A stretch of DNA of 64,000 nt, taken from IMG/VR virus record IMGVR_UViG_3300012204_000007, positions 1-64,000 of that record; one strand, given 5' to 3'. The stretch is from a virus. Shown here piece after piece: positions 1 to 64,000 of this stretch. The notes below the pieces were generated by a model, which was not told where the DNA came from, did no database searches, and worked only from the letters and a program-made list of their open reading frames with translations. The translations under genes and the position numbers were made by a program. The stretch's first letter is position 1. Every line of letters begins with the position of its first letter.

Positions 1-1
1 A

Positions 2-154
2 TCTAGGCTAGATGGTCACTTGGATATCTTGAATAATGAAGAAGTAATTGCACGCCTGATGCATCTCGAAGACGAGACGCGGAGAACGCAATTGAAAATC
101 AGAGACTTCATTGCCTTGCTACGAGAGGGCCTTGACAGCGAAGACTCTGAGTGA
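2..154 (+). CDS. hypothetical protein, 3' end only
   Basis: open frame from window edge ...LREGLDSEDSE* ending TGA 152-154. Confidence 0.6.
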   Translation, partial: SRLDGHLDILNNEEVIARLMHLEDETRRTQLKIRDFIALLREGLDSEDSE

Positions 155-229
155 TAGACTGGCCGGTAGGCATAAATCGCGGTGTTAAATCCTGTGCAGC
201 CTACCGGCCGGTACTATTGAGAGGTTACA

Positions 230-544
230 ATGAGCCACGGACTTAAACTCTGGATTGACAATATAGAGGAACCACCAGACGATACCTGGGAGTGGGTTAC
301 TACTTCTGAGGCAGCAATTGCTACATTGGACTTCTTCTCTGACGAAGGCATGCTTTGGTGTCCGCGAGAGGCTATCTCATTTACCTATAGTTTGGCTGGT
401 GACGATACAACCGTACCGGTATTGGCGTGGATGGTCAAAAATAAATTCTACTTCGACCATTACATGACACACTGCAAAGACTTGGTCAAGAACGAATGGC
501 TAGTAGACACGATTGATGCAAACCTCCGAAACTCAAAAATGTAG
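230..544 (+). CDS. cyclic-phosphate-processing receiver-like domain protein (degenerate)
   Basis: LWIDNIEEPP..WEWVTTSEAAI resembles LWLDD.RP.P..W..A motif; GAGG RBS; next to RNA ligase. Confidence 0.55.
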   Translation: MSHGLKLWIDNIEEPPDDTWEWVTTSEAAIATLDFFSDEGMLWCPREAISFTYSLAGDDTTVPVLAWMVKNKFYFDHYMTHCKDLVKNEWLVDTIDANLRNSKM

Positions 545-565
545 GAGATTTTCAGACTCGTCGTA

Positions 566-790
566 ATGTTTTCTGATATGAGAAAAGGTATTGAAATGCA
601 GGATAAAACTTATCCGTGGTTCCCAACAAATACAGATTATGAAAAGCAGTATGTTCGTGACCGACAGGGAACCGTTTGGTTGCTTGCTCACGACGGAGGC
701 ATGGTCACCACGGCAGACTACACTGGACAAGTATACAGCGCCGGTATAGAGTGGTTGAGAACCAACTATGGACCATTGGAGGAACTATAA
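566..790 (+). CDS. hypothetical protein
   Basis: ORF stop overlaps the RNA ligase start (TAATG). Confidence 0.6.
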   Translation: MFSDMRKGIEMQDKTYPWFPTNTDYEKQYVRDRQGTVWLLAHDGGMVTTADYTGQVYSAGIEWLRTNYGPLEEL

Positions 791-1485
791 TGGAAACTTA
801 TCACAAGATACAGACACTTTGGAAAAGATATCAAGACGGCCCAAATAAGGGCAAGATGATTCATAATGCCTGGACCACACCAGAACTAGAATACCTCGCC
901 GGTAATCAATGGGAGTTTACCGAGAAGGTAGATGGCACCAACATACGTATTGGGCATTATGGAATGTCTAATATACATGGGCAACACACCTTCAATAAGA
1001 TTGACTTGCGTGGACGTTCCGACAGTGCTACCATACCTGTAGCACTGCTAGAATATCTAAAAGATACCTTTACATCGGGTCTATTCACAGATGCTGGGCT
1101 AGACAACGTAACTCTCTTTGGGGAAGGGTATGGCCCAAAGATTCAGAACGGCGGTAACTATCGCACAGACCCATCATTCGTTTTATTTGATGTTAAGATT
1201 GACGGCTGGTGGTTACATAGAAAGGATGTAAATGACATCGCTTCAAAGTTGGGCATCGATTCTGTACCGATAGTTGGCGTTGGCACATTATACGATGCAA
1301 TTCATCTAGTATCTGGTTGGGATTATCAAGACCATGGCACCGGAGAGATGATACATGTGCCACCCATGAGGTCTACTTGGGGTGACTTCGAAGCAGAAGG
1401 AATCATAGCGCGGCCGGTAGTTCCTATGTTCGACCGCAAGGGAGAGCGCATCATAACCAAAATCAAGGCGGTAGACTTTAGGTGA
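790..1485 (+). CDS. RNA ligase, Rnl2-like
   Basis: motif I EKVDGTN, FGEGYG, FVLFDV, EGII, C-terminal KIK; ATG 790 coupled to upstream stop. Confidence 0.85.
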   Translation: METYHKIQTLWKRYQDGPNKGKMIHNAWTTPELEYLAGNQWEFTEKVDGTNIRIGHYGMSNIHGQHTFNKIDLRGRSDSATIPVALLEYLKDTFTSGLFTDAGLDNVTLFGEGYGPKIQNGGNYRTDPSFVLFDVKIDGWWLHRKDVNDIASKLGIDSVPIVGVGTLYDAIHLVSGWDYQDHGTGEMIHVPPMRSTWGDFEAEGIIARPVVPMFDRKGERIITKIKAVDFR

Positions 1486-1673
1486 ATAAGCCGAAGGTTC
1501 GCAAGCGCCACGGAGTGTGGCGTGTTGAACTAGGTGACTACCGCACAGAATATTCTAATATGTATCTTGAAGACTGGCACGATGCGATGCATCTTGCCAA
1601 TAACATCGCCGGTAAGTCACACTTGTCTATTATAGGTCAATGGGTCATTATGAAATTAGAGAATAGGACATAG
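1482..1673 (+). CDS. hypothetical protein
   Basis: GTGA overlap with upstream gene. Confidence 0.55.
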   Translation: MNKPKVRKRHGVWRVELGDYRTEYSNMYLEDWHDAMHLANNIAGKSHLSIIGQWVIMKLENRT

Positions 1674-1832
1674 TATGATAACCATTAAGATATGGTTTCG
1701 TGGCGGTGGAGACACTACCTTTCAATGCATGACTTTCAAGGCATCTAGAAACAATCAAACTGGTCGTTTTAGTGCTTTTAATGCCACCGGTATGAAGTAT
1801 GATATGGGCATAGTGGCGGATGATGTTTCAGC

Positions 1833-2252
1833 GTGGAGGCGTATCAGGTGAAAGGACTAGACCGAGACTGGCCGGTATTCGAACAAACTGGTGAGACTGA
1901 ATCTGTTGATGAAATCATCCTTGATGTTCGCAACCATAACGATGGTCCTATTACTGACCGCGCCGGTAGAGAGTATGACTATATTAATGCATTCTTAGAA
2001 GATAATGATTTTTACCAAGGTCTAAATATGATTACTGTCATCAAGAGAAAGAGCGACGGTGAACTATTTGGATATTCTTGGTGGGATGATATATCTAAGC
2101 ATGGTGAGTCATTTATACAGTCAAATGGTGATGAGTTTGGATTAGAATGCGACACCGACATAGAAGGTTTTGACTGGGATACTGACTACGTATCATATTA
2201 TGTATTCGAGCCAGTAGAGCCTTTCAGTATTCTTGCATATAGAAAAGTTTGA
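1833..2252 (+). CDS. hypothetical acidic protein
   Basis: 139 aa ORF; true start probably GTG 1848 after GGAGG. Confidence 0.7.
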   Translation: MEAYQVKGLDRDWPVFEQTGETESVDEIILDVRNHNDGPITDRAGREYDYINAFLEDNDFYQGLNMITVIKRKSDGELFGYSWWDDISKHGESFIQSNGDEFGLECDTDIEGFDWDTDYVSYYVFEPVEPFSILAYRKV

Positions 2253-2267
2253 TGATATACTAATTAC

Positions 2268-2471
2268 ATGACTATTTGGACTATATTATGGCTGGTTTGG
2301 GGTACAATATTTGCAATTATAGAATCTGTAGCGGTATTGAACGATACCCGCAATGACACGCTATCCCAGCATTTACGATTGTGGTTCCGCACCGACACGA
2401 AACTAGGTCGCACAATCTGGTTGATTGTTTCTGGTGTATTCTTTATATGGTTTGTTGTCCATATCGCTTGA
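2268..2471 (+). CDS. small membrane protein
   Basis: two hydrophobic helices flanking DTLSQH.R.WF. Confidence 0.7.
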   Translation: MTIWTILWLVWGTIFAIIESVAVLNDTRNDTLSQHLRLWFRTDTKLGRTIWLIVSGVFFIWFVVHIA

Positions 2472-2536
2472 CAGCGACATATAAGTAGTGTATAGTAAGA
2501 AATGAGCACGACTCCACGTGTATTCGTGCTCATCTT

Positions 2537-2608
2537 ACTTCCGTAGTGTAATTGGCAGCACAAAACACTCTGACTGTTTTAGTTTAGGTTCGAATCCTTA
2601 CGGAAGTG
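2537..2608 (+). tRNA. tRNA-Gln(CTG)
   Basis: ACTTCCG/CGGAAGT acceptor, loop CTCTGAC, TTCGAAT T-loop. Confidence 0.9.
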
Positions 2609-2612
2609 CGAG

Positions 2613-2798
2613 ATGGATGAGTTTAACAGACAAGATTTGGAATATGTCATCCGTCTGCTTAAGACGGCGTTCGACTATGGGCGGGAGCGGCCGGTAGAAG
2701 ATGTAGAACTACCAGAAGAAGATGTAGTAGAACTTCCTCTTGACACCATAGATGATGATGTGTTAAGATGGGAAGACGAAGGTGGAAGTCCTTCTTAA
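2613..2798 (+). CDS. hypothetical acidic protein
   Basis: ORF filling the gap between two tRNAs. Confidence 0.55.
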   Translation: MDEFNRQDLEYVIRLLKTAFDYGRERPVEDVELPEEDVVELPLDTIDDDVLRWEDEGGSPS

Positions 2799-2869
2799 AT
2801 CCTGTTGGTCTAATGGTAAGACAAGAGATTCCAAACCTCTTAACGTGGGTTCGATTCCTACACAGGGTG
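2799..2869 (+). tRNA. tRNA-Trp(CCA)
   Basis: cloverleaf, loop TTCCAAA. Confidence 0.9.
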
Positions 2870-2880
2870 CGGGAGATATT

Positions 2881-3051
2881 ATGCCAGTACATAGAACATA
2901 TACAGAAGATGGTAAGCCCGCATATCAGTGGGGGCAAAATGGGCATAAATATCCTTATACGCCCGGTAGCGAAGCAAGTCGTCGTAGGGCAAAGCACAAG
3001 GCACATATGCAAGAAGCAGCAGCAAGAGCAAACGGTTATACAGGTAAGTAA
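2881..3051 (+). CDS. small basic hypothetical protein
   Basis: GGGAG RBS, MPVHRTYTEDGKPAYQWG... Confidence 0.7.
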   Translation: MPVHRTYTEDGKPAYQWGQNGHKYPYTPGSEASRRRAKHKAHMQEAAARANGYTGK

Positions 3052-3127
3052 CGGGGTGTGGGGCAGCCAGGTCAGCCTGCTTGATTCGGATTCAAGAGTA
3101 TCGCAGGTTCGAATCCTGCCATCCCGA
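3052..3127 (+). tRNA. tRNA-Pro(CGG)
   Basis: C1-G72, A73, loop TTCGGAT. Confidence 0.9.
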
Positions 3128-3174
3128 CTGTTTGGAACTTGACATTTAATTCCAAACGTAGTATAGTTGCATAT

Positions 3175-3260
3175 ATGAAAAAATGTACTCGTTGTAATAC
3201 TATGCGCTAATTGTCACAGAAAAAGAACAATTATACAATTAGATATATGGCGTGGACGAA
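3175..3260 (+). pseudogene. internally deleted HNH endonuclease remnant
   Basis: MKKCTRCNT joined out of frame to CANCHRKRT; promoter TTGACA..TATAGT upstream. Confidence 0.65.
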
Positions 3261-3332
3261 TGGGTGTCGCCTAATGGCATGGCTCTTGCTTTGGGAGCAA
3301 GTATAATGGGAGTTCGATTCTCCCCACCCGTA
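3260..3332 (+). tRNA. tRNA-Pro(TGG)
   Basis: cloverleaf, loop TTTGGGA. Confidence 0.9.
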
Positions 3333-3359
3333 CAAAGCGTAGGGGTAACCCTACGGCGA

Positions 3360-3431
3360 CGGACTATAGTGAAATGGTAATCACACAATCCTGATAAGAT
3401 TGTATTCTGGGTTCAACTCCCAGTAGTCCTA
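3360..3431 (+). tRNA. tRNA-Ile(GAT)
   Basis: CAATC-CTGATAA-GATTG anticodon arm. Confidence 0.9.
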
Positions 3432-3433
3432 CT

Positions 3434-3516
3434 CGAAGGTTAGTGTAATTGTTTCTAGCACGGGCTTCCACTTGGGGAAGTTCAAGACCGTTGGTGGCGT
3501 GGCGGACTTTCGACCA
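3434..3516 (+). ncRNA. aberrant tRNA-like RNA ending ACCA
   Basis: CGAAGGT/ACTTTCG acceptor, D stem, 8-bp anticodon stem with 6-nt loop, no TTC T-loop. Confidence 0.6.
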
Positions 3517-3518
3517 AT

Positions 3519-3594
3519 GCTCGCGTGGTGTAGTCTGGTCTAACATACCTCCCTGTCACGGAGAAGAACGCCGGTTCGAATCCGGTCGCGGGCG
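3519..3594 (+). tRNA. tRNA-Asp(GTC)
   Basis: loop CTGTCAC, G73. Confidence 0.9.
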
Positions 3595-3611
3595 CTTATA
3601 TAAGGAGTAAA

Positions 3612-3821
3612 ATGACTATCAATTTTCCAGAAGCGCCTCAGCCAGCAGAGGTTGAGACCGAGAAGATTACAGAAGAAGAGTTCGATGAAAATGGTAATCT
3701 TACTCGTAGAACAATCACCGAACGTACCATAAAGCGTAAGAATCCATGGGTGCCACCGGCCACCACGCGTCCATATTATCCATATGTAACTCATAGCACT
3801 AGCGACGACCCAGTATTGTAA
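3612..3821 (+). CDS. hypothetical protein
   Basis: AAGGAG RBS. Confidence 0.7.
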   Translation: MTINFPEAPQPAEVETEKITEEEFDENGNLTRRTITERTIKRKNPWVPPATTRPYYPYVTHSTSDDPVL

Positions 3822-3846
3822 TATTGCACACTGAGAGGACAAGGTC

Positions 3847-4386
3847 ATGGAAAGAACTATACTTTTTAAGACCGTCCACGGTAGTCGTCTTTATGGACTT
3901 GCTTATGCTGGTAGCGATAATGACTTTTATACTGTCGTAACTAAGGCTGAGACAGACCACAGATTTGGTAAACAAACTCGCGCCCGGTATGCGAAACAGA
4001 AAATAATCGGTAATGAAGACTCGTTCGTAGTAGACTTTGGTACATGGATAGAAATGTGTAAGTCGGGAGTGCCACAGGCACTCGAAGCCATGTTCTCTGA
4101 TATGGTTATAGGTAATGATTTAATTGAAGACTACCGTCGCTCGTTCCGAGCCGGTAGTCAAGTGTTTCCTAAGTATCTAGACACCATTAAGTCATTTGCA
4201 CTGGCAGAAGACCCAACTACGAAGAAAAGACGCCACGCATTAAGGTTGGCTCTGAACCTCAACCAGATGGCGAAGACAGGCCGGTTCAATCCTACTCTTT
4301 CAGAAGAGGACGCCCGGTATGTTAGTTTATATTCAACTAAAGGTCACGAAGATGTATATGGCCTTGCTAAGTGTATAGCGTGGTAA
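3847..4386 (+). CDS. Pol-beta superfamily nucleotidyltransferase (RlaP-like)
   Basis: HGSRLYGLA..GSDNDF motif. Confidence 0.8.
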   Translation: MERTILFKTVHGSRLYGLAYAGSDNDFYTVVTKAETDHRFGKQTRARYAKQKIIGNEDSFVVDFGTWIEMCKSGVPQALEAMFSDMVIGNDLIEDYRRSFRAGSQVFPKYLDTIKSFALAEDPTTKKRRHALRLALNLNQMAKTGRFNPTLSEEDARYVSLYSTKGHEDVYGLAKCIAW

Positions 4387-4501
4387 TAATTAAATAGGCC
4401 AGTGTGACTTGACACGACCGTATCTTTTATGTTACACTGGTGAGAGTGGTTTACTTACGTATAAATTTGACAGTGTAATTCCACTGTGGTATAGTTGATA
4501 T

Positions 4502-4948
4502 ATGAAAATTTGTCAATCATGCGGCGTAAGTAAGCCACTCTCAGAATTTCACAAACGTACTCGCGCTCTAGATGGGTTGCAAACCAGATGTAAAATATGC
4601 AATCGAGAACAGCGTAAGGCTTATTATAAGACCGCTCATGGTAGAGATAAAAATGATGTGACCGGCAAACGGTGGCTGACCCAGATGCGCAGGAAGGTTT
4701 TTGAATATCTTTTGGAGCATCCTTGTGTTGATTGCGGTGAAGCAGACCCGGTCGTATTAGAGTTTGACCATCGTGATAATGTGGAAAAATTTGCAGCGGT
4801 TAGTAATATGTTTAAAATGTATGGCTGGACAAGAATTTCAGAAGAGATTGCTAAATGTGACGTACGATGTGCAAACTGTCATAAGAGGCGTACTGCTAAA
4901 CAATTTGCATGGTCTAAGTTAGCATGGTATGATGGTATAGAAAAATAA
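4502..4948 (+). CDS. HNH endonuclease
   Basis: CxxC N-terminus, CVDCG..LEFDH..CANCH; leaderless behind TTGACA..TATAGT. Confidence 0.9.
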   Translation: MKICQSCGVSKPLSEFHKRTRALDGLQTRCKICNREQRKAYYKTAHGRDKNDVTGKRWLTQMRRKVFEYLLEHPCVDCGEADPVVLEFDHRDNVEKFAAVSNMFKMYGWTRISEEIAKCDVRCANCHKRRTAKQFAWSKLAWYDGIEK

Positions 4949-4952
4949 ATAT

Positions 4953-5033
4953 GCATGGGTATGCAAGAGGCTAAAGCATACTGTCTTACACACAGTTCCG
5001 TAAGGTTCGCAGGTTCGAATCCTGTCCCATGCA
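4953..5033 (+). tRNA. tRNA-Val(TAC), long variable arm
   Basis: ACTGT-CTTACAC-ACAGT, 12-nt variable region. Confidence 0.8.
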
Positions 5034-5205
5034 CGGTTACTTAACAGAAAACTGCACGCGCGGTAAGTGTCTGGTTGGTTATATTTGTTACTAATGATAT
5101 CTAATGGTGCATTTGGCCGGGTAACTACAATTTTGAGGGTTGAAGTCCCAGTAAGCATTCTATCTAACGTAAGAGGACTGGGTATACGGATAGAATCACC
5201 AGCAT

Positions 5206-5290
5206 GGAAGGTAGCGCACAAGGAGTGCAAATCGCCTTGAAAGCGATTGCCGTCGCGGGAGCGGCGAGGGTTCGAGTCCTTTACTTTCCT
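5206..5290 (+). tRNA. tRNA-Ser(TGA)
   Basis: GGAAGGT acceptor, loop CTTGAAA, long variable arm. Confidence 0.9.
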
Positions 5291-5500
5291 CATGGAGCAC
5301 AAGGATAGTTATATTGCTTATAAGCCATTATGGATATTGCTGAGTACCGGCGCGGTATTAATTGCGTTAGGTTACATACTTGACAAAGTAGGCTCATGAT
5401 GGTAGTCTTAGTTACTGGTGGTTGGTAGCCGATACGTAGGTCAGGTGGTATTGCCCCTAAAGGGCCAATCCTGCTATTAACTCCCCTAACCACTAGTCTT

Positions 5501-5573
5501 GGGTAATGCGCAGGTGGGGACTTGCGGTGGTGTGAAGTACCACTTTGACTCGGTTCGACTCCGAGATTACCCA
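5501..5573 (+). tRNA. tRNA-Phe(GAA), atypical D arm
   Basis: GGGTAAT/ATTACCC, GTGGT-GTGAAGT-ACCAC. Confidence 0.75.
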
Positions 5574-5587
5574 CTGTATTAAATAAT

Positions 5588-5658
5588 GCGAGTAAGGTGT
5601 TACGGTAGCATCTTTGACTTCCACTCAAAGGGCGCGGGTTCGACTCCCGCTACTCGCT
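5588..5658 (+). tRNA. tRNA-Gly(TCC)
   Basis: GCGAGTA/TACTCGC, U73, loop CTTCCAC. Confidence 0.9.
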
Positions 5659-5689
5659 CGGAGACTGTGCACAAGTCTCTTAGGAAAAC

Positions 5690-5757
5690 TTTTCAGTGGT
5701 GCAATGGCAGCATGCCCCTTCAAATGGGGAGATATCGGTTCGAATCCGGTCTGAGTT
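5690..5757 (+). tRNA. degenerate tRNA (4-bp anticodon stem, best register CAA)
   Basis: good D and T arms, CCCC-TTCAAAT-GGGG, weak acceptor stem. Confidence 0.45.
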
Positions 5758-5787
5758 AAGGAATGCGCATTCCTAGTTTTCCTATAT

Positions 5788-5864
5788 CCGGGTGTAATGG
5801 CGCTGGCTACGAACCAGTAGTGCATAACGGAATGAAAATGAGGGTTCGAATCCCTTCACCCGGT
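5788..5864 (+). ncRNA. D-armless tRNA-like RNA, anticodon ACG
   Basis: CCGGGTG/CACCCGG, GCTGG-CTACGAA-CCAGT, canonical T arm. Confidence 0.7.
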
Positions 5865-6010
5865 CTACTACGATGAGTGAGAAAAAGGGATTAAAAACTG
5901 CTAAAACCAAAGCGGAGGTCATTAGGACCATCGTCGGTGTGACACAGTTGTTAGTCGCGGTTACTACACTCATTGTTGTGCTTGTAAGGTAGTCATGCTA
6001 TACTTAGGCC

Positions 6011-6166
6011 ATGAGAACATTCAAATATAGCGTTAGTCTTGTGGTAGAAGTAGAAGCATTTGATGAGATTGACGCAGAGGAAGCGGTAAGAGACGCCTTC
6101 GGTTTAGGAGACGTTTGCGGTATAGAGGTAATTGAGTCAGAGGTTGGAGATTTCACCGTAACATGA
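6011..6166 (+). CDS. small acidic hypothetical protein (51 aa)
   Basis: MRTFKYSVSLVVEVEAFDE...; leaderless behind TATACT. Confidence 0.6.
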   Translation: MRTFKYSVSLVVEVEAFDEIDAEEAVRDAFGLGDVCGIEVIESEVGDFTVT

Positions 6167-6331
6167 TACATCTAGAATGGTGTAGTTTCTGTCTTAAGAA
6201 GCCATGTGATGGTATGGTTACAGTATTAGACCCTGACAATGGTGAAATGGAACTACCGACCTGCTTTGATTGTTACCAAGCATTACTTAAAAATTAATTA
6301 CTTTTCTTAGGTCCCCATTTCCCAGAACCAT

Positions 6332-6472
6332 CTAAGTAGTGAAATACTTGATGATGCGTGGGGCACCAATAGCACCACATGCTTTAGAACAAAAAAGCCC
6401 TTGGCCTCTATTCAAATATCTCGGGTCTGCTTGGTACTCGACTTGACATTCGTTACAGTTCCGTGTTATCAT
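6332..6472 (-). pseudogene. truncated Zn-finger/HNH N-terminus
   Basis: MITRNCNEC...FCSKAC then stop; isolated minus-strand ORF in a plus-strand block. Confidence 0.5.
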
Positions 6473-6489
6473 AGTTATATCCCTTTCGT

Positions 6490-6563
6490 GGGGGCGCAGT
6501 GTGGTACTAGACATTTTTTGCAAGAATGCTCGCAGCGGGTTCAACTCTCCGTCGCCTCCACCA
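6490..6563 (+). tRNA. tRNA-Ala(TGC)
   Basis: G3:U70 pair, loop TTTGCAA, encoded CCA. Confidence 0.8.
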
Positions 6564-6622
6564 TGAATTAAATCATACTCCACAATGCAAGTCAAATATG
6601 CTACACACGTTAAGGAGTTATT

Positions 6623-6940
6623 ATGGGTCTGTACCACGGCTGGTCGGATGAGCCCGACAAGCACGCAGATGCTGTTCGCGGCGGGGTAGAGATAAGCGAT
6701 TTCGATGACGAGGTCAAGCGCGCACCATCTAAGAAAACCAAGCCGAAGCCTAAGCGCGGATGCCCTGGAAACGACTTCAAGGCGCATGTCTACGTTTGGC
6801 AGACCGAAACCCGATACCACAGCAAGTGGTCTCCCCAGGGATTTATGGTTCAAGACAAGACTCGACCATACACTGTAGACTTGAACATCTGCTGCGGTTG
6901 TGGTAAGGTTGCAAAGAGACGCTACCACTGGTGGCAATAA
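6623..6940 (+). CDS. hypothetical basic protein with Cys/His motifs
   Basis: AAGGAG RBS; GCPGN..H..CCGCG. Confidence 0.75.
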   Translation: MGLYHGWSDEPDKHADAVRGGVEISDFDDEVKRAPSKKTKPKPKRGCPGNDFKAHVYVWQTETRYHSKWSPQGFMVQDKTRPYTVDLNICCGCGKVAKRRYHWWQ

Positions 6941-7200
6941 GACGGAACTGGCCGGTTAACCCAGACTAAATTGAAAAATTATTGTAGCAAGTGTAAAGCA
7001 CGCATTACAACCCATCTATGGATTGTTGGAGAGAATGTCTATTGTGGGGCATCGTGTCAACGCGGCGGTAAGTCACAGTTTGAAAAGACGTTCCGCGCTC
7101 TGGCCAAGATGTAATAACTAAATACTACCGGGCGCCAGTTAGAACTGCTGGCTGGTGATTAATTGTGGATGACCACGTTGAGTCAGCCCGCTCGGTATAT

Positions 7201-7272
7201 GCCTCTATCGTATAACGGACATTACTCTGGTCCTCTAAACCAAGAATGCGGGTTCGACTCCTGCTGGGGGTA
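7201..7272 (+). tRNA. tRNA-Arg(TCT)
   Basis: loop CCTCTAA (C33). Confidence 0.85.
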
Positions 7273-7406
7273 CAAGGCTTGACATCGTCTGGCCGGTATG
7301 GTACGATTGACTAGTCAAGCACCAAGGGTTGGGGTGGATTGAACTAGGATGAAAGACTTAGTCCAAGTTGCTTGACAGGTAGGATAGCAAGTGCTAGACT
7401 ACTCAT

Positions 7407-7480
7407 GGCGTACGAGGTCAAACGGATAGACGCTGGCTTGTGGTGCCAGTCATAGCGGGTTCGACTCCCGTCGTTCGCCC
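7407..7480 (+). tRNA. tRNA-His(GTG)
   Basis: G-1:C73, loop TTGTGGT. Confidence 0.9.
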
Positions 7481-7595
7481 TAGGTCGCACGACCTGTGGC
7501 AAAACGTGCTAGGCCAGGTAGGAGCACTGGTTGAAGTTAATTGGTTGACAGATTAAATAGACCACGGAGTGAGTCCGCTTCAAAATCTGTCGTAT

Positions 7596-7676
7596 GCACC
7601 CGTTGGACAATAGGATAGTCCAGTAGTCTCTTAAACTACCGCCTCGGCTGTGTGGGTTCGAGCCCCACCGGGTGTA
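7596..7676 (+). tRNA. tRNA-Lys(CTT), long variable arm
   Basis: GTAGT-CTCTTAA-ACTAC, variable hairpin GCC-TC-GGC. Confidence 0.85.
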
Positions 7677-7755
7677 CTGCCTCACATGGGATGCGTTAGG
7701 TGATTACTCGCTGGCTGTTGTGGACCTAATCAATTCACATCAAGTCCCATATTAT

Positions 7756-7828
7756 GCACCTTTAACTCAGTTGGTAGAGTGGCTGACTCTTAATCAGTAT
7801 GTCCTCGGTTCGAGCCCGAGAAGGTGTA
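7756..7828 (+). tRNA. tRNA-Lys(CTT)
   Basis: canonical cloverleaf. Confidence 0.95.
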
Positions 7829-7939
7829 CAAACATCAATAATCTTTACTACCGGGCATGCGTGAGGGTTACAACTCCCACTACCCACAACAATTGAAACG
7901 GTAGTTGATGTAGCATGGAGATAGGCTAAATTAGATTAT

Positions 7940-8012
7940 GATTCCTTACCTCAGTTGGTAGAGGGCTGGTCTTTTAAACCAAGTGTCCTGGGTTCGAGTC
8001 CCAGAGGAATCA
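7940..8012 (+). tRNA. tRNA-Lys(TTT)
   Basis: canonical cloverleaf. Confidence 0.95.
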
Positions 8013-8040
8013 CACCCCCTCATATGGGGACAGGAGATGT

Positions 8041-8670
8041 ATGAAGAAGTTACTAGTATATGTAATAAGTCTACTGGGCGCGTTATCACTGATAACAGTG
8101 GTGGGGCCGACCGCTCCCGCCTCAGCAAATGATGGCTGTTGGACAACGTCACGACTTATGTCTAGTGTTTGGGTTCAATACAGTTATCCTACTGAGAATG
8201 ATTTGTTATTTGGTAATCCTCAGTCATGGAAATACACCGCTAGAGAACATTATCGTGATTGTCCAGACAACCCCAACGGTGACAACCATAAAATCATGGC
8301 ATTGGACACATTGTACTGTGCAGAGAAGTTAGACAACCTGAGTTATCTCTACATGGTAGGATTCAAGTTCAACATCCTCATCTCAAACAATAACAATGTC
8401 GATACAGACCCTAATGATTTTGACTGGGATTGGTACCAAGGTTTTGGTAGTAAAGGTACCGTGAAATGTGCCACTCATAATCACATCAATTCTCCATGGA
8501 TGTATATGTCTAGCCATCCTTGGTGGTCATGTACAGGATGGATTAGGAATAAGAAGTTTTCCATAGGTGAATATCTCAATCGTGAAGAGATTTTCTGGTC
8601 ACAGCCAGATGGCAATAGAAAATTTTTCCACCCTAGCACTGATTACTTTACGGGTGATACTTTCCCATAA
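8041..8670 (+). CDS. secreted Cys/Trp-rich hypothetical protein
   Basis: signal peptide MKKLLVYVI..APASA; AGGAG RBS. Confidence 0.8.
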   Translation: MKKLLVYVISLLGALSLITVVGPTAPASANDGCWTTSRLMSSVWVQYSYPTENDLLFGNPQSWKYTAREHYRDCPDNPNGDNHKIMALDTLYCAEKLDNLSYLYMVGFKFNILISNNNNVDTDPNDFDWDWYQGFGSKGTVKCATHNHINSPWMYMSSHPWWSCTGWIRNKKFSIGEYLNREEIFWSQPDGNRKFFHPSTDYFTGDTFP

Positions 8671-8678
8671 TAATACTC

Positions 8679-8760
8679 GCTTCCGACGCAAAATAGGTAT
8701 TGCAGCAGACTTTTAATCTGCCACCGAAAGGTTATGTGGGTTCGACTCCCACCGGAAGTA
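8679..8760 (+). tRNA. tRNA-Lys(TTT), long variable arm
   Basis: GCAGA-CTTTTAA-TCTGC, variable hairpin ACC-GAAA-GGT. Confidence 0.85.
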
Positions 8761-8938
8761 CGTAGAGATTAATACGCTTGGCCCTTTCCCTTAAGCAAGG
8801 AACTAAGCCAAGTGAGGCGGATTGCTTACCCGCCGTGCAGACTGTTAGAGTTCATTGAACCGACATGCACACAAAATCTTTACATCTAGTTCCCTGGCGT
8901 CCTAGGGACGCGAGTCGAATAGGACTGCCAGGGTTTTT

Positions 8939-9012
8939 GCTCCATGGGTCTTGTGGCAAGGATACCACCCTCTCAAGGTGCGTGAAGGTCGGTTCGAATC
9001 CGACATGGAGTA
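8939..9012 (+). tRNA. tRNA-Glu(CTC)
   Basis: loop CTCTCAA. Confidence 0.9.
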
Positions 9013-9136
9013 CGCGGCTGATGTGTACTAGGCGATGCGACCCTTTACTGGGCAATTAAATGGATGACCCCTATGAGTGCGCGCTAATGGGCGATTCGTA
9101 CACACCTTAATCAACTCAACTATAGATAGGACAACA

Positions 9137-9586
9137 ATGTTCTTTGTAGATAAGTATGGCGACCCTCGTTTGGGTCGCATCGCCGCTGTAGTAAGTGTAG
9201 TAGTCATCGTTCTCCCGCTCACTCTTTGGGGTGCTAAGGTTGCGCTATCTGACCTATTCGGTCAGGGTAATGCAATCATTAAGAAGAATGATGCTACCAA
9301 CCGTATCAGCGCACAGGAGCGCTTTGAATCGCTTTATGCTGAGATTGTAAACGCCGATAGGCGTCTCGACGTTCTAAAAGACGCGTTAGACAATGACCCG
9401 TCATATACCAACAAGGTAAACTTCACTGGTGGGCAGACATACTGTCTCTCAGTGGTGGCAGATTATAACGCCGAAGCGCGTAAGTATTCTGCGCGTGACT
9501 TTAGGTCGTTCGACCTACCGGCCCAGATTGATAACTGGGACGAGACAACCGATTGCAAGCCCACTCCCGAAAGGAACAAGCAGTGA
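9137..9586 (+). CDS. membrane-anchored hypothetical protein
   Basis: N-terminal TM helix; AGGA RBS. Confidence 0.8.
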   Translation: MFFVDKYGDPRLGRIAAVVSVVVIVLPLTLWGAKVALSDLFGQGNAIIKKNDATNRISAQERFESLYAEIVNADRRLDVLKDALDNDPSYTNKVNFTGGQTYCLSVVADYNAEARKYSARDFRSFDLPAQIDNWDETTDCKPTPERNKQ

Positions 9587-10107
9587 AGAGATTAGTAGGA
9601 GCGATAGTCGCAGTAGTATTGGCTGTTTCAGTCGCCGCGTGTAGTGAAACACACAAGTCAACCGCGCAATCCGAGGGTCAGAAGTTGACCGAACAAGCCT
9701 TTGAGCAGCAGTCAAAGGCAGTGCCCTATCCGGCTGACCAGATGAAGGACTCTCAGGAACGACGCAACCTTCGCGAGCGCCTGCTGCGTACCAATGACCC
9801 TGATGCCATTGGATATGTTTATCTCCTGAACTTTGGCAAGATTTTTGGATATTACACCATCAAGGGCAAGGTATCCAGCACGCAGTCACAGATGACTACC
9901 GACCAACTTCTTGTAAAGGCAGACTACGGCGAGGGCTGGGAGTCGCAGGTAGTTAATGCTCCTGGCGACGACGGTAGTTACGGTGCCAACGAAGATGGTG
10001 TCTTCTTCTTCACCACTGAGGGCGCGTTTGTAACGACCAATCTGGAATACGTCTGGTCCGACCAGACTCTCCCGTTTGATGTACCGGAGTTGAACTCCAC
10101 GAAGTAG
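9583..10107 (+). CDS. lipoprotein
   Basis: GTG start overlapping upstream stop; lipobox VAAC. Confidence 0.8.
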   Translation: MKRLVGAIVAVVLAVSVAACSETHKSTAQSEGQKLTEQAFEQQSKAVPYPADQMKDSQERRNLRERLLRTNDPDAIGYVYLLNFGKIFGYYTIKGKVSSTQSQMTTDQLLVKADYGEGWESQVVNAPGDDGSYGANEDGVFFFTTEGAFVTTNLEYVWSDQTLPFDVPELNSTK

Positions 10108-10166
10108 TGTGCTATACTAAGTCGTGAGGTAGTAACGGACAGTTCCGTCAAACGCCTCATGCTCTT

Positions 10167-10237
10167 GGCCCGTTCGTTTATTGGTAGGACCGCTGTTTTT
10201 CAGGCAGCAGAAGAGAGTTCGATTCTCTCACGGGCTA
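10167..10237 (+). tRNA. tRNA-Glu(TTC)
   Basis: loop TTTTCAG. Confidence 0.9.
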
Positions 10238-10360
10238 CAATTCAAGACTAGGTACCGCCCGGTAAGCGGTTAGATAACTGGAAAAGTAGGATACCAGCCG
10301 ATTTTGATTTGGTTAGCAAATCATATCTGTCCCCGAACACCAATTAAAGCCTAGTCGCCT

Positions 10361-10431
10361 TCGGTATAGATGTAATGGTTGCATGCAAACTTGCCAAGTT
10401 TGTCGAACGGGTCCGATTCCCGTATACCGGA
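10361..10431 (+). tRNA. tRNA-Gly(GCC)
   Basis: CAAAC-TTGCCAA-GTTTG; T-loop TCCGATT. Confidence 0.85.
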
Positions 10432-10459
10432 CGTAAATAACTAAAGAATAGGATTATTA

Positions 10460-11026
10460 ATGATTCAAAGAATTCGTAGGGCAATTGTTGTATCATTAGC
10501 GATATTTGCTTTTACAATGCTAGAGATTGTTTTCTTTGTATTGCCAAACACAGGCAACAACAGCGCGGCAATCGACCGAGTTATAGAAGCGCCGGTAGCA
10601 AAGGTAGCATACACATGTACCTGGGATACCATGACAGCCAAAGACTTTGATTATAATGAAGTCTTTTTAACTGAATTTTACACCAGATTCAAGACAGTAA
10701 CTCATTATAAGCACTGTGTGAGTCCCATCAATCACTACGATATTGTCACTAGAACTGTAGCATCAGTTACAGAACTAAAGTCAAAGAGTTGTGATGGCCG
10801 TACTGGTTATGACATTAATCCTGGCACGCTGAGTGGGCAGAACTTGGTCACCCACCACTGGGGATGTAACCCGGGCCAACAAACTTATTGGCATACATAT
10901 TATTGGAATGATATGTATGTGCATACCAGTAATCCCGATAGATGCATGGGATTCGATTGGAGAATCTATAACAATGGTATTATTAAGGATACTACCGGAA
11001 CCGCTCCGGTGGCGTGTTTGGGCTAG
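10460..11026 (+). CDS. secreted/membrane-anchored Cys-rich hypothetical protein
   Basis: N-terminal hydrophobic segment, six Cys. Confidence 0.75.
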   Translation: MIQRIRRAIVVSLAIFAFTMLEIVFFVLPNTGNNSAAIDRVIEAPVAKVAYTCTWDTMTAKDFDYNEVFLTEFYTRFKTVTHYKHCVSPINHYDIVTRTVASVTELKSKSCDGRTGYDINPGTLSGQNLVTHHWGCNPGQQTYWHTYYWNDMYVHTSNPDRCMGFDWRIYNNGIIKDTTGTAPVACLG

Positions 11027-11065
11027 GGCTTGACATACCGGCCCCGGTAGTGTAGAGTAGTACTT

Positions 11066-11856
11066 GTTGGTGGGCGAAGCCGCACCAACCAAATTATTCT
11101 AAAAATAAATAATGAAACAACGTCGTCTGGGACGATATGGTTGGGTGACCAACTGAAAGGAGGGCTGGCAGCCTTCCACCTAGCAATAGGCAAATCCAGA
11201 CAAGGCTAGTCTTTAGGCAATCGTTACGGCGGTTGTAGGAGAACAAAGCAGCCCCGTCCGAGAGCATCTGCGGAGGACACCCGGTAGGGTAAAAGGGAAT
11301 ACATGCGAAACTCCAATAGACTAAGTGAGATACTAAGTGCGAGGCTGCAACCAAGTGCGGGTATCATGAAACCATAGTGGGGATAGACATATCCTGACAA
11401 CGGTCACAGATTGTGAGTAGTCGCAAGCGAAAGCATATGATGGAGTGAAGCATTTTGTAATCCAAAAGGTTACGGAACTTCATGGAGAAGCACTTCGTCT
11501 GCCAAACCCCTAGCGGGACGGGTTGCCCCGCTCTTTTAATATGGATATACTAAAGCAAAAGACTTCTCCCGTCACAAGTCGATAGCGTCTTAATGGCTGA
11601 CCGTAAGGAATCAGCCCACGAGGAAGGCCGCAAGCCCAATCGTGTTGGTGTGCAAGTAGTGCAGTTTAGAGATTTAGCGGTCTCTCTACGAAACAAAAGC
11701 AGCCGAGTAGACTGTGATGTAAAGGGTGCTGGCCTTAAGCCAGTAGACGCGGTTCGTACGGTAGGAATACCGTGGATACGTTGGGAATCAATAATCCAAC
11801 CAAAGCGAATCATGTATGGGTTGAGTCCAGGCCCACACAACGCTCCCTCGGGAGCG
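11066..11856 (+). ncRNA. large structured RNA, GOLLD-like
   Basis: about 790 nt without a credible ORF, own promoter, many GNRA-capped hairpins, within tRNA cluster. Confidence 0.65.
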
Positions 11857-11859
11857 CAA

Positions 11860-11926
11860 GCCGGTGGCAGGTTGCAAAGATTCTCTCATAAGGAATCTGA
11901 CTAGGGTTCGTTTCCCTTCGCCGGTA
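11860..11926 (+). ncRNA. truncated-D-arm tRNA-like RNA, anticodon CAT
   Basis: GCCGGTG/CGCCGGT, 7-bp stem AGATTCT-CTCATAA-GGAATCT, T arm. Confidence 0.65.
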
Positions 11927-11927
11927 C

Positions 11928-12003
11928 AGCGCGGTGGTCTAGTTCGGTCTAGGACATGAGGCTCATAATCTCAAGGACGCCGGTTCGAATCCGGCCTGCG
12001 CAA
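11928..12003 (+). tRNA. tRNA-Met(CAT), probably initiator
   Basis: 1:72 mismatch, loop CTCATAA. Confidence 0.85.
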
Positions 12004-12072
12004 CTACTAACAACAGTTAGGAAAAATATGCAGACCCAATGGAGCAAGACACGACATGGTGGTCTGCGCCGC

Positions 12073-12172
12073 ACGCGGGTACCTCAGAAGTATGATGAAG
12101 CGAAAGCGGAGTCAGGGCCAGAGGACCTCCGTCACACGGAGGCAGTCGTTGGTTCGAATCCATCCCCGCGTA
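12073..12172 (+). tRNA. tRNA-Val(CAC) with 35-nt D-loop
   Basis: ACGCGGG/CCCGCGT, D stem CCTC/GAGG, CCTCC-GTCACAC-GGAGG. Confidence 0.75.
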
Positions 12173-12198
12173 CTTTTATTATAAAGTTTAAAGAAAGA

Positions 12199-12567
12199 TT
12201 GGGACTTCCCACCTGTCCATATCTTGTAAGATGGAGATTGGAAACAAAGTGGGGTTCAGTCAGATTGCATCATTGGCTTGGTCCAGACGACAGTAGAAAC
12301 TTTCACGACCATCCCTGGGACTTTGTCACCTTTGTTCTAAAGGGAGGATATACAGATAGCAACCCGAACGGCAAGCAGCATCTAAAGGCACCAGCAGTTC
12401 AATATCGCTCAGCCATTCATCAACACACAGTTTTTCCTGATAGCAAAGGCGCATGGACCTTGGTCTTTACTGGACCGAAGATTAGGCCGTGGGGATTTTG
12501 GGTGACCGGTAAATTCAAGAAGGCTAATAAATACTTTCTTTCATACGGTCATCATCCGTGTGATTGA
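12199..12567 (+). CDS. cupin-fold protein
   Basis: HDHPWDF..VLKGGY..H.V..WTLVFTGP; start uncertain (TTG after tRNA). Confidence 0.7.
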   Translation: MGLPTCPYLVRWRLETKWGSVRLHHWLGPDDSRNFHDHPWDFVTFVLKGGYTDSNPNGKQHLKAPAVQYRSAIHQHTVFPDSKGAWTLVFTGPKIRPWGFWVTGKFKKANKYFLSYGHHPCD

Positions 12568-12602
12568 CAGAACTACATTGAAGTAGTATAATTAAATATC
12601 AT

Positions 12603-12684
12603 GCGTTAGTTAGACAGGTGGTGTGTCTAGCAGGCTGTAACCCTGTAGCCATTGGCATTGGAGGTTCGATTCCTCTCTAGCGCA
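12603..12684 (+). tRNA. tRNA-Tyr(GTA)
   Basis: loop CTGTAAC, long variable arm. Confidence 0.9.
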
Positions 12685-12758
12685 CAGAAGGTGTAAATTC
12701 CCACGAGGTATCTGGAAGCAGTTACAATTCTGCGCATGGGGTGCATAAAAATTGTTGA

Positions 12759-12829
12759 TGACCAAAGCGTAGGCTGTGTCGGCGTGGCTGTAAACCACCT
12801 CCGTTCGGGTTCGAATCCCGGTTGGTCAA
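12759..12829 (+). tRNA. tRNA-Tyr(GTA), short variable loop, poor D arm
   Basis: TGACCAA/TTGGTCA, loop CTGTAAA. Confidence 0.65.
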
Positions 12830-12830
12830 C

Positions 12831-12969
12831 ATGAATAATATAAAATGTTTTGGCATACCGGCAACGCCTTTCAAATTGTCATCGAAATCGTACACACTTA
12901 CGCGCTAGAAACAATATAGATGCTAAATATGAGACTGGTGTAGAAATATCAGAATATTATAGGAAATGA
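12831..12969 (+). pseudogene. HNH endonuclease C-terminal remnant
   Basis: SNCHRNRTHLR encoded from 12871, out of frame with ATG 12831. Confidence 0.5.
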
Positions 12970-12979
12970 GCAATGGTAA

Positions 12980-13948
12980 ATGCCAGAGGGAATTGATGTA
13001 AGTAAGTATCAAGGAACAATCAACTGGGCGTCTGTAAAGACGGCCGGTAAGCAATTTGCAGTAGCAAGATGTACCATTGGTATGTCAACCAAAGATGCTA
13101 CATTCGCAACTAACTATCAGCGTATTGTGAATAATGGTTTGATACCGGGCGCATATCATTTATTGACTGGTGACTCTACCGGTGCCCAGCAGGCTGCAAA
13201 TATCAAGGATTCATTGGACGCGGCAGGCTTTAATAAAGGACTGCTTGTCCTTGATGTTGAGGGATGGAGCGGAACCACCACGACCCCCAAAGAAACACTC
13301 TTGGCCAATATAGAATATCTATGTAACTGGATTAGAGATACATATAAGCGGACGCCAATTATCTATACCGGCGCCTTTTGGAGAGATTATCTAAAACAGC
13401 CAATAGATAACTTTGGTAGTAAGTTGTGGCTGGCGGCATATGTGAGCGACCCCGACCCATATGTTCCTGTTGCCTGGGCAACCTATAAGATTTGGCAGTA
13501 TTCATCAACGGGGGCGGTAAGTGGAATTACCGGAAATGTAGACCTAGATAAAAGCGTCGGCACTTTGAATTCACTCAAGATGTTGGCAGGATGGGAATGG
13601 GACGAATTGGCTACACAAGAAGAAGTCCGCGCGGTAGTGGCGGATGAGGTAAACAAGGCAATAACAGCATTACGGTCATCTGACCTGTCTGTACAGGCGG
13701 CACTCGTTGATAAACTCAATGAAGTAGTATCGGGTATAGAGGCTGTTGCAAATGCTGAGGTAAACACCAAGGCGTCTGTGGTAGATGCACGTACTACTAT
13801 TCTAGATAAGATTGATGCAACATCGGCAATTCTTACTGCTCTTAGCAGGTCGCTAGCAAACGAGGATGCATTAGATATTCTAGAACTTCAAACAAAGTTG
13901 GATACTCTGCATGCTCACGTATGTCAAAGAGTAGACCTGCATATTTAA
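12980..13948 (+). CDS. endolysin, GH25 muramidase with helical C-terminal region
   Basis: GIDVSKYQG, GAYH, LDVE, IWQYSS..G..GNVDLD. Confidence 0.9.
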   Translation: MPEGIDVSKYQGTINWASVKTAGKQFAVARCTIGMSTKDATFATNYQRIVNNGLIPGAYHLLTGDSTGAQQAANIKDSLDAAGFNKGLLVLDVEGWSGTTTTPKETLLANIEYLCNWIRDTYKRTPIIYTGAFWRDYLKQPIDNFGSKLWLAAYVSDPDPYVPVAWATYKIWQYSSTGAVSGITGNVDLDKSVGTLNSLKMLAGWEWDELATQEEVRAVVADEVNKAITALRSSDLSVQAALVDKLNEVVSGIEAVANAEVNTKASVVDARTTILDKIDATSAILTALSRSLANEDALDILELQTKLDTLHAHVCQRVDLHI

Positions 13949-13967
13949 GGTATGCTATACTGAAAAT

Positions 13968-15062
13968 ATGACTACTAGGACAGAAGCAATTACCGCGCTA
14001 GACTCTTATGCTGATACAGTTTATACCGCCGCCAGGGCGGAGCAAAAGGCTCTAGACCAAGTAACGATTGACGACTTGAACTCCCAAGTAACATCATTGA
14101 CCAATGATGTTTCTATGCTCAACATCACAATTGCAAACTTGAATCAACAGATTGTTGATTTGAAAGCACAAATTGATGCATTAACCGCGCCAGAACTTAT
14201 TGAGTTCTCTAACTTTGCAGTACAGTGGTCCGGTATCTTTCTAGATGCAAAATCACTACTAGGTAAAGGCGTCAGTAAAACTATATATCAGATGAAACCC
14301 CTAACCTCAACGAAGGCCGATGCTGTTAATGCTCTAACGAGCGGACAATCAAATCTATGTCTTTTAGTACGCAGTGGCGGGCTAGATTCTAGTCACATCT
14401 ACAGCGGTATCGAGATTGGTGATTTTACTCTTCGCGGTACGAATCAGGGTCATAACTATGGCGGTTTGAATGTTGGTTACTCTACCGGCGCATATTTACA
14501 TGATTTGAAGATTACTGGAATTCCAGGGTCTTCATCAAGTCCTCCCGGCGAGACATTTGCACTTGGCGCATGGCATGCTAACGGCTATCGCTATGAGGAT
14601 ATTATCCTAGATGGCCGCGATAGCGCCGGTATAAAGGTGTCTGCAAGTCTATTAGGTATCAACTCAAGTCTTACCGGCACAGTTAGAAGGTTGAAGTCTA
14701 ACTATGCTAAGTATGGATTTGGCGCGGCGCTGTGGGATAGTAAAGATTTGACATTTGTTGACTGTGATTTCAGATACAACCGTAAGGCTATTAATATCGA
14801 AGAGTCTCGCGGCGGGTACTATACCTTTACAAGGTGCGATTTCCGTGGTACCACTGGCGCAGCCTACATCGCGCAGGTATCCAGTACAAAGGCATCATCA
14901 AAGGTGACATTCAATGACTGTGTCTTTGACAACGACTTGTGCAAAGTATTGACTTACCCAGGTCAGACCAACGGAAAGCAGTTGGATTCAGATATCAAGC
15001 GCTTCATTAATGGCGTAGATGTTACCTCGGATGCAACCAAGTTCCAAATTGTACACCCTTGA
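13968..15062 (+). CDS. coiled-coil plus parallel beta-helix (pectin-lyase-like) protein
   Basis: heptad N-terminus; repeats such as TFVDCDFR, TFTRCDFR, TFNDCVF. Confidence 0.65.
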   Translation: MTTRTEAITALDSYADTVYTAARAEQKALDQVTIDDLNSQVTSLTNDVSMLNITIANLNQQIVDLKAQIDALTAPELIEFSNFAVQWSGIFLDAKSLLGKGVSKTIYQMKPLTSTKADAVNALTSGQSNLCLLVRSGGLDSSHIYSGIEIGDFTLRGTNQGHNYGGLNVGYSTGAYLHDLKITGIPGSSSSPPGETFALGAWHANGYRYEDIILDGRDSAGIKVSASLLGINSSLTGTVRRLKSNYAKYGFGAALWDSKDLTFVDCDFRYNRKAINIEESRGGYYTFTRCDFRGTTGAAYIAQVSSTKASSKVTFNDCVFDNDLCKVLTYPGQTNGKQLDSDIKRFINGVDVTSDATKFQIVHP

Positions 15063-15068
15063 TTTAAC

Positions 15069-15140
15069 GCGACGTTAGCATATCGGCTATGCACTACCCT
15101 CCTGAGGTAGATTAGATGGGTTCGACTCCCATACGTCGCA
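15069..15140 (+). tRNA. tRNA-Arg(CCT)
   Basis: CTACC-CTCCTGA-GGTAG. Confidence 0.9.
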
Positions 15141-15222
15141 CGCGGAGCCCGTAAGGGATGGAGGCATGCGCAACCCATGGATAAGCGTATGGTTTAATGG
15201 TTGAAATATCACTCCGCTCCAA

Positions 15223-15297
15223 GTCTCTATGGTCCAAAGGACACGACAACTTCCTCCTAAGAAGTGAATTTCAGTTCGATTCTGAATAGGGACACCA
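15223..15297 (+). tRNA. tRNA-Arg(CCT)
   Basis: ACTTC-CTCCTAA-GAAGT, encoded CCA. Confidence 0.9.
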
Positions 15298-15442
15298 GGG
15301 GTATGCCAACGGCGAGTAACCTAAAAAGGAGTCATGACCTGAGTAAGAAGACCTCGGAGCAACGGATTACTAGTGTCCATCTGCTGAGAGCAACGTGGCC
15401 GTAAACCACGTGGATGTGGGTTCGAATCCTGCCCCCTGAACC
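15295..15442 (+). ncRNA. tRNA-like RNA (GTA) with about 85-nt domain in place of the D arm
   Basis: CAGGGG/CCCCTG acceptor, ACGTGG-CCGTAAA-CCACGT, T arm, ACCA end. Confidence 0.65.
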
Positions 15443-15624
15443 ACTTGATTGAGACGCAGCGATGTGCTACACTAGATATGAGGCCACCGAGAGATGGCTG
15501 GGGTAATCAATCCCACGAAAGGTCGTCGCTGACCTGTAGTAGAGAACAAAACTCTTTAAATTGGAAAAGTCCTGTTGAACACTAGACACCGTGGGACGCG
15601 CACGATTAGGTGTTACAGGCACAT

Positions 15625-16013
15625 GGGGCCGTCATGGTTTCGCCTCGGTGCAAAATGAGATAGGTACGCAACCAGAGTTAAGATGTGCCAGACTCTTAAA
15701 ACGGGTATATCAACAATAAATGCTAACTATTCTGTAGTTGCAGAGGCTGAGGCAATTCTTGCCGAGGCCGCTCTAGTCACTGCGTGACTGGTGGGGTTCT
15801 AGATACCTTATTAACCAAATCTAGATAGCAATAACCGACAGTGCGACGGCGGTATAGAAATAGATTTGTATTGAAGGCACAATTGAAAATGCTATTGGTA
15901 TAGGTGGTCTCCCTAGTCACCAGCATAGAGCGAAGACTTAATGACCAAAATGGTTGTGATACGGATTTATTTTCTGAGTATTGAGTACGGGAGTTCGAAT
16001 CTCCCCGGCTCCA
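15625..16013 (+). ncRNA. ssrA: tmRNA
   Basis: GGGGCCG..GGTTTCG 5' end, T arm plus CGGCTCCA 3' end (G3:U), tag frame 15722-15787 ANYSVVAEAEAILAEAALVTA. Confidence 0.92.
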
Positions 16014-16030
16014 CAGATTAAGGAGGACCA

Positions 16031-16486
16031 TTGGAAATTATTCATAAGAGTGTTCAAGATTTAAACAAGATTGAATACCGCGCATGCTATGCTGCTAACC
16101 TTGGCTATGAAGGATATATGCGAGATGAACTTGTTTTATGTAGGAATGGTCGTACCGGTCAAGTAATTATGTTATGGGATGGACCTTCTGATACCGCCCG
16201 GTCGCTCATCGGTTGGGCATTACTAACGCCGGTAAGACTATATGGAATGATTGCCGCGACAAGATGGGTTAAGTATCGTTCAAAGTTTACTGTTGAGTTC
16301 TGGGTAAAGAAAAAGTATCGTAAAAAGGGATATGGAAAGATACTCATGGCCGAGGTTAAGAAACTGGATGATAACCCACATGTATTTCCACATGATACGG
16401 CCTCAGCAGAGTTCTTTAGTAGTTACAAGTGTCAGGTGCTACAGATTGACAAACATCACATGCGGCCTAAGCCGCAAATTGCATAG
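16031..16486 (+). CDS. GNAT-family acetyltransferase
   Basis: motif A VKKKYRKKGYGKILM. Confidence 0.75.
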   Translation: MEIIHKSVQDLNKIEYRACYAANLGYEGYMRDELVLCRNGRTGQVIMLWDGPSDTARSLIGWALLTPVRLYGMIAATRWVKYRSKFTVEFWVKKKYRKKGYGKILMAEVKKLDDNPHVFPHDTASAEFFSSYKCQVLQIDKHHMRPKPQIA

Positions 16487-16506
16487 GATTATGGTATAAT
16501 ATCAAT

Positions 16507-17226
16507 ATGAGATTTAAAGTATTCACTGGCAACTACTATGTACTTAATGAGCAACCAATAAAGGACGCTCTTCTCCTGCCGACGCTCCACTGTGACGTAT
16601 ATGGCATTCAGGAGGGACAGGGCGGTAATGCGCAGAAGATTAGAAATACTCTGAAAAATCTGTTTACAACCTTCTGGGGAACAAGTGCTAATAAAGATAT
16701 TCAACGAGCGATGATTGATGTTCCCGTTGTTGTGGACAAAGATATTGATATTATTAAGATGTGGGCTCGTAAAGTCTGCGACCGCTCCCAAGAGAAGAAT
16801 ACCGGCGCGCCTCGTGCGGCGACGGTAGTTCGTCTACACAAACGCGGTAGAACAATCACCTTTATCAATACACATCTTAATGCTGGCGTACAAGATACTG
16901 GAACTAAACTACCTTTCTCTATGAAGATTAAGCGCATTTATGAGTATGCCAAGTCAATCGCTGTCTTGGAGTTGATGATACGAGCAGCACAGAGCCGTGG
17001 CGACCTAGTTGTATTGGTCGGAGACCTCAACTACTCAGTACAGAAATCAGGTATCTGGAAGTTCAGCCCACAGGCACTGTTCAATAGAACTAAGTTGAAC
17101 TTCAAGTCACACCATTACGACTATATTGCTTATAGCAGGCAGTTTGAGGCTAATGACTTTACTGTGATTCCTAGTTCGAAAACTGGTTCCGACCACGACT
17201 GGCTGACTCTGACACTGTTTGCTTGA
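16507..17226 (+). CDS. endonuclease/exonuclease/phosphatase (EEP) family protein
   Basis: TGN, IQE, NTHL, GDLN, DYI, SDH motifs. Confidence 0.85.
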   Translation: MRFKVFTGNYYVLNEQPIKDALLLPTLHCDVYGIQEGQGGNAQKIRNTLKNLFTTFWGTSANKDIQRAMIDVPVVVDKDIDIIKMWARKVCDRSQEKNTGAPRAATVVRLHKRGRTITFINTHLNAGVQDTGTKLPFSMKIKRIYEYAKSIAVLELMIRAAQSRGDLVVLVGDLNYSVQKSGIWKFSPQALFNRTKLNFKSHHYDYIAYSRQFEANDFTVIPSSKTGSDHDWLTLTLFA

Positions 17227-17339
17227 CACGCGGCTGTAGGTAGTGTATAGTAGTACTTGTTGGTCCGAGGGCGGGCGATGATAAGGCGGATATGGCCTGC
17301 TTTAGTTAGTAGGAACGATATCGTGTAGGACCAACGCAT

Positions 17340-17426
17340 TCTGGTTAGGGCACTGCTGGCTAGTGTCGATGCGCTGTTAACGCATTCGGTGAGACTCCGT
17401 CGTAGGTTCGATTCCTACAACCAGAG
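17340..17426 (+). tRNA. tRNA-Asn(GTT), long variable arm, 6-bp D stem
   Basis: ATGCG-CTGTTAA-CGCAT; CGG-TGAGACT-CCG variable arm. Confidence 0.8.
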
Positions 17427-17441
17427 CGCGATAAATAACAA

Positions 17442-17512
17442 TCTCCAATCGGTTAACGGCAAACCTACTCCCTGTTAAGGAGCGACTACTGGTTCGAATC
17501 CAGTTTGGAGAG
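17442..17512 (+). tRNA. tRNA-Asn(GTT)
   Basis: canonical cloverleaf, G73. Confidence 0.9.
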
Positions 17513-17516
17513 CAAC

Positions 17517-17711
17517 ATGGCACACAATTGGATTAAAGACGATGAAGGTAATATTGACTTCTGGGCTATGAATGACTTTGGAAGTCGTCACCATGGTCCT
17601 CATTGTAAGTTGTGTGATGTAAGATTCTGTATAGAGTGTAACCCAGAACTGTTGCAGTCTGACTGTTTCTGGTTTCGTGGTAAGGCCCCCGCTGGGGCCG
17701 GTGGTAATTAG
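17517..17711 (+). CDS. small Zn-finger-like protein
   Basis: H..HHGPHCKLC..FCIEC. Confidence 0.6.
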   Translation: MAHNWIKDDEGNIDFWAMNDFGSRHHGPHCKLCDVRFCIECNPELLQSDCFWFRGKAPAGAGGN

Positions 17712-17781
17712 GTGGCACTGGGAGCCACTGGTTTAATACTAGGCCGCTCAGGGGCATCCTGAGAAGCCTGGCAGCAATCAA

Positions 17782-17876
17782 GGGCAGTAGTTGGAAGGTA
17801 TCGCAGGTTCGATTCCTGCAATAGAGTGGTTCTTGGCTCGACGGAGCGCCAGAGGGTTCGACTCCCTCACTGTTCA
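17782..17876 (+). ncRNA. double-T-arm tRNA-like RNA 1
   Basis: GGGCAGT/ACTGTTC enclosing two TTCGA T arms. Confidence 0.55.
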
Positions 17877-17877
17877 C

Positions 17878-17948
17878 GCCGGTATGGGATAATGGTAGTC
17901 CGTCTGTCTCGTAAACAGCAAGTTCCTTTTCGACTAAGGATACCGGCT
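17878..17948 (+). tRNA. tRNA-Thr(CGT)
   Basis: loop CTCGTAA. Confidence 0.85.
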
Positions 17949-17996
17949 CGCAAGGCTCGTTCAGTAACCTTGGTTAGCACCTAAAACTGAACATTT

Positions 17997-18070
17997 GCCT
18001 CTGACACCTAACTGGTATGGTACATCTCTTGTAAAGATGAATAGACTCGGTTCGAGACCGGGCAGAGGCT
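17997..18070 (+). tRNA. tRNA-Thr(TGT)
   Basis: loop CTTGTAA. Confidence 0.9.
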
Positions 18071-18268
18071 CGGCATGGGTGCGATAAAAAGCACTTAACA
18101 ATATGCAACGATAGCGGAACGAAAGCAGACGCCTGTGATAAGTCTGCCGGTAGTTGAATTCGGTGTCAACGGAATGAATATCCTAAATAAACATCACAGT
18201 GAATCAAGGGTAGCATCAGGCGGGTTTGCTCCGTCGAACATATTGGTGATAGCAATATCATGCCGCCG

Positions 18269-18339
18269 GTCGCAATAGTATAATGGTAATACGTATTCTT
18301 GGTAAGAATATAATCTGGGTTCAATCCCCAGTTGCGGCT
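18269..18339 (+). tRNA. tRNA-Thr(GGT)
   Basis: loop TTGGTAA. Confidence 0.9.
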
Positions 18340-18341
18340 CT

Positions 18342-18416
18342 GAAAAGATAATGGAAAACGACGGTTCGAGCCCGTGTAAATGGTATCCGGTGAGGTTCGA
18401 TTCCTCAATCTTTTCT
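18342..18416 (+). ncRNA. double-T-arm tRNA-like RNA 2
   Basis: GAAAAGAT/ATCTTTTC enclosing two TTCGA T arms. Confidence 0.6.
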
Positions 18417-18481
18417 TGATGGATTATAGGTGTAGATGCAGCCGACCTATAATTAAATGAAACTGGGTTCGTCCATCGCTT

Positions 18482-18572
18482 TGCTCCGTTGACTTCGCTG
18501 GCTTGGTCGCTGGATTTTGGTTCCAGTATGCCGTAATCATTCGGTACGTAGGTTCGATTCCTACCGGAGCAG
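18482..18572 (+). tRNA. tRNA-Gln(TTG), long variable arm
   Basis: CTGGA-TTTTGGT-TCCAG, 21-nt variable region. Confidence 0.8.
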
Positions 18573-18645
18573 CCCTTGACAAGACTATACCTCTTCTGGT
18601 ATAGTCTTGACTTGTTAATAGACCACCCCAAACGAAGGGAATATC

Positions 18646-19140
18646 ATGATTGAGAAGTATGGAGACCTGTTTGACACTACCGCGACCTATCTGGCACAAG
18701 GCGTTAACGTCAAGGGCGTCATGGGCGCCGGTATTGCAAAGCAGTTCAAGAGTTACTTCCCCAATATGTTTGATGAATATAAAAGGTCATGCGATAACGG
18801 AGAACTAGAGCCTGGCGGTTTTCAGGCTGTGCCTTTATCACGCATTATTGTTGTAAACCTGGCTAGCCAAGAAAAGCCAGGTGCGGACGCCCGGTATCAT
18901 TGGCTGTTTGAGTCGCTTATGCGATTTGCACAGATTGCATCCAAGCCTCATCTGCTAGAGGCTTACGGCGGCACCATCGCTATTCCTGAAATTGGATGTG
19001 GCATCGGTGGCCTCGAATGGCATCGTGTCAAGTACATGCTAGAGTGCATCGAGAAGATGTATCCCGGTATCGAGTTTGAGGTTTGGCACTATGCTCCCAA
19101 GGAGAAGAGTGAAGAGGCTACTAGCACATCTAGTCGGTGA
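18646..19140 (+). CDS. macro domain protein (DarG/TARG1-like)
   Basis: GDLF, VN..GVMGAGIAKQFK, IAIPEIGCGIGGLEW. Confidence 0.9.
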   Translation: MIEKYGDLFDTTATYLAQGVNVKGVMGAGIAKQFKSYFPNMFDEYKRSCDNGELEPGGFQAVPLSRIIVVNLASQEKPGADARYHWLFESLMRFAQIASKPHLLEAYGGTIAIPEIGCGIGGLEWHRVKYMLECIEKMYPGIEFEVWHYAPKEKSEEATSTSSR

Positions 19141-19495
19141 CTATATACTGCAGACTCATTATGAGGCTGTTGCTAAGACTAATAGTTGGCTACCGGCCGC
19201 TACACATGCTGCTAAGTATACCGCAGCCTTTTTGCCTGTTACCAGAAGCCCAAAGGCTCTCGCTGTAATCGGTGGAACGCACATGATAATAGACAGGTTC
19301 AGGTTGACAAAGCGAATCTCTTGGGCGGTCAACCAATTGGCGCCGGTAGAATATAGGTCAACCAAACTAGATAACTGTGGTTATCCAAAGTCTACGCCGC
19401 AAGGTTTAGCAATAGCGCTTATGATTATAGTAGATAATACAACACATATGCTCATCAATGAATGGGCTTTAGACAAATGGGAAGATAATGGTTGA
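19109..19495 (+). CDS. DUF3307-like membrane protein
   Basis: LAHLVGDYILQ, TH.IID, DN..H. Confidence 0.75.
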   Translation: MKRLLAHLVGDYILQTHYEAVAKTNSWLPAATHAAKYTAAFLPVTRSPKALAVIGGTHMIIDRFRLTKRISWAVNQLAPVEYRSTKLDNCGYPKSTPQGLAIALMIIVDNTTHMLINEWALDKWEDNG

Positions 19496-19724
19496 TATGG
19501 TTGCTCTAAGTTTTATGGAGGCGGTGGCCTATGTCGATGATAACGCCTCAGAGTTCGTTATAAGTTCAAAGGGTCTAGACTCTCTTACTGATTTAATGGA
19601 GCATTTATACCATGGCGGTAGTATTGTTGACAATGCCGCCTTTCCAGTACCAGCAGCACAGGTGATGCTTGCGATTATATGGCGTGAGATAAGAAACATA
19701 GTGGTGCAGTACGATGAAATGTAG
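19488..19724 (+). CDS. hypothetical protein
   Basis: overlapping gene chain. Confidence 0.6.
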   Translation: MVDMVALSFMEAVAYVDDNASEFVISSKGLDSLTDLMEHLYHGGSIVDNAAFPVPAAQVMLAIIWREIRNIVVQYDEM

Positions 19725-19995
19725 ATTATATCGTGGTCCGTTCAACGGCAAGATTATTCATGTTGACCCCAGAAGGTTACTATATGGTCGTATTGAGATG
19801 GCGAAGCCGGTAAAGTTCAATGCTCTACAATATGATTTTGATGCACTATCTAGTAACCTGACATTCGAGACAGTTACATACGTAATGAAGAGGATGAATC
19901 TCAATCTCGACGGTGTGACCTATCATGCGCCAGCCATGCATCCAGATGGTAGTCTGTACTTAGAATATGATAAGCCTAGAAGGAGTAAGAAATGA
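19714..19995 (+). CDS. hypothetical protein
   Basis: overlapping gene chain; GPFNG motif. Confidence 0.65.
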   Translation: MKCRLYRGPFNGKIIHVDPRRLLYGRIEMAKPVKFNALQYDFDALSSNLTFETVTYVMKRMNLNLDGVTYHAPAMHPDGSLYLEYDKPRRSKK

Positions 19996-20267
19996 GTTAC
20001 GAAAAGCGACACATGAACGCAGATAGTGATTTGTACCGCGCTGTCTTGTCATATGACTATCAAGAGAACAAGAGTGTTCTTGACCCCACTACCAGAAGAT
20101 ACAATTATTTTCCGGTAGGGCCTGTACAGATTAGAGAATTCATGATTGGTCCATACCTTAGGCTGTCTGATATCAAGACATATATGACGCGCCACCGTAA
20201 CAGGAAGACCAATCTACAATTGGTTAGAGTAGAGAAAGCAACGGCTTGGGAAGAGGTAGAACTATAA
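19992..20267 (+). CDS. hypothetical protein
   Basis: AAGGAG RBS, ATGA overlap. Confidence 0.7.
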   Translation: MSYEKRHMNADSDLYRAVLSYDYQENKSVLDPTTRRYNYFPVGPVQIREFMIGPYLRLSDIKTYMTRHRNRKTNLQLVRVEKATAWEEVEL

Positions 20268-20815
20268 TGTGGAAGTGGAGTGACCTTAAGCGTATATTGC
20301 TGCGCAAGGCGGTGAGTGATACCGCCGAACTCGGTGCTGTTATGTGGCCGGTAGTATATCCAGATATGGGTGATGGCTACAATCCCAAAGACCCACATGT
20401 CACAATCGTTATTTTTAGAGATATCAACAATGAGAACCTTGGTTTTACCAAGGAAGACGTAATTGATGTCATCCAGACAACGGAGCACAATGTGATGTTA
20501 TGGCTTAAGCCTGACGGTATTGAGTGGTTTGGAGCAGACAAGGACGTTCCCGTTCTGCGTGTGAAACATGACTATCTCTATGTATATCATACCGCCATCA
20601 TCAAGGCGCTCGCAGAGCGTGGTATTCCAGTTGACATGACCTTTCCTGAATACAAGCCGCATGTTACCATTACCGATGCAGCAGCGTTAGATGGTGTGAT
20701 TCCAGACCGCATGATTGCTGGGCCGGTGGAACTGTGGTGGGGCGACGAGCATTTCACTGTCCCAGACGATGTCAAGAACATGAAAATTGCTTTGAATAAG
20801 GACGGCAGCCTCTAG
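20267..20815 (+). CDS. 2H phosphoesterase (2'-5' RNA ligase/Acb1-like)
   Basis: two HxT motifs: PHVTI and YKPHVTI. Confidence 0.85.
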   Translation: MWKWSDLKRILLRKAVSDTAELGAVMWPVVYPDMGDGYNPKDPHVTIVIFRDINNENLGFTKEDVIDVIQTTEHNVMLWLKPDGIEWFGADKDVPVLRVKHDYLYVYHTAIIKALAERGIPVDMTFPEYKPHVTITDAAALDGVIPDRMIAGPVELWWGDEHFTVPDDVKNMKIALNKDGSL

Positions 20816-21097
20816 TGGTGGTTGATAAAGTCTGGGTAAAAGATTATTCAGCCTTTGGTGTGTATTGTTATGCAGTAATGGTAGATGGTAAGAGATATGA
20901 TGTTTTTACAAGTACGAAGCCAGTTACGCTATCAGAGCAAATAGATATTGCAGCGGGGTACAAAGAAGGTCTTGACGTATCCCGCCCGGTATGATACTGT
21001 GGTCACATGAAGACACTAGTAGCAAATGACGACAAGGAGCGCCGCCTCACCTATGCTGAGGCGCGAGCCATTCTAGTAAAACTAGGAGTGATTAAGA

Positions 21098-21304
21098 ATG
21101 GACCTGAACGATAAAGCCGCACATGAAATGGCTATCGAGGCTCTTGAAGACTTGCTTGCCGAACTACCGGCCGAGTTTTCCTTCTTCCCTCCCGATGAGA
21201 TTGAGCCTCGTAACGAGTTTCGCGTAATCAAGCAGAGCAACGTACGCGCGGTACACGAGGCTCTTTGGCAACTACAACTTTACTTCGGACTACAGGAGAA
21301 CTAA
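21098..21304 (+). CDS. hypothetical protein
   Basis: AGGAG RBS. Confidence 0.65.
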   Translation: MDLNDKAAHEMAIEALEDLLAELPAEFSFFPPDEIEPRNEFRVIKQSNVRAVHEALWQLQLYFGLQEN

Positions 21305-21332
21305 TGCGTTGGCAACTGATTAAAGAGGGAAA

Positions 21333-21701
21333 ATGGTAATGTCTAAATCATATGACCTATACCGCGACTGTCACAATATCGCACATGCAATCGTGAGGCA
21401 GTCAAAGGGCCTTGGCTTTAGTACATTCGATGTGAAGAAACTCCATGCTGATATAGGTGTCGCTGCCGGTATTGCAAAGATTGCCGAAGAATACTGGGGT
21501 GCCATGCATCGTAAAGCCGCTGCTAATGAGCGTCTTAATGCTGCCAAATTGCTTGGAGTGGATAATTTCAAGCAGTATACCAGGGAGTTAGAAAAAGCAG
21601 ACTTGGAAGAGAAGTGTTGCATCGACGCATTGCGGGCGGTAGTAGATAGTGGTCTCTACTTCAAGGACTATTATGGAAATTGGAGGATAAAGAATGACTA
21701 A
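21333..21701 (+). CDS. hypothetical protein
   Basis: 122 aa ORF in operon. Confidence 0.7.
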   Translation: MVMSKSYDLYRDCHNIAHAIVRQSKGLGFSTFDVKKLHADIGVAAGIAKIAEEYWGAMHRKAAANERLNAAKLLGVDNFKQYTRELEKADLEEKCCIDALRAVVDSGLYFKDYYGNWRIKND

Positions 21702-22086
21702 GCACATCCATGACTTTGCTGAGTATCCGGTAGTTACTTGGTTTGCTGCTAAAGAGAATGCCGACAGTACCGAAGGTAGAGGACCCATGGTAACAGTTGG
21801 CATCTTTACTATTAAAGATGATGCCTACAAGGCAATTAAGGGTCACGCCACTATGGGCCAAGGTGACGGTGATGTGTATTTGCTTCAATATTGGTCTTGT
21901 ATGGGATGCTCCTTAATCAAAGAGGAAGAGACCATAATCTATCACGGTAGCAACTATACTCAAAAGAATACCATTCCTATGATGCGAGACTTTGCATTGG
22001 ACGGTTGGAGAAAAGACTTTAGCCCGATGTTTCAAGACCCAGAGTATGTTGAATATGTCCGTCTAAAGGATAAATTTAAGCGATAG
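21694..22086 (+). CDS. hypothetical protein
   Basis: GGAGG RBS; D.TEGRGP motif. Confidence 0.75.
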   Translation: MTKHIHDFAEYPVVTWFAAKENADSTEGRGPMVTVGIFTIKDDAYKAIKGHATMGQGDGDVYLLQYWSCMGCSLIKEEETIIYHGSNYTQKNTIPMMRDFALDGWRKDFSPMFQDPEYVEYVRLKDKFKR

Positions 22087-22153
22087 AAAGACTTTTGACT
22101 TGCACACAACTCTAGTGTAGGATGGTACTCACATGATACAAGAAGGAAGCAGC

Positions 22154-22291
22154 ATGAACTTGTACAGAGTCTATATACAAGTTCCAGCAGATGTATCGTT
22201 GCAGGAGGTCATCAACGCCGGACTATCGGTTCTTGGATATGGACTCGATGACGAACTGGTAATCAACTATTTAGGAGCGCACGATGGATGA
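22154..22291 (+). CDS. 45-aa protein, tandem paralog A
   Basis: MNLYRVYIQVPADVSLQEVINAGLSVLGY... Confidence 0.7.
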   Translation: MNLYRVYIQVPADVSLQEVINAGLSVLGYGLDDELVINYLGAHDG

Positions 22292-22421
22292 GTATACGGT
22301 ATATGTAAATATTCCAGAGGATGTTTCTCTACGGGAAGTTATCAATGCCGGGTTGCTGGCGTTGGGATACGAAGTCGATGATGAGTTGGAAACCAATTTC
22401 GTAGATAACTGTCCTAGTTAG
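22284..22421 (+). CDS. 45-aa protein, tandem paralog B
   Basis: MDEYTVYVNIPEDVSLREVINAGLLALGY... Confidence 0.7.
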   Translation: MDEYTVYVNIPEDVSLREVINAGLLALGYEVDDELETNFVDNCPS

Positions 22422-22429
22422 GAAAAATA

Positions 22430-22624
22430 ATGACAAACAAGCAGATTAACAGAGAGTTGAAGTCTTGGGCTAGCATTCGGCAAGACTGGATTGACAGACT
22501 TGTAAAGCAGCCCAGCAACAATCAGGCTTGTTTGCACATTATTCAAATCAACTCCAAGATGGAAATGCTTAGGTGCCAGTGGAACTGGAACGACGAATTG
22601 GTTGAAATGGAGGTCGTATCGTAA
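22430..22624 (+). CDS. hypothetical protein
   Basis: TAATG coupling to next gene. Confidence 0.6.
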   Translation: MTNKQINRELKSWASIRQDWIDRLVKQPSNNQACLHIIQINSKMEMLRCQWNWNDELVEMEVVS

Positions 22625-23358
22625 TGAAGATGTTTCAAGTAGGCGGGTTCGTCCGAGACGAACTGCTTGGTGTAAAGTCAAAAGATATTGACTTCTCCGT
22701 TGTGTTGGATACCGACGAGCACCAGCGCTTCAATCACGTAGACCCCTTTAAGTACATGGTTAGGGTGCTGGAAAATGAAGGTTTTGAGATTTTCCTTGAG
22801 AAGCCTGAATTTCTTACTGTTACCGCTCGCTTTCCCAAGAGCGCCGGTAAGGCCGTAACCGCCGACTTTGTATTGGCTCGCAAAGAATCTGGTTACACAG
22901 ACGGACGCAGGCCCGACAAGGTCGAGCCCGGTACTCTTCTAGACGACCTGTCAAGACGTGACTTCCGTATGAATGCTATCGCCAAGGACTCCGATGGTAC
23001 TCTCATCGACCCGTTTAATGGTGTGGGCGACATTGAGGCTCGCATTATCAGGGCTGTCGGAGACCCGATGGAGAGGCTTACAGAGGACGCTCTGCGCGCG
23101 GTACGTGCTCTTAGGTTTTCTGTGACCAAGGGGTTCATCATTGATGTGCAACTGACCAACGCACTTCACTCTACCGATGTTGCTATTATGCTAGAGCGTA
23201 TCAGCGACGAGCGTATCCAGCAGGAACTGTCAAAGATGTTCAGATACAATACGACAGCAAGCATCAGGCTCCTTAATGCATTTCCTAAGTTGACCAGTGC
23301 AATCTTCTCTGGTAGTGTGTCGCTTGATGCAACGATGAAGACGAAGGGTAGAGGTTAA
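22624..23358 (+). CDS. cca: tRNA nucleotidyltransferase (class II CCA-adding enzyme)
   Basis: VGGFVRD..KDIDF, DLSRRDFRMNAIA, EDALRAVRALRF, ERIQQEL. Confidence 0.9.
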   Translation: MKMFQVGGFVRDELLGVKSKDIDFSVVLDTDEHQRFNHVDPFKYMVRVLENEGFEIFLEKPEFLTVTARFPKSAGKAVTADFVLARKESGYTDGRRPDKVEPGTLLDDLSRRDFRMNAIAKDSDGTLIDPFNGVGDIEARIIRAVGDPMERLTEDALRAVRALRFSVTKGFIIDVQLTNALHSTDVAIMLERISDERIQQELSKMFRYNTTASIRLLNAFPKLTSAIFSGSVSLDATMKTKGRG

Positions 23359-23567
23359 TGGGAAAGAAATTGAGACCGGTAAGCCAAAGGCAATATGCAG
23401 AAGTGTGGGCCATCGATGGCGAGGGTCTGATTGCTGTTAAGCAAGAGGATGGGGCTTTTGAAGTTTATCTATTGGCCTCATCATTCGATGGCACACTAAT
23501 GGAGTCTAGAGTCCGCGAGTTTGCAACAGATATGAAGTTGCAGATTCTTCATGCGAAGGGGCAGTAA
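23358..23567 (+). CDS. hypothetical protein
   Basis: TAATG coupling both sides. Confidence 0.65.
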   Translation: MGKKLRPVSQRQYAEVWAIDGEGLIAVKQEDGAFEVYLLASSFDGTLMESRVREFATDMKLQILHAKGQ

Positions 23568-24163
23568 TGATTTGGTTTACATCAGACACACACCTCTCTC
23601 ATAAGAATATAATCAAATATTGTGACCGTCCCTTCGATGACACAGACCACATGGATGAGACAATCATCGAGAACTGGAACTCTGTCGTCAAGCCAGAGGA
23701 CACGGTATACCATCTAGGTGACATTGCACTTGGTCCTATTAGCGAGAGTCTGGCCAAGGTGGCGAGGCTGAACGGTCACAAGATTGCTATTCTTGGCAAC
23801 CACGACCGACCGTTCATGCGCGCCGGTAAGCCGGACGAGCAAAAGTGGTGGGATATGTACGCCGAGGTATTTCAAAAGGTTGTTCATTGGCGAGGTATGC
23901 TTGTTGATATCGGACCAAATCTGGATACCGTCAAGGTTAGTCATTTCCCTTACGAGGGAGACCACACTGAAATTGACCGGTATGCAGATGTGCGGCCTCA
24001 TGATATTGGTACATCACTGATTCATGGTCACACGCACGGCAGTGAGACTCTAACACACTCCAAGCGTGGCACACCTATGTACCACGTCGGCGTCGATGCT
24101 CATAATTATGAACCAGTTTCAGAGACCAAGATTCTCAAGGCTCTGGGGCTTGACAAGCAGTAG
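23567..24163 (+). CDS. calcineurin-like metallophosphoesterase
   Basis: SDTH, LGD, GNHD, HGHTH. Confidence 0.9.
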   Translation: MIWFTSDTHLSHKNIIKYCDRPFDDTDHMDETIIENWNSVVKPEDTVYHLGDIALGPISESLAKVARLNGHKIAILGNHDRPFMRAGKPDEQKWWDMYAEVFQKVVHWRGMLVDIGPNLDTVKVSHFPYEGDHTEIDRYADVRPHDIGTSLIHGHTHGSETLTHSKRGTPMYHVGVDAHNYEPVSETKILKALGLDKQ

Positions 24164-24227
24164 TTGAAGGTGTATAGTTGTACTTGTTGGTGGCGGTATT
24201 GCTTCAAGTGAGAAGTCACCAACATTT

Positions 24228-24308
24228 GCCTCTGTGGCGCAATGGTTGACGCGCGTGCCTTAGGAGCACGTTTCTTCGGATATGCTGGTTCGAATCCAGT
24301 CAGGGGCA
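24228..24308 (+). tRNA. tRNA-Leu(TAG)
   Basis: loop CTTAGGA, variable arm, A73. Confidence 0.9.
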
Positions 24309-24402
24309 CTGCTACATAGTAGCAAATGGGATAAAACTTTTCCGACCGCGAGCCGGTACATAAAGGTATCGTTAACTGTAGCGGTATAGAAAACACAGGC
24401 AT

Positions 24403-24475
24403 GGTTCTATAGGCAATGGCAGACCACAAATACTCAAAATATTTGATGCTATGGGTTCGAATCCCATTAGAACTA
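24403..24475 (+). tRNA. tRNA-Leu(CAA), short variable loop
   Basis: CAAATA-CTCAAAA-TATTTG. Confidence 0.8.
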
Positions 24476-24690
24476 CGTTTTATTACAACTACAGTAGGGA
24501 AACCATATGAAGCGCGAAGCGCTAAGGTTGATATGGCTAGAGTTAACTGATAGAGTTTTTAGAGTAGGTTGTTACAGTAAGAATTGATTGTCCCGGACTG
24601 AACTCATAATTCAGGTAAAGGAAAGTCCCCTGGCAGGGGCGACAAACATAGTTTATGTTGATGCCAGTCAAGTAGACTGTGTTTGTTTAT

Positions 24691-24764
24691 GCCTGTGTAT
24701 CCCAGCGGCTAGAGGAATTCGACTTAAAATCGAAGTGTCGTGGGTTCGAATCCCACCACAGGTA
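24691..24764 (+). tRNA. tRNA-Leu(TAA), short variable loop
   Basis: TTCGA-CTTAAAA-TCGAA. Confidence 0.85.
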
Positions 24765-24855
24765 CGGTAATAATAGGACGAAAGACTAGTCATCGAGGTA
24801 TGGCGTATAGACTGTACGCCTTGGACGCTTATGAGACGCCCAGCAAATTTACCTC

Positions 24856-24941
24856 AGTTATAATTACCGTAGTTTAAATTCGGAAAATGGGTGGCACACA
24901 CGCTGCCGGACGCAGGGACGAGACCTGCCGGTATTATAACT
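24856..24941 (+). ncRNA. aberrant tRNA-like RNA
   Basis: extended acceptor helix, D arm, GGTGGC-ACACAC-GCTGCC, GCAGG-GACGAGA-CCTGC. Confidence 0.5.
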
Positions 24942-24945
24942 TCAA

Positions 24946-25017
24946 GCGCCATTCGTCTACCGGTTAGGGCCGCTGTCTTATTAACAGCAGAAGTGGGTTC
25001 AACTCCTACATGGCGTA
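24946..25017 (+). tRNA. tRNA with TAT anticodon (Ile) on a Glu-like body
   Basis: GCTGT-CTTATTA-ACAGC; body resembles tRNA-Glu at 10167. Confidence 0.7.
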
Positions 25018-25073
25018 CACAATATAGTCATTTATAACTAGACTTAGAAGGGTCTACATGGTACAATCGGGCT

Positions 25074-25481
25074 ATGAACAGGCTAAAAAGATACATAATA
25101 GATGGTTCAGAGTTCCTATTGGCATTCTTATTCATTCAAGGCGGTATCAGGGTCTTGGGTCTAGATGAGTTGCCTGACGTACCGGGCTTTCTCGGATATT
25201 TAGCCAGCCAATATGCTATATATTTCTATGGAATTCTGTGGATTCTCGCCGGTATTGGACTTGTATATGGTAAAGCATGTCAAAAGAAAGCAATTCACGG
25301 CTGGTCACTAATGATTATGTATCTTTCCTGCGTATATGTCCTTGTTCTTGGCATGGCTATTAATGGAATCCATTGGCGCATGCTTACAACGTTGGGTGTC
25401 TCATTCTTGTCTGGTGGACTATATCTACGTTGGAAATATAGAAATTATGTACCCAAGGAAGATGAAACTACCGGGGCGTAG
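25074..25481 (+). CDS. four-TM membrane protein
   Basis: four hydrophobic helices; leaderless behind TACAAT. Confidence 0.75.
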   Translation: MNRLKRYIIDGSEFLLAFLFIQGGIRVLGLDELPDVPGFLGYLASQYAIYFYGILWILAGIGLVYGKACQKKAIHGWSLMIMYLSCVYVLVLGMAINGIHWRMLTTLGVSFLSGGLYLRWKYRNYVPKEDETTGA

Positions 25482-25540
25482 TCGCAGTTTGCTAAACTGT
25501 TGGGTCCGAAAGGGCTGGGAATCGTGCTCTCCGTCTTCCG
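25457..25540 (+). tRNA. tRNA-Ser(GCT), atypical T arm
   Basis: GGAAGAT/GTCTTCC G73, GCAGT-TTGCTAA-ACTGT, long variable arm. Confidence 0.7.
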
Positions 25541-25569
25541 CTTAACAACAACTATAGTAAAGGATAATT

Positions 25570-25842
25570 ATGGCTGAAAATACTAACACTACCCGTGGCG
25601 GTATGGGATTTATCGGTTGGCTCACAATCTTGTTTGTCTTTCTAAAGTTGAACCCAGGCGATAACTTCACTACAGCGATTGCAGATTGGTCATGGTGGTG
25701 GGTACTCTCACCTTTGTGGATTACTACCGCCTTGGGCATTGTCGTTCTAGTGGTCGCTCTAGTAGTTGCGCTGGTCATAGACAATCGTCGTCGCAAGAAA
25801 GCCAGGGCTAAATCGGCCGCTCGTCGTAATAGACTAAATTAA
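25570..25842 (+). CDS. small membrane protein
   Basis: GF.G.LTI.F..LKL..I.DWSWWWVLSPLW phage motif. Confidence 0.8.
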   Translation: MAENTNTTRGGMGFIGWLTILFVFLKLNPGDNFTTAIADWSWWWVLSPLWITTALGIVVLVVALVVALVIDNRRRKKARAKSAARRNRLN

Positions 25843-25852
25843 GGAACTAAAC

Positions 25853-26965
25853 ATGGCACACGTAAGAGACCTAGGCTTCCATCAGGGAGACCTAATGGAT
25901 GCTATTGATGCCGGTGATGTACGTGTCCAATTCCATCCAGAATTTCCCAACTTGGCTATCTTCAACTACACCGAAGATGTACAATGGAGAAACAAGTGGA
26001 ACAAGGTCACCCTTGCATGCCGTGGATTGATTCTTGACCTTGATACCGGCGAAATCGTAGCGCGCCCTTGGAACAAGTTCTTTAACCTTGGCCAGCGCGA
26101 CAATGAGATTGAGTTTGATGCGCCGGTAGAAGTTACCGATAAGATGGACGGCAGTCTAGGTATTCTTTATCGCCAGTCTGACGGAAAGTTGGCTATCGCT
26201 ACGCGCGGTAGTTTCGCAAGCGACCAGGCTATCCACGCCACACGTCGTCTATATGACTACGATATGAACTACTTCGGTATAGATGATTACACTATTCTAT
26301 TTGAGATTATCTATCCAGATAACCGTATCGTCTGCAACTATGATGGCATGGACGAACTAGTTCTACTCGGAGCGGTACATAAGCAACATGGTCACTACTA
26401 TGGTCCAGATATTGCATTCAGCATTGGTTGGAACGGTCACAGAACGCTTAAGTTCTCATATGACACTTTCGGTGAGGCCATTGGTGCTATTGATAGGCCA
26501 GGTGCCGAGGGTATCGTAATCCGCTCCGGTAACAAAATGGTAAAGTTGAAGCAACAGGACTATGTAGAACTGCATAGGATTGTAACCAACTTGTCTCCAA
26601 AGACCATTTGGGAAATGCTAGGTGACGGTAAGACCATTGGTGATATCAACGCCGGTATTCCAGACGAGTTCCATAAGTATGTAGAAGATATCGGTAATAG
26701 TCTACTTAAGATGGCAAGTGAAATCAAGTATCAAACCTCTCTTGAGTTCAATAGAATTATGGTTTCGATGGGTCGTCGCTCTGCTGTCTGGGATAATAAT
26801 GACTATCCTGAGTTCTCACGCAAGAAGTTTGCTGAAAGGGCTAAGGGGTCAGAGCACACAAAGTATCTATTCCTACTACTTGACGGCAAGTCTATAGATG
26901 ATGTAGTATGGCAGTCTATCAAGCCGCGCGGCGACGTGAAGACTTTAGTGAAAGATGAGGGATGA
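25853..26965 (+). CDS. RNA ligase, T4 Rnl1-like
   Basis: CRGLI, KFFN, DKMDGSL, FEII, EGIVI, KLK. Confidence 0.9.
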   Translation: MAHVRDLGFHQGDLMDAIDAGDVRVQFHPEFPNLAIFNYTEDVQWRNKWNKVTLACRGLILDLDTGEIVARPWNKFFNLGQRDNEIEFDAPVEVTDKMDGSLGILYRQSDGKLAIATRGSFASDQAIHATRRLYDYDMNYFGIDDYTILFEIIYPDNRIVCNYDGMDELVLLGAVHKQHGHYYGPDIAFSIGWNGHRTLKFSYDTFGEAIGAIDRPGAEGIVIRSGNKMVKLKQQDYVELHRIVTNLSPKTIWEMLGDGKTIGDINAGIPDEFHKYVEDIGNSLLKMASEIKYQTSLEFNRIMVSMGRRSAVWDNNDYPEFSRKKFAERAKGSEHTKYLFLLLDGKSIDDVVWQSIKPRGDVKTLVKDEG

Positions 26966-27147
26966 AGGTCTATCAGCCGGTAGCATACATTCAGGGTAAT
27001 GGTATGCAATTTCCAGGGCACACCGAAGGTGGGCCTTTGTTCCTAACTAGATATCAGGCCAAGAAATGGGCTGACAATAACTGGTACACAGTCAATTACG
27101 TGAAGATTAAATCACGTACCGTATTTGAGAAAGCAAAGGATGCATAA
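26962..27147 (+). CDS. hypothetical protein
   Basis: ATGA overlap. Confidence 0.6.
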   Translation: MKVYQPVAYIQGNGMQFPGHTEGGPLFLTRYQAKKWADNNWYTVNYVKIKSRTVFEKAKDA

Positions 27148-27347
27148 TGTCTGTTATTCATAGTGCTCATAAGACAGAAATCTTCAAGTTCAAGGAAACT
27201 GGACTGCTTCCGCTTTTTTATGAGGTAATCAGATTCATTGATGAACAGCATGCCAATTATGGAGTTAATTGGACGCCGGTAGACATTCGTCAGGATGATA
27301 CCTCTTGGTATGTAGAAATGAGGGATGACGATGAACTACACCTATGA
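27147..27347 (+). CDS. hypothetical protein
   Basis: TAATG overlap. Confidence 0.6.
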   Translation: MSVIHSAHKTEIFKFKETGLLPLFYEVIRFIDEQHANYGVNWTPVDIRQDDTSWYVEMRDDDELHL

Positions 27348-27479
27348 AACAGTTATTAGTCAGGCCCGCACCACCTTTTCTGATACATTAAATACGATAG
27401 CCCGAGATGATTGGGAAGTAATTTCTTCGGGTCGTGATGCTCAAGGCTATTGGTGGGCTATTATCAGGAAAGTAGAACA

Positions 27480-28001
27480 ATGAACTTCGATGAACTAAGC
27501 ACTGACTTTGAGAGCCACCGCATTGAAGGATGGCTACATACCGGCGACCATATTAGTGTTCCGCTCATTAGCCAGATTACCGATAATCTCTATGTTGGTG
27601 GCTGCATTGGCGGTGTAGAACTGGGAGACTTCTTCACCTATGTATTCTCAATGTACAAGTGGGAAAAGTATTCTACCACACCGGGTACGATACATGTCGA
27701 GGTTGAGATGTATGACTCTGCTAATGTTGATGTCGATGCGGTAATGGACTATTCCTTGCAGGTAGCAAATGCTATTCAGACAGGCGGTAATGTTTTGGTA
27801 CACTGCCAGGCCGGTATCAATAGGAGTAACCTCATTGCTACCGCCGCGCTAGTGAGGCTAGGATACACTGTGAGTGACGCTATTGACCTATTACGAGAGA
27901 AGCGTAGCAGCCTAGTTTTGGCAAATCAGACGTTCGAGCGCTGGCTTAGGGATGAACTACAGGATTGGCTTGACGCCAACCCTGTCTCTATGGTAGAGTA
28001 G
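27480..28001 (+). CDS. dual-specificity (Cys-based) phosphatase
   Basis: VHCQAGINRS P-loop; ISQITDNLYVG. Confidence 0.9.
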   Translation: MNFDELSTDFESHRIEGWLHTGDHISVPLISQITDNLYVGGCIGGVELGDFFTYVFSMYKWEKYSTTPGTIHVEVEMYDSANVDVDAVMDYSLQVANAIQTGGNVLVHCQAGINRSNLIATAALVRLGYTVSDAIDLLREKRSSLVLANQTFERWLRDELQDWLDANPVSMVE

Positions 28002-28021
28002 CACTCACACCGATTAAAGGA

Positions 28022-28372
28022 GTGACAGTGCTTTATCATCCGGACGTATTCTTGCCCGAGTGGTTTACAATGCCTACAGAGCGTGTAGAGTTGAAATATA
28101 CAAAGCACGCTCTGTATGCATGTAACAATGACCGCTATGGTGCAATTCCCGTTTTCAAGAGTCTCCCGCTGAGTCAATTCAGATTAGTTGAGATGGAGGC
28201 CGCGCACCAAGAAGTAAATAAGATTGTTGTGCGAGGAAGACTGCGCGCCGGTATGGATTGTGTATTTGTGCTAATCCCTGGTGGCAAGTATCTAGTCAAG
28301 ACAGTATGGCTGAATAAGTCAGATGATACACATAAGACGCTTGACCGTTCTAGATATTGCGGCACGCCATGA
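28022..28372 (+). CDS. hypothetical protein, possible DUF4258/BECR-like fold
   Basis: YTKHA near N-terminus, LVKTVWLN near C-terminus. Confidence 0.55.
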   Translation: MTVLYHPDVFLPEWFTMPTERVELKYTKHALYACNNDRYGAIPVFKSLPLSQFRLVEMEAAHQEVNKIVVRGRLRAGMDCVFVLIPGGKYLVKTVWLNKSDDTHKTLDRSRYCGTP

Positions 28373-28548
28373 TAACAGAACGCATAGCATATCTATTGTT
28401 TGAGCGTCAGGCTAAGACTTATGCCGATGATGATAATATAGTGGATACCGCGTTCATCTGGCAGACGGAAGATGGCGTCAGAGAGTTCTGGATAGAAGAG
28501 GCCACAGCCATCTTAGGATGGCTCGGAATTAAGGATAAAACATTATGA
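28369..28548 (+). CDS. hypothetical protein
   Basis: ATGA overlaps both sides. Confidence 0.6.
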   Translation: MITERIAYLLFERQAKTYADDDNIVDTAFIWQTEDGVREFWIEEATAILGWLGIKDKTL

Positions 28549-29114
28549 CTAAGTTAACCATTATGCGTGGCGTGTCAGGTTCTGGCAAGTCTACCTGGGC
28601 AGACTCCCAGTTCGGTGCCACCGTCGTATCTAGAGACCGTCTGCGCGTTGCACTGTTCGGTTCTGACGGCGTAGATTATTACCAATCTCCCAATCTGCGC
28701 GCTCGTGAGGACCTGATTACTGAGGTCGAGCACGCCGCTATTCGCACGGGGCTGGCTGCTGGCAACCACGTAATTTCTGATAATACCAACATCGAGCCGA
28801 AGTACATGAAATCAATTGTTAAAATTGCTCATGATGCTGACGCCGAGGTCGAAGTTCAGGTCGTTGATATCACACTTAACGAGGCTCTTACTCGTAATGC
28901 TGAGCGAGCCCTGGGTGGCGGTCGTAATGTACCTGACTCTACTATTAAAAAGCAATTTGAGCGATTCAGGCAAACTCGCAATTGGGTGCCGCCTTTGCGA
29001 CCCGCGCTTCCTAAACCGTACAACGGTACGCCCGGTAAGCCAAAGGCGTTTATGGTTGACCTTGACGGCACTCTGGCGCATCGGACTTGTCCGGTCCATC
29101 AATCTATGGTATAA
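28545..29114 (+). CDS. pseT: polynucleotide kinase, N-terminal part (kinase plus phosphatase motif I)
   Basis: GVSGSGKST P-loop, SRD, DNTN; DLDGT near the end. Confidence 0.88.
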   Translation: MTKLTIMRGVSGSGKSTWADSQFGATVVSRDRLRVALFGSDGVDYYQSPNLRAREDLITEVEHAAIRTGLAAGNHVISDNTNIEPKYMKSIVKIAHDADAEVEVQVVDITLNEALTRNAERALGGGRNVPDSTIKKQFERFRQTRNWVPPLRPALPKPYNGTPGKPKAFMVDLDGTLAHRTCPVHQSMV

Positions 29115-29121
29115 TGAATGT

Positions 29122-29646
29122 ATGGCTCACCAATTAGTAGGACAAACATTCGGTATGTTAACAGTTACGGAGAAAACAGACGAGCGCTCTCCGAGCAAGA
29201 AAGTCATCTGGATGGTGTCTTGTATCTGTGGCGGTTCCGCGAGAGTAACCACCGCCGACCTGTTGCGTAGTGATGGAAAGGCTAGGGTGTCCTGCGGGTG
29301 CATGAACTTTCGAAAAGGTCAAGAAAGTTCAAATTGGAAAAGCCCCAATGCCATCTCTGTGAAATATTGGAATGCCGTTCGAACCTCGGCTTCTCGGAGA
29401 AATTTTGATTTTAATATTACTATAGAATACGCATTTCAGCAATTCACTGGTTCGTGCTCTCTCACCGGCCTGCCCATTGAATTAAATTCAACAGCATCTA
29501 TTGATAGAATTAATTCCGCACTTGGATATGTCGAGGGTAATATTCAGTGGTTGCATAAAGATATCAATAGGCTAAAAAGCAATTGGCCCGAAGATAAATT
29601 CGTAGAACTATGCAGAAAGGTTGTGAAACATGCAGAAGGCCATTGA
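29122..29646 (+). mobile_element. HNH homing endonuclease inserted in PNK gene
   Basis: GQTFGMLTV, CICG, SCGC, SIDRI...GY..GN..W...IN; own promoter TTGTCC-N17-TATAAT. Confidence 0.85.
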
Positions 29647-30049
29647 ACCTGGATGTACGTGTCGCTCTCCGTTCGACTGGGCGCGGGTAGGCGAAGACGA
29701 TGTAGATGTCGTAATTGCCGAACTGGTTAATGTATTGGCATCTACCAATTTTGCATTAGACATGGGTCATTATAAGGTTATTGTCATGTCTGGTAGAGAT
29801 GCTGTCTGTCGGGATGAGACAATGGAATGGTTAGACAACGCTGGTATTCAATGGGATTATCTATTCATGCGTGCAGAAGGTGACAACCGTCCTGACAATA
29901 TCGTAAAGGCTGAACTATTTGATACTGATGTTCGTGACAACTTTGATATTCAGTTTGTCATTGATGACCGCTGGCAGGTTTGCAAGATGTGGCTACAGAT
30001 GGGTCTAAAGGTTCTCAATGTGTCTGGACTAGACCGTGGCGAGTTCTGA
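29630..30049 (+). CDS. pseT: polynucleotide kinase, C-terminal HAD 3'-phosphatase part
   Basis: RSPFDW, SGR, MRAEGDNRPD..VK, DDR; GAAAGG RBS. Confidence 0.85.
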   Translation: MQKAIEPGCTCRSPFDWARVGEDDVDVVIAELVNVLASTNFALDMGHYKVIVMSGRDAVCRDETMEWLDNAGIQWDYLFMRAEGDNRPDNIVKAELFDTDVRDNFDIQFVIDDRWQVCKMWLQMGLKVLNVSGLDRGEF

Positions 30050-30254
30050 TTGCCGTTCTAAATCGCCGGTATTGGTACAGGATATGCTTGGGCTATCCTG
30101 TACCAAGCCGAGAGGGCATAAAAGTAGATTTCATTCTAATCCTCAATCAAAGAAACGATGGACTGGCGGTATTAAAACGGTTCCATCTTGGGAAATTGTT
30201 GATGATGGATATATGAGCCAAGCCGATTGGGATACTTGGGGACGATTGCTATGA
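30036..30254 (+). CDS. small Cys/His protein
   Basis: C..C...GH...H motif. Confidence 0.55.
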   Translation: MASSDCRSKSPVLVQDMLGLSCTKPRGHKSRFHSNPQSKKRWTGGIKTVPSWEIVDDGYMSQADWDTWGRLL

Positions 30255-30502
30255 CCAATTCTAATATACAAATAACATTTACGAATGGTCAATTTATAAA
30301 GCCTGCTGTTACATCAAATGGTAATGGTCTCTTAGATTTCAATACTCACGCTAAACCATTACCGTGTTATGTCAGGAAGGGCGGACCTAAATCACGTATC
30401 TACTGTGAGGTATTCAAACATGTACCGCATGAGTTACACTGTGGTAGGTCTCGCACAGGTAGATGGTGGTCATGGGTTGACAAGCCGCTGCCGGTAGTGT
30501 AG
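30251..30502 (+). CDS. small Cys/His protein
   Basis: ATGA overlap; C..C...H...H motif. Confidence 0.55.
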   Translation: MTNSNIQITFTNGQFIKPAVTSNGNGLLDFNTHAKPLPCYVRKGGPKSRIYCEVFKHVPHELHCGRSRTGRWWSWVDKPLPVV

Positions 30503-30512
30503 AGTAGTTCTT

Positions 30513-30970
30513 GTTGGAGAGGAAAGCAGCCGTGAGGTTAAGAGCCTTGGCAATGAGACTCTTCAACAAAGTCTGAAAGCCACAAAGTGCCGTGGTTAGT
30601 AGGACAAAAGTATAGGGTTTGAGCCCCTAACATGTGATTAAAGGGTACGCACTTGTCACCGCTGTGCATGAGTTTGCTACTTAATGACAGGCCCGGTGGC
30701 CGGTATAGATAGGTGGAGAAATCTTAGACCGTTCGTTTCAGTGACTAGGTCTAGGTAGGATGAAAGTAGTCGGGTTGCTGACCGTCAGAATTACCGTCCG
30801 TTCAGAGAAGCCAGAGATTCTATACCGGCTCCGCTTAGTATAAGTAATATGTAGTCTCATACAACGGCAAGCCTGCTACATAGATTCGGTTAAAGGGCAA
30901 ACCACATACTGCACCGATGAGTCAGGTATGTTTAGACGAGATAGCCGAATCACTCACACTTGCTCATAAC
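30513..30970 (+). ncRNA. unidentified large structured RNA (about 460 nt)
   Basis: ORF-free, own promoter, several long helices. Confidence 0.65.
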
Positions 30971-30988
30971 TAGTAGATGGAGATAACA

Positions 30989-31201
30989 ATGGTTACCGAA
31001 GAAATTATTCAGGATTGCATTGAGAATCCCGTGCGGAGCGTAAACCACGACTTTACTCCTGAGCAGGTTGCTCAGTATGGCTCTATGTTCGCCAAGGGCC
31101 GCAGCCTCTATGACAATCTTCGTACTAAGTGCGAGATTGGTCACGATGAGGCTTTTCAGATTTCTGCCGAATGCTTTGGCATTCGCCCTCGTACTCGATA
31201 A
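30989..31201 (+). CDS. hypothetical protein
   Basis: GGAG RBS. Confidence 0.65.
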   Translation: MVTEEIIQDCIENPVRSVNHDFTPEQVAQYGSMFAKGRSLYDNLRTKCEIGHDEAFQISAECFGIRPRTR

Positions 31202-31222
31202 CAAAATTCGAAAGGAACCGTT

Positions 31223-33232
31223 TTGATTCCCAATGCTGTTGACACCGTAGATGTCACATCAAACATGACCGATGAGGCTGTTCCGTTCTCTGTTGATGAG
31301 AATGGTCTAGTCAAGTTGATGAGTGTGTTGACCAATCTCTATTCTGACCCAGAGGGCGCGGTGGTCCGCGAATACCTCACCAATGGTCTTGACTCTCAGA
31401 CCGAGGCATTGCGAACCGTCCCCGGTTTTGTATGGCGTCCTATCGAGGTTACCACGCCTTCTTACTTCAACACAGAGTATAAGGTCCGTGACTTTGGCCT
31501 TGGCATGAACGCAAACGATATTGCCAACACCTATTCACGATACCTTACTTCCACCAAGGAATCGAGTCAGTTTGAGACCGGTATGCTTGGTCTCGGTAGC
31601 AAGTGTGCTCTGACCTATACCAGTCAGTTCAATATTGTTGGCTGGAAGGATGGCGTTAAGACTAGCGCCATTATCTCTCAGGATAGTTCAGGCATTCCTG
31701 TGTTCCGTATTGTTGATACCCGCGCCACCGACGAGCCCAACGGCGTAGAGATTTCTATTCCCGTGCGAGAGCGCAACTCGTTTGCTGAGAAGACCGCACA
31801 CTTTCTTAAGTTCTGGAAGGATGGCCAGGTTCTTGTTAATGGAGAAGAGCCGGTAAAGCACGGATGGCAGGAGGTCAAGCCTGGTGTTTTCATTATTGAG
31901 CGGCCTAGCAACTCTTATCGTACGCAATTGCCTAAGTCATACATCGTAATGGGTAATGTTGCCTATCCGATTGATGATGAGTTCATCAATGTCGACCTGC
32001 GCAACTGCTACACAGGCTTCGCCGCCTATGTTGAAATGGGCGCGGTAGACTTTCCTCCTAGCCGCGAGCAGTTGTTCTATAATAACCGCACCAAGGCAGT
32101 TATTGAGAAGGTCAGCGCAGGTCTATTTGAACTTCTGCTAAAGACAAAGTTGGATGAAGTTACTAGTGCGCCAGACCATCGGAGCGCTTGGCATCGGTAT
32201 AATGCGTTATCTTACTACTTCAAGAACACAAAGGCTGCGAAGGAACTTACCTATAAAGGTGACGAGTTCGTAGACAACGTTCTGCATGATACGCGATATC
32301 TGCATTGGAATCTACAGGGCATTAGCAAGATATCAGCAGGCAGTTATATTGCCTTGTCTAATATCTTCGGTATAAAGAACGATGTTGTAAGAAATAATGT
32401 TATCTTTGTTACCGGCCTTGATGATGATGTTAACCCTCATGCTTCTTTTAAGAAGAAGATTAACTATTACATGACCGAGAATGGTATGTCAGCGGGACAT
32501 GCCTACCTCATGAATGATGATGTTGACTCTATCTGGTTGAAGCAGGTGCCTCGTGTAACCGCTGATACCATTAAGGCTATCAAGATTCCTAGGACGCCCT
32601 CTAGTGGTCCGCGTGATGTTCCTACCTATGATGTATATTCAATTGAGGCGGATGGAAATGTTAAGTACAATGCTCTTACCGCTGTGTCTGTACCGACTGG
32701 TAAAAAATTGGTTTATATCAGCCCGCAGGAAATCAAGGAATCCTATAGGATGAACGGTTGTACGCCAAACGAACTCGTGAAGACTCTAGGCAAGCATTAC
32801 ATTCTTGTTGTTCTGGCTAAGAACCGTTTTGATAAGTTTTTGCGTAACCACAAGGCCAGTACGGTGAGCGGTGCTTTACAGGATGTTCTAGACTCTTATA
32901 TCTCGAAAATCACAAAGGTTGAGTCTACGATGGCCGGTATGCAATATGAAGAGAAGCGATTCTTCAAGGCTATTCAGGCCGACTCACTTAAGGACCCTGA
33001 CCTGCGTAAGTTGGCTATAGCAGTTCAATCAAGCACAGGTAATAAGTCAAACTATGAGAAGGCGCATAGCGTTTATCAGTTTGGTAGGCGCATAGGACTT
33101 CATTTGAAAATGCCTGAGGCCAAGCCAATATTCAGGCTTTCAGATGCCTACCCTCTGATTAACGTCGGTAGTAGGGCTCCGAGGAACCACGTAGTGCTTT
33201 ACTGTAACGCAGTATACAGCGCTAAATCGTAA
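31223..33232 (+). CDS. rIIA: rIIA-like protein (GHKL ATPase N-terminus)
   Basis: LYSDPEGAVVREYLTNGLD, VRDFGLGM, STK, GLGSK. Confidence 0.88.
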   Translation: MIPNAVDTVDVTSNMTDEAVPFSVDENGLVKLMSVLTNLYSDPEGAVVREYLTNGLDSQTEALRTVPGFVWRPIEVTTPSYFNTEYKVRDFGLGMNANDIANTYSRYLTSTKESSQFETGMLGLGSKCALTYTSQFNIVGWKDGVKTSAIISQDSSGIPVFRIVDTRATDEPNGVEISIPVRERNSFAEKTAHFLKFWKDGQVLVNGEEPVKHGWQEVKPGVFIIERPSNSYRTQLPKSYIVMGNVAYPIDDEFINVDLRNCYTGFAAYVEMGAVDFPPSREQLFYNNRTKAVIEKVSAGLFELLLKTKLDEVTSAPDHRSAWHRYNALSYYFKNTKAAKELTYKGDEFVDNVLHDTRYLHWNLQGISKISAGSYIALSNIFGIKNDVVRNNVIFVTGLDDDVNPHASFKKKINYYMTENGMSAGHAYLMNDDVDSIWLKQVPRVTADTIKAIKIPRTPSSGPRDVPTYDVYSIEADGNVKYNALTAVSVPTGKKLVYISPQEIKESYRMNGCTPNELVKTLGKHYILVVLAKNRFDKFLRNHKASTVSGALQDVLDSYISKITKVESTMAGMQYEEKRFFKAIQADSLKDPDLRKLAIAVQSSTGNKSNYEKAHSVYQFGRRIGLHLKMPEAKPIFRLSDAYPLINVGSRAPRNHVVLYCNAVYSAKS

Positions 33233-33334
33233 ACATTGCCATGGTTGGGGTGCTTGCAATAGCACCCCAACCATGGTATACTTGAACATAATCGAAACAA
33301 TAACAGCCGCGAAGGTGGCATACGAGAGGTAATT

Positions 33335-34174
33335 ATGAGTTTAAAGTTTAATCTTGTGCGACACGATGATTCTGCAAACATCACGGTCGTTGTCGATGGA
33401 GAGATGTTTGTTGCAGACGACCAGCATCCACTCTTTGATGAAATTATTGAGTTGGCCGTTGGTGGCTATGAGGGTGTTGTAGAATTGTTTGATACCTCTC
33501 GCCGCGTTGCTGAGCGCTTTGAAGACCTGAGCGACCGCGTGCGAGTTGCTAATTCACGAGTCTACGTAGACCAGACCGAGGTCGAAGACGCTTATACCGC
33601 GCAGGTTGTGCGTTTCTTGGAGGAAGACCTAGACGACTGGCAGCCTATTGTCAACTTTCTGGAAAAGGTCTACTCTAACACCAACGAGGATATCCGAGAG
33701 AACCTTTCTCGTTGGCTAGATGCCGAGCGCTTCACCATTCTGCCAAATGGCAATATCCTTGGGTATCGTGGTCTAAACGCCAATTATACCAGCAAGCATG
33801 CTGGGCCGGGTATCGTAAATGGTGTTGCTGTCAATGGTAACCTCGACAACAGCGTTGGCAACACTGTTGAGATGGACGCGAGCGCGGTCGAGCACAACCC
33901 GAGCGTTGGTTGTTCTGTAGGGCTACACGTTGGAACCTATGAATATGCCAAGCGTTGGGCCGGTAACGGCGTGGTGGTTAACGTCGAGGTTGACCCCCGT
34001 CATGTGCGTAGCGTTCCCTACGAGTGCAATGGTGCTAAGATGCGTGTCAGCAAGTACGTCGTGCTCGACACCGTAGCGCAGAAGTTGGTTACCGCCGTCG
34101 ATTACTCTGATTACGATTATAATGAGTATGACGACGACGATGACGATGACAATTACTATGGCTACGACTACTGA
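33335..34174 (+). CDS. rIIB: rIIB-like protein
   Basis: follows rIIA; NFLEK, CSVGLHVG, SVPYEC...KMRV. Confidence 0.88.
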   Translation: MSLKFNLVRHDDSANITVVVDGEMFVADDQHPLFDEIIELAVGGYEGVVELFDTSRRVAERFEDLSDRVRVANSRVYVDQTEVEDAYTAQVVRFLEEDLDDWQPIVNFLEKVYSNTNEDIRENLSRWLDAERFTILPNGNILGYRGLNANYTSKHAGPGIVNGVAVNGNLDNSVGNTVEMDASAVEHNPSVGCSVGLHVGTYEYAKRWAGNGVVVNVEVDPRHVRSVPYECNGAKMRVSKYVVLDTVAQKLVTAVDYSDYDYNEYDDDDDDDNYYGYDY

Positions 34175-34192
34175 GTAGTCTATAACTAAGGA

Positions 34193-34225
34193 GGGCTAGG
34201 CGAACTTGATTCGCCTAGCCCTTTC
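34193..34225 (+). terminator. hairpin terminator overlapping next promoter
   Basis: GGGCTAGGCGAA-CTTGA-TTCGCCTAGCCC-TTT. Confidence 0.75.
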
Positions 34226-34240
34226 TGCTACAATAAGAGC

Positions 34241-34450
34241 ATGAAGGTCAAGATTAAGCACGACACCAGACAGTTCCTGAACCAAGCGTGGACTTGGAAC
34301 GGTAGAGCAAAGACAATTGTTACCGGCGAGCCTCTTATTCTGGCATGTCTACTGCACACGCGCGGCACCGGTAGAGAATCAGATGATTTTAAGACCGTAC
34401 AAGAACTAATGCAAGACATTAATCTAGAAGAGGATAACAATGAAGAGTAG
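34241..34450 (+). CDS. hypothetical protein
   Basis: leaderless behind TACAAT. Confidence 0.6.
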   Translation: MKVKIKHDTRQFLNQAWTWNGRAKTIVTGEPLILACLLHTRGTGRESDDFKTVQELMQDINLEEDNNEE

Positions 34451-34649
34451 TAGATTCATCACGGTGGCAGAACTGGACGATATCCAAGAGGCTATTAACA
34501 TAATAAAGTCTTTGCGTGGCTTGAAGAATATCGTAGCAAACCCATTGGCTAAGGGCCATTCGATTACAGTGTGGGACACTAGCGATGAAATCCTCGGGTA
34601 TATCTCATATACTGATTCTGGGTACGTATTCAACCTTGACGAAAGGTAA
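34440..34649 (+). CDS. hypothetical protein
   Basis: GAGG RBS. Confidence 0.6.
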   Translation: MKSSRFITVAELDDIQEAINIIKSLRGLKNIVANPLAKGHSITVWDTSDEILGYISYTDSGYVFNLDER

Positions 34650-34694
34650 GTGCAGATTCCAGAATCGTGAGTATTTGTATGCTATAATACTCAT

Positions 34695-35135
34695 ATGAAT
34701 ATCTGTAGAATTTGTAAAGAGGCTAAGTCCGAAGATAGATTTGAATTAATTAAGGCTTCTGGTAATAGACGGAAGGTTTGTCGTGAATGCATCGCAAATA
34801 GGCGTAAAGCCAAACAAGATAATGACCCAGAGTGGAAGTTGACTCGTGCATTCACATTATTAAAGTGGAAATATGGAATCAGTAGAGAACAATATGAACT
34901 CAGATTATCTGAGCAAGGCGGCAGTTGTGCCGTCTGCAATGATGTGGTAGACTACTTATTACATGTTGACCACGACCATGATTGTTGCGAAGGCAGAGTA
35001 ACTTGTGGATTATGCATCCGCGGTTTATTGTGTATTCAGTGTAATTCTGCGATGGGAATTATGAAAGACGACCCGGTACGTCTAAGAAAGGCTGCCGATT
35101 ATTTAGAGAGGTGGCGAAGACAATCCGTATCCTAG
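34695..35135 (+). CDS. endonuclease VII-like HNH endonuclease
   Basis: KYGI, CAVC, VDHDH, RGLLC..CN..G. Confidence 0.9.
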   Translation: MNICRICKEAKSEDRFELIKASGNRRKVCRECIANRRKAKQDNDPEWKLTRAFTLLKWKYGISREQYELRLSEQGGSCAVCNDVVDYLLHVDHDHDCCEGRVTCGLCIRGLLCIQCNSAMGIMKDDPVRLRKAADYLERWRRQSVS

Positions 35136-35908
35136 TTTGTGGAGACACACACGGACATGCTCGTGTTATAAAGAATAAGTTGGATATTGCTAAGACGCTC
35201 GGAGCCACACATATCTTGGTGGTTGGCGACTTCGGCATGTGGCCTGGCTTTGGGGGAATACAATTTCTAGATGAGATTAACGAATACGCCCGCCCTCTCA
35301 ACATTAATATCTTTGCGCTGCCTGGAAATCATGAAGACCACGACCAGTGGGAATGGTGGGTGAACTCCACCACTGCTACTAAGGACAACCAAGGCTTTAC
35401 CTATATTCGTAGCAATTTGCTAATCTCACCAAAGGTACATAATTGGAAGTGGGGCGATAAGCGGTTCTTTATCGCTGGCGGCGCGGTATCTATCGATAGA
35501 CAGTGGCGCACCGAGGGTAAGACGTGGTGGCGTAATGAAGTTCTATCTGAAAAAGAACTGGCCAGTGTTCAAGAGTACCGGGGTCCTGATATCGACTACT
35601 TGTTTACTCATGACTGCTCAGACTACACGCCTTGGGGGTTCCGCCTTGACCCAGACCCTTCTAGCCTGGCACATAGGCTGCTCATAGACCAAGTAATCAA
35701 GGCTGTACGGCCCCGTATGCAATTCCATGGTCACATGCATCGCAAGTATGACTGGATTAATACCGCCAGCCACGATGGAGCCAGGCAGACGCAGACTTTT
35801 GGCTTGGACTGTGACGGCGAGGACAACTCGTGGGGAATCTTGGACACAGAGCATGACAGTTTCTATTGGCCGTTGCAAGCAAAAATGGTGTTTAACCCGG
35901 AAGGGTAA
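35111..35908 (+). CDS. calcineurin-like metallophosphoesterase
   Basis: GDTHG, GDFG, GNHE, GGAVSIDR, HGHMH. Confidence 0.9.
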   Translation: MAKTIRILVCGDTHGHARVIKNKLDIAKTLGATHILVVGDFGMWPGFGGIQFLDEINEYARPLNINIFALPGNHEDHDQWEWWVNSTTATKDNQGFTYIRSNLLISPKVHNWKWGDKRFFIAGGAVSIDRQWRTEGKTWWRNEVLSEKELASVQEYRGPDIDYLFTHDCSDYTPWGFRLDPDPSSLAHRLLIDQVIKAVRPRMQFHGHMHRKYDWINTASHDGARQTQTFGLDCDGEDNSWGILDTEHDSFYWPLQAKMVFNPEG

Positions 35909-35978
35909 ATAGTTATTTGCTTTTGTAATTTCATCATGATATACTGTTCATATGACTTTAAGAAAGGTGGTATGAATT

Positions 35979-36176
35979 ATGGCTCTATATGATGGAACTG
36001 TTGCCGACCGTTACAGCCGCGACCTAATGCAACTTACGGACACTCGTAAGCAGCGTGACTTCGACAACCAGAATGTTAATCGTCGTAACCGTAGATACGT
36101 TAACCCAGTCAACAGCACTACTGTGTCTTCTACTGGCGATAACAACCACGGTACCGTAACGCTTAGCCCAGCCTAA
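35979..36176 (+). CDS. hypothetical protein
   Basis: GAAAGGTGG RBS, own promoter and hairpin. Confidence 0.7.
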   Translation: MALYDGTVADRYSRDLMQLTDTRKQRDFDNQNVNRRNRRYVNPVNSTTVSSTGDNNHGTVTLSPA

Positions 36177-36272
36177 TTTATACTAGGCAGGATTAAACAA
36201 CCAGAGGACTTGATAGTCCTCTGGTTGTTGTGTTATAATAGTAATGTACAATACAACCAGAAGGATATAAAA

Positions 36273-36509
36273 ATGATTGCTCTAACCATTGATAAGGCCG
36301 ATGGATTCGTTGCTAAGTTGCAGCGTAAGGGTATTCCAGTTCGCTGGGATGGATGGGATATGGTTTTCTTCAAGCCTGACCGCATAGCAGCAAGGCATGT
36401 TAATGGTCGCCGCTACCGTGATGAGTGGGGCTTCGAAACTGTTGTATCACCCAATAGTAATGGAAAGTGGCTTATTAACTATCGCCTAGCGCGAGGAGCA
36501 GATGCCTAA
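36273..36509 (+). CDS. hypothetical protein
   Basis: AAGGA RBS; RWDGWD motif. Confidence 0.7.
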   Translation: MIALTIDKADGFVAKLQRKGIPVRWDGWDMVFFKPDRIAARHVNGRRYRDEWGFETVVSPNSNGKWLINYRLARGADA

Positions 36510-36792
36510 TACCGATAAAGAACTTGAATGGTACCACCTGGCCATTTGCAAGAACATGGAAATCCGATGGTTTTATGATGACTATGAGTCAGACCCGGTA
36601 TTCGCACAGGTGATGGATAGTATATGTCTTTCTTGTCCGGTTCGCGCCATGTGTTTGCGTGAAGGTCATGAGAACAATGAATACGGCCTCTGGGGTGGAG
36701 TTTATCTGAACAATGGTAATACCGATGAGGTAAGGAACTCACACAAGACAGAAGATATATGGAAGCAGATTCGGAGCGGTATAGATGTTTGA
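36502..36792 (+). CDS. whiB: WhiB-family transcription regulator
   Basis: W...AIC..CLSCPVRAMC..YGLWGG. Confidence 0.88.
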   Translation: MPNTDKELEWYHLAICKNMEIRWFYDDYESDPVFAQVMDSICLSCPVRAMCLREGHENNEYGLWGGVYLNNGNTDEVRNSHKTEDIWKQIRSGIDV

Positions 36793-37033
36793 TGGGCTTT
36801 ATACAGAAGAGGTCAAACGTTGTATCTACGAAGCCAAACCGCTTCTCCCAGGTGACTTTCCATTAGTAACAGAAGATAGAGAAGCGTTTATTGTTATCTC
36901 AGTACAGATGGAGCACTTTGCGTGGCGCACGGTAGAAGATAGGCTTGAGATTGCTCTGGAACTAGAGAAGTTAAGAACCGCTATTGAGAGGACTGGTATC
37001 GGATGTCTAATCGAGAAAGTATGGACAGAATAG
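36785..37033 (+). CDS. hypothetical protein
   Basis: overlapping gene chain. Confidence 0.65.
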   Translation: MFDGLYTEEVKRCIYEAKPLLPGDFPLVTEDREAFIVISVQMEHFAWRTVEDRLEIALELEKLRTAIERTGIGCLIEKVWTE

Positions 37034-37209
37034 TCTGGATTCCAGACGAGGACAACCCACGTATAGGCCATATGGGTGAAATCGTTGGGAGCATGGGTGC
37101 TTTTTATACGACCATCCGTTATGAGTCTGGCGGTATTGAATTTGAAGTATTGATGGAGAACGAAGAGTTTCAATTACTAGGAGAACTGATAGAGTATGAC
37201 AACGACTGA
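37021..37209 (+). CDS. hypothetical protein
   Basis: overlapping gene chain. Confidence 0.6.
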   Translation: MDRIVWIPDEDNPRIGHMGEIVGSMGAFYTTIRYESGGIEFEVLMENEEFQLLGELIEYDND

Positions 37210-37441
37210 CAGCATGCTTTGCACATCATGTCGCAAGCCAAAGAATAGTCTAAAACAGAAAAAGTCAAAGGCGCTTCCTGGCATTCAGATGTACATATGT
37301 CAGGATTGTCTAGACAACAAACGTGAACCGCGCGGGTTCCTTGTGCTGGCCGGTAGAGAGCACGGTATAGACTTCATCAAATACTGGGTTAAGCCCCAGC
37401 GTTACCTTGGCGAGCCAATTACATTGAGCGAGTTAACTTAA
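37196..37441 (+). CDS. Zn-finger-like hypothetical protein
   Basis: CTSC..CQDC..EPR. Confidence 0.65.
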   Translation: MTTTDSMLCTSCRKPKNSLKQKKSKALPGIQMYICQDCLDNKREPRGFLVLAGREHGIDFIKYWVKPQRYLGEPITLSELT

Positions 37442-37535
37442 ACGTTGGTTCATATTTATGCAACTTTTACGTCTGCATGTATCTGCAAATAGTTTACCTT
37501 TGCATTAAAATGCAGCGTGAGGTACAATTTATGAT

Positions 37536-37973
37536 ATGAAGCAGAAGAGACTAACACCATATAAGCCCAGAACTATAGACAGGGTAGTATTTGGTATATT
37601 GGCGGTAGCGTTCGTTACCGGCGCCGCCTATCTGATTGGGCCATGGTATCTTACTGTAACAGAGGGAGCCAGGACCCCGCTCTATGCTATGATTAACAAT
37701 CATAATATCATAATATTATATGGTGTATTGTTGTTTATAGACGGGCTAGTTTTGTTATACGCTTCCGTAAGCGATGGTAATACCCGCCGATACACACATA
37801 TTGTAACCAATGGATTGTTAGTAGGATTCTTACTAAGGTTATACTCTCTGATTGGTGTATTTCTAACTCTAGATAGTTGGAAACCCCCATCATATATCTC
37901 TCAAACAGCGATTGTGCTGATAACAGGGAGTTATTGGTTGTGGGTGAGGGTGAATGCGCGAACTGCTCAATAA
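37536..37973 (+). CDS. four-TM membrane protein (possible holin)
   Basis: four hydrophobic helices. Confidence 0.65.
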   Translation: MKQKRLTPYKPRTIDRVVFGILAVAFVTGAAYLIGPWYLTVTEGARTPLYAMINNHNIIILYGVLLFIDGLVLLYASVSDGNTRRYTHIVTNGLLVGFLLRLYSLIGVFLTLDSWKPPSYISQTAIVLITGSYWLWVRVNARTAQ

Positions 37974-38295
37974 TCCAGGGTTCATAGCCTTGGTCGGCAC
38001 TCTCTTTGGTGGTACGGGACTAAAGATTATTGAACAGTGGCTTAACAAAGCAAAAGAGCGCTCTACCGAGGCGACCTCGATTCGTGACGAACTTCGAAAG
38101 GAAATAGACAGCCTACGCACCCAACTAAAAAGTGCGGACGAAGAAGAAAAGCGTTTAGAGATAATTGTTGAAGAGTGGCGCAGTAGGTATTATGACCTAC
38201 GAGATGAAAAACAAAAAGTAGTTACAGAACTGTCTATAACATTAGACCGTCTAAAGCACATGGAGGAACGGTATGAAAAACCACACAACAACTGA
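37954..38295 (+). CDS. TM plus coiled-coil protein (possible lysis accessory)
   Basis: N-terminal GFIALVGTLFGG helix then heptads. Confidence 0.65.
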   Translation: MRELLNNPGFIALVGTLFGGTGLKIIEQWLNKAKERSTEATSIRDELRKEIDSLRTQLKSADEEEKRLEIIVEEWRSRYYDLRDEKQKVVTELSITLDRLKHMEERYEKPHNN

Positions 38296-38312
38296 TACAA
38301 TGGAACAACGAG

Positions 38313-38513
38313 ATGCGTGAGTTTAAAGCCAGCGACCGCTGTGACAGATGCGGCGCTCAGGCATATCACATAGCCATTAAAAATAATTTCGAACTGTTGT
38401 TCTGTTCTCATCATTACAGAGAGAATCGAGAGGTCCTTCTAAATGATTATTGGTTGGTTGAGCCCGACCTCCCTTTTAGTGAGCCTATACCGGCAGTCGC
38501 ATACACAGAATAG
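38313..38513 (+). CDS. small Zn-binding protein
   Basis: DRCDRCGAQAY..LLFCSHH. Confidence 0.75.
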   Translation: MREFKASDRCDRCGAQAYHIAIKNNFELLFCSHHYRENREVLLNDYWLVEPDLPFSEPIPAVAYTE

Positions 38514-38520
38514 AGAGACA

Positions 38521-39111
38521 ATGAAATTTCAAGAACTAAACGAATATATTCCCTATGCCAGATTTGGTAAGGAAAAGTCTCTCATCATGGAGCCCTATCC
38601 AAATATTAGACTATTGCTACCCGGAAGGCATGCCGAAGATACTTCTCCTAAGGGCGGAGACTTCTGCGTGGTAGTAACCGACCCAAAGATAAACTGGAAT
38701 AATCATCAGTTCACACACGCCGGTATCTTTAATGACATTGAAGTTAAATATGAGGATAATCCAGAACTTACAAGAGCATTGATGAATGAATATCTGGAAG
38801 TTATTGTTGGCGGTAAAGAACCCAGCGCTAAGTCAATTAAAGCAATAAATCTATCCGGCATGGATGCACTAACTTTTCTATATGGTACACAATGTCTCGG
38901 AGTTGCAGAACATAGACGTTATCATATGCATGAGGCAAAGTTCGGTGGCCGCTATCTACCGTTCCGATTTGCAGCCGGTATCGCAGAGGGTCTATGGACT
39001 GCCGATATGGGCAGTGAAGTGCAAAAATATGGAAGGCCAGCAGTAGAAAGACTAGAAAAGTCAAATGGTATACCGCGCCTCACACAAGAACTGATGAATC
39101 CAACCTCTTGA
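38521..39111 (+). CDS. hypothetical protein
   Basis: 196 aa ORF; PGRH, GGDF, EHRRY motifs. Confidence 0.75.
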   Translation: MKFQELNEYIPYARFGKEKSLIMEPYPNIRLLLPGRHAEDTSPKGGDFCVVVTDPKINWNNHQFTHAGIFNDIEVKYEDNPELTRALMNEYLEVIVGGKEPSAKSIKAINLSGMDALTFLYGTQCLGVAEHRRYHMHEAKFGGRYLPFRFAAGIAEGLWTADMGSEVQKYGRPAVERLEKSNGIPRLTQELMNPTS

Positions 39112-39164
39112 CAACAACGCCACCATCGTGTAGGATGGTGGCACACCTACTTTAAGGAGACACA

Positions 39165-39893
39165 ATGAGCACGCTTTTTGCCTACGACCTCCGCGCAGAC
39201 GGAACTACCGACCGGGACGACTGGCTCAACCACGACTTCTACAGCAGCGCTGTCCGAACCATTGCCTACAACCGTAAGGCTAAGGAACTTTTTATCGAGT
39301 TCGTCAGCGGTGGAGCGTACGTATATGGTGATGTAGAAGAGTCAACCTATCTCTTTCTCCTTGGGAGTAAGAGCCTTGGTCGTTTCTACAGCAATCACAT
39401 TCAGGGTAACTTCGACCGCGTTCCTACAGAGAAGCCTATCTACTTGATTGCGCCGGTACTTGATGAACCGGTAAAGGAAGAGGTTGATGAGGGTAATGAT
39501 TATCTTACTACCGGCGCTGGCGCTTTGCCTACCGAGGCAGAGGGTGGGTTCCTTTTCTCACAGATTAGCCCGCTCATTGCAGACGTTGTTGACCTGAAAC
39601 CTGAGCAGAAATGGCTGACTGGTGACCTTGAACTTGAAGGCACGAACAATGTCCTTGATAGTGTTGAACTAGAAAGTTCACGATACGGTATTACTTATCG
39701 TATCACCAAGAACGATTCAGACTATAGTAATATCGACAGGGACCTTCTAGCACCACGATATGAGCCGGTATTTAATGCTCTTTCTGAGGCAGATGCTCTC
39801 GCACAGTTTGAACATGCCGTCGCCGGTATGAACGTCATCACCGGTTGGAATCTCAATATAGTCATCGAGAAGGTGACACACTACCTTGACTGA
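39165..39893 (+). CDS. KTSC-domain protein
   Basis: SSAVRTIAY..L.IEF.SG..YVY..V...Y..LL...SLGRFY..I. Confidence 0.8.
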   Translation: MSTLFAYDLRADGTTDRDDWLNHDFYSSAVRTIAYNRKAKELFIEFVSGGAYVYGDVEESTYLFLLGSKSLGRFYSNHIQGNFDRVPTEKPIYLIAPVLDEPVKEEVDEGNDYLTTGAGALPTEAEGGFLFSQISPLIADVVDLKPEQKWLTGDLELEGTNNVLDSVELESSRYGITYRITKNDSDYSNIDRDLLAPRYEPVFNALSEADALAQFEHAVAGMNVITGWNLNIVIEKVTHYLD

Positions 39894-40224
39894 GTATAAT
39901 GTAACTAAAGAAGCAGAATTTGATGCTCTGCCATGGGATGACAACAAGATTCTAGTATTATTCACAGCGCCAACATGGTGTATACCATGTCAACGCCTAG
40001 AGCCGCACTGGAATAAGTTAAAGGACCTGTACGACAATATTATCTTTGTGACAGTTGATATGGGCTCGTTCCCCGAAGATATGGATAGTCACTGGGCCAG
40101 TGAACGCTTCAACATTCTTGGTGTGCCGCAGTTAAAGTTAGCAATGGGATATGAAATCGAGCCGGTAGATATCAAGTCTCGCGCGGTAGTTCCTTTGATT
40201 AAGGAGTTGTCGCAATATGTCTGA
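39886..40224 (+). CDS. thioredoxin
   Basis: FTAPTWCIPCQ, NILGVP. Confidence 0.85.
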   Translation: MTEYNVTKEAEFDALPWDDNKILVLFTAPTWCIPCQRLEPHWNKLKDLYDNIIFVTVDMGSFPEDMDSHWASERFNILGVPQLKLAMGYEIEPVDIKSRAVVPLIKELSQYV

Positions 40225-40507
40225 TGAATTCGATGTAGTGCACCTTGATGAGGAAGAGACACAAAACGTTGTTGAGTGGGCGGTGCGAGCAGCCGCTATG
40301 GTGCTTTTGCTCAGCGATATGCCAGAGTTTGACGATGACCCAGTAGCATCAAACAAGACATATGAAAGAGTCGTTGAGTTAATGAGTGGTGATATTCCAG
40401 AGTGCCTGGTACCGTCTGCTATTACGTTAGCCAATGAGTCAGTAGCCTTTGCCGTTGAAGCAGAAGCAACAATCGAAGAGTTTAAAGCAGAACTAGACGA
40501 ACTATGA
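40217..40507 (+). CDS. hypothetical acidic protein
   Basis: AAGGAG RBS. Confidence 0.65.
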   Translation: MSDEFDVVHLDEEETQNVVEWAVRAAAMVLLLSDMPEFDDDPVASNKTYERVVELMSGDIPECLVPSAITLANESVAFAVEAEATIEEFKAELDEL

Positions 40508-40707
40508 CACATTATTTGGACTATGAAGGCACGGGAGACAGCATAGACCTAGGTGAATATATGACTAGGATATGTGTATGTGGGTCTGAATGGTTCAAAA
40601 CTGTTATTCAGATAGATGAAGACTATGAGATTGCTGCATATGGCCTCGACGCAGAATGTATTGAGTGTGGTTCAAGGGTAAAATTGCCCTCTCCTGCCGA
40701 TAGGTAA
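40504..40707 (+). CDS. small Zn-ribbon protein
   Basis: CVCGS..ECIECGS..P.P.D. Confidence 0.7.
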   Translation: MTHYLDYEGTGDSIDLGEYMTRICVCGSEWFKTVIQIDEDYEIAAYGLDAECIECGSRVKLPSPADR

Positions 40708-40790
40708 AATTAAGGTAAAGAGTTGGCCCTCGGCATAACCGAGGGCCAATCTGTGCTAAACTGAATGGAAACCCTTAGGAGGGAATATAA

Positions 40791-41822
40791 ATGACATTTA
40801 AGAAGATTGTATTACCTATGTTTATGGCGTTGGGACTATCACTCGCTCTACTTGGAATAGTAAATACAGCGCCGGTAACAGCAGTAACAGCAGACTCAAC
40901 GTGTATCGGTGCGCCAGGGCCAGATGCAGCAACCGTTTACCCACAAACACGACAGTTTGTGGAGACCCAGACTTGGTGGATGCCGGGAGCCGGTCAGGTA
41001 GATGATGCCGCGACTCATCACGGTCATTCTCATCTTGGAGCATGTATCCCAGAGCGTGAGACATTGACCTCAGGAAATCTTACGATTAATGTACGTGTAA
41101 TGATGCACGATAACCCTGGAACCTTCAACTATGTTTCTATGGTGTTCAAGGGGACCGATTATGAGACTACGGTCCAAAAGTGTTATGTGCGCGCCACAGC
41201 AGAAGATTTCACCTGTCCAGGAGCATCTAGCACTGGCAAGGGAGACTTCACCTGTGCTCAGCCTGGCAACTGTGCAAGATGGTTGACATTCTCGATGCCA
41301 TTATCATTATTCAATCACTCTGGTCTTCAAGAGGTGCGTTTCCGTGGCTTCGTACCGGAGCCGAGCAGCAAGGAAATGCGTAACAACCTGAATTTCCAAG
41401 TTTATGTACAAAATGGAAAGTCGGTCTCTAATGTAACTAGAGAACCTAACTTACGCGGTAAGGGATGGTATACTCACGCACTATATTGTGAGGCTACCGT
41501 AAAGTCTGTACCGATTCCAGACGCGCCAGTATCAGGAGTCTGGTCGCCTACTCTCGAACAGACTACACACGACACCGATGCAAGTCTGCCGGTAACGCAT
41601 TCGTTCTTCACGATTGACCCTGACTTCCATGCAGTACCACCGGTAGTCGGAACAGTATTACATGATGCTGACGGCGGTTATGGACCATCTGCTTCACCAA
41701 TTGATACAACAATGCTTACCAATGGTGTACATAAGTTATACCAGAAGGTAGATTGTAGAGACGATACGCTCGGCTCTACTAATTCTGGCGTGCTAGTGGT
41801 TCCCTTTGTAGTTGCCAATTAA
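40791..41822 (+). CDS. secreted hypothetical protein
   Basis: signal peptide, eight Cys, HHGHSH; flanked by hairpins. Confidence 0.8.
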   Translation: MTFKKIVLPMFMALGLSLALLGIVNTAPVTAVTADSTCIGAPGPDAATVYPQTRQFVETQTWWMPGAGQVDDAATHHGHSHLGACIPERETLTSGNLTINVRVMMHDNPGTFNYVSMVFKGTDYETTVQKCYVRATAEDFTCPGASSTGKGDFTCAQPGNCARWLTFSMPLSLFNHSGLQEVRFRGFVPEPSSKEMRNNLNFQVYVQNGKSVSNVTREPNLRGKGWYTHALYCEATVKSVPIPDAPVSGVWSPTLEQTTHDTDASLPVTHSFFTIDPDFHAVPPVVGTVLHDADGGYGPSASPIDTTMLTNGVHKLYQKVDCRDDTLGSTNSGVLVVPFVVAN

Positions 41823-41912
41823 AATTAGACGTTGGTAAAGACTTAGCCCCGAGGCTTGACCTCGGGGCTTTGTCTATGTTAGACTGGTGTCACCCGAACG
41901 AGAGGAACTGTC

Positions 41913-42233
41913 ATGGATGCTTACACGATTGTAGACGAGATGCCTTTTGGTTACCGATGGGCCGTCGAAGATGAGGCTGAACTCTGGTATGTACGCCCCG
42001 AGCGTTTTGTCCAGGTCCGCGTCGGTGGTACCGATGAAGAGCCATCGACCGATATGGCAATCCAGTGGGATTGTTTTATTGAGTTTGGTCCGGACCATGA
42101 CCACGACAGCGCCGGTTGCGAAAACGCAATGGCTGCTGTTACAGATTGGCCGGTAACGAATGAGGAACGCCGTGCCATGGGTGACGACCTACTCTATCCG
42201 ACATATGACTTATTCGGCAATTGGGAGAACTGA
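41913..42233 (+). CDS. hypothetical acidic protein
   Basis: GAGG RBS, promoter upstream. Confidence 0.7.
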   Translation: MDAYTIVDEMPFGYRWAVEDEAELWYVRPERFVQVRVGGTDEEPSTDMAIQWDCFIEFGPDHDHDSAGCENAMAAVTDWPVTNEERRAMGDDLLYPTYDLFGNWEN

Positions 42234-42366
42234 TGGATTGGGATACCTTCTATTTTGAGTTTTGGGTAGAGACACATGAGCCAGGCGATGAGCCCACTGA
42301 TGACGACTACCGCGAATGGCTTTTTGATAAAGCCGAACTAACTTTAGGGAATGATTGGTAAATATA

Positions 42367-42741
42367 ATGAGTAGAATTCTTATTACCGGCTCGCGTGACT
42401 GGACGGACGCGATTGCCATCAAGGTTGCATTGTGCATCCTTGAGACCACTGACAATGTATTGGTTAGTGGCGCATGTCCTACCGGCGCTGACTTTCTTGC
42501 TGAAAAAGCAGCAGAAGAACTAGGGTGGTCCGTAGAACGGCATCCAGCCGATTGGAATAAGCATGGTAGGCGCGCCGGTTTCGTTCGTAATGCTGAAATG
42601 GTGGCGCTTGGTGCAGATGCTTGTGTGGCTTTTATTAAAAACGAAAGCAAGGGTGCCAGCATGACTGCCAAACTCTCAGAGACCGCTGGTATTCTCACAT
42701 TTAGGTTTATTGCCAACTACCCGGACATTGCATTAAAGTGA
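42367..42741 (+). CDS. SLOG family (YspA/DUF2493-like) protein
   Basis: ILITGSRDW, GACPTGAD, HPADW..HG..AG..RN..M. Confidence 0.85.
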   Translation: MSRILITGSRDWTDAIAIKVALCILETTDNVLVSGACPTGADFLAEKAAEELGWSVERHPADWNKHGRRAGFVRNAEMVALGADACVAFIKNESKGASMTAKLSETAGILTFRFIANYPDIALK

Positions 42742-43027
42742 TTCATCAAAAAGACACGCCATGTATCTGCGGTCATCTATACTACAGGCACATTATAGTC
42801 TATGACATGATGGCGCGCCAATCGATAGAACACTGCATGTATTGTGATATTTGTAGTGTATTCCGAGAAGATAATGGGAACAGCGTATGATGCGAGAGGC
42901 GACACGCCTTCTATGGCTAGAACTAACCGATTACATCTTTCGAATCGGTTGTTATTCAAAAAAAGTAGGGTCTTGACATACCGTCGCCGGTAGTATAGAC
43001 TGTGGCTACACCTAGCGAAAGGAGCCC

Positions 43028-43216
43028 ATGATGAGCGTAGAGAGACTAGTAACCATTTATGAAGTTCAAGTGGATTGTGCAGTGAGTTCTACTTGGACAC
43101 CCTATACAGGTGGTATTCAGGATATCCAGGCCAGCGACCTAGGCGTGCACATCAATTGGAACTTCGGTGCCACCTTTGTTCCGTGGTCAAACGTAGCATA
43201 CATCTTGGAGGGATGA
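43028..43216 (+). CDS. hypothetical protein
   Basis: AAGGAG RBS, promoter upstream. Confidence 0.65.
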   Translation: MMSVERLVTIYEVQVDCAVSSTWTPYTGGIQDIQASDLGVHINWNFGATFVPWSNVAYILEG

Positions 43217-43461
43217 TGGAAACCACTAATGGAATGCGTCTCACTCTTACTCGCACCGCATGCAAGCAGGCGGTAAAGCATGGATTGACTGCTGATATCA
43301 TTCAAGAGTGTTTCGACAACCCAGTCCGCGTATCTGCCAGTAAGACACGTGACGGACAGTACCGTATCGTTAGCAAGCAAGTCTGCATCGTAGGCGTGCC
43401 GGTAAACGATACTGAGTTCCGTGGTATCACCATGTATGCGAGGGAGCACAACAATGTCTGA
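43216..43461 (+). CDS. DUF4258-like hypothetical protein
   Basis: LTLTRTA.KQA..HG....I...FDNP...ITMY. Confidence 0.5.
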   Translation: METTNGMRLTLTRTACKQAVKHGLTADIIQECFDNPVRVSASKTRDGQYRIVSKQVCIVGVPVNDTEFRGITMYAREHNNV

Positions 43462-43708
43462 CCTACTATATATTTATCTGACTATTGCTATTGTATTGGC
43501 TGGCGTATGTTTGGTTATGGTTATTGGTGGGGCTGTTGCCTATAGTGATACCAATAACCATAACCACAATGTAAAAGAAGATATACGCAAAGAAATGCGC
43601 AAAGCATTGGTTGTGCTTGCGGTCTCTCCGTTCTGGCCGCTGGCTCTGTGCTATGTAGTATTTATGGTTGCTCGTAAGGTCTACCTCATCGCAACCGGTA
43701 AAATCTGA
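43454..43708 (+). CDS. membrane protein
   Basis: two TM helices. Confidence 0.65.
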   Translation: MSDLLYIYLTIAIVLAGVCLVMVIGGAVAYSDTNNHNHNVKEDIRKEMRKALVVLAVSPFWPLALCYVVFMVARKVYLIATGKI

Positions 43709-44172
43709 TGCCTCCAATATGGCCTAATGCGCTTTACAACAACTATGACCTATGTGATAGTTGTGGACACCAATGGCATGGCTTGGCTTGCACAACGATG
43801 CTAAAGTCAACCAACAAGTTAGGCATCGTAACCTATAGCGACCCATGTTTATGTTTAACTTCATTTAAGGAGAACTGATGATTTTCACACGCTCACTCAG
43901 CCTCATGGCAGGAATTTATACCGCTATCCTAACCGTTAGAGCATATGACAATGGGAATCGCGGTTGGGTGGTTGGGTTGGTTTGCTCACTGGTGCTTTTG
44001 AGCATCTATACTTTTGCAGGGGATAAAGAGTAATGGCATTTGGAGTTCCCGGTCTACATGAGGCTATGGCTAGGCTCGATGCGACCGAGGAAAAAATGAC
44101 GCAGTTGGTCGCAGGTATTGATAAAGTGATTGAACTGCTAGAAGAGCAAAATGAGATTCTGAGGAATAAGTA

Positions 44173-44445
44173 ATGCTTAAACCATGTGTAGAATGCGGCG
44201 GTGTAGAAGAACACACTATCAAGCCATTCTGCCCTGCGATGATAAGAGGCGCCGGTAGTAGACGTGACTTGTGCAATTCTATCTATCCACTCAACCATGG
44301 ATATAATAGATGCCAAAAGACCAAAGGCCATGAGGTCGAAGACCCTGTTTGTGTATTTGAACTTGGCCTTGATACCGGTTACCGGTATCAAGAGGAAGTT
44401 CTCTATCAAGATGCCATCCATGCTGTAAACTATGAATTGGAGTAA
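44173..44445 (+). CDS. Cys-rich hypothetical protein
   Basis: GAGG RBS. Confidence 0.55.
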   Translation: MLKPCVECGGVEEHTIKPFCPAMIRGAGSRRDLCNSIYPLNHGYNRCQKTKGHEVEDPVCVFELGLDTGYRYQEEVLYQDAIHAVNYELE

Positions 44446-44781
44446 TAATGATACCCGACCCAGAGAACCATACTTTCTTCGATGAGCAGGATGATGAATA
44501 TAGTGATGGCTCTGAGGATGATTGGTTCTTCATATTCTGTTCGGTGCTATTCATCATCTGGACCGTTTTGATTATTGCATTATTCTTGCTATGACATTCG
44601 ACTGGTGTGTACGTGGAGACCACAATGGTTGCAAGCGTGAGTACCGGCGCTTTTTGGTTGACCCGAAGACCAACAAGGTGGTATACTCAGACGATATGAG
44701 ATACTGCGAGTGCAAGGCGCGCGGTTGTAAATGTTATAAACCAACCAAAGACAGAACCAAGACGAGAAAGACGAGACGCAA

Positions 44782-45006
44782 ATGAAAGTAACCGTTGTTA
44801 AGTATTACGACACCGATTCATATAACTCACCGCCTCCGAGAGTGGTGGCTGTAGCAAAGAGCACTTCTGCGGCGATGCGCTGGATTAAGGCCGAGGTTGA
44901 TGGTGAGCATGAGGGCTCCTACAATACCTATGCAAAGGGTCACGATGCCCAATGGTGGTTTGAATACGGTACCTTCCGTCTCGAAGAGGTTGAGGTAGTG
45001 GAATGA
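44782..45006 (+). CDS. hypothetical protein
   Basis: ATGA overlap chain. Confidence 0.65.
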   Translation: MKVTVVKYYDTDSYNSPPPRVVAVAKSTSAAMRWIKAEVDGEHEGSYNTYAKGHDAQWWFEYGTFRLEEVEVVE

Positions 45007-45323
45007 CATTTGTTGACGATATAAAAGAGTTTCTAGAAGAGAACCCCACAGACACACATGGTATTACATATTGGTTTGGTGCTACATTCGTAGAGTCTGA
45101 AACACATGACAAGCGTCGTTGGTATACTGTAGAGCATACAATCTTCAAAAAGCGTACGCTACAGTTGGAAGGCACCGACCTAGAGTGGGTCAAGGAAGAG
45201 TATGTGCTTGTGGAGCACTGTGAGCCTGCTACAGAATTGCAGGAGCGTGATGGGCTACCAGAGCCCACCGTATTTGCAGTAGAGCCTTACGAGGTCACTG
45301 AGACGAGGTACCGGCCGATATGA
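45003..45323 (+). CDS. hypothetical protein
   Basis: ATGA overlap chain; RRW..ATELQE motif. Confidence 0.7.
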   Translation: MTFVDDIKEFLEENPTDTHGITYWFGATFVESETHDKRRWYTVEHTIFKKRTLQLEGTDLEWVKEEYVLVEHCEPATELQERDGLPEPTVFAVEPYEVTETRYRPI

Positions 45324-45634
45324 AGCCAGAGGATGCATTCACCAAGAAGAGCCTAAAGCGATACAAGAAGATTAGACGTATTGCAGACGACACATATGTC
45401 GCGCTCGGCTATAATATAATTGTCGGTAGAAAGCGCGTCGAAGATGGTAAGTCAGATATTGTCTACTTAGAGGTAAGGCGTGCACACGCCTTCAACGAGG
45501 GCTACACCAGCCATTGCTTTTGTTTTGAGTCCATGCCAACAAAGCGCGAAGTCACCCAAGTCATTAGGCTGTTGATACTGACGGCGATGAATGTCACCGT
45601 TACTACAGAAGGAGAGAAGCCATGTGGATTCTGA
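45320..45634 (+). CDS. hypothetical protein
   Basis: ATGA overlap chain. Confidence 0.65.
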   Translation: MKPEDAFTKKSLKRYKKIRRIADDTYVALGYNIIVGRKRVEDGKSDIVYLEVRRAHAFNEGYTSHCFCFESMPTKREVTQVIRLLILTAMNVTVTTEGEKPCGF

Positions 45635-46146
45635 CAGTTATCGTAACGGTATTCGGTATCGTAGTAGGTAGAGAAATAGTCAAAACAACGTTTGAAAATA
45701 GTCGCAAGACTAACTATAAAGGCATGGTTTTGTTTTCTATGTGGGTTGTTACATACGTAATATATATATGGGTGGCAATCTGATGGTCTTTATATATATA
45801 TGTATTCTGCTGATTGTATGGTTCATCATATGGCGACCCAGTATGGTCGATGCATTCAAGAATAGAAAGACCAACGACGCCGGTATAAAGCAACTAGACA
45901 ACATCGAATACATCGAAGACATTCTTAAAGAATGGAAGGATAAATGAAACTTACATTAACAGGCAGCGAGTGGATGTTAGAGATTGACACCGATATCAAT
46001 AGACATGGAGTAGGAGTGACACCAATGTCGCTTACTCATCACTCCTTTCCCACTCATTACACAAGGGACGGATATCCAATGGGAATTGAATTCTTCCCAG
46101 CAGGTGAATGCGACATTGCAGGTTATTGGGTGGAGGTAGATAGCCG

Positions 46147-46788
46147 ATGAACTATACAACTGAGAATGCACAAGAATTGATTGAAGAGTGGGACTACCAC
46201 AATCGTAGGCATAACTGCTATTATGAGCAGTCTGATGATGCTGGTCCCTATGAAGAATGCCCAGCCGAACACGCGACACTGCGTGCATTCATGATGAGCA
46301 AGGGATTCCCTGTCAGTTACAAGAATGATTGGGTTCTTGGACGTGAACTAAACGAACCTAATTATAGATTGAAGAGCGAAGCAATATATGGACCAAGGCG
46401 GGTAAACTCATTGTCTACCCGCCTAAAGGAAAGTATTGAGCGTCTAGAATCCAAAGGCCACGCGGTAGAAAAGATTGAGACCCCAGAGGAACAGGAAGCC
46501 TTCGACACCGCATGGAAGACGCCTCTACGAGACAGGTACAAGCAAGTGTTGACAGACAACACGGACGCCGTGCTGAGGAATAGGGCTGAGAGGGCCAGAA
46601 ACGACGGTCAGAGCGCCGGTAGTAATGAAGTGGACCCAGGACACCATGAGTATTATAAGAGCCGTTTAGACAGCATAGAGAGTGTTCTTGTAAATGTGGT
46701 TAGAAAGTTGGACTGGATTCAAGAGCGGTTGGGCGAACTCGCGCCGGTAGTAACAGATGATGATTATAACTGGTATGACGACCTATGA
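46147..46788 (+). CDS. hypothetical protein
   Basis: GGAGG RBS; last gene of plus-strand block. Confidence 0.7.
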   Translation: MNYTTENAQELIEEWDYHNRRHNCYYEQSDDAGPYEECPAEHATLRAFMMSKGFPVSYKNDWVLGRELNEPNYRLKSEAIYGPRRVNSLSTRLKESIERLESKGHAVEKIETPEEQEAFDTAWKTPLRDRYKQVLTDNTDAVLRNRAERARNDGQSAGSNEVDPGHHEYYKSRLDSIESVLVNVVRKLDWIQERLGELAPVVTDDDYNWYDDL

Positions 46789-46938
46789 GCGCCGGTAGGA
46801 AATTTAATCAAGAAGATATTGATGAAATCATTCCCAAAATTCACGGTAACAAAGCAACTGTAGTTTGGTTTACTAATGGTCAATACTACTGCTCTTGTGG
46901 TGGCAACAATGAACTTATACTTCGTGAATAAGAAAAGA

Positions 46939-46981
46939 TTATCCACAAGATAGGTTAACCTGTGGATAAAGTTGTGGAAAA
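46939..46981. promoter_or_regulatory. DnaA-box cluster
   Basis: TTATCCACA 46939, TGTGGATAA 46961, TGTGGAAAA 46973. Confidence 0.65.
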
Positions 46982-47441
46982 AGAGTTAACACCGTAAACA
47001 AAAGTAATATGTGTAAACTGTGTAGGGGATATAGTGTATTGGAAATATACAAATGCGCCAAATTTAAGCCTATTTTATGTACAATTGGCCTAATTTTATC
47101 CAAAAAAGTGTACCAATGGCCCAATATACCCAAAAATGACCCAAAACCTCATATGCCATACAAAACCGGGCCGGTAGTCAGTCTTTGTTATACTTACTAG
47201 ATATTATTATAGGGATTGACTACCGCGCCCGTTGAATATAGCATATCACAGCGTTCAATTACCATTTTGTAAGTTGAATATGACATTTGGGAAGGTTAGG
47301 TATCACTTGATGCATTAAAATAGACCATTTGATAGGGTAAAATATATACCAATACAGACCATATGGTCTGTCTCGTAATGTTTATTCTACGGATATCGTT
47401 GTTGAGTGAGGTTTTGAACCATGAGATAATCTGAATTTTCC

Positions 47442-47552
47442 AGGAGATTCTACGCCCTATCGTAATACTCTCTGATATAGATATGTCAATTATTTCATAA
47501 ATGACAATACTGTTCAGGAGATATATACTTTCGTCGTAATCTATTGTGATAT
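47442..47552. repeat. two copies of 37-bp motif AGGAGAT-N11-TCGTAAT-N6-TGATAT (third copy at 543-579)
   Basis: identical spacing in three copies. Confidence 0.75.
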
Positions 47553-47658
47553 TGTTATCTCAATTGTTTAAATGGGAAAATGTTATGGGAATTGCCCACC
47601 ACCGTAAGGTGGTGGGCAAAACCAAAGGATATAAGAAAAGGCCCCGAAGGGCCTTGAC

Positions 47659-47910
47659 TTATGCGACTCGCAGCAGCACGTCTTCACGAGCCTCAGCCAG
47701 CGTCATGTCATAATGACCCCAGCAAGCGCACTGGTTCAGGTCACTATCGTAGTAAAGATAGTGAGTTGAAAAGGCTCGACTGGGGAATGAGTACGCGGGC
47801 TGTCTGACTACCGCCCAACCACAAAGCATGTTCTCTACCTCTTCGGCGGCCTCGTCGCGGATGAAAGCAACCAATTCACCGTGCAGGCCGGTGACAGTGT
47901 GAATGTTCAT
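47659..47910 (-). CDS. hypothetical protein
   Basis: AAGGAG RBS; WGHYD motif; terminator follows. Confidence 0.75.
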   Translation of the reverse strand: MNIHTVTGLHGELVAFIRDEAAEEVENMLCGWAVVRQPAYSFPSRAFSTHYLYYDSDLNQCACWGHYDMTLAEAREDVLLRVA

Positions 47911-47919
47911 TATTACTCC

Positions 47920-48441
47920 TTAGAAGTATCGGTTGTACTCATACTGGTACTTGGTGGGCATGTCTTCTAGACTCATGGTATCACCATTCTTGGTCCAGCG
48001 CAAGGGAGTACGACCACATGGGTGATGGAAGTATACGCGCTGAGGGAGACGGTGTGCCTTGTGAACTGCCTTATCGCAGATGCAGCACGTACCAACTACC
48101 GCGTGGTCTGGACGTACTGAGGGCGTTACACACCGCTCCGGAGTGGCACCAACCTTACGGGCAACGATGCGCCAGCGAGGACCATGATGTGCCTCTGCAC
48201 CAGCAATTGCATGCGCAATCTCATGTAACACCACATCGCGGACCTCGGCGGCCGGTAGCAGAGTTACATAGTGCTTTGATAGGCTGATATTAATGGGCTT
48301 CCAGATGGTATCGTTCCACTCCTTGATGAATTGAGTTTGACCAAGCCTGGTCTTAGAATTGTCAAACTTGAACTCAAGGTGACCGACACCATGGAGAGCC
48401 ATCAGGGCCTTTGCATGCTTCTCTACCTGTCTAAGTTCCAT
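47920..48441 (-). CDS. SprT-like metalloprotease
   Basis: LHEIAHA..HGPRW...GA. Confidence 0.88.
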   Translation of the reverse strand: MELRQVEKHAKALMALHGVGHLEFKFDNSKTRLGQTQFIKEWNDTIWKPINISLSKHYVTLLPAAEVRDVVLHEIAHAIAGAEAHHGPRWRIVARKVGATPERCVTPSVRPDHAVVGTCCICDKAVHKAHRLPQRVYFHHPCGRTPLRWTKNGDTMSLEDMPTKYQYEYNRYF

Positions 48442-48529
48442 GGTGTAACCTTACCTCATATTCTCTACCGGCGTCAAGACGCTGTGTGCTTTTGCCCACC
48501 ATGTTTCACTGTTGGGCATTTACAAAAGA

Positions 48530-48650
48530 TACAACAAGGCCCGAGCATCGTCGTGGCGATGCTCGGGCCGGTATGTGAAGGTGGATTGACCGTCAAACTC
48601 CTTATGCCCTAGCCTGCCGACTGATAGGGCCACCTTCGTTATGTTGTGTA
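48530..48650 (-). ncRNA. candidate small RNA cassette
   Basis: promoter TTGACA-N17-TACACT, stems, terminator, no credible ORF. Confidence 0.5.
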
Positions 48651-48698
48651 ACAAGTGTAGCAGACGGGCGGTAGCGTGTCAACTACCGCCCGTCGTGG

Positions 48699-49049
48699 TC
48701 ACTCAGCCAGACGCTCAGCCTCAAGAGCCAGCGCGAGCAGGTCCTTGTCGAAACGACCACGCTTACCAGCCGGGTGACCGAGCAGCGCGCGGGCGTGCTC
48801 CGTGGTGACAGTGACAGGCTTGGTCGTCTTGCGACCACCCGCGAGCATCACGACATTCACGGTGATGGTCCGCTTCTCAGCCTCGGAAGCGACCACGTAG
48901 ACCTTGCTGCGGTTGGCCTTGTTGAAGGCGGCGATGATGTCCGGGTTGAGTCGGCCTCGGGTACCGGGAGCCTTGACGCCCTCGGGCTTGGCCTCGTTGA
49001 ACCACTCGCGTACGGCGCTGGCGGGAACGTTGGTCTTCTTGCTAGCCAT
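48699..49049 (-). CDS. lsr2: Lsr2-like DNA-binding protein
   Basis: SAVREWF..GTRGRLNPDIIAAF; second KRGRF motif. Confidence 0.78.
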   Translation of the reverse strand: MASKKTNVPASAVREWFNEAKPEGVKAPGTRGRLNPDIIAAFNKANRSKVYVVASEAEKRTITVNVVMLAGGRKTTKPVTVTTEHARALLGHPAGKRGRFDKDLLALALEAERLAE

Positions 49050-49266
49050 GGTGTTTCTCCTTAGAGTTGTTGTTGGTTGGCTTATGAGTGATACTCTACG
49101 CGATTCTGGTGTTGCTGTCAAGCCTTTTGAGAAGTTTTAACCGCCGAACATGATGCCATAGACGATGGCACCGAGCATCGCAAGGACTGGCCACATGCCG
49201 ATTATGGCAAGGCCAAGACATAGACCGAGCGTTACCATGGCGGCTATTAATATGCGGTCGATACAA

Positions 49267-49635
49267 TCACCGCCTTTCTTCAATGCTGACAGTGATGAAA
49301 TTGTGAATCGTGGGGGTGTTACACATGTGGTTAGTGAGACTCACCCGACACGTGTTGCAACACTCACGCATGGAATACGTCTTACCGTCAGCATCCCGCG
49401 CGAGGTATTCCTTCTCAGGAAAGCGGAAATCATCAGGCGAGAGATAGGGAGAATCTCCATCCTTCTTGACCTCGGGAGCCTTGTCAGACTTGACTACCGG
49501 CGCGCCGGTAGTAGAATCAGAGAATCGCATACCCTCAGACTCAGCCTTAACAAGTGCCTCTTTTGCGGCATTGGAGAACTTGCCACGGCCAGGCTTAGCC
49601 AGACCCTTTGAAACGAGGTAATCACGCTTGTTCAC
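49267..49635 (-). CDS. Lsr2-C-like/AT-hook hypothetical protein
   Basis: RDYLVSKGLAKPGRGKFS; C-terminal CCNTC..H.C. Confidence 0.55.
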   Translation of the reverse strand: MNKRDYLVSKGLAKPGRGKFSNAAKEALVKAESEGMRFSDSTTGAPVVKSDKAPEVKKDGDSPYLSPDDFRFPEKEYLARDADGKTYSMRECCNTCRVSLTNHMCNTPTIHNFITVSIEERR

Positions 49636-49865
49636 TTTGCCTCCTGAGGAATTGAGTAATCAAGCGGAACAACCACGACATTGTTTTCACAAATCATGGG
49701 ACCATCGTTGGCTAGGTCTCCGCTGTTATGCACATAGACAGCCTCTGGATAGGTTGCCAATCGGAAGACGGCAGGACAGCCTTCACAGAAGACGCGGTTG
49801 GAATACGGGACGTTGAGCACGAGGGTATGAAGGTGCATGGTGTTCCTTTCTCTTGAGATAAGCAT
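49632..49865 (-). CDS. hypothetical protein
   Basis: GTGA overlap with downstream gene. Confidence 0.55.
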   Translation of the reverse strand: MLISRERNTMHLHTLVLNVPYSNRVFCEGCPAVFRLATYPEAVYVHNSGDLANDGPMICENNVVVVPLDYSIPQEAK

Positions 49866-49905
49866 ACCCCATTGTAATGGGTATGTCCAGCCCTATGGGC
49901 TGGCA

Positions 49906-50211
49906 TCACCACCAGGGGCGAACAATAGGGTCAATGTACTCGGAGAGGTTCACGCCGTGGTCGCAGGCGACTTCCTCAGGGTCATTGCCGAGAACAAAGA
50001 AGATGAATGATGTACGACCATCGGGCAGGTCGACGTACACAATGGCCTCATCTACGTTGGTAACTAGGTCAACAGCCTCCTGCACGGAACTGACTTCCTG
50101 AGTCTCCTCTGGATTCCATGTATCGTCACCCACGCTTGTGACCTTGCAGCCCACGTTGGTGAGACCGTCAAGGATGAGAGTGATGGCTTCGCGGTCGTTG
50201 CTGGGCTTCAT
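49906..50211 (-). CDS. hypothetical protein
   Basis: AAGGAG RBS; FVLGNDPEEVACD motif. Confidence 0.75.
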   Translation of the reverse strand: MKPSNDREAITLILDGLTNVGCKVTSVGDDTWNPEETQEVSSVQEAVDLVTNVDEAIVYVDLPDGRTSFIFFVLGNDPEEVACDHGVNLSEYIDPIVRPWW

Positions 50212-50382
50212 TGAAACTCCTTGGTTCGTTTGGCTGGTAAGTACAGCGTAACAGAAAATCCCAGTGATTACAAGGCTCTATCGTAATGGGATTATATGGG
50301 ACGCGGGCAAAATGAAAATGCCCAACACGATGGTGGGCAAAACGGTAGGATATAGAAAAGCCCCGCCGAAGCGGGGCTAATC

Positions 50383-50733
50383 TTAGTCGTTAGCGCAACG
50401 AACCGGGTCGTCGGCGTCCATGCCCTGGCGATAGAGCGGAGCGCCGTCCGGGTCGGTGGCCTGAGTCCAGCCATCGGACTCATCGGCATTCCAGTCGTAG
50501 TCCCAAACCTTTCCGCACGACATGCACTCGCCGTGCAGGTCATCAATCCAGTCGAGGTCGCCACCAGTGCACCAGCGCTGGTCGCGCTCACACGGAGCCT
50601 CGCCGTCGTTGTCGTAGAAGTGGTCGGCTTCATAGTCCGCTTGCGCGTCCATGTCCAGTTGCTGCTCGAATCGCCACGCGGCGCCATCCATGATGGGCTC
50701 GCCGTCTTCGTTGGTCCATCCATAATTGCTCAT
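50383..50733 (-). CDS. acidic hypothetical protein
   Basis: GC3-rich codons, terminator downstream. Confidence 0.7.
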   Translation of the reverse strand: MSNYGWTNEDGEPIMDGAAWRFEQQLDMDAQADYEADHFYDNDGEAPCERDQRWCTGGDLDWIDDLHGECMSCGKVWDYDWNADESDGWTQATDPDGAPLYRQGMDADDPVRCAND

Positions 50734-51007
50734 GGTGCAATCCTACTCGTCATCGTTGGGGTTGTCAAGGACCGGCACGCCATCTTCAAGATGATAACGC
50801 GGGTCATGCGTGAGGCATGAATGGGTTTCGTCTGGTGTGTCATACATATATTAATTACACTACCGTCGTATTTAAAAGTCAAGTCTTTAATGGAAATGCC
50901 CACCATCCTCCGGATGGTGGGCAAAACCGCCGGTAGGCGGTTTTGCTATTAACTGAATGCCCCTATTACAATAATGACAATGACAACAATAACAATTGCC
51001 ACCATCA

Positions 51008-51553
51008 TTACTTAATTCCCTTCTCACGTCGCCAGGTAATCCAGGTAATAGCCTGAATCTGGTTTACCGAGATACCGGCTTCGTTGGCAGCCACAGAATA
51101 CGCGGCAGCCATATCCCGATAGATGCGCTTACCAATCTTGCGTGTCTTATCGGTAAACACCTGGTTCATGGCGATATCGAATGCGTGACGGTCGATGGTG
51201 GCAATGTTTGCCTTACCATTGGTGGCAATTGCTGTTGCGAAGTTGCGTGTCTTATCCCCACGCATAACATCTAGCGGATGCTCACCGTCGAGAATGCGCT
51301 GCGCATATGCAGTATGAATACTGATATGTCCTGAGACAATGCCGGTATCGAATGCGTTACGCGCAAGTCTGACATTGAGATTCCATGTTTTGAGCGGAGA
51401 TAGCGCGGCAATAACACCGGCACCGCGCCACACATTATTAGGGGATAATTCGAGCGCGAGGTTATGAGCCTCGTTATACCAGACCATTCCGGCGGCATTG
51501 TCGTCAGCGGTGGCGCGCGCAAAGCACGCGGCGATATTCTCTGAATACGTCAT
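51008..51553 (-). CDS. conserved phage protein (DUF7178-like)
   Basis: G..WY..A, AGVIAALSP..W..N, TIDRHA, QAITW. Confidence 0.75.
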   Translation of the reverse strand: MTYSENIAACFARATADDNAAGMVWYNEAHNLALELSPNNVWRGAGVIAALSPLKTWNLNVRLARNAFDTGIVSGHISIHTAYAQRILDGEHPLDVMRGDKTRNFATAIATNGKANIATIDRHAFDIAMNQVFTDKTRKIGKRIYRDMAAAYSVAANEAGISVNQIQAITWITWRREKGIK

Positions 51554-51716
51554 GGCACCATTGTACGCGCTAGGAGCAGACGGCGCAAGCCCCAGCGGAA
51601 ATGCCCAATAGGTAGTGATGGTGGGCAAAACCAAAATAGTATTGCGCTGGCGGCCGGTATGCCGTATTGTTGTCTTTGTCAGGGGGAACAGCCCCCAATC
51701 AGACTTAGGAGCAATC

Positions 51717-51914
51717 ATGGCTCGACGCAGGACTCGCACTGTCAGCATTCCGACCACGTTCGTTGGCACGTTCTATGACGTGCAGGCGGGTGTCTACGTT
51801 GCCACTCGCAGGGATGGCAGCCTCACCGTGGGCGCTATCAACAAGCGCGGCGTCAATGTGCAGGCTGCGGACTTGGTCATCGGTTCTGACCCGGCTGTCT
51901 ACACGGAGCACTGA
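51717..51914 (+). CDS. hypothetical protein
   Basis: AGGAG RBS. Confidence 0.65.
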   Translation: MARRRTRTVSIPTTFVGTFYDVQAGVYVATRRDGSLTVGAINKRGVNVQAADLVIGSDPAVYTEH

Positions 51915-51915
51915 C

Positions 51916-52062
51916 ATGGATGAGGTCGATGAGGTCATCCAGTCGTGGGCCATGGTAGCGGAAGTTATCTATGAGCGCAGGACGGCAGGTGACCACACTT
52001 GGTCAGGCTTCCTCAGTGAGTTTTTGACTGAGGTCGACAAGGCGCGCGAGAGCGTATCGTAA
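51916..52062 (+). CDS. hypothetical protein
   Basis: GGAG RBS, terminator after. Confidence 0.6.
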   Translation: MDEVDEVIQSWAMVAEVIYERRTAGDHTWSGFLSEFLTEVDKARESVS

Positions 52063-52172
52063 CCAAAACCCCACTGTAAAAGGTGGGGTTTTGGTATGTC
52101 TTTCGTAAATGCCCAGCACAAGATGTTGGGCAAAAGCGTTAGATATAAGAAAAGGGCCCGAAGGCCCTTGAC

Positions 52173-52373
52173 TTAGTCTTTATGGAGTCTGACTGTCACT
52201 GTCTGATGGAATGGAGGCTTATAGCGGTCGACGCTCCACCCAAAGAGAGAGTGCGGGTCCTCATTGACAGCGGCCATGGCGAAACCGACAATCATGTCCT
52301 CTGAAACGGCACCGATGTTTTCCACCATGACCTCGGTCACGGTCTTTCCACGGTCAATTGAACGAATGTTCAT
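52173..52373 (-). CDS. hypothetical protein
   Basis: GGAG RBS, terminator after. Confidence 0.6.
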   Translation of the reverse strand: MNIRSIDRGKTVTEVMVENIGAVSEDMIVGFAMAAVNEDPHSLFGWSVDRYKPPFHQTVTVRLHKD

Positions 52374-52374
52374 A

Positions 52375-52548
52375 TCAGAACTCCACTCGAATCTCAATGG
52401 TGCGATACCAAACGGTATCGTCCTTGGAAGCCATGATGCTGGCAACGGCGGCGATGCCCTCAGCCACGTTGTCACCTTGATAGAAAGGCATGTCCACTGG
52501 TTCCTGTGGGTTGGCGCTGGTGCTCTGGACCTTCTGAATAACTCTCAT
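52375..52548 (-). CDS. hypothetical protein (57 aa)
   Basis: leaderless behind TTGACA..TAGTCT. Confidence 0.6.
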   Translation of the reverse strand: MRVIQKVQSTSANPQEPVDMPFYQGDNVAEGIAAVASIMASKDDTVWYRTIEIRVEF

Positions 52549-52646
52549 GTCTAAAGACTACGCTCTCTAGGTGGCTGTGTCAAGTGGATATGGAAATGCC
52601 CAACACTTCGTCTGGTGGGCAAAACCGGGCCGGTAGGCCCGGTCTG

Positions 52647-52880
52647 CTAGTAGTCCACGTCCTCGAATTCGTATTCCTCATCAAACGAGGTAACGATTGT
52701 GATTGGGTCGAATGGTCCGACAGAGATGAAAGTGTGAACCGCATCTTCATCAACAATGTCGAGTTCGATAAAGTCTCCATCGTCATTGATGGAATAGATA
52801 TATCCAAGCAAGCATCCGTCATTATCGAGAAGGAAGTCATTGTTCTCGATAACGTACGCGAACACTACGTCAGTTTTCAT
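52647..52880 (-). CDS. acidic hypothetical protein
   Basis: terminator after. Confidence 0.65.
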   Translation of the reverse strand: MKTDVVFAYVIENNDFLLDNDGCLLGYIYSINDDGDFIELDIVDEDAVHTFISVGPFDPITIVTSFDEEYEFEDVDY

Positions 52881-53046
52881 TGGTATCCCTTACTCTCTTT
52901 GCAATGTCATGGAGCAACTTGCTAGCGTGCCGCTCGGCTGACCGAAACGAACGGAATGCTCTTGGCTTGCCATCCTTGGAAACACGAATGCCGGTATAGA
53001 GACTACGAATGTAGTATCGCCGACCGTACCTTTCTACTTCAAACAT
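52870..53046 (-). CDS. basic hypothetical protein (58 aa)
   Basis: MFEVERYGRRYYIRSL...; TAATG coupling. Confidence 0.55.
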   Translation of the reverse strand: MFEVERYGRRYYIRSLYTGIRVSKDGKPRAFRSFRSAERHASKLLHDIAKRVRDTNEN

Positions 53047-53294
53047 TAGGACACTTTGACCGTGTCTCCAACACGCACAATCTGACCGTAAAACTTACGG
53101 TTTTTGTACGGGTCGGGGCCGACGAAGTAGTGTGTTACGCCCTGAGGCATATCGACCACGCGACCGCTGTATTCGTTGCCAAAAACAGAAGTTGCTTCCA
53201 GCCTGACAAGAAAACCATTGCCCTCGGCAATAGTATCTTTGATTGCCTTTTTTGACTTGGGCCTTCCAGCGCCAATCCAGATACCTTGCGTCAT
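53046..53294 (-). CDS. hypothetical protein
   Basis: AGGAGG RBS; RPKSKKA..ATS.FGNEY.G..VGPDPY..R.FY. Confidence 0.75.
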   Translation of the reverse strand: MTQGIWIGAGRPKSKKAIKDTIAEGNGFLVRLEATSVFGNEYSGRVVDMPQGVTHYFVGPDPYKNRKFYGQIVRVGDTVKVS

Positions 53295-53543
53295 GATTCC
53301 TCCTAGAGTTTGGTCCACCAGAATGGTAGCACAGTGGCAAGCCACCATGCAACCACGAGCCAGGCGATTGTAAGAACAACCTTCCCGCGTGTGGTCATGA
53401 GTAAAGGCTAGCACGATTGCCCGAGATACGCAAGCGCAATCGTAATGGCAATATTCAGGGTGAAGGGCATTGTGGAAATGCCCACCACAGTGTTGGGCAA
53501 AACCAAAGGATACAAACAAACCCCGGTTTCCCGGGGCTGTTTG

Positions 53544-53771
53544 TCAGAAAGCGAACCCGAACTTGGTTCCGCTGTCGTTGCTGTCCGCCTCGACACCACT
53601 ATGCCACTCCCACCCGAGAACGGTAGCGAGCACACCAGCCGCGTGTCCGTGGTTCCATGCGGTTGACTTGGAAAGGTCGAGCGGCGTCGTACGCTGCACG
53701 CCGCCACCCTTCGCACGAATCTTTGGGGTGCCGTTCACGTTCACGTACTCAGTACGAATGATGTTGCTCAT
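53544..53771 (-). CDS. hypothetical protein
   Basis: AGGAG RBS. Confidence 0.7.
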   Translation of the reverse strand: MSNIIRTEYVNVNGTPKIRAKGGGVQRTTPLDLSKSTAWNHGHAAGVLATVLGWEWHSGVEADSNDSGTKFGFAF

Positions 53772-53956
53772 TAGTTCTCCTGAAAGCGTCGGTTGACATG
53801 CTTGGACTTACGGTTATACTTGGTACCCGAAGGTACCGGCGAAGTTGCGGAAGACTTACGCAATTCTATCATTGCGTCAATGTAATGGCGGTTGCCAGCC
53901 TTGCGTGACTGATTACGCCGATTCTTACCGCTCTGGCGATTGGTCCTGTTTGCCAT
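53771..53956 (-). CDS. basic hypothetical protein
   Basis: ELRKSSAT..KYNRKSKH. Confidence 0.65.
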   Translation of the reverse strand: MANRTNRQSGKNRRNQSRKAGNRHYIDAMIELRKSSATSPVPSGTKYNRKSKHVNRRFQEN

Positions 53957-54174
53957 TAGTCGACCGCCATTCCAATAATGCCCTCGCGCTTGAGAATACG
54001 AATCTCAGTCTCAGCGTCCTTACGTAGATTCAGAGTGGCCGCCTTAATGAAACGCTCGCGGTCAAACTGTTCATTGAATTCTCCGCACATGTCAGCAAAG
54101 TCACAGACAAGTGCGAGATTGGCGCGGTTGGCGTCGAGGGTGTGGGCGATGGCTTCAAAGTGCTTTCTGGTCAT
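53956..54174 (-). CDS. hypothetical protein
   Basis: MTRKHFEAIA..N..FDRERFIKA phage motif; leaderless. Confidence 0.75.
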   Translation of the reverse strand: MTRKHFEAIAHTLDANRANLALVCDFADMCGEFNEQFDRERFIKAATLNLRKDAETEIRILKREGIIGMAVD

Positions 54175-54305
54175 GGGTAAAGACTAGCCTATCGTAACAG
54201 ATGAGTCAAGTAGTGATGGGCAATGATTTGATAATGCCCACCATCAATCTTGTGGTGGGCAAAATGAGAGAATAAAAGAAAAGGGCCGGTAGGCCCTTGA
54301 CTTTC

Positions 54306-54626
54306 TCAGTATTCGCGGTCGCTCTGATAATACTGCTCTTCCCAGTAGTCACGCTCGCGCTGAGCCTCCATCATGTCGTACTCCCGTGCGGCCAGCGTCT
54401 CCCACTGCTGTTCGGTCTCGCGCTCTTCCCAGTCGAGCACGGTCTGTAGTTCGTCGCGGTCGTGTTGGGTGACGGACTCCATGTCAGACTCTGACACGTA
54501 CCGGCGAGATTCGGGGTCGGTCTGGTCGTGCTCCCACGTGGGGTGGTTGTCATCCCACTCTTCGGCGTGCGCCTGGCGCGCGGTGTTGGTACGGCTGTCG
54601 GGGTCAAAGGCTTCGATGTAGGTCAT
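54306..54626 (-). CDS. acidic hypothetical protein
   Basis: leaderless behind TTGACA-N17-TACGAT. Confidence 0.7.
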   Translation of the reverse strand: MTYIEAFDPDSRTNTARQAHAEEWDDNHPTWEHDQTDPESRRYVSESDMESVTQHDRDELQTVLDWEERETEQQWETLAAREYDMMEAQRERDYWEEQYYQSDREY

Positions 54627-54807
54627 GTGACCATCGTACTTCACGATTCCCAGGGATGTCAAGGCCCTATCGTAATGGCGTGAAGTGGGGTGGCGGGTCT
54701 TTTGAAAATGCCCACCATCTGCATGTGTTGGGCAAAACCAAAACGCATTGAAAATACCCCGCTTGACATAGCCACTACTCCATGTCAAGCGGGGTAAGAT
54801 GGTGGGG

Positions 54808-55029
54808 TCAGACGTGCTTGAGTTCGCGCAGGGCCGCTTCGGCAATGTCGGTGCCGAACTTGTCCGCGAGGAAGATGCGCGAACCCATGAGGTCGCCCGT
54901 GCGGCGCAGGTCGCGGTACTTGCCTCGTCCGCTCGCGTACTCGACAGCGGTCAGGATGAGCGCGTTGCGCTTGGCAGCCTTGTCGGCGTGGTTGTGAAGG
55001 ACGGTGGCGGGAGTCGGGTTCTTGGTCAT
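54808..55029 (-). CDS. hypothetical protein
   Basis: leaderless behind TTGACA..CATAAT. Confidence 0.7.
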   Translation of the reverse strand: MTKNPTPATVLHNHADKAAKRNALILTAVEYASGRGKYRDLRRTGDLMGSRIFLADKFGTDIAEAALRELKHV

Positions 55030-55209
55030 GTCTCTATTATGGGCCATGTGGGAGAGTGGTGTCAACAGATAATTTGAAAATGCCCAACAGGTGTTGGGCA
55101 AAACCCCGAGTTAGCGGGGTTTTGCGACAAAGGGCTTAGGCGATGGTAACCTAGGCACTGGCGGCGGGTATTGAATCTGCATAATTCCTCCTAATTCATG
55201 ATAACACAA

Positions 55210-55524
55210 TTACTTGCAAAGACCATGAACCGTGTAACCATAGTCCTGTGAGGTGGTTCCCTGCAATATGGCTTTATTGACAATGGCCATATTGCCGGTA
55301 TAGGTAACATCACCGTTCGGAAGGGTGACCACCGCGTGATGCGGGTAGCCATCCTTGGGCTGACAGCGCTCCATGAGCACAACGGGGCTTCCAGCAGGGT
55401 GGGGGCGCGTGTCAGCGGCAGGATTGGCCTGCGCCTGGAATGATGTGAAGGCAACATGAACCGCGAAGGCGAGAATCGCAAGAATCTTCACAATATGTGC
55501 GTCACGCTTGGTCGGCTTGTTCAT
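55210..55524 (-). CDS. secreted hypothetical protein
   Basis: signal peptide ending AQA. Confidence 0.65.
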   Translation of the reverse strand: MNKPTKRDAHIVKILAILAFAVHVAFTSFQAQANPAADTRPHPAGSPVVLMERCQPKDGYPHHAVVTLPNGDVTYTGNMAIVNKAILQGTTSQDYGYTVHGLCK

Positions 55525-55953
55525 ATCCCAAGATTAGCACATGTTATCGTAATCGCGCAATATAGGATACCGGGCATTCCCAAAATGCCCAACACTGCGT
55601 GTGTTGGGCAAAAAGATAATTTTCAAGCGGATTATTGACTTTATCGTAATCGTGTGATACCGGGTGCTGGGCATAGTTGGTTGCCGAAGGCAACCATTGC
55701 ATGTGCATAGGCATACTGCCGGTATGCCAGGGTGCCGCCGGTATGGTCACATACCCTCAGTACGTTGTCCCATGCATTGTTTGTCTCACAGTGTGGTCTT
55801 CCCCCAGTCCACAGAATGGACACTTTCAAACTACTTTCATGTGTTTCCGCAGGTCAGAGCGTTGCGCCCAAGTTTTTACCTTTCTGCTGGGCATATTCCC
55901 TATGCGTGTCCTACCTTGGTACTGCAACACAAACCACTACCTAGGAGCACACC

Positions 55954-56139
55954 ATGGCAAGCACAAGCGTCCCTCGGGCGGAGATTCAGCCGGGCATGAT
56001 TCTGCGCTCGACGCGGTGGAGTGAACTGCTCATCCTCAGCGCACCGAACAGTCGCGGCATGGTTCGTTGTGAAACGTACGATTCCACGGGCACGGCAATT
56101 GTCGTTGTCCTTCCCTACAAGGTCATTAGGTGGCTCTGA
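55954..56139 (+). CDS. hypothetical protein
   Basis: AGGAG RBS. Confidence 0.6.
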   Translation: MASTSVPRAEIQPGMILRSTRWSELLILSAPNSRGMVRCETYDSTGTAIVVVLPYKVIRWL

Positions 56140-56140
56140 C

Positions 56141-56653
56141 ATGTGTAACCAGACCCTCGCTCATGGTGTGACCACCGTGTGCAGCAAGGTCCGCCCGGAA
56201 TGCCACGCTCCCTCGGGCTACAGCGTCAAGGACTACAGCGCAAAGCAAGCACCCAATGGCATCGCACCCCGTGACCGTATGCGTGACGTCATCCTCGCAT
56301 TCTGGGAGTCGCAGGGGGTCGCACGTTGGGTGTCTGGCGGCAAGGGTGGGGGCGGCCGGTGGCAGGTGCGCGACATGGTGAACGGTGGCGCGGAATGGCT
56401 TCCTCTCGCTGACGGTACCGAATGGGGCAGTGGCCGTGCGCAGGTCGCAGAGTTCTCCCACATCGTGTCAACCAACAATCGTGGCGCATGGTGCGCTTGC
56501 AATCTGCTTCCTGAATCGGGAGCAACTAATGCGGCACGTGGGGAGATGAGCATTGTGACCCTCTCGCCCGGTGCACGTGCCTTGCTCGCGGCGTGGCCTG
56601 CCTACTGGACCAAACACTACGCGCGGAAGGCTTCACTCGCTCGGCTGTCCTGA
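56141..56653 (+). CDS. HNH-like endonuclease
   Basis: EFSHIVS...G....NL......N..RG. Confidence 0.55.
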   Translation: MCNQTLAHGVTTVCSKVRPECHAPSGYSVKDYSAKQAPNGIAPRDRMRDVILAFWESQGVARWVSGGKGGGGRWQVRDMVNGGAEWLPLADGTEWGSGRAQVAEFSHIVSTNNRGAWCACNLLPESGATNAARGEMSIVTLSPGARALLAAWPAYWTKHYARKASLARLS

Positions 56654-56710
56654 CAACACTGCCCGGGGGAGCATCCGCTCCCCCGGGCCAACACTGAAAG
56701 AGAGACCATC

Positions 56711-56956
56711 ATGACTCGCTCTGCCACTCCCCCGGTCGCTGTTTGGTTCGGCGCTCCCGCCTTCCTTGACTATGACAGCCATGGTGACCTGACCCTCTGG
56801 TTGGGTGCGCCGAACAGTGCCTACCCGCGTGCGCTCATGTCACAGAACAAGTGCGACAGCACGGTGTGGGACATGCTCATGACCCTGTTCGATGCCGACG
56901 ACCTGGCCCACCTAGTCAAGCAGCGTGACGCATGGTCAAGCGTTAATGACTTCTAA
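56711..56956 (+). CDS. hypothetical protein
   Basis: GAAAG RBS, terminator after. Confidence 0.65.
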   Translation: MTRSATPPVAVWFGAPAFLDYDSHGDLTLWLGAPNSAYPRALMSQNKCDSTVWDMLMTLFDADDLAHLVKQRDAWSSVNDF

Positions 56957-56960
56957 TCCC

Positions 56961-57000
56961 ACAGGAAGCCCTCAGATTGGCTCTGAGGGCTTCCTGTTTT
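56961..57000 (+). terminator. intrinsic terminator
   Basis: ACAGGAAGCCCTCAGA/TCTGAGGGCTTCCTGT-TTT. Confidence 0.85.
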
Positions 57001-57331
57001 ATCTGTGGGTACCGACCCCATTGGGACCCCCCGCACGTCTCCTAGGGCCCATTCTGTGCGTCTGAGACGCCTTCCCACGTGCGCACTATCCTGTGCTGCG
57101 CATAGCGCTCTCGGGGTAGTATCATACAAGATAGATATTTTTTAACATTTACAAATATTGATATAATAGTCTAGTCTTTTTGTAGACTTTCAGCGGGACT
57201 CCATGTCCATCCCCACCGCTTGTTACACGGGGTATGATGTTTATGAATACCACACGGTGGAGAACCCACTGGGCAGTCCGGTGAATATTTCCAACAAACT
57301 TCTATAAGTTCATCGTTGTCATATATACACA

Positions 57332-57547
57332 TTACTCTTCTACCGGCCCCGGTATAAAAATATCTGGGTTGTTGTGACCCTTGTTCTCATGATGTTCATA
57401 TAGTTCGTTGGCGGTATCTTCATCAAGATGAGTTAGTATAGCCATACCAATGTCATACAGTCTCATTAGTAGTGCTATTTGAACAAGGTCTTGTTCTGAG
57501 GGCTCACTTACTAATACCGGCGGTAGTTCTTCGTTCCAGTCGTTCAC
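57332..57547 (-). CDS. hypothetical protein
   Basis: GTGA overlap chain. Confidence 0.65.
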   Translation of the reverse strand: MNDWNEELPPVLVSEPSEQDLVQIALLMRLYDIGMAILTHLDEDTANELYEHHENKGHNNPDIFIPGPVEE

Positions 57548-57747
57548 TCTTCATCGCTCCATTCAAATGTCATAGTACAATACATTGTAACATCTAAAGT
57601 AAATTGGTCTGTCCATGTTGTTTCTGAATCTACGTCAACCGTAGTTAGAACAGCATTTTCAGGTAGTTTTAGTGCATTGAGGGCAGCAATAATCTCTGCC
57701 TTACCGCCGCTGCCTACATTTACCTTAACGCTCTTGTGAACCCTCAC
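57544..57747 (-). CDS. hypothetical protein
   Basis: GTGA overlap chain. Confidence 0.6.
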   Translation of the reverse strand: MRVHKSVKVNVGSGGKAEIIAALNALKLPENAVLTTVDVDSETTWTDQFTLDVTMYCTMTFEWSDEE

Positions 57748-58904
57748 AGTTCCTCTTTCTTGTAGTTAGAGATTTCCATGCGTGCTGCTTGAGCACTCTC
57801 TGGGTGAAGTTTCAAGATATTGACAAACTCCGCCATAGATGGGAACTTAGGTAGTTTTACTGCTACCGGCTCGTCATATACCCACAAGAACATCTCTTCT
57901 ATCTGAGAATCTATTGGCGGTAGAAGATGAATCTTCTTATCCATCCTACCGGCGCGGATAAGAGCATCGTCTAGGTTCTCAACATGATTTGTTGTCATAA
58001 ATGTCATGAGGCCGTTAGGAGTTGCTACGCCATCTAGAGCGTTGAGAAGGCCAGCCAATGTTGGGCCTGGTCCTAAGTCAGAATCTCTAGTCACACTACT
58101 AGAGAAGATATCAACATCTTCCAATAGTAGAATAGAGTTGTCTTCAATTGTATTGATAGCACTCACCAACATATTGTCATCCTTAAGTGCAGCCAGGGAG
58201 AGTGAGTATAGACTCATCTTGTACCTATGCGCAATAGCCGCCACGAGAGAGGACTTACCATTGCCAGGTGGACCATAGAACAGATAGCCTCTGTGCCACG
58301 GTGCACCGATTCTTTCGTACTTCTTCTCATTCTCAAAAAACCCGCTAATGTCATCTAGCAAAGAGTTTTTTACACCTTTCGGCAGAAAGATAGACTCAAT
58401 ATCGCGGTATGATAATGGAGACTGGCTCCAATAACTACTGGTATAGGTAAGGATATTTACCGTCTTGGTCTCCATCTTGCGCGCTTCTGTAAGTTCTTCG
58501 AACTTCTCAAGTAGCATTTCGATACCGGCGCGGGTACGACATTTGAAAATCATCTCACCCTTTGGCTTGTTACCATCGTACGAGTCAATGATAACATTGG
58601 TCTCAGGCATCGCTACAGAAATCTTATATTCGTAACCTCTATAGTTGACCTTAGAAGTACCATTTTGGTTGTAGACCTTGTGCAAGCCTATTGAGTTAGA
58701 CTCTACGCGAGTATGGTTCGTCTTGGTCTCATCGACCAACCAGCGCAGCAGTGCTGGATAGATATACGCAGAGCCATCTACGGTCATTGTATATTGAAAC
58801 CTCTCTTCGTATCTTGTTTTTAGGTCTCTAGAGAGAGACCACGCTGTGGTCGCCACACTGAGCGCAGTCGCGGCGGTAGCGAGTTTACTCTTCTTCTTCG
58901 TCAT
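57744..58904 (-). CDS. AAA+ ATPase, BCS1-like
   Basis: PWHRGYLFYGPPGNGKSS, LLEDVD, LLNALDG, TTNH..LD.ALIRAGRMD. Confidence 0.88.
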   Translation of the reverse strand: MTKKKSKLATAATALSVATTAWSLSRDLKTRYEERFQYTMTVDGSAYIYPALLRWLVDETKTNHTRVESNSIGLHKVYNQNGTSKVNYRGYEYKISVAMPETNVIIDSYDGNKPKGEMIFKCRTRAGIEMLLEKFEELTEARKMETKTVNILTYTSSYWSQSPLSYRDIESIFLPKGVKNSLLDDISGFFENEKKYERIGAPWHRGYLFYGPPGNGKSSLVAAIAHRYKMSLYSLSLAALKDDNMLVSAINTIEDNSILLLEDVDIFSSSVTRDSDLGPGPTLAGLLNALDGVATPNGLMTFMTTNHVENLDDALIRAGRMDKKIHLLPPIDSQIEEMFLWVYDEPVAVKLPKFPSMAEFVNILKLHPESAQAARMEISNYKKEEL

Positions 58905-59196
58905 CGCCTGTCTCTATCTCCCAAAAGTTTTCCATACGTAGCAAAGTGCCCCTGTCATCCATAGGGATAAGGTCCAACTTAATGGATGCATTTTCTCTTG
59001 TATAGTATGGTCTCGTTAGTACGTCCATCATGTCATAATCATAATCTTGACCCAACTCAATCTCTATAATGCCTGTGCGACCACATATTACTCGCTCTCT
59101 CTTGTCGTCATCAATCTCGACAAGAAAGACCTTGTATTGCTTGGTCTTAATATGCTGCAATCCATTATTCACTAATATTCTCCGAATATGTCTCAA
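58885..59196 (-). CDS. hypothetical protein
   Basis: fills gap between thyX and ATPase. Confidence 0.55.
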   Translation of the reverse strand: MRHIRRILVNNGLQHIKTKQYKVFLVEIDDDKRERVICGRTGIIEIELGQDYDYDMMDVLTRPYYTRENASIKLDLIPMDDRGTLLRMENFWEIETGDDEEEE

Positions 59197-59938
59197 AAGC
59201 CTCTAATTGGGCAACACGCTTGCGCAGTTGCTCAAGTTCCTTGGCATCTTCGCGCCAATCGTACTTCTTGTAGGCGGCATATGTCAGGGGCATCTGCTTG
59301 GCAAATAACCTCTCGATTTCCTGAGCCACCATACGAATTTCATACAGAGCATTAGGGTCATTGCGAAGTGTAAGGAACTGCATCACATTGCGAGGGTTGG
59401 CGGTAGCATAGAACTGGGTCATAATACCGACCGGTAGCACATCTCTTGCTATCTCGCGTGCAATACCAAGCCCCAGCATCTTTTGATAAGCAAACCAAGA
59501 CTCAGTATATGCATACCTAGTTTGATTAAATACTTGTTTATATTGCTCATTATTACCAGGCTCAAATCGGTACGAACCAACTTTCCCAGTCTGGACTAGT
59601 GGTCTATCTGGTGCCGCTACATAGAATCTTGAGTCTAGTTCCTTATACCGGCCCGAGGTCTCGTTATACGACCATGTGCGGTGGCGCATAAACTCACGCG
59701 CCACAAAGATTGGAGTATCTATAAAAAAGGTGAGCGACCCGTGCTCGAATGGCGACATGTGTCGCTCGCGGTAGAGAAAGTTGATAAGCCCTTCTTGCTT
59801 ACCAGACTCAGCCAACTTTTGCTGAGCATCACTACCAAAGTTACTTACCCATGCCGCACGGCACACATCTTCGTCAGATGCATTGCTCTTTATAAGTTCT
59901 ACTGTGCTGTTTGATACAAATTTAAGTTTAGTTGTCAT
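59165..59938 (-). CDS. thyX: flavin-dependent thymidylate synthase
   Basis: HMSPFEH, REFMRHRTWSYNETSGRY, ARDVLP. Confidence 0.95.
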   Translation of the reverse strand: MTTKLKFVSNSTVELIKSNASDEDVCRAAWVSNFGSDAQQKLAESGKQEGLINFLYRERHMSPFEHGSLTFFIDTPIFVAREFMRHRTWSYNETSGRYKELDSRFYVAAPDRPLVQTGKVGSYRFEPGNNEQYKQVFNQTRYAYTESWFAYQKMLGLGIAREIARDVLPVGIMTQFYATANPRNVMQFLTLRNDPNALYEIRMVAQEIERLFAKQMPLTYAAYKKYDWREDAKELEQLRKRVAQLEAFETYSENISE

Positions 59939-60176
59939 TATTCCTTAGGTTTTCTACTATCTCGCCAATATTGGCTCTAATCTGGTCCCATGTATATATA
60001 CTAATACCAAATACAGTTCGGCATGCAAAGCATTTGAGTTCTGGTTCTGAGTGCTGTCCGACTACGGGGACAAGTTCGCTCTGACAGTCTGGACATACTA
60101 TCACGGGAGCATCGCCATTGGCTACCGCTGAGCGGTAGACATGAATTGCAGGCCATTTGTCTTCGTCCCTCACCAA
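59928..60176 (-). CDS. Zn-ribbon hypothetical protein
   Basis: CPDC..CFAC. Confidence 0.65.
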   Translation of the reverse strand: MVRDEDKWPAIHVYRSAVANGDAPVIVCPDCQSELVPVVGQHSEPELKCFACRTVFGISIYTWDQIRANIGEIVENLRNNDN

Positions 60177-60379
60177 TAACCTCTTTTAATACGCTTACTA
60201 GACTTGAAATGGTACCATCGGATGGGAAAGAAATCCATCTCACCGTCAATGTTATTAGTCTTGCATATGTGCCATCTACCGCAATCAGAACATGGTATGA
60301 GAGTTCCTTTGACATAGTGTGATGGATGACCATACATTCTGCATATATGCTTTTCCGAAGGTCCTATGATATCTCTCAT
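60170..60379 (-). CDS. hypothetical protein
   Basis: H.C..CSDCGRW..C. Confidence 0.6.
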   Translation of the reverse strand: MRDIIGPSEKHICRMYGHPSHYVKGTLIPCSDCGRWHICKTNNIDGEMDFFPIRWYHFKSSKRIKRGYW

Positions 60380-60761
60380 AATTTAACCATAACTTCCATA
60401 AATATTAGAAAGATGCAAATGCCTACAAGCGATAATAATATTATCGCTGGCCAACTCCATCGTGTTCTCATCTTCGCCACTCTATCATCCACCATCTGTG
60501 ACCAAACCATATTTCTACACTTCTATGAAACCTGAAAACCCTAAACCAACCGTTATGATGGCTCTGTGGATACTTAAACCAAGCGGTATCAATCTTCATT
60601 AGGAAGCCTTTCAAGGAAATGGGTACCGGCTCCATCCTTCATCCATACATAGGACTTACCAAAGAGTTCGGTACGAAATAGAAACTTACATCCAGCATCA
60701 ATTAGTAGTTGCAGATATGCTAACTGTGCTTCATCCAACTGCTCATTTATCTGATTACTCA

Positions 60762-60959
60762 TCATGCACCATAGTTGTGTGGTGCGAAGTTCTTGTGGGG
60801 GGTAGTGGGACAGGTCTCATGAGTGAATGTTGCACCATCGTAGCGATGAACTAGACTGCCCTTTCGAATATATACGTTGCATTTGTAACAATACATTGCA
60901 AACGGAGCCGCGATTGTGGTGAAAGTGCTATCTACGAGCGCCTGCTCTGCGAGAGTCAT
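60762..60959 (-). CDS. small Zn-binding protein
   Basis: GAAAGGA RBS; CYKC..HETC. Confidence 0.6.
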   Translation of the reverse strand: MTLAEQALVDSTFTTIAAPFAMYCYKCNVYIRKGSLVHRYDGATFTHETCPTTPHKNFAPHNYGA

Positions 60960-60997
60960 TGTCTTCCTTTCGGTAGGTGATGAACAACGGTACCATA

Positions 60998-61216
60998 CTA
61001 GAATGGGGGTGTCAACTCTTCTGTACTAAGGATTTCCTTGCCGGGCGTGGGGTGTCTATCACGGCTTGCACGGAGTTCATCATAACACTTCACATGTGCA
61101 AGATGTGAACCTTGCTTCTTGGTGCAGTCAAAGTAGACCAAAGTGCTGTGTGGGAACTCTTTTTTGCAGATTGCACACATTCCCGCTCTTATTGTTAATC
61201 CTGTCCATGCTGGCAA
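60998..61216 (-). CDS. small Zn-binding protein
   Basis: CAIC..HVKC. Confidence 0.55.
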   Translation of the reverse strand: MPAWTGLTIRAGMCAICKKEFPHSTLVYFDCTKKQGSHLAHVKCYDELRASRDRHPTPGKEILSTEELTPPF

Positions 61217-61438
61217 AAGAAAATCCCCTAATAACCCCTTAAGAAAAGTATTACTTCAAAGAAGTAATACTAGAACTTGTTTTATATTATATTAATATAA
61301 TATGTAACTCTTAGTTACACTCTTGTTAGTATACTTGTATTGGTGTTCTTCCTTAGGACCAATTATACACAGCATATGTCAAGTTGGCACCATTGTCAAG
61401 TTACGATAGAATAGATGTATCTAGATAGGATTTTATAA

Positions 61439-62374
61439 ATGAAGGTTTCTTTTAACCAAACTAGTTCCCCAAACGTCAGGGCTACTAATGGATATGGCTA
61501 TGCTGCCAAGATGTGCAGGGAGTCTTTGATAAGGCTTGGACATTCTGTAGATTGGCGTGACGATACCGCCGATGTTGAGATTAACTTCATTCAACCCGAG
61601 AACTGGCACTGGACGGGCCCATATCGTATAGCCTATCTTCCTTGGGAGTCTACAGGGCTGCGCGACGGCTGGTCCTCGCTGTTGAACGAGGTTGACGAGG
61701 TCTGGACGCCCTCACCAGTAATCGCACAGTGGTTTGCGGACGCTGGGGTCACCAAGAACATACGCATTTATGAGCATGGCGTAGAGAGGCTCTGGGAGCC
61801 CTATCTGAGACCGCTCGACGGCACTTTCCGCATTCTTCACCATGGCGGTGAGGCTTTGCGCAAGGGCGGTAACGAGACAATCCGCGCCTTCCTTACCAAG
61901 TTAGGCGACGAGGATGCTCAACTCGTGTTGAAGATGATTCTTCAACAGTTTAACCTCCACGACACAAAGCACATCCAACTTCTTCTAAAGAAGGTTGATA
62001 TTGATGAACTTGTTGCAATCTATCACGGATGTAGCATGTTTTGCTATCCTTCGTGGGGAGAAGGGTTTGGCCTAACTCCGTTACAGGCAATGGCGACCGG
62101 TATGCCTATTTTGATTACCGATGGCTGGGCACCATATGCCAGATTCATTCCTGAGAATAGCTTAATAAAATCTGAGTTAGTTGAGTCTCCTTGGCAGTCA
62201 CATCATCCTGGGATGATGTTCAAGCCAGATGAAGACGACCTACGAGATAAACTGCGCTGGCACTTTGATAACCGTGAATCAGAACGAGACCGCGCATTCA
62301 ATATTGCTGAAACAGTACGTTCTGAGTATGATTGGGACACACTAACAGCCGCAGCATTCGCTCATCTTATCTAA
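61439..62374 (+). CDS. GT-B (family 4-like) glycosyltransferase
   Basis: PWES, RKGG, YPSWGEGFGLTPLQAMATGMP. Confidence 0.9.
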   Translation: MKVSFNQTSSPNVRATNGYGYAAKMCRESLIRLGHSVDWRDDTADVEINFIQPENWHWTGPYRIAYLPWESTGLRDGWSSLLNEVDEVWTPSPVIAQWFADAGVTKNIRIYEHGVERLWEPYLRPLDGTFRILHHGGEALRKGGNETIRAFLTKLGDEDAQLVLKMILQQFNLHDTKHIQLLLKKVDIDELVAIYHGCSMFCYPSWGEGFGLTPLQAMATGMPILITDGWAPYARFIPENSLIKSELVESPWQSHHPGMMFKPDEDDLRDKLRWHFDNRESERDRAFNIAETVRSEYDWDTLTAAAFAHLI

Positions 62375-62458
62375 GCAAAAATTTATCTGAGTGGGTCGCC
62401 TTAGAACCCATACGCTGCTATGCTTAGAGAACCACATTTTTTACTAGGAGCGTTAAAA

Positions 62459-64000
62459 TTGAACACTATTTTGGATGAAAAGGGCATGATTAAAGACTCT
62501 TACAGGTCTTTCATTGCAGCAAGTCGTTACAGTAGATGGCTCGATGACGAAGGTCGTCGTGAGTCATGGACAGAGACGGTAGATAGATATATTAACTATA
62601 TGCATAACCATGTTAATACAAACTATACCGGCGCAATTTCTGACACATTTTGGTTAGAAGCCAGAGAGGCAATTCTTAATCATAAGGTTATGCCGTCTAT
62701 GCGGGCGCTGATGACAGCCGGTAAAGCATTGGAGCGTGAGAACCTAGCATCCTATAACTGTTCATTTATTGCAATTGATGACCCGAGGTCATTTGATGAA
62801 GCGCTTTATATCCTGATGAATGGTGTTGGTTTAGGATTTTCTGTAGAAAAAGAGCATATTGCTAAACTACCACTCGTAGATGAGCATTTTGAGCAGTCTG
62901 GCTCAACCATCGTGGTTGCAGACTCTAAGGCAGGATGGGCGCGTGGTCTGCGTGAGTTGATTGCAATGCTTTACGCTGGTCAGATTCCCAGCATTGATAT
63001 TACTAATGTTCGCCCAGCGGGAGCAAGATTGAAGACATTCGGTGGCCGCGCCAGCGGGCCACAGCCTCTAATCGACCTATTTGACTTTACTATTGATATC
63101 TTCAAGAATGCCGCCGGTAGGAAACTAACCCCAATCGAAGCACATGACATTATGTGTAAAATTGGAGAGGTGGTAGTTGTTGGTGGTGTTCGTCGCAGCG
63201 CACTTATCTCTTTGTCTGACCTATCCGACTATGATATGGCTAAATCAAAGTCTGGCGCATGGTGGGAGTCAGAGCAACAGCGGGCATTGGCCAACAATTC
63301 TGTAGCCTATTACAAGAAGCCTTCTATTGGTGAGTTCTTAACAGAGTGGGGGCATCTATATGAATCTAAGTCGGGCGAGCGCGGTATTATCAATATGGAT
63401 GGTCTTCGCAAGCACACAAATGCCCCACGTAGAGACTTATCTCAAATAATGGGCCTCAACCCTTGCGGAGAGATTCTACTACGCTCTAAGCAGTTGTGCA
63501 ACCTTACAGAAGTGATTGTTGACTCTGAGGATACACCCGCCGACCTCGTAAAGAAAATTGAAATTGCTACAACATTGGGTACCATCCAGTCTAGCCTTAC
63601 AAATTTCAAATATCTTCGAAAGGTTTGGAAAGACAACTGTGAAGAAGAACGTCTATTGGGTGTTTCTCTTACCGGGCAACTTGGACACCAGACATTGTCT
63701 GGTGCGGCAGGTATAGACTCTTTGATACATCTGCTTACACAGATGAAAGAGGTTGCTATTGACCAAAATAGAATAATTGCTGAGTCAATGGGAATTAACA
63801 TTTCCACCGCGATTACTACAGTAAAGCCTTCTGGCACTGTATCTCAGTTAACAGCCTCATCTTCTGGAATGCATCCATGGCACAATGACTATTACATTCG
63901 TTCTGTTCGTGGTGATAACAAGGACCCAATTACAAAGTTCTTAAAGGATATGGATATTCCTAACGAGCCGGATGTAACCAAACCAGGCTCAACAACTGTA
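62459..64000 (+). CDS. nrdJ: class II (B12-dependent) ribonucleotide reductase, 5' part
   Basis: TTG start after AGGAG; SRYSRW..GRRESW.ETV.R, MPSMRAL, NPCGE, CNL, VKPSGTVS; runs off window. Confidence 0.93.
   Translation, partial: MNTILDEKGMIKDSYRSFIAASRYSRWLDDEGRRESWTETVDRYINYMHNHVNTNYTGAISDTFWLEAREAILNHKVMPSMRALMTAGKALERENLASYNCSFIAIDDPRSFDEALYILMNGVGLGFSVEKEHIAKLPLVDEHFEQSGSTIVVADSKAGWARGLRELIAMLYAGQIPSIDITNVRPAGARLKTFGGRASGPQPLIDLFDFTIDIFKNAAGRKLTPIEAHDIMCKIGEVVVVGGVRRSALISLSDLSDYDMAKSKSGAWWESEQQRALANNSVAYYKKPSIGEFLTEWGHLYESKSGERGIINMDGLRKHTNAPRRDLSQIMGLNPCGEILLRSKQLCNLTEVIVDSEDTPADLVKKIEIATTLGTIQSSLTNFKYLRKVWKDNCEEERLLGVSLTGQLGHQTLSGAAGIDSLIHLLTQMKEVAIDQNRIIAESMGINISTAITTVKPSGTVSQLTASSSGMHPWHNDYYIRSVRGDNKDPITKFLKDMDIPNEPDVTKPGSTTV

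Follow-up and report, generated by a model that had tools for sequence, protein, structure and literature searches.

Terminator-palindrome-promoter modules in a predicted phage terminal repeat: the palindrome as a candidate operator of early genes

What is the role of a short inverted repeat that recurs between small genes over 8 kb of a viral genome? The repeat was noticed in a first-pass annotation of the window, by which is meant the whole stretch of 64,000 nucleotides analysed (positions 1 to 64,000 of IMG/VR record IMGVR_UViG_3300012204_000007), and was considered there either as a recombination site or as a paired protein site regulating first-injected DNA. By scanning for TGCCCA-NNA-N(2-9)-TNN-TGGGCA, with the inner triplets relaxed, a total of 12 copies were identified between 47593 and 55610. 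The strict pattern with MCA and TGK as inner triplets gave 10 matches against none in 100 dinucleotide shuffles, and relaxing the inner triplets alone was sufficient to recover all 12, again with none in shuffles. These 12 are all the copies of the relaxed pattern in the whole 120,830-b record, in which a control pattern read backwards gave no match, and all 12 lie outside the accepted gene ORFs; the copy number, the confinement to the array and the intergenic position claimed at first pass thus hold. The spacer between the 9-nt arms, put there at 1-9 nt, was counted as 2-9 nt, giving a total length of 20-27 nt in the window and an inter-arm distance that varies by 7 bp. Flanks of AAA..AAA(A/C) on the plus strand were found at 11 copies and TTT..TTT at the remaining one (48493), as expected from the single inverted copy already described. 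The repeat has no match in Rfam, and no published description of it was found.

The repeat belongs, as a constant element, to a terminator-palindrome-promoter module, which recurs between genes and separates about a dozen small early-gene units. Along the minus strand the predicted order is the end of a unit, a canonical terminator hairpin (T1), TTT-TGCCCAMCA..TGKTGGGCA-TTTY, a short A/T-rich stretch, a promoter and an ATG, the last usually 6 nt past the -10 hexamer, from which a leaderless mRNA would be made. Promoter-like sites with the host-type -35/-10 consensus TTGNNN-17/18-TANNNT numbered 23, compared with 8.9+/-3.1 in shuffles, and terminator-like sites numbered 22, compared with 8.9+/-3.0, indicating that the previously proposed units of promoter, one to three small genes and terminator are real at the consensus level. 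A promoter follows 10 of the 12 palindromes, and in nine of 12 units exactly 6 nt separate the -10 hexamer from the ATG of an ORF, in agreement with the earlier remark that starts are often leaderless. Seven T1 hairpins are located 19-20 nt upstream of palindromes, and three compact hairpins abut them.

Following transcription, and on the minus strand unless stated, the array begins with palindrome 12 (55586..55610), which has no same-strand gene upstream and is followed by promoter TTGCGC-18-TAATCT (55522..55560) and the leaderless ATG of gene 55210-55524. Palindrome 11 (55081..55100) is abutted by a compact terminator hairpin (55098..55125, -18.9 kcal/mol) and followed by TTGACA-18-CATAAT (55027..55065; leaderless gene 54808-55029). 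The terminator scan placed T1 before palindromes 10 (54709..54734; T1 54755..54796), 9 (54235..54261; T1 54281..54298) and 8 (53479..53499; T1 53519..53538), after which come, respectively, TTGACA-18-TACGAT (54624..54662; leaderless gene 54306-54626), TTGACT-17-TAGTCT (54172..54209; leaderless gene 53956-54174) and TTGCGT-17-TAGCCT (53396..53433; leaderless gene 53303-53398). Palindrome 7 (52597..52621) abuts a compact terminator hairpin (52619..52647, -21.6 kcal/mol) and precedes TTGACA-17-TAGTCT (52546..52583; leaderless gene 52375-52548), and palindrome 6 (52110..52132), with inner triplet GCA, lies with its scanned T1 (52152..52169) at a convergent junction and has no promoter after it. 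Palindrome 5 (51602..51627), with inner triplet ATA, is situated between divergent promoters, 13 nt from the -35 of minus-strand TTGCGC-17-TACAAT (51551..51588; leaderless DUF7178 gene 51008-51553) and 15 nt from that of plus-strand TTGCGC-17-TATTGT (51643..51671), which serves an inverted cassette with a gene from 51718. Palindrome 4 (50897..50923), a perfect 12-bp stem, shares 3 nt with a compact A-tract/T-tract terminator hairpin (50921..50946, -19.6 kcal/mol) and is followed by TTGACT-17-TGTAAT (50845..50882; leaderless gene 50743-50847). Palindrome 3 (50319..50339; scanned T1 50359..50378) precedes TTGTAA-17-TACGCT (50245..50273), after which gene 49906-50211 has a Shine-Dalgarno leader. 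Palindrome 2 (48493..48518, plus strand), the sole copy with flipped flanks, has a minus-strand T1 from the scan (48538..48569) and lies 15 nt upstream of the -35 of TTGACG-18-TAAGGT (48439..48477), 6 nt from the leaderless ATG of an SprT-like gene (47920-48441). The array ends with palindrome 1 (47593..47618), a perfect 11-bp stem joined by a 19-nt T-rich linker to its T1 (47638..47655) and followed by an AT-rich non-coding stretch.

The distance from the end of the palindrome to the -35 falls into classes of 13-15 nt (five copies), 25 nt (two) and 45-46 nt (three). In a non-redundant set of 26 leaderless promoters, the distance to the palindrome is 12-17 nt for 16, 6 nt for one, and 24, 25, 25, 34, 45, 46, 52, 54, 64 and 67 nt for the remaining ones. 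All distances beyond the main cluster fall on residues 2-7 modulo 10, as does the main cluster itself, although this is a post hoc statistic on non-independent copies; classes about 10 bp apart could also reflect the descent of a few module types instead of selection for helical phase. In the longer classes, extra single half-sites, TGCCC[AG] or TGGGCA, are present between palindrome and -35.

The array lies in a GC-rich island (47550..57000) of small, mostly minus-strand, early-type genes, with a GC content per 500 b of 0.48-0.62 as against 0.35-0.46 on both sides. This island is most likely an assembly-collapsed direct terminal repeat of about 10-12 kb, of host-takeover type, in a BE-cluster-like (Stanwilliamsviridae-type) actinobacterial phage that looks like a lytic, Streptomyces-type one. 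The assignment draws on analogy in synteny, GC and record length and on one coarse depth figure. The layout matches the terminal repeats of Coruscant and Mildred21, Lsr2-like genes lying within and ThyX directly outside; the GC contrast of 0.51-0.54 versus 0.44-0.47 resembles that reported for BE-cluster repeats (54.4% versus 47.0%; PMC8612146); the 120.8 kb of the record are what remains of a 131-134 kb BE genome once one repeat of about 11 kb is subtracted; and a Logan contig over 42.2-59.05 kb has a depth of 11.4 compared with 6.5-6.9 for the next contigs. Within the island, Pfam identified SprT-like (7.6e-11) and DUF7178 (4.2e-47) in the genes named above. One minus-strand Lsr2-type gene (48699..49049) carries two RGR DNA-binding motifs (alignment A2; Lsr2_DNA-bd at 4.9e-5, below the family cut-off), and another (49267..49635, minus strand; phrog_6269, 1e-15) combines an N-terminal Lsr2-like motif with a conserved Cys/His C-terminal domain in which C93, C96, H103 and C105 are invariant (alignment A1). 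Of the island genes, the latter alone is clearly matched in BE terminal repeats, and besides the Lsr2-type domain no island gene was found to be shared with BE phages. Fold prediction for two conserved island proteins led to no match resembling a regulator.

The same palindrome is carried by thirteen soil-metagenome relatives, and four cultured phages, Mildred21, Jay2Jay, Peebs and Coruscant, have other, clade-specific palindromes at the same place. Coruscant has 16 copies of GGCGCC-N-GGCGCC per terminal repeat and none in the unique region, 12 of the 16 being exactly 23 nt from TTGNNN-17-TAAGCT. The BE1 palindrome TGTCCG-N3-CGGACA is present in 13+13 copies in Mildred21, 7+7 in Peebs and 14+14 in Jay2Jay; apart from one additional copy in Jay2Jay, some 0.7 kb past the terminal repeat, none was found in the unique sequence of about 110 kb. 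For Mildred21 and Jay2Jay together, the distance to the -35 is 12-15 nt in 10 of 27 cases, 21-26 nt in 10 and 32-33 nt in two, and the longer spacings hold extra GGACAT or GGGCAT half-sites. Both arms change between clades (TGTCCG/CGGACA versus TGCCCA/TGGGCA), while within a clade they are fixed.

These observations can be set against a structural-RNA explanation, in which a tandem ('U/V-shaped') intrinsic terminator, or an insulator against read-through from one strongly transcribed unit to the next, has the palindrome as its second hairpin, its sequence likeness stemming from copying of whole modules with single changes selected against. In agreement with this explanation, the palindrome always comes after the end of a unit, T1 and palindrome make two adjacent hairpins, the flank orientation tracks the direction of the neighbouring units, and one window copy was itself scored as a terminator. 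In the relatives the element is mostly a perfect, GC-rich stem of 11-13 bp, closed by a tri- or tetraloop and followed along transcription by TTTT or TTTC. Its length there is more uniform (23 of 39 copies have 27 nt), and its median folding energy is -18.0 kcal/mol compared with -10.4 in the window. In the set of 51 copies (12 from the window and 39 from relatives), however, a separate stable hairpin lies upstream of 44 and a T-rich tail (5 or more T within 8 nt) follows only 16, which together with the weak window hairpins indicates that the palindrome is not the main terminator; by its hairpin and its repetition it could act as a weak back-up terminator as a side effect. Upstream of palindromes 51602 and 55586 there is no gene on the same strand from which a transcript would arrive, yet both keep the usual flanks and promoter spacing. 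The outer 9 nt are kept in all 12 window copies in spite of the weak hairpins. Position 7 of the arm is unpaired in seven of the 12 (C.T in four, A.G in two, A.C in one), bearing out the one-position mismatch noted at first pass; over the 51 copies its pairs are AT 31, CT 13, CG 3, AG 3 and AC 1, that is 17 mismatches, with no covariation beyond that of shuffles. The uncompensated variant TGCCCA..TAGGGCA occurs five times in relative L132 and once in L124, and a search within the clade allowing one change per arm found no copy with a compensated outer-arm change. Altogether the sequence of the palindrome is constrained beyond mere pairing. In favour of an RNA hairpin, positions 10-12 are paired slightly more often than in shuffles (75% compared with 68%, a level reached by 12 of 1000 shuffles). 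On the other side, the BE1 and Coruscant palindromes have centres of 1-3 nt, mostly lack a T tail and fold poorly, and a terminator leaves the distance classes about 10 bp apart unexplained. We therefore regard the structural-RNA explanation as unlikely.

Selection chiefly for cassette shuffling, with the palindromes as homology patches by which general recombination deletes, swaps, inverts or circularises units, is how the PeSLs of T4-type phages are described as working (PMC2839356; PMC4122927). Among the thirteen relatives, the units between repeats are indeed permuted or replaced, and one is inverted. The unit before DUF7178 holds gene family F24, in antisense in the window and L124 and in sense in L129, but an unrelated gene in L132 and L108; DUF7178 is followed by F18 in the window and L129, by F28-F15 in L115, L140 and L121, and by F15 in L124. 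The plus-strand promoter of the window (51643..51671) recurs in L115 in sense orientation, driving a different gene. The check suggested at first pass, whether breakpoints of gene gain and loss fall in the repeats, had a negative outcome, however, in the closely related BE1 phages: 11 of 64 homology-gap edges lay within 60 bp of the analogous palindromes compared with 9.3 expected (P=0.33). Genes are also gained and lost inside units, away from any repeat, unit borders would be favoured breakpoints regardless of a repeat, and a future gain from shuffling would explain strict conservation of the sequence only weakly. Homology-driven exchange is thus supported only in part, by the units but not by the breakpoints in BE1 phages, and the comparison with PeSLs suits the module as a whole, in which the repeat is an extra element beside the terminator; as the main function, shuffling is improbable.

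To a comparably low degree we would credit a signal for DNA transactions in the terminal repeat with no tie to transcription, such as an entry pause, repeat duplication, packaging or nucleation of an Lsr2-type bridging protein by which the DNA entering first is compacted or shielded. The analogous palindromes are confined to the terminal repeats in all four cultured phages, bar the one Jay2Jay copy, the Lsr2-type gene is the only one clearly common to the repeats of different clades, and A/T tracts flank the palindromes within the GC-rich block. The tight, phased coupling to promoters is, however, unexpected for entry or packaging signals, and Lsr2-type domains are reported to bind AT-rich DNA, not GC-rich palindromes (PMC8612146).

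An RNA stem-loop read by a sequence-specific RNA-binding protein or RNase, for processing, 3'-end protection or regulated antitermination of read-through transcripts, would also agree with a conserved sequence that can form a hairpin and is oriented along transcription. This is quite improbable, since few transcripts would contain an element that lies downstream of a good terminator and upstream of the next start site, the BE1 and Coruscant palindromes make poor hairpins, and the extra half-sites and distance classes indicate DNA. Integron attC sites are about 57 nt and more in length, with the inverse-core/core consensus RYYYAAC .. GTTRRRY. The first-pass suggestion of attC-like single-stranded sites, or REP-like ones, for an integron integrase or RAYT-type transposase was rejected with little hesitation: although the repeats come after gene units as attC sites come after cassettes, and the A/T-variant arms GCCCAAC .. 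GTTGGGC fit the consensus (on the plus strand four left and six right arms, both arms in two of 12), the C/G arm variants break it, the element is only 20-29 nt overall, each cassette comes with a promoter and a terminator of its own, unrelated palindromes occupy the same place in sister clades, Rfam gave no match, and the absence of a recombinase noted for the window extends to the whole 120.8-kb record (94% complete), where Phage_integrase, Resolvase and Y1_Tnp profiles, all with matches in control genomes, detected no tyrosine recombinase, serine recombinase or Y1 transposase.

The palindrome is best read as an operator, or upstream site on DNA, through which a clade-specific factor would control early promoters within PeSL-like cassettes, a reading to which we give about even odds (roughly 0.5). 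The other first-pass suggestion, of protein sites regulating first-injected DNA, fits the phased early-promoter spacing, the match to terminal repeats and the clade-specific palindromes. A rigid dimer on B-DNA would not easily accommodate the 7-bp variation in inter-arm distance in the window, and the stem and tail of the relatives also resemble a hairpin working in RNA. From the sequence patterns we infer both protein binding and the direction of regulation: a putative clade-specific, trans-acting protein would bind the palindrome as double-stranded DNA, on one helix face relative to RNA polymerase. As a side effect, the palindrome may serve as a homology patch for occasional exchange or inversion of cassettes by general recombination. 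The island, if indeed a terminal repeat, would correspond to the host-takeover region known from SPO1 or T5. The bound protein would switch all early promoters together, most plausibly as a shut-off or a boost.

With the strict form of the pattern described in the first-pass annotation, a total of 10 matches were found in the window, and by relaxing the inner triplets the number increased to 12 copies of the palindrome TGCCCA-NNA-N(2-9)-TNN-TGGGCA, spanning 47593-55610; none was obtained in 100 dinucleotide-preserving shuffles. The statement that no full copy lies elsewhere in the window was confirmed and extends to the entire record of 120,830 b (94% complete), in which these 12 are the only copies; a control pattern, read backwards, gave no match. 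The orientation was also as reported, eleven copies one way and one flipped: on the plus strand A-tracts stand on both sides of 11 copies, and T-tracts are found at 48493. The frequent mismatch at one arm position was again observed, arm position 7 being unpaired in 7 of the 12 copies. The variation in spacer length is real, but its range between the 9-nt arms is 2-9 nt and not 1-9 nt. No match was found in Rfam at gathering thresholds (46500-58000) or by nucleotide search of the phage collection with window 47200-56200, and to our knowledge none of the boxes of the Streptomyces regulators AdpA, DasR, BldD, and CRP fits the palindrome half-site.

Within each unit on the minus strand, the stop codon of the previous gene is followed by a terminator hairpin, the palindrome with TTT on both sides, an interval of 13-46 nt, a promoter of the form TTGNNN-17/18-TANNNT, 6 nt, and the ATG. 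The earlier view of self-contained units, each with a promoter, small genes, and a terminator, stands at the level of consensus sequences, with 23 promoter-like sites (8.9+/-3.1 in shuffles) and, by an independent consensus scan, 22 terminator-like sites (8.9+/-3.0 in shuffles). Seven canonical minus-strand hairpins end 19-20 nt ahead of palindromes, with a conserved T-rich linker between, and three more palindromes are directly adjoined by compact hairpins of the A-tract/T-tract kind (-19 to -22 kcal/mol). A predicted promoter follows the palindrome in 10 of the 12 copies, at distances to the -35 of 13, 13, 14, 15, 15, 25, 25, 45, 45, and 46 nt, and in nine of these the ATG is located exactly 6 nt past the -10; the two copies lacking a promoter are those at 47593 (the end of the array) and 52110 (a convergent junction). 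The palindrome at 51602 is located between divergent promoters, 13 nt from one and 15 nt from the other, and neither this copy nor that at 55586 has a same-strand gene upstream.

The promoter regions also share another recurrent motif, TTACGAT(A/G)G, with exact copies of ATTACGATA at minus-strand 47458, 50279, 54668, 55545, and 55642. [quoted passage not shown] When one mismatch was allowed, the window contained 35 copies, against 16.9+/-4.5 in shuffles. The same motif was present in the metagenome relatives L115, L132, L124, L129, and others, and it could be an additional site for a protein, or else an overlapping promoter.

For relatives carrying the same palindrome, the motif scan of IMG/VR gave no second array among the 80 listed of 96 stretches, only single unrelated matches with the exception of one 3-copy tandem (L079), and the IMG/VR search with the neighbouring AAA ATPase gave no close relative. 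The metagenome scan yielded 36 distinct loci, from which 13 contigs were kept as relatives (L114-L117 being one contig); in these the palindrome is repeated, and island genes of the window are present at 35-68% amino-acid identity or, in the case of L136, gene families of the other relatives. The remaining loci were dismissed as chance single hits, since none of them matched the genome and the 12 also examined by tblastn had no gene in common with the island. The largest relatives are L115 (9.7 kb), L132, and L124. The palindrome of the relatives is 27 nt long in 23 of 39 copies and usually forms a perfect 11-13 bp stem (median -18 kcal/mol), those of the window being shorter and weaker (median -10.4 kcal/mol). 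In the pooled set of 51 non-redundant palindromes from the window and relatives, a separate stable hairpin is located just upstream of 44, a T-rich tail is present on 16 only, and a promoter with the ATG 6 nt past the -10 is found downstream of 27. The phage itself was detected at >=99% identity (44500-60500) in soil metagenomes of four separate studies, with two single-base differences; no RNA run is listed among the public runs containing it.

All the copies in the record are located within a GC-rich island of about 47.55-57.0 kb, the sole such island in the record, with a GC content of 0.48-0.62 per 500 b versus 0.35-0.46 on both sides. The island contains about two dozen very small ORFs, mostly on the minus strand. 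Of the 24 scanned, Pfam left 20 without a match; the others gave a SprT-like protein, DUF7178, one of two Lsr2-type proteins, and, weakly and below threshold, REV1_C. The other Lsr2-type protein was detected by PHROGs only. NCBIfam gave no match to the ten island proteins searched. Genes for an AAA ATPase and ThyX come after the island on the same strand. The same layout is found in the experimentally defined direct terminal repeats of the Streptomyces phages Coruscant and Mildred21, in which small minus-strand genes, including an Lsr2-like gene, are followed by ThyX just outside the repeat. The terminal repeats are 10.7-11.5 kb in the BE1 phages (Table 1 of PMC5764925, where BE1 is compared with SPO1 and T5 in repeat sizes only) and about 12 kb in Coruscant (PMC7650747), and the GC content of the BE repeat is 54.4% versus 47.0% (PMC8612146). 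With 120.8 kb, the record is as long as a BE genome of 131-134 kb minus one copy of the repeat. As a coarse hint, the contig covering 42.2-59.05 kb in two soil runs has a mean word depth of 11.4 versus 6.5-6.9 for the next contigs, which by coarse arithmetic is compatible with roughly 12 kb at double depth. On the basis of synteny, GC step, record length, and contig depth, we infer by analogy that the island is the direct terminal repeat of a BE-like phage, probably collapsed in assembly. No such block was found at the left ends of the BK-type phages Muntaha and Blueeyedbeauty.

Elsewhere in the window, the rIIA-like gene has its best matches (31-34% identity) in large Streptomyces phages of the Stanwilliamsviridae, and 34 tRNA genes and a tmRNA gene (tag AEAEAILAEAALVTA) are located at 2537-25018 on the plus strand, as in BE-cluster phages. 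The GC content of the early block exceeds that of the remainder of the phage, which is AT-rich, by about 8-10 points, and a GC-rich repeat has likewise been published for BE phages. One speculation is that the first-expressed DNA, being high in GC, might escape the silencing of AT-rich DNA by Lsr2-type proteins of the host; for the high-GC repeat, PMC8612146 proposes block transfer instead. At the inner edge of the terminal repeats of Coruscant (10901-11292) and Mildred21 (9805-10192), dense runs of GGGCAT, GGACAT, and GTACAT about 9-10 bp apart have an iteron-like look, and the window counterpart is a looser GCAT-rich stretch at about 55650-55800.

In the window and its metagenome relatives, and with other sequences in the cultured relatives, a palindrome is repeated beside putative target promoters. 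Coruscant carries the intergenic element GGCGCC-N-GGCGCC in 16 copies per terminal repeat and none in the unique part of about 110 kb, and 12 of the 16 are located exactly 23 nt ahead of TTGNNN-17-TAAGCT. The palindrome of the BE1 phages is TGTCCG-N3-CGGACA, with 13+13 copies in Mildred21, 14+14 in Jay2Jay, and 7+7 in Peebs; apart from one extra copy about 0.7 kb beyond the repeat of Jay2Jay, none is found in the unique parts. The distances to the -35 in Mildred21 and Jay2Jay are 12-15 nt in 10 of 27 cases, 21-26 nt in another 10, and 32-33 nt in two, and the longer BE1 spacings contain extra GGACAT or GGGCAT half-sites. In the window clade, 16 of the 26 non-redundant leaderless promoters are located 12-17 nt from the palindrome and one at 6 nt, the remaining distances being 24, 25, 25, 34, 45, 46, 52, 54, 64, and 67 nt, all with residues of 2-7 modulo 10. 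The chance of ten independent values falling in these residues is about 0.006, a post hoc statistic on copies that are kin by descent, and the modulo-10 phasing is accordingly only suggestive.

As judged from sequence, the palindrome is most likely a double-stranded DNA site for a putative clade-specific protein acting on the adjacent promoter. Recognition of duplex DNA is favoured because the sequence is strictly conserved without compensated changes inside the clade, both arms change in concert between clades, extra single half-sites are present, the distance classes differ by about one helical turn in three clades, and the palindromes are restricted to the early-promoter block. Over the 51 copies, pairing shows no covariation at position 7 and a little at position 8, and the bases at positions 10-12 are paired only slightly above the level of shuffles; since the arms are conserved in sequence, covariation is mostly uninformative as a test of the hairpin. 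An identical, uncompensated change of the outer arm is shared by six variant copies, and no compensated outer-arm variant was found within the clade, indicating that the sequence itself is constrained in the clade and not pairing alone. One decayed copy, at about 5680-5720 of L115, has its right outer arm mutated to TGGGTT, and palindromes can thus be lost by drift.

A serious rival is that the palindrome acts at the RNA level as a second terminator hairpin. The element of the relatives is indeed a very good hairpin with a TTTT or TTTC tail, and two points weigh against a protein site, namely the 7-bp variation of arm spacing in the window and the lack of a binder among the island proteins scanned or folded. 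The palindrome is unlikely to be the terminator, because another terminator stands ahead of it, the T tail of the palindrome is weak, and copies are present where no transcript arrives. If the palindrome is a protein site, a common shut-off or modulation of the early promoters would be the more natural guess for the putative factor, because the promoters look host-type and should fire unaided.

Three island proteins, all encoded on the minus strand, are of note, and two of them were folded in search of a binder. The Lsr2-type protein at 48699-49049 carries two RGR-type DNA-binding motifs in tandem. The second Lsr2-type protein (49267-49635) joins an Lsr2-like motif at the N-terminus to a conserved domain at the C-terminus, in which Cys93, Cys96, His103, and Cys105 are invariant, and the model of this protein (mean pLDDT 77, C-terminal part 82-90) matched no solved structure with E <= 0.001. 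The DUF7178 protein (51008-51553) is the most conserved island gene product in the clade (38-68% identity in 8 relatives), and its model (pLDDT 77) has a weak likeness (Foldseek E 0.02-0.07, TM about 0.5) to the 8-oxoguanine DNA glycosylases of archaea, which have the HhH-GPD fold; we regard it as a lead and no more. No candidate regulator emerged from the folding of the DUF7178 protein and the second Lsr2-type protein. Between clades only the Lsr2-type domain and one weak match are common among the island genes, so that what is conserved is the architecture together with the Lsr2-type gene. Taking these clades together, we propose, at a probability of roughly 35%, that BE-like actinophages carry a control layer specific to the terminal repeat, in which a phage factor peculiar to each clade would recognize a palindrome that tags every early promoter on one helix face, and palindrome and factor would have been switched together (TGCCCA..TGGGCA, TGTCCG-N3-CGGACA, and GGCGCC-N-GGCGCC).

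The repeats had also been taken as possible sites of recombination, by homology-driven exchange or as attC-like sites. As to exchange, the content and order of the units, whose small genes mostly lack a Pfam match, vary among the 13 relatives. The unit ahead of the DUF7178 gene contains gene family F24 in antisense in the window and L124, F24 in sense in L129, and an unrelated gene in L132 and L108; the plus-strand promoter of the window stands in sense orientation before a different gene in L115; in L115 and L132 two blocks have exchanged places compared with the window; and the units past DUF7178 differ among relatives. Gene gain and loss occurs inside units as well. The relatives of the window clade are distant (35-68% amino-acid identity), and thus only unit-level swaps and one inversion between repeats are visible. 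Among the closer set of Mildred21, Jay2Jay, and Peebs, 11 of 64 gap edges are located <=60 bp from palindromes versus 9.3 expected (P=0.33). Homology-driven exchange is thus only partly supported, by swapped units and one inverted unit among relatives, but not by enrichment of BE1 gap edges at the palindromes. Over 44500-60500, the contigs of four soil runs, which cannot reveal rare forms, starts, or ends, were free of joints and indels and showed no other arrangement. Cassettes may plausibly be shuffled at the module borders as a side effect, in the manner of the PeSLs described in passages of PMC2839356.

The comparison with attC-like sites did not hold, because the elements are only 20-29 nt long, no integrase was found, each unit has its own promoter and terminator, and sister clades carry other palindromes. 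The attC sites of integrons are imperfect palindromes of about 57-141 nt with R''-L''..L'-R' boxes and the core consensus RYYYAAC..GTTRRRY, and their cassettes are promoterless. The likeness to attC and CALIN elements is limited to an imperfect palindrome after each gene unit and one arm variant that fits this consensus, both arms fitting RYYYAAC/GTTRRRY in 2 of the 12 copies only. The first-pass annotation had seen no recombinase in the window and left the rest of the genome to be searched; tyrosine recombinase (PF00589, matched in 14/14 control genomes), serine recombinase (PF00239), and Y1 transposase (PF01797) all gave no match in the 120.8-kb record. REP/REPIN elements with a RAYT were rejected, as far as the phage record goes, on the same zero count for PF01797.

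Among known systems, the palindrome logic is, by analogy, closest to the conserved inverted repeats (CIRs) of the Streptomyces phage phiC31, which are repressor operators repeated in the intergenic gaps of the early region. In both cases a short intergenic palindrome is located near early promoters and terminators, and the CIRs are bound by one phage protein. The sequences are unrelated, and the restriction to a terminal repeat is new here; phiC31 is temperate and its binder is the lysogeny repressor, whereas no integrase was found here and BE phages are lytic. Other actinobacteriophages carry dozens of one short intergenic motif oriented with transcription: the stoperators of cluster A are asymmetric and spread genome-wide, the SAS/ESAS of cluster K are located at translation starts, and cluster O has 17-bp palindromes. 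In contrast to stoperators and SAS/ESAS, the motif here is palindromic, upstream of the -35, and in one block only. The terminal redundancy of SPO1 (the host-takeover module) and the pre-early region in the terminal repeat of T5 are likewise terminal repeats of about 10-13 kb, where many short units hold small early genes and have strong host-type promoters and terminators; we know of no palindrome family coupled to every promoter in SPO1 or T5.

The whole module is PeSL-like. The PeSLs of T4-type phages, the analogue named earlier, are described in passages of PMC2839356 and PMC4122927 as many small terminator/promoter modules that combine an early promoter of the host sigma-70 type with upstream DNA rich in A/T; they precede small genes whose function is unknown, in a part of the genome that is plastic, and the cassettes vary among relatives. 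As far as those passages go, the arrays differ from PeSLs in that a separate conserved palindrome with phased distances stands between an ordinary terminator and the promoter, the units form one block (the predicted terminal repeat), where PeSLs occupy several hyperplastic regions, the promoters, mostly leaderless, are of actinobacterial type, and the breakpoints of indels and replacements are not enriched at the motif in the BE1 test.

No description of these palindromes was found in the literature searched, including the text of PMC5764925 (the BE1 announcement) and passages of PMC7650747 (Coruscant) and PMC8612146 (Lsr2/WhiB). Until now, the BE terminal repeats were known only as stretches of about 11 kb in which an lsr2-like gene accompanies small unknown genes (PMC5764925), their expression being previously undescribed. 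The order of terminator, clade-specific palindrome, phased host-type promoter, and often leaderless start is a first regulatory grammar for the BE-type terminal repeat, common to an uncultured soil clade and four cultured phages, and it carries the PeSL-type cassette idea from T4-like phages of Gram-negative hosts to actinophages. The units also offer compact natural promoter and terminator parts for actinobacteria, and control of all early promoters by a single factor is now testable in laboratory systems, for instance Coruscant on S. venezuelae. If such a control layer exists, it would give lytic phages an immunity-like specificity in the synchronous shut-off or activation of the host-takeover genes, and a phage could silence the early genes of co-infecting kin.
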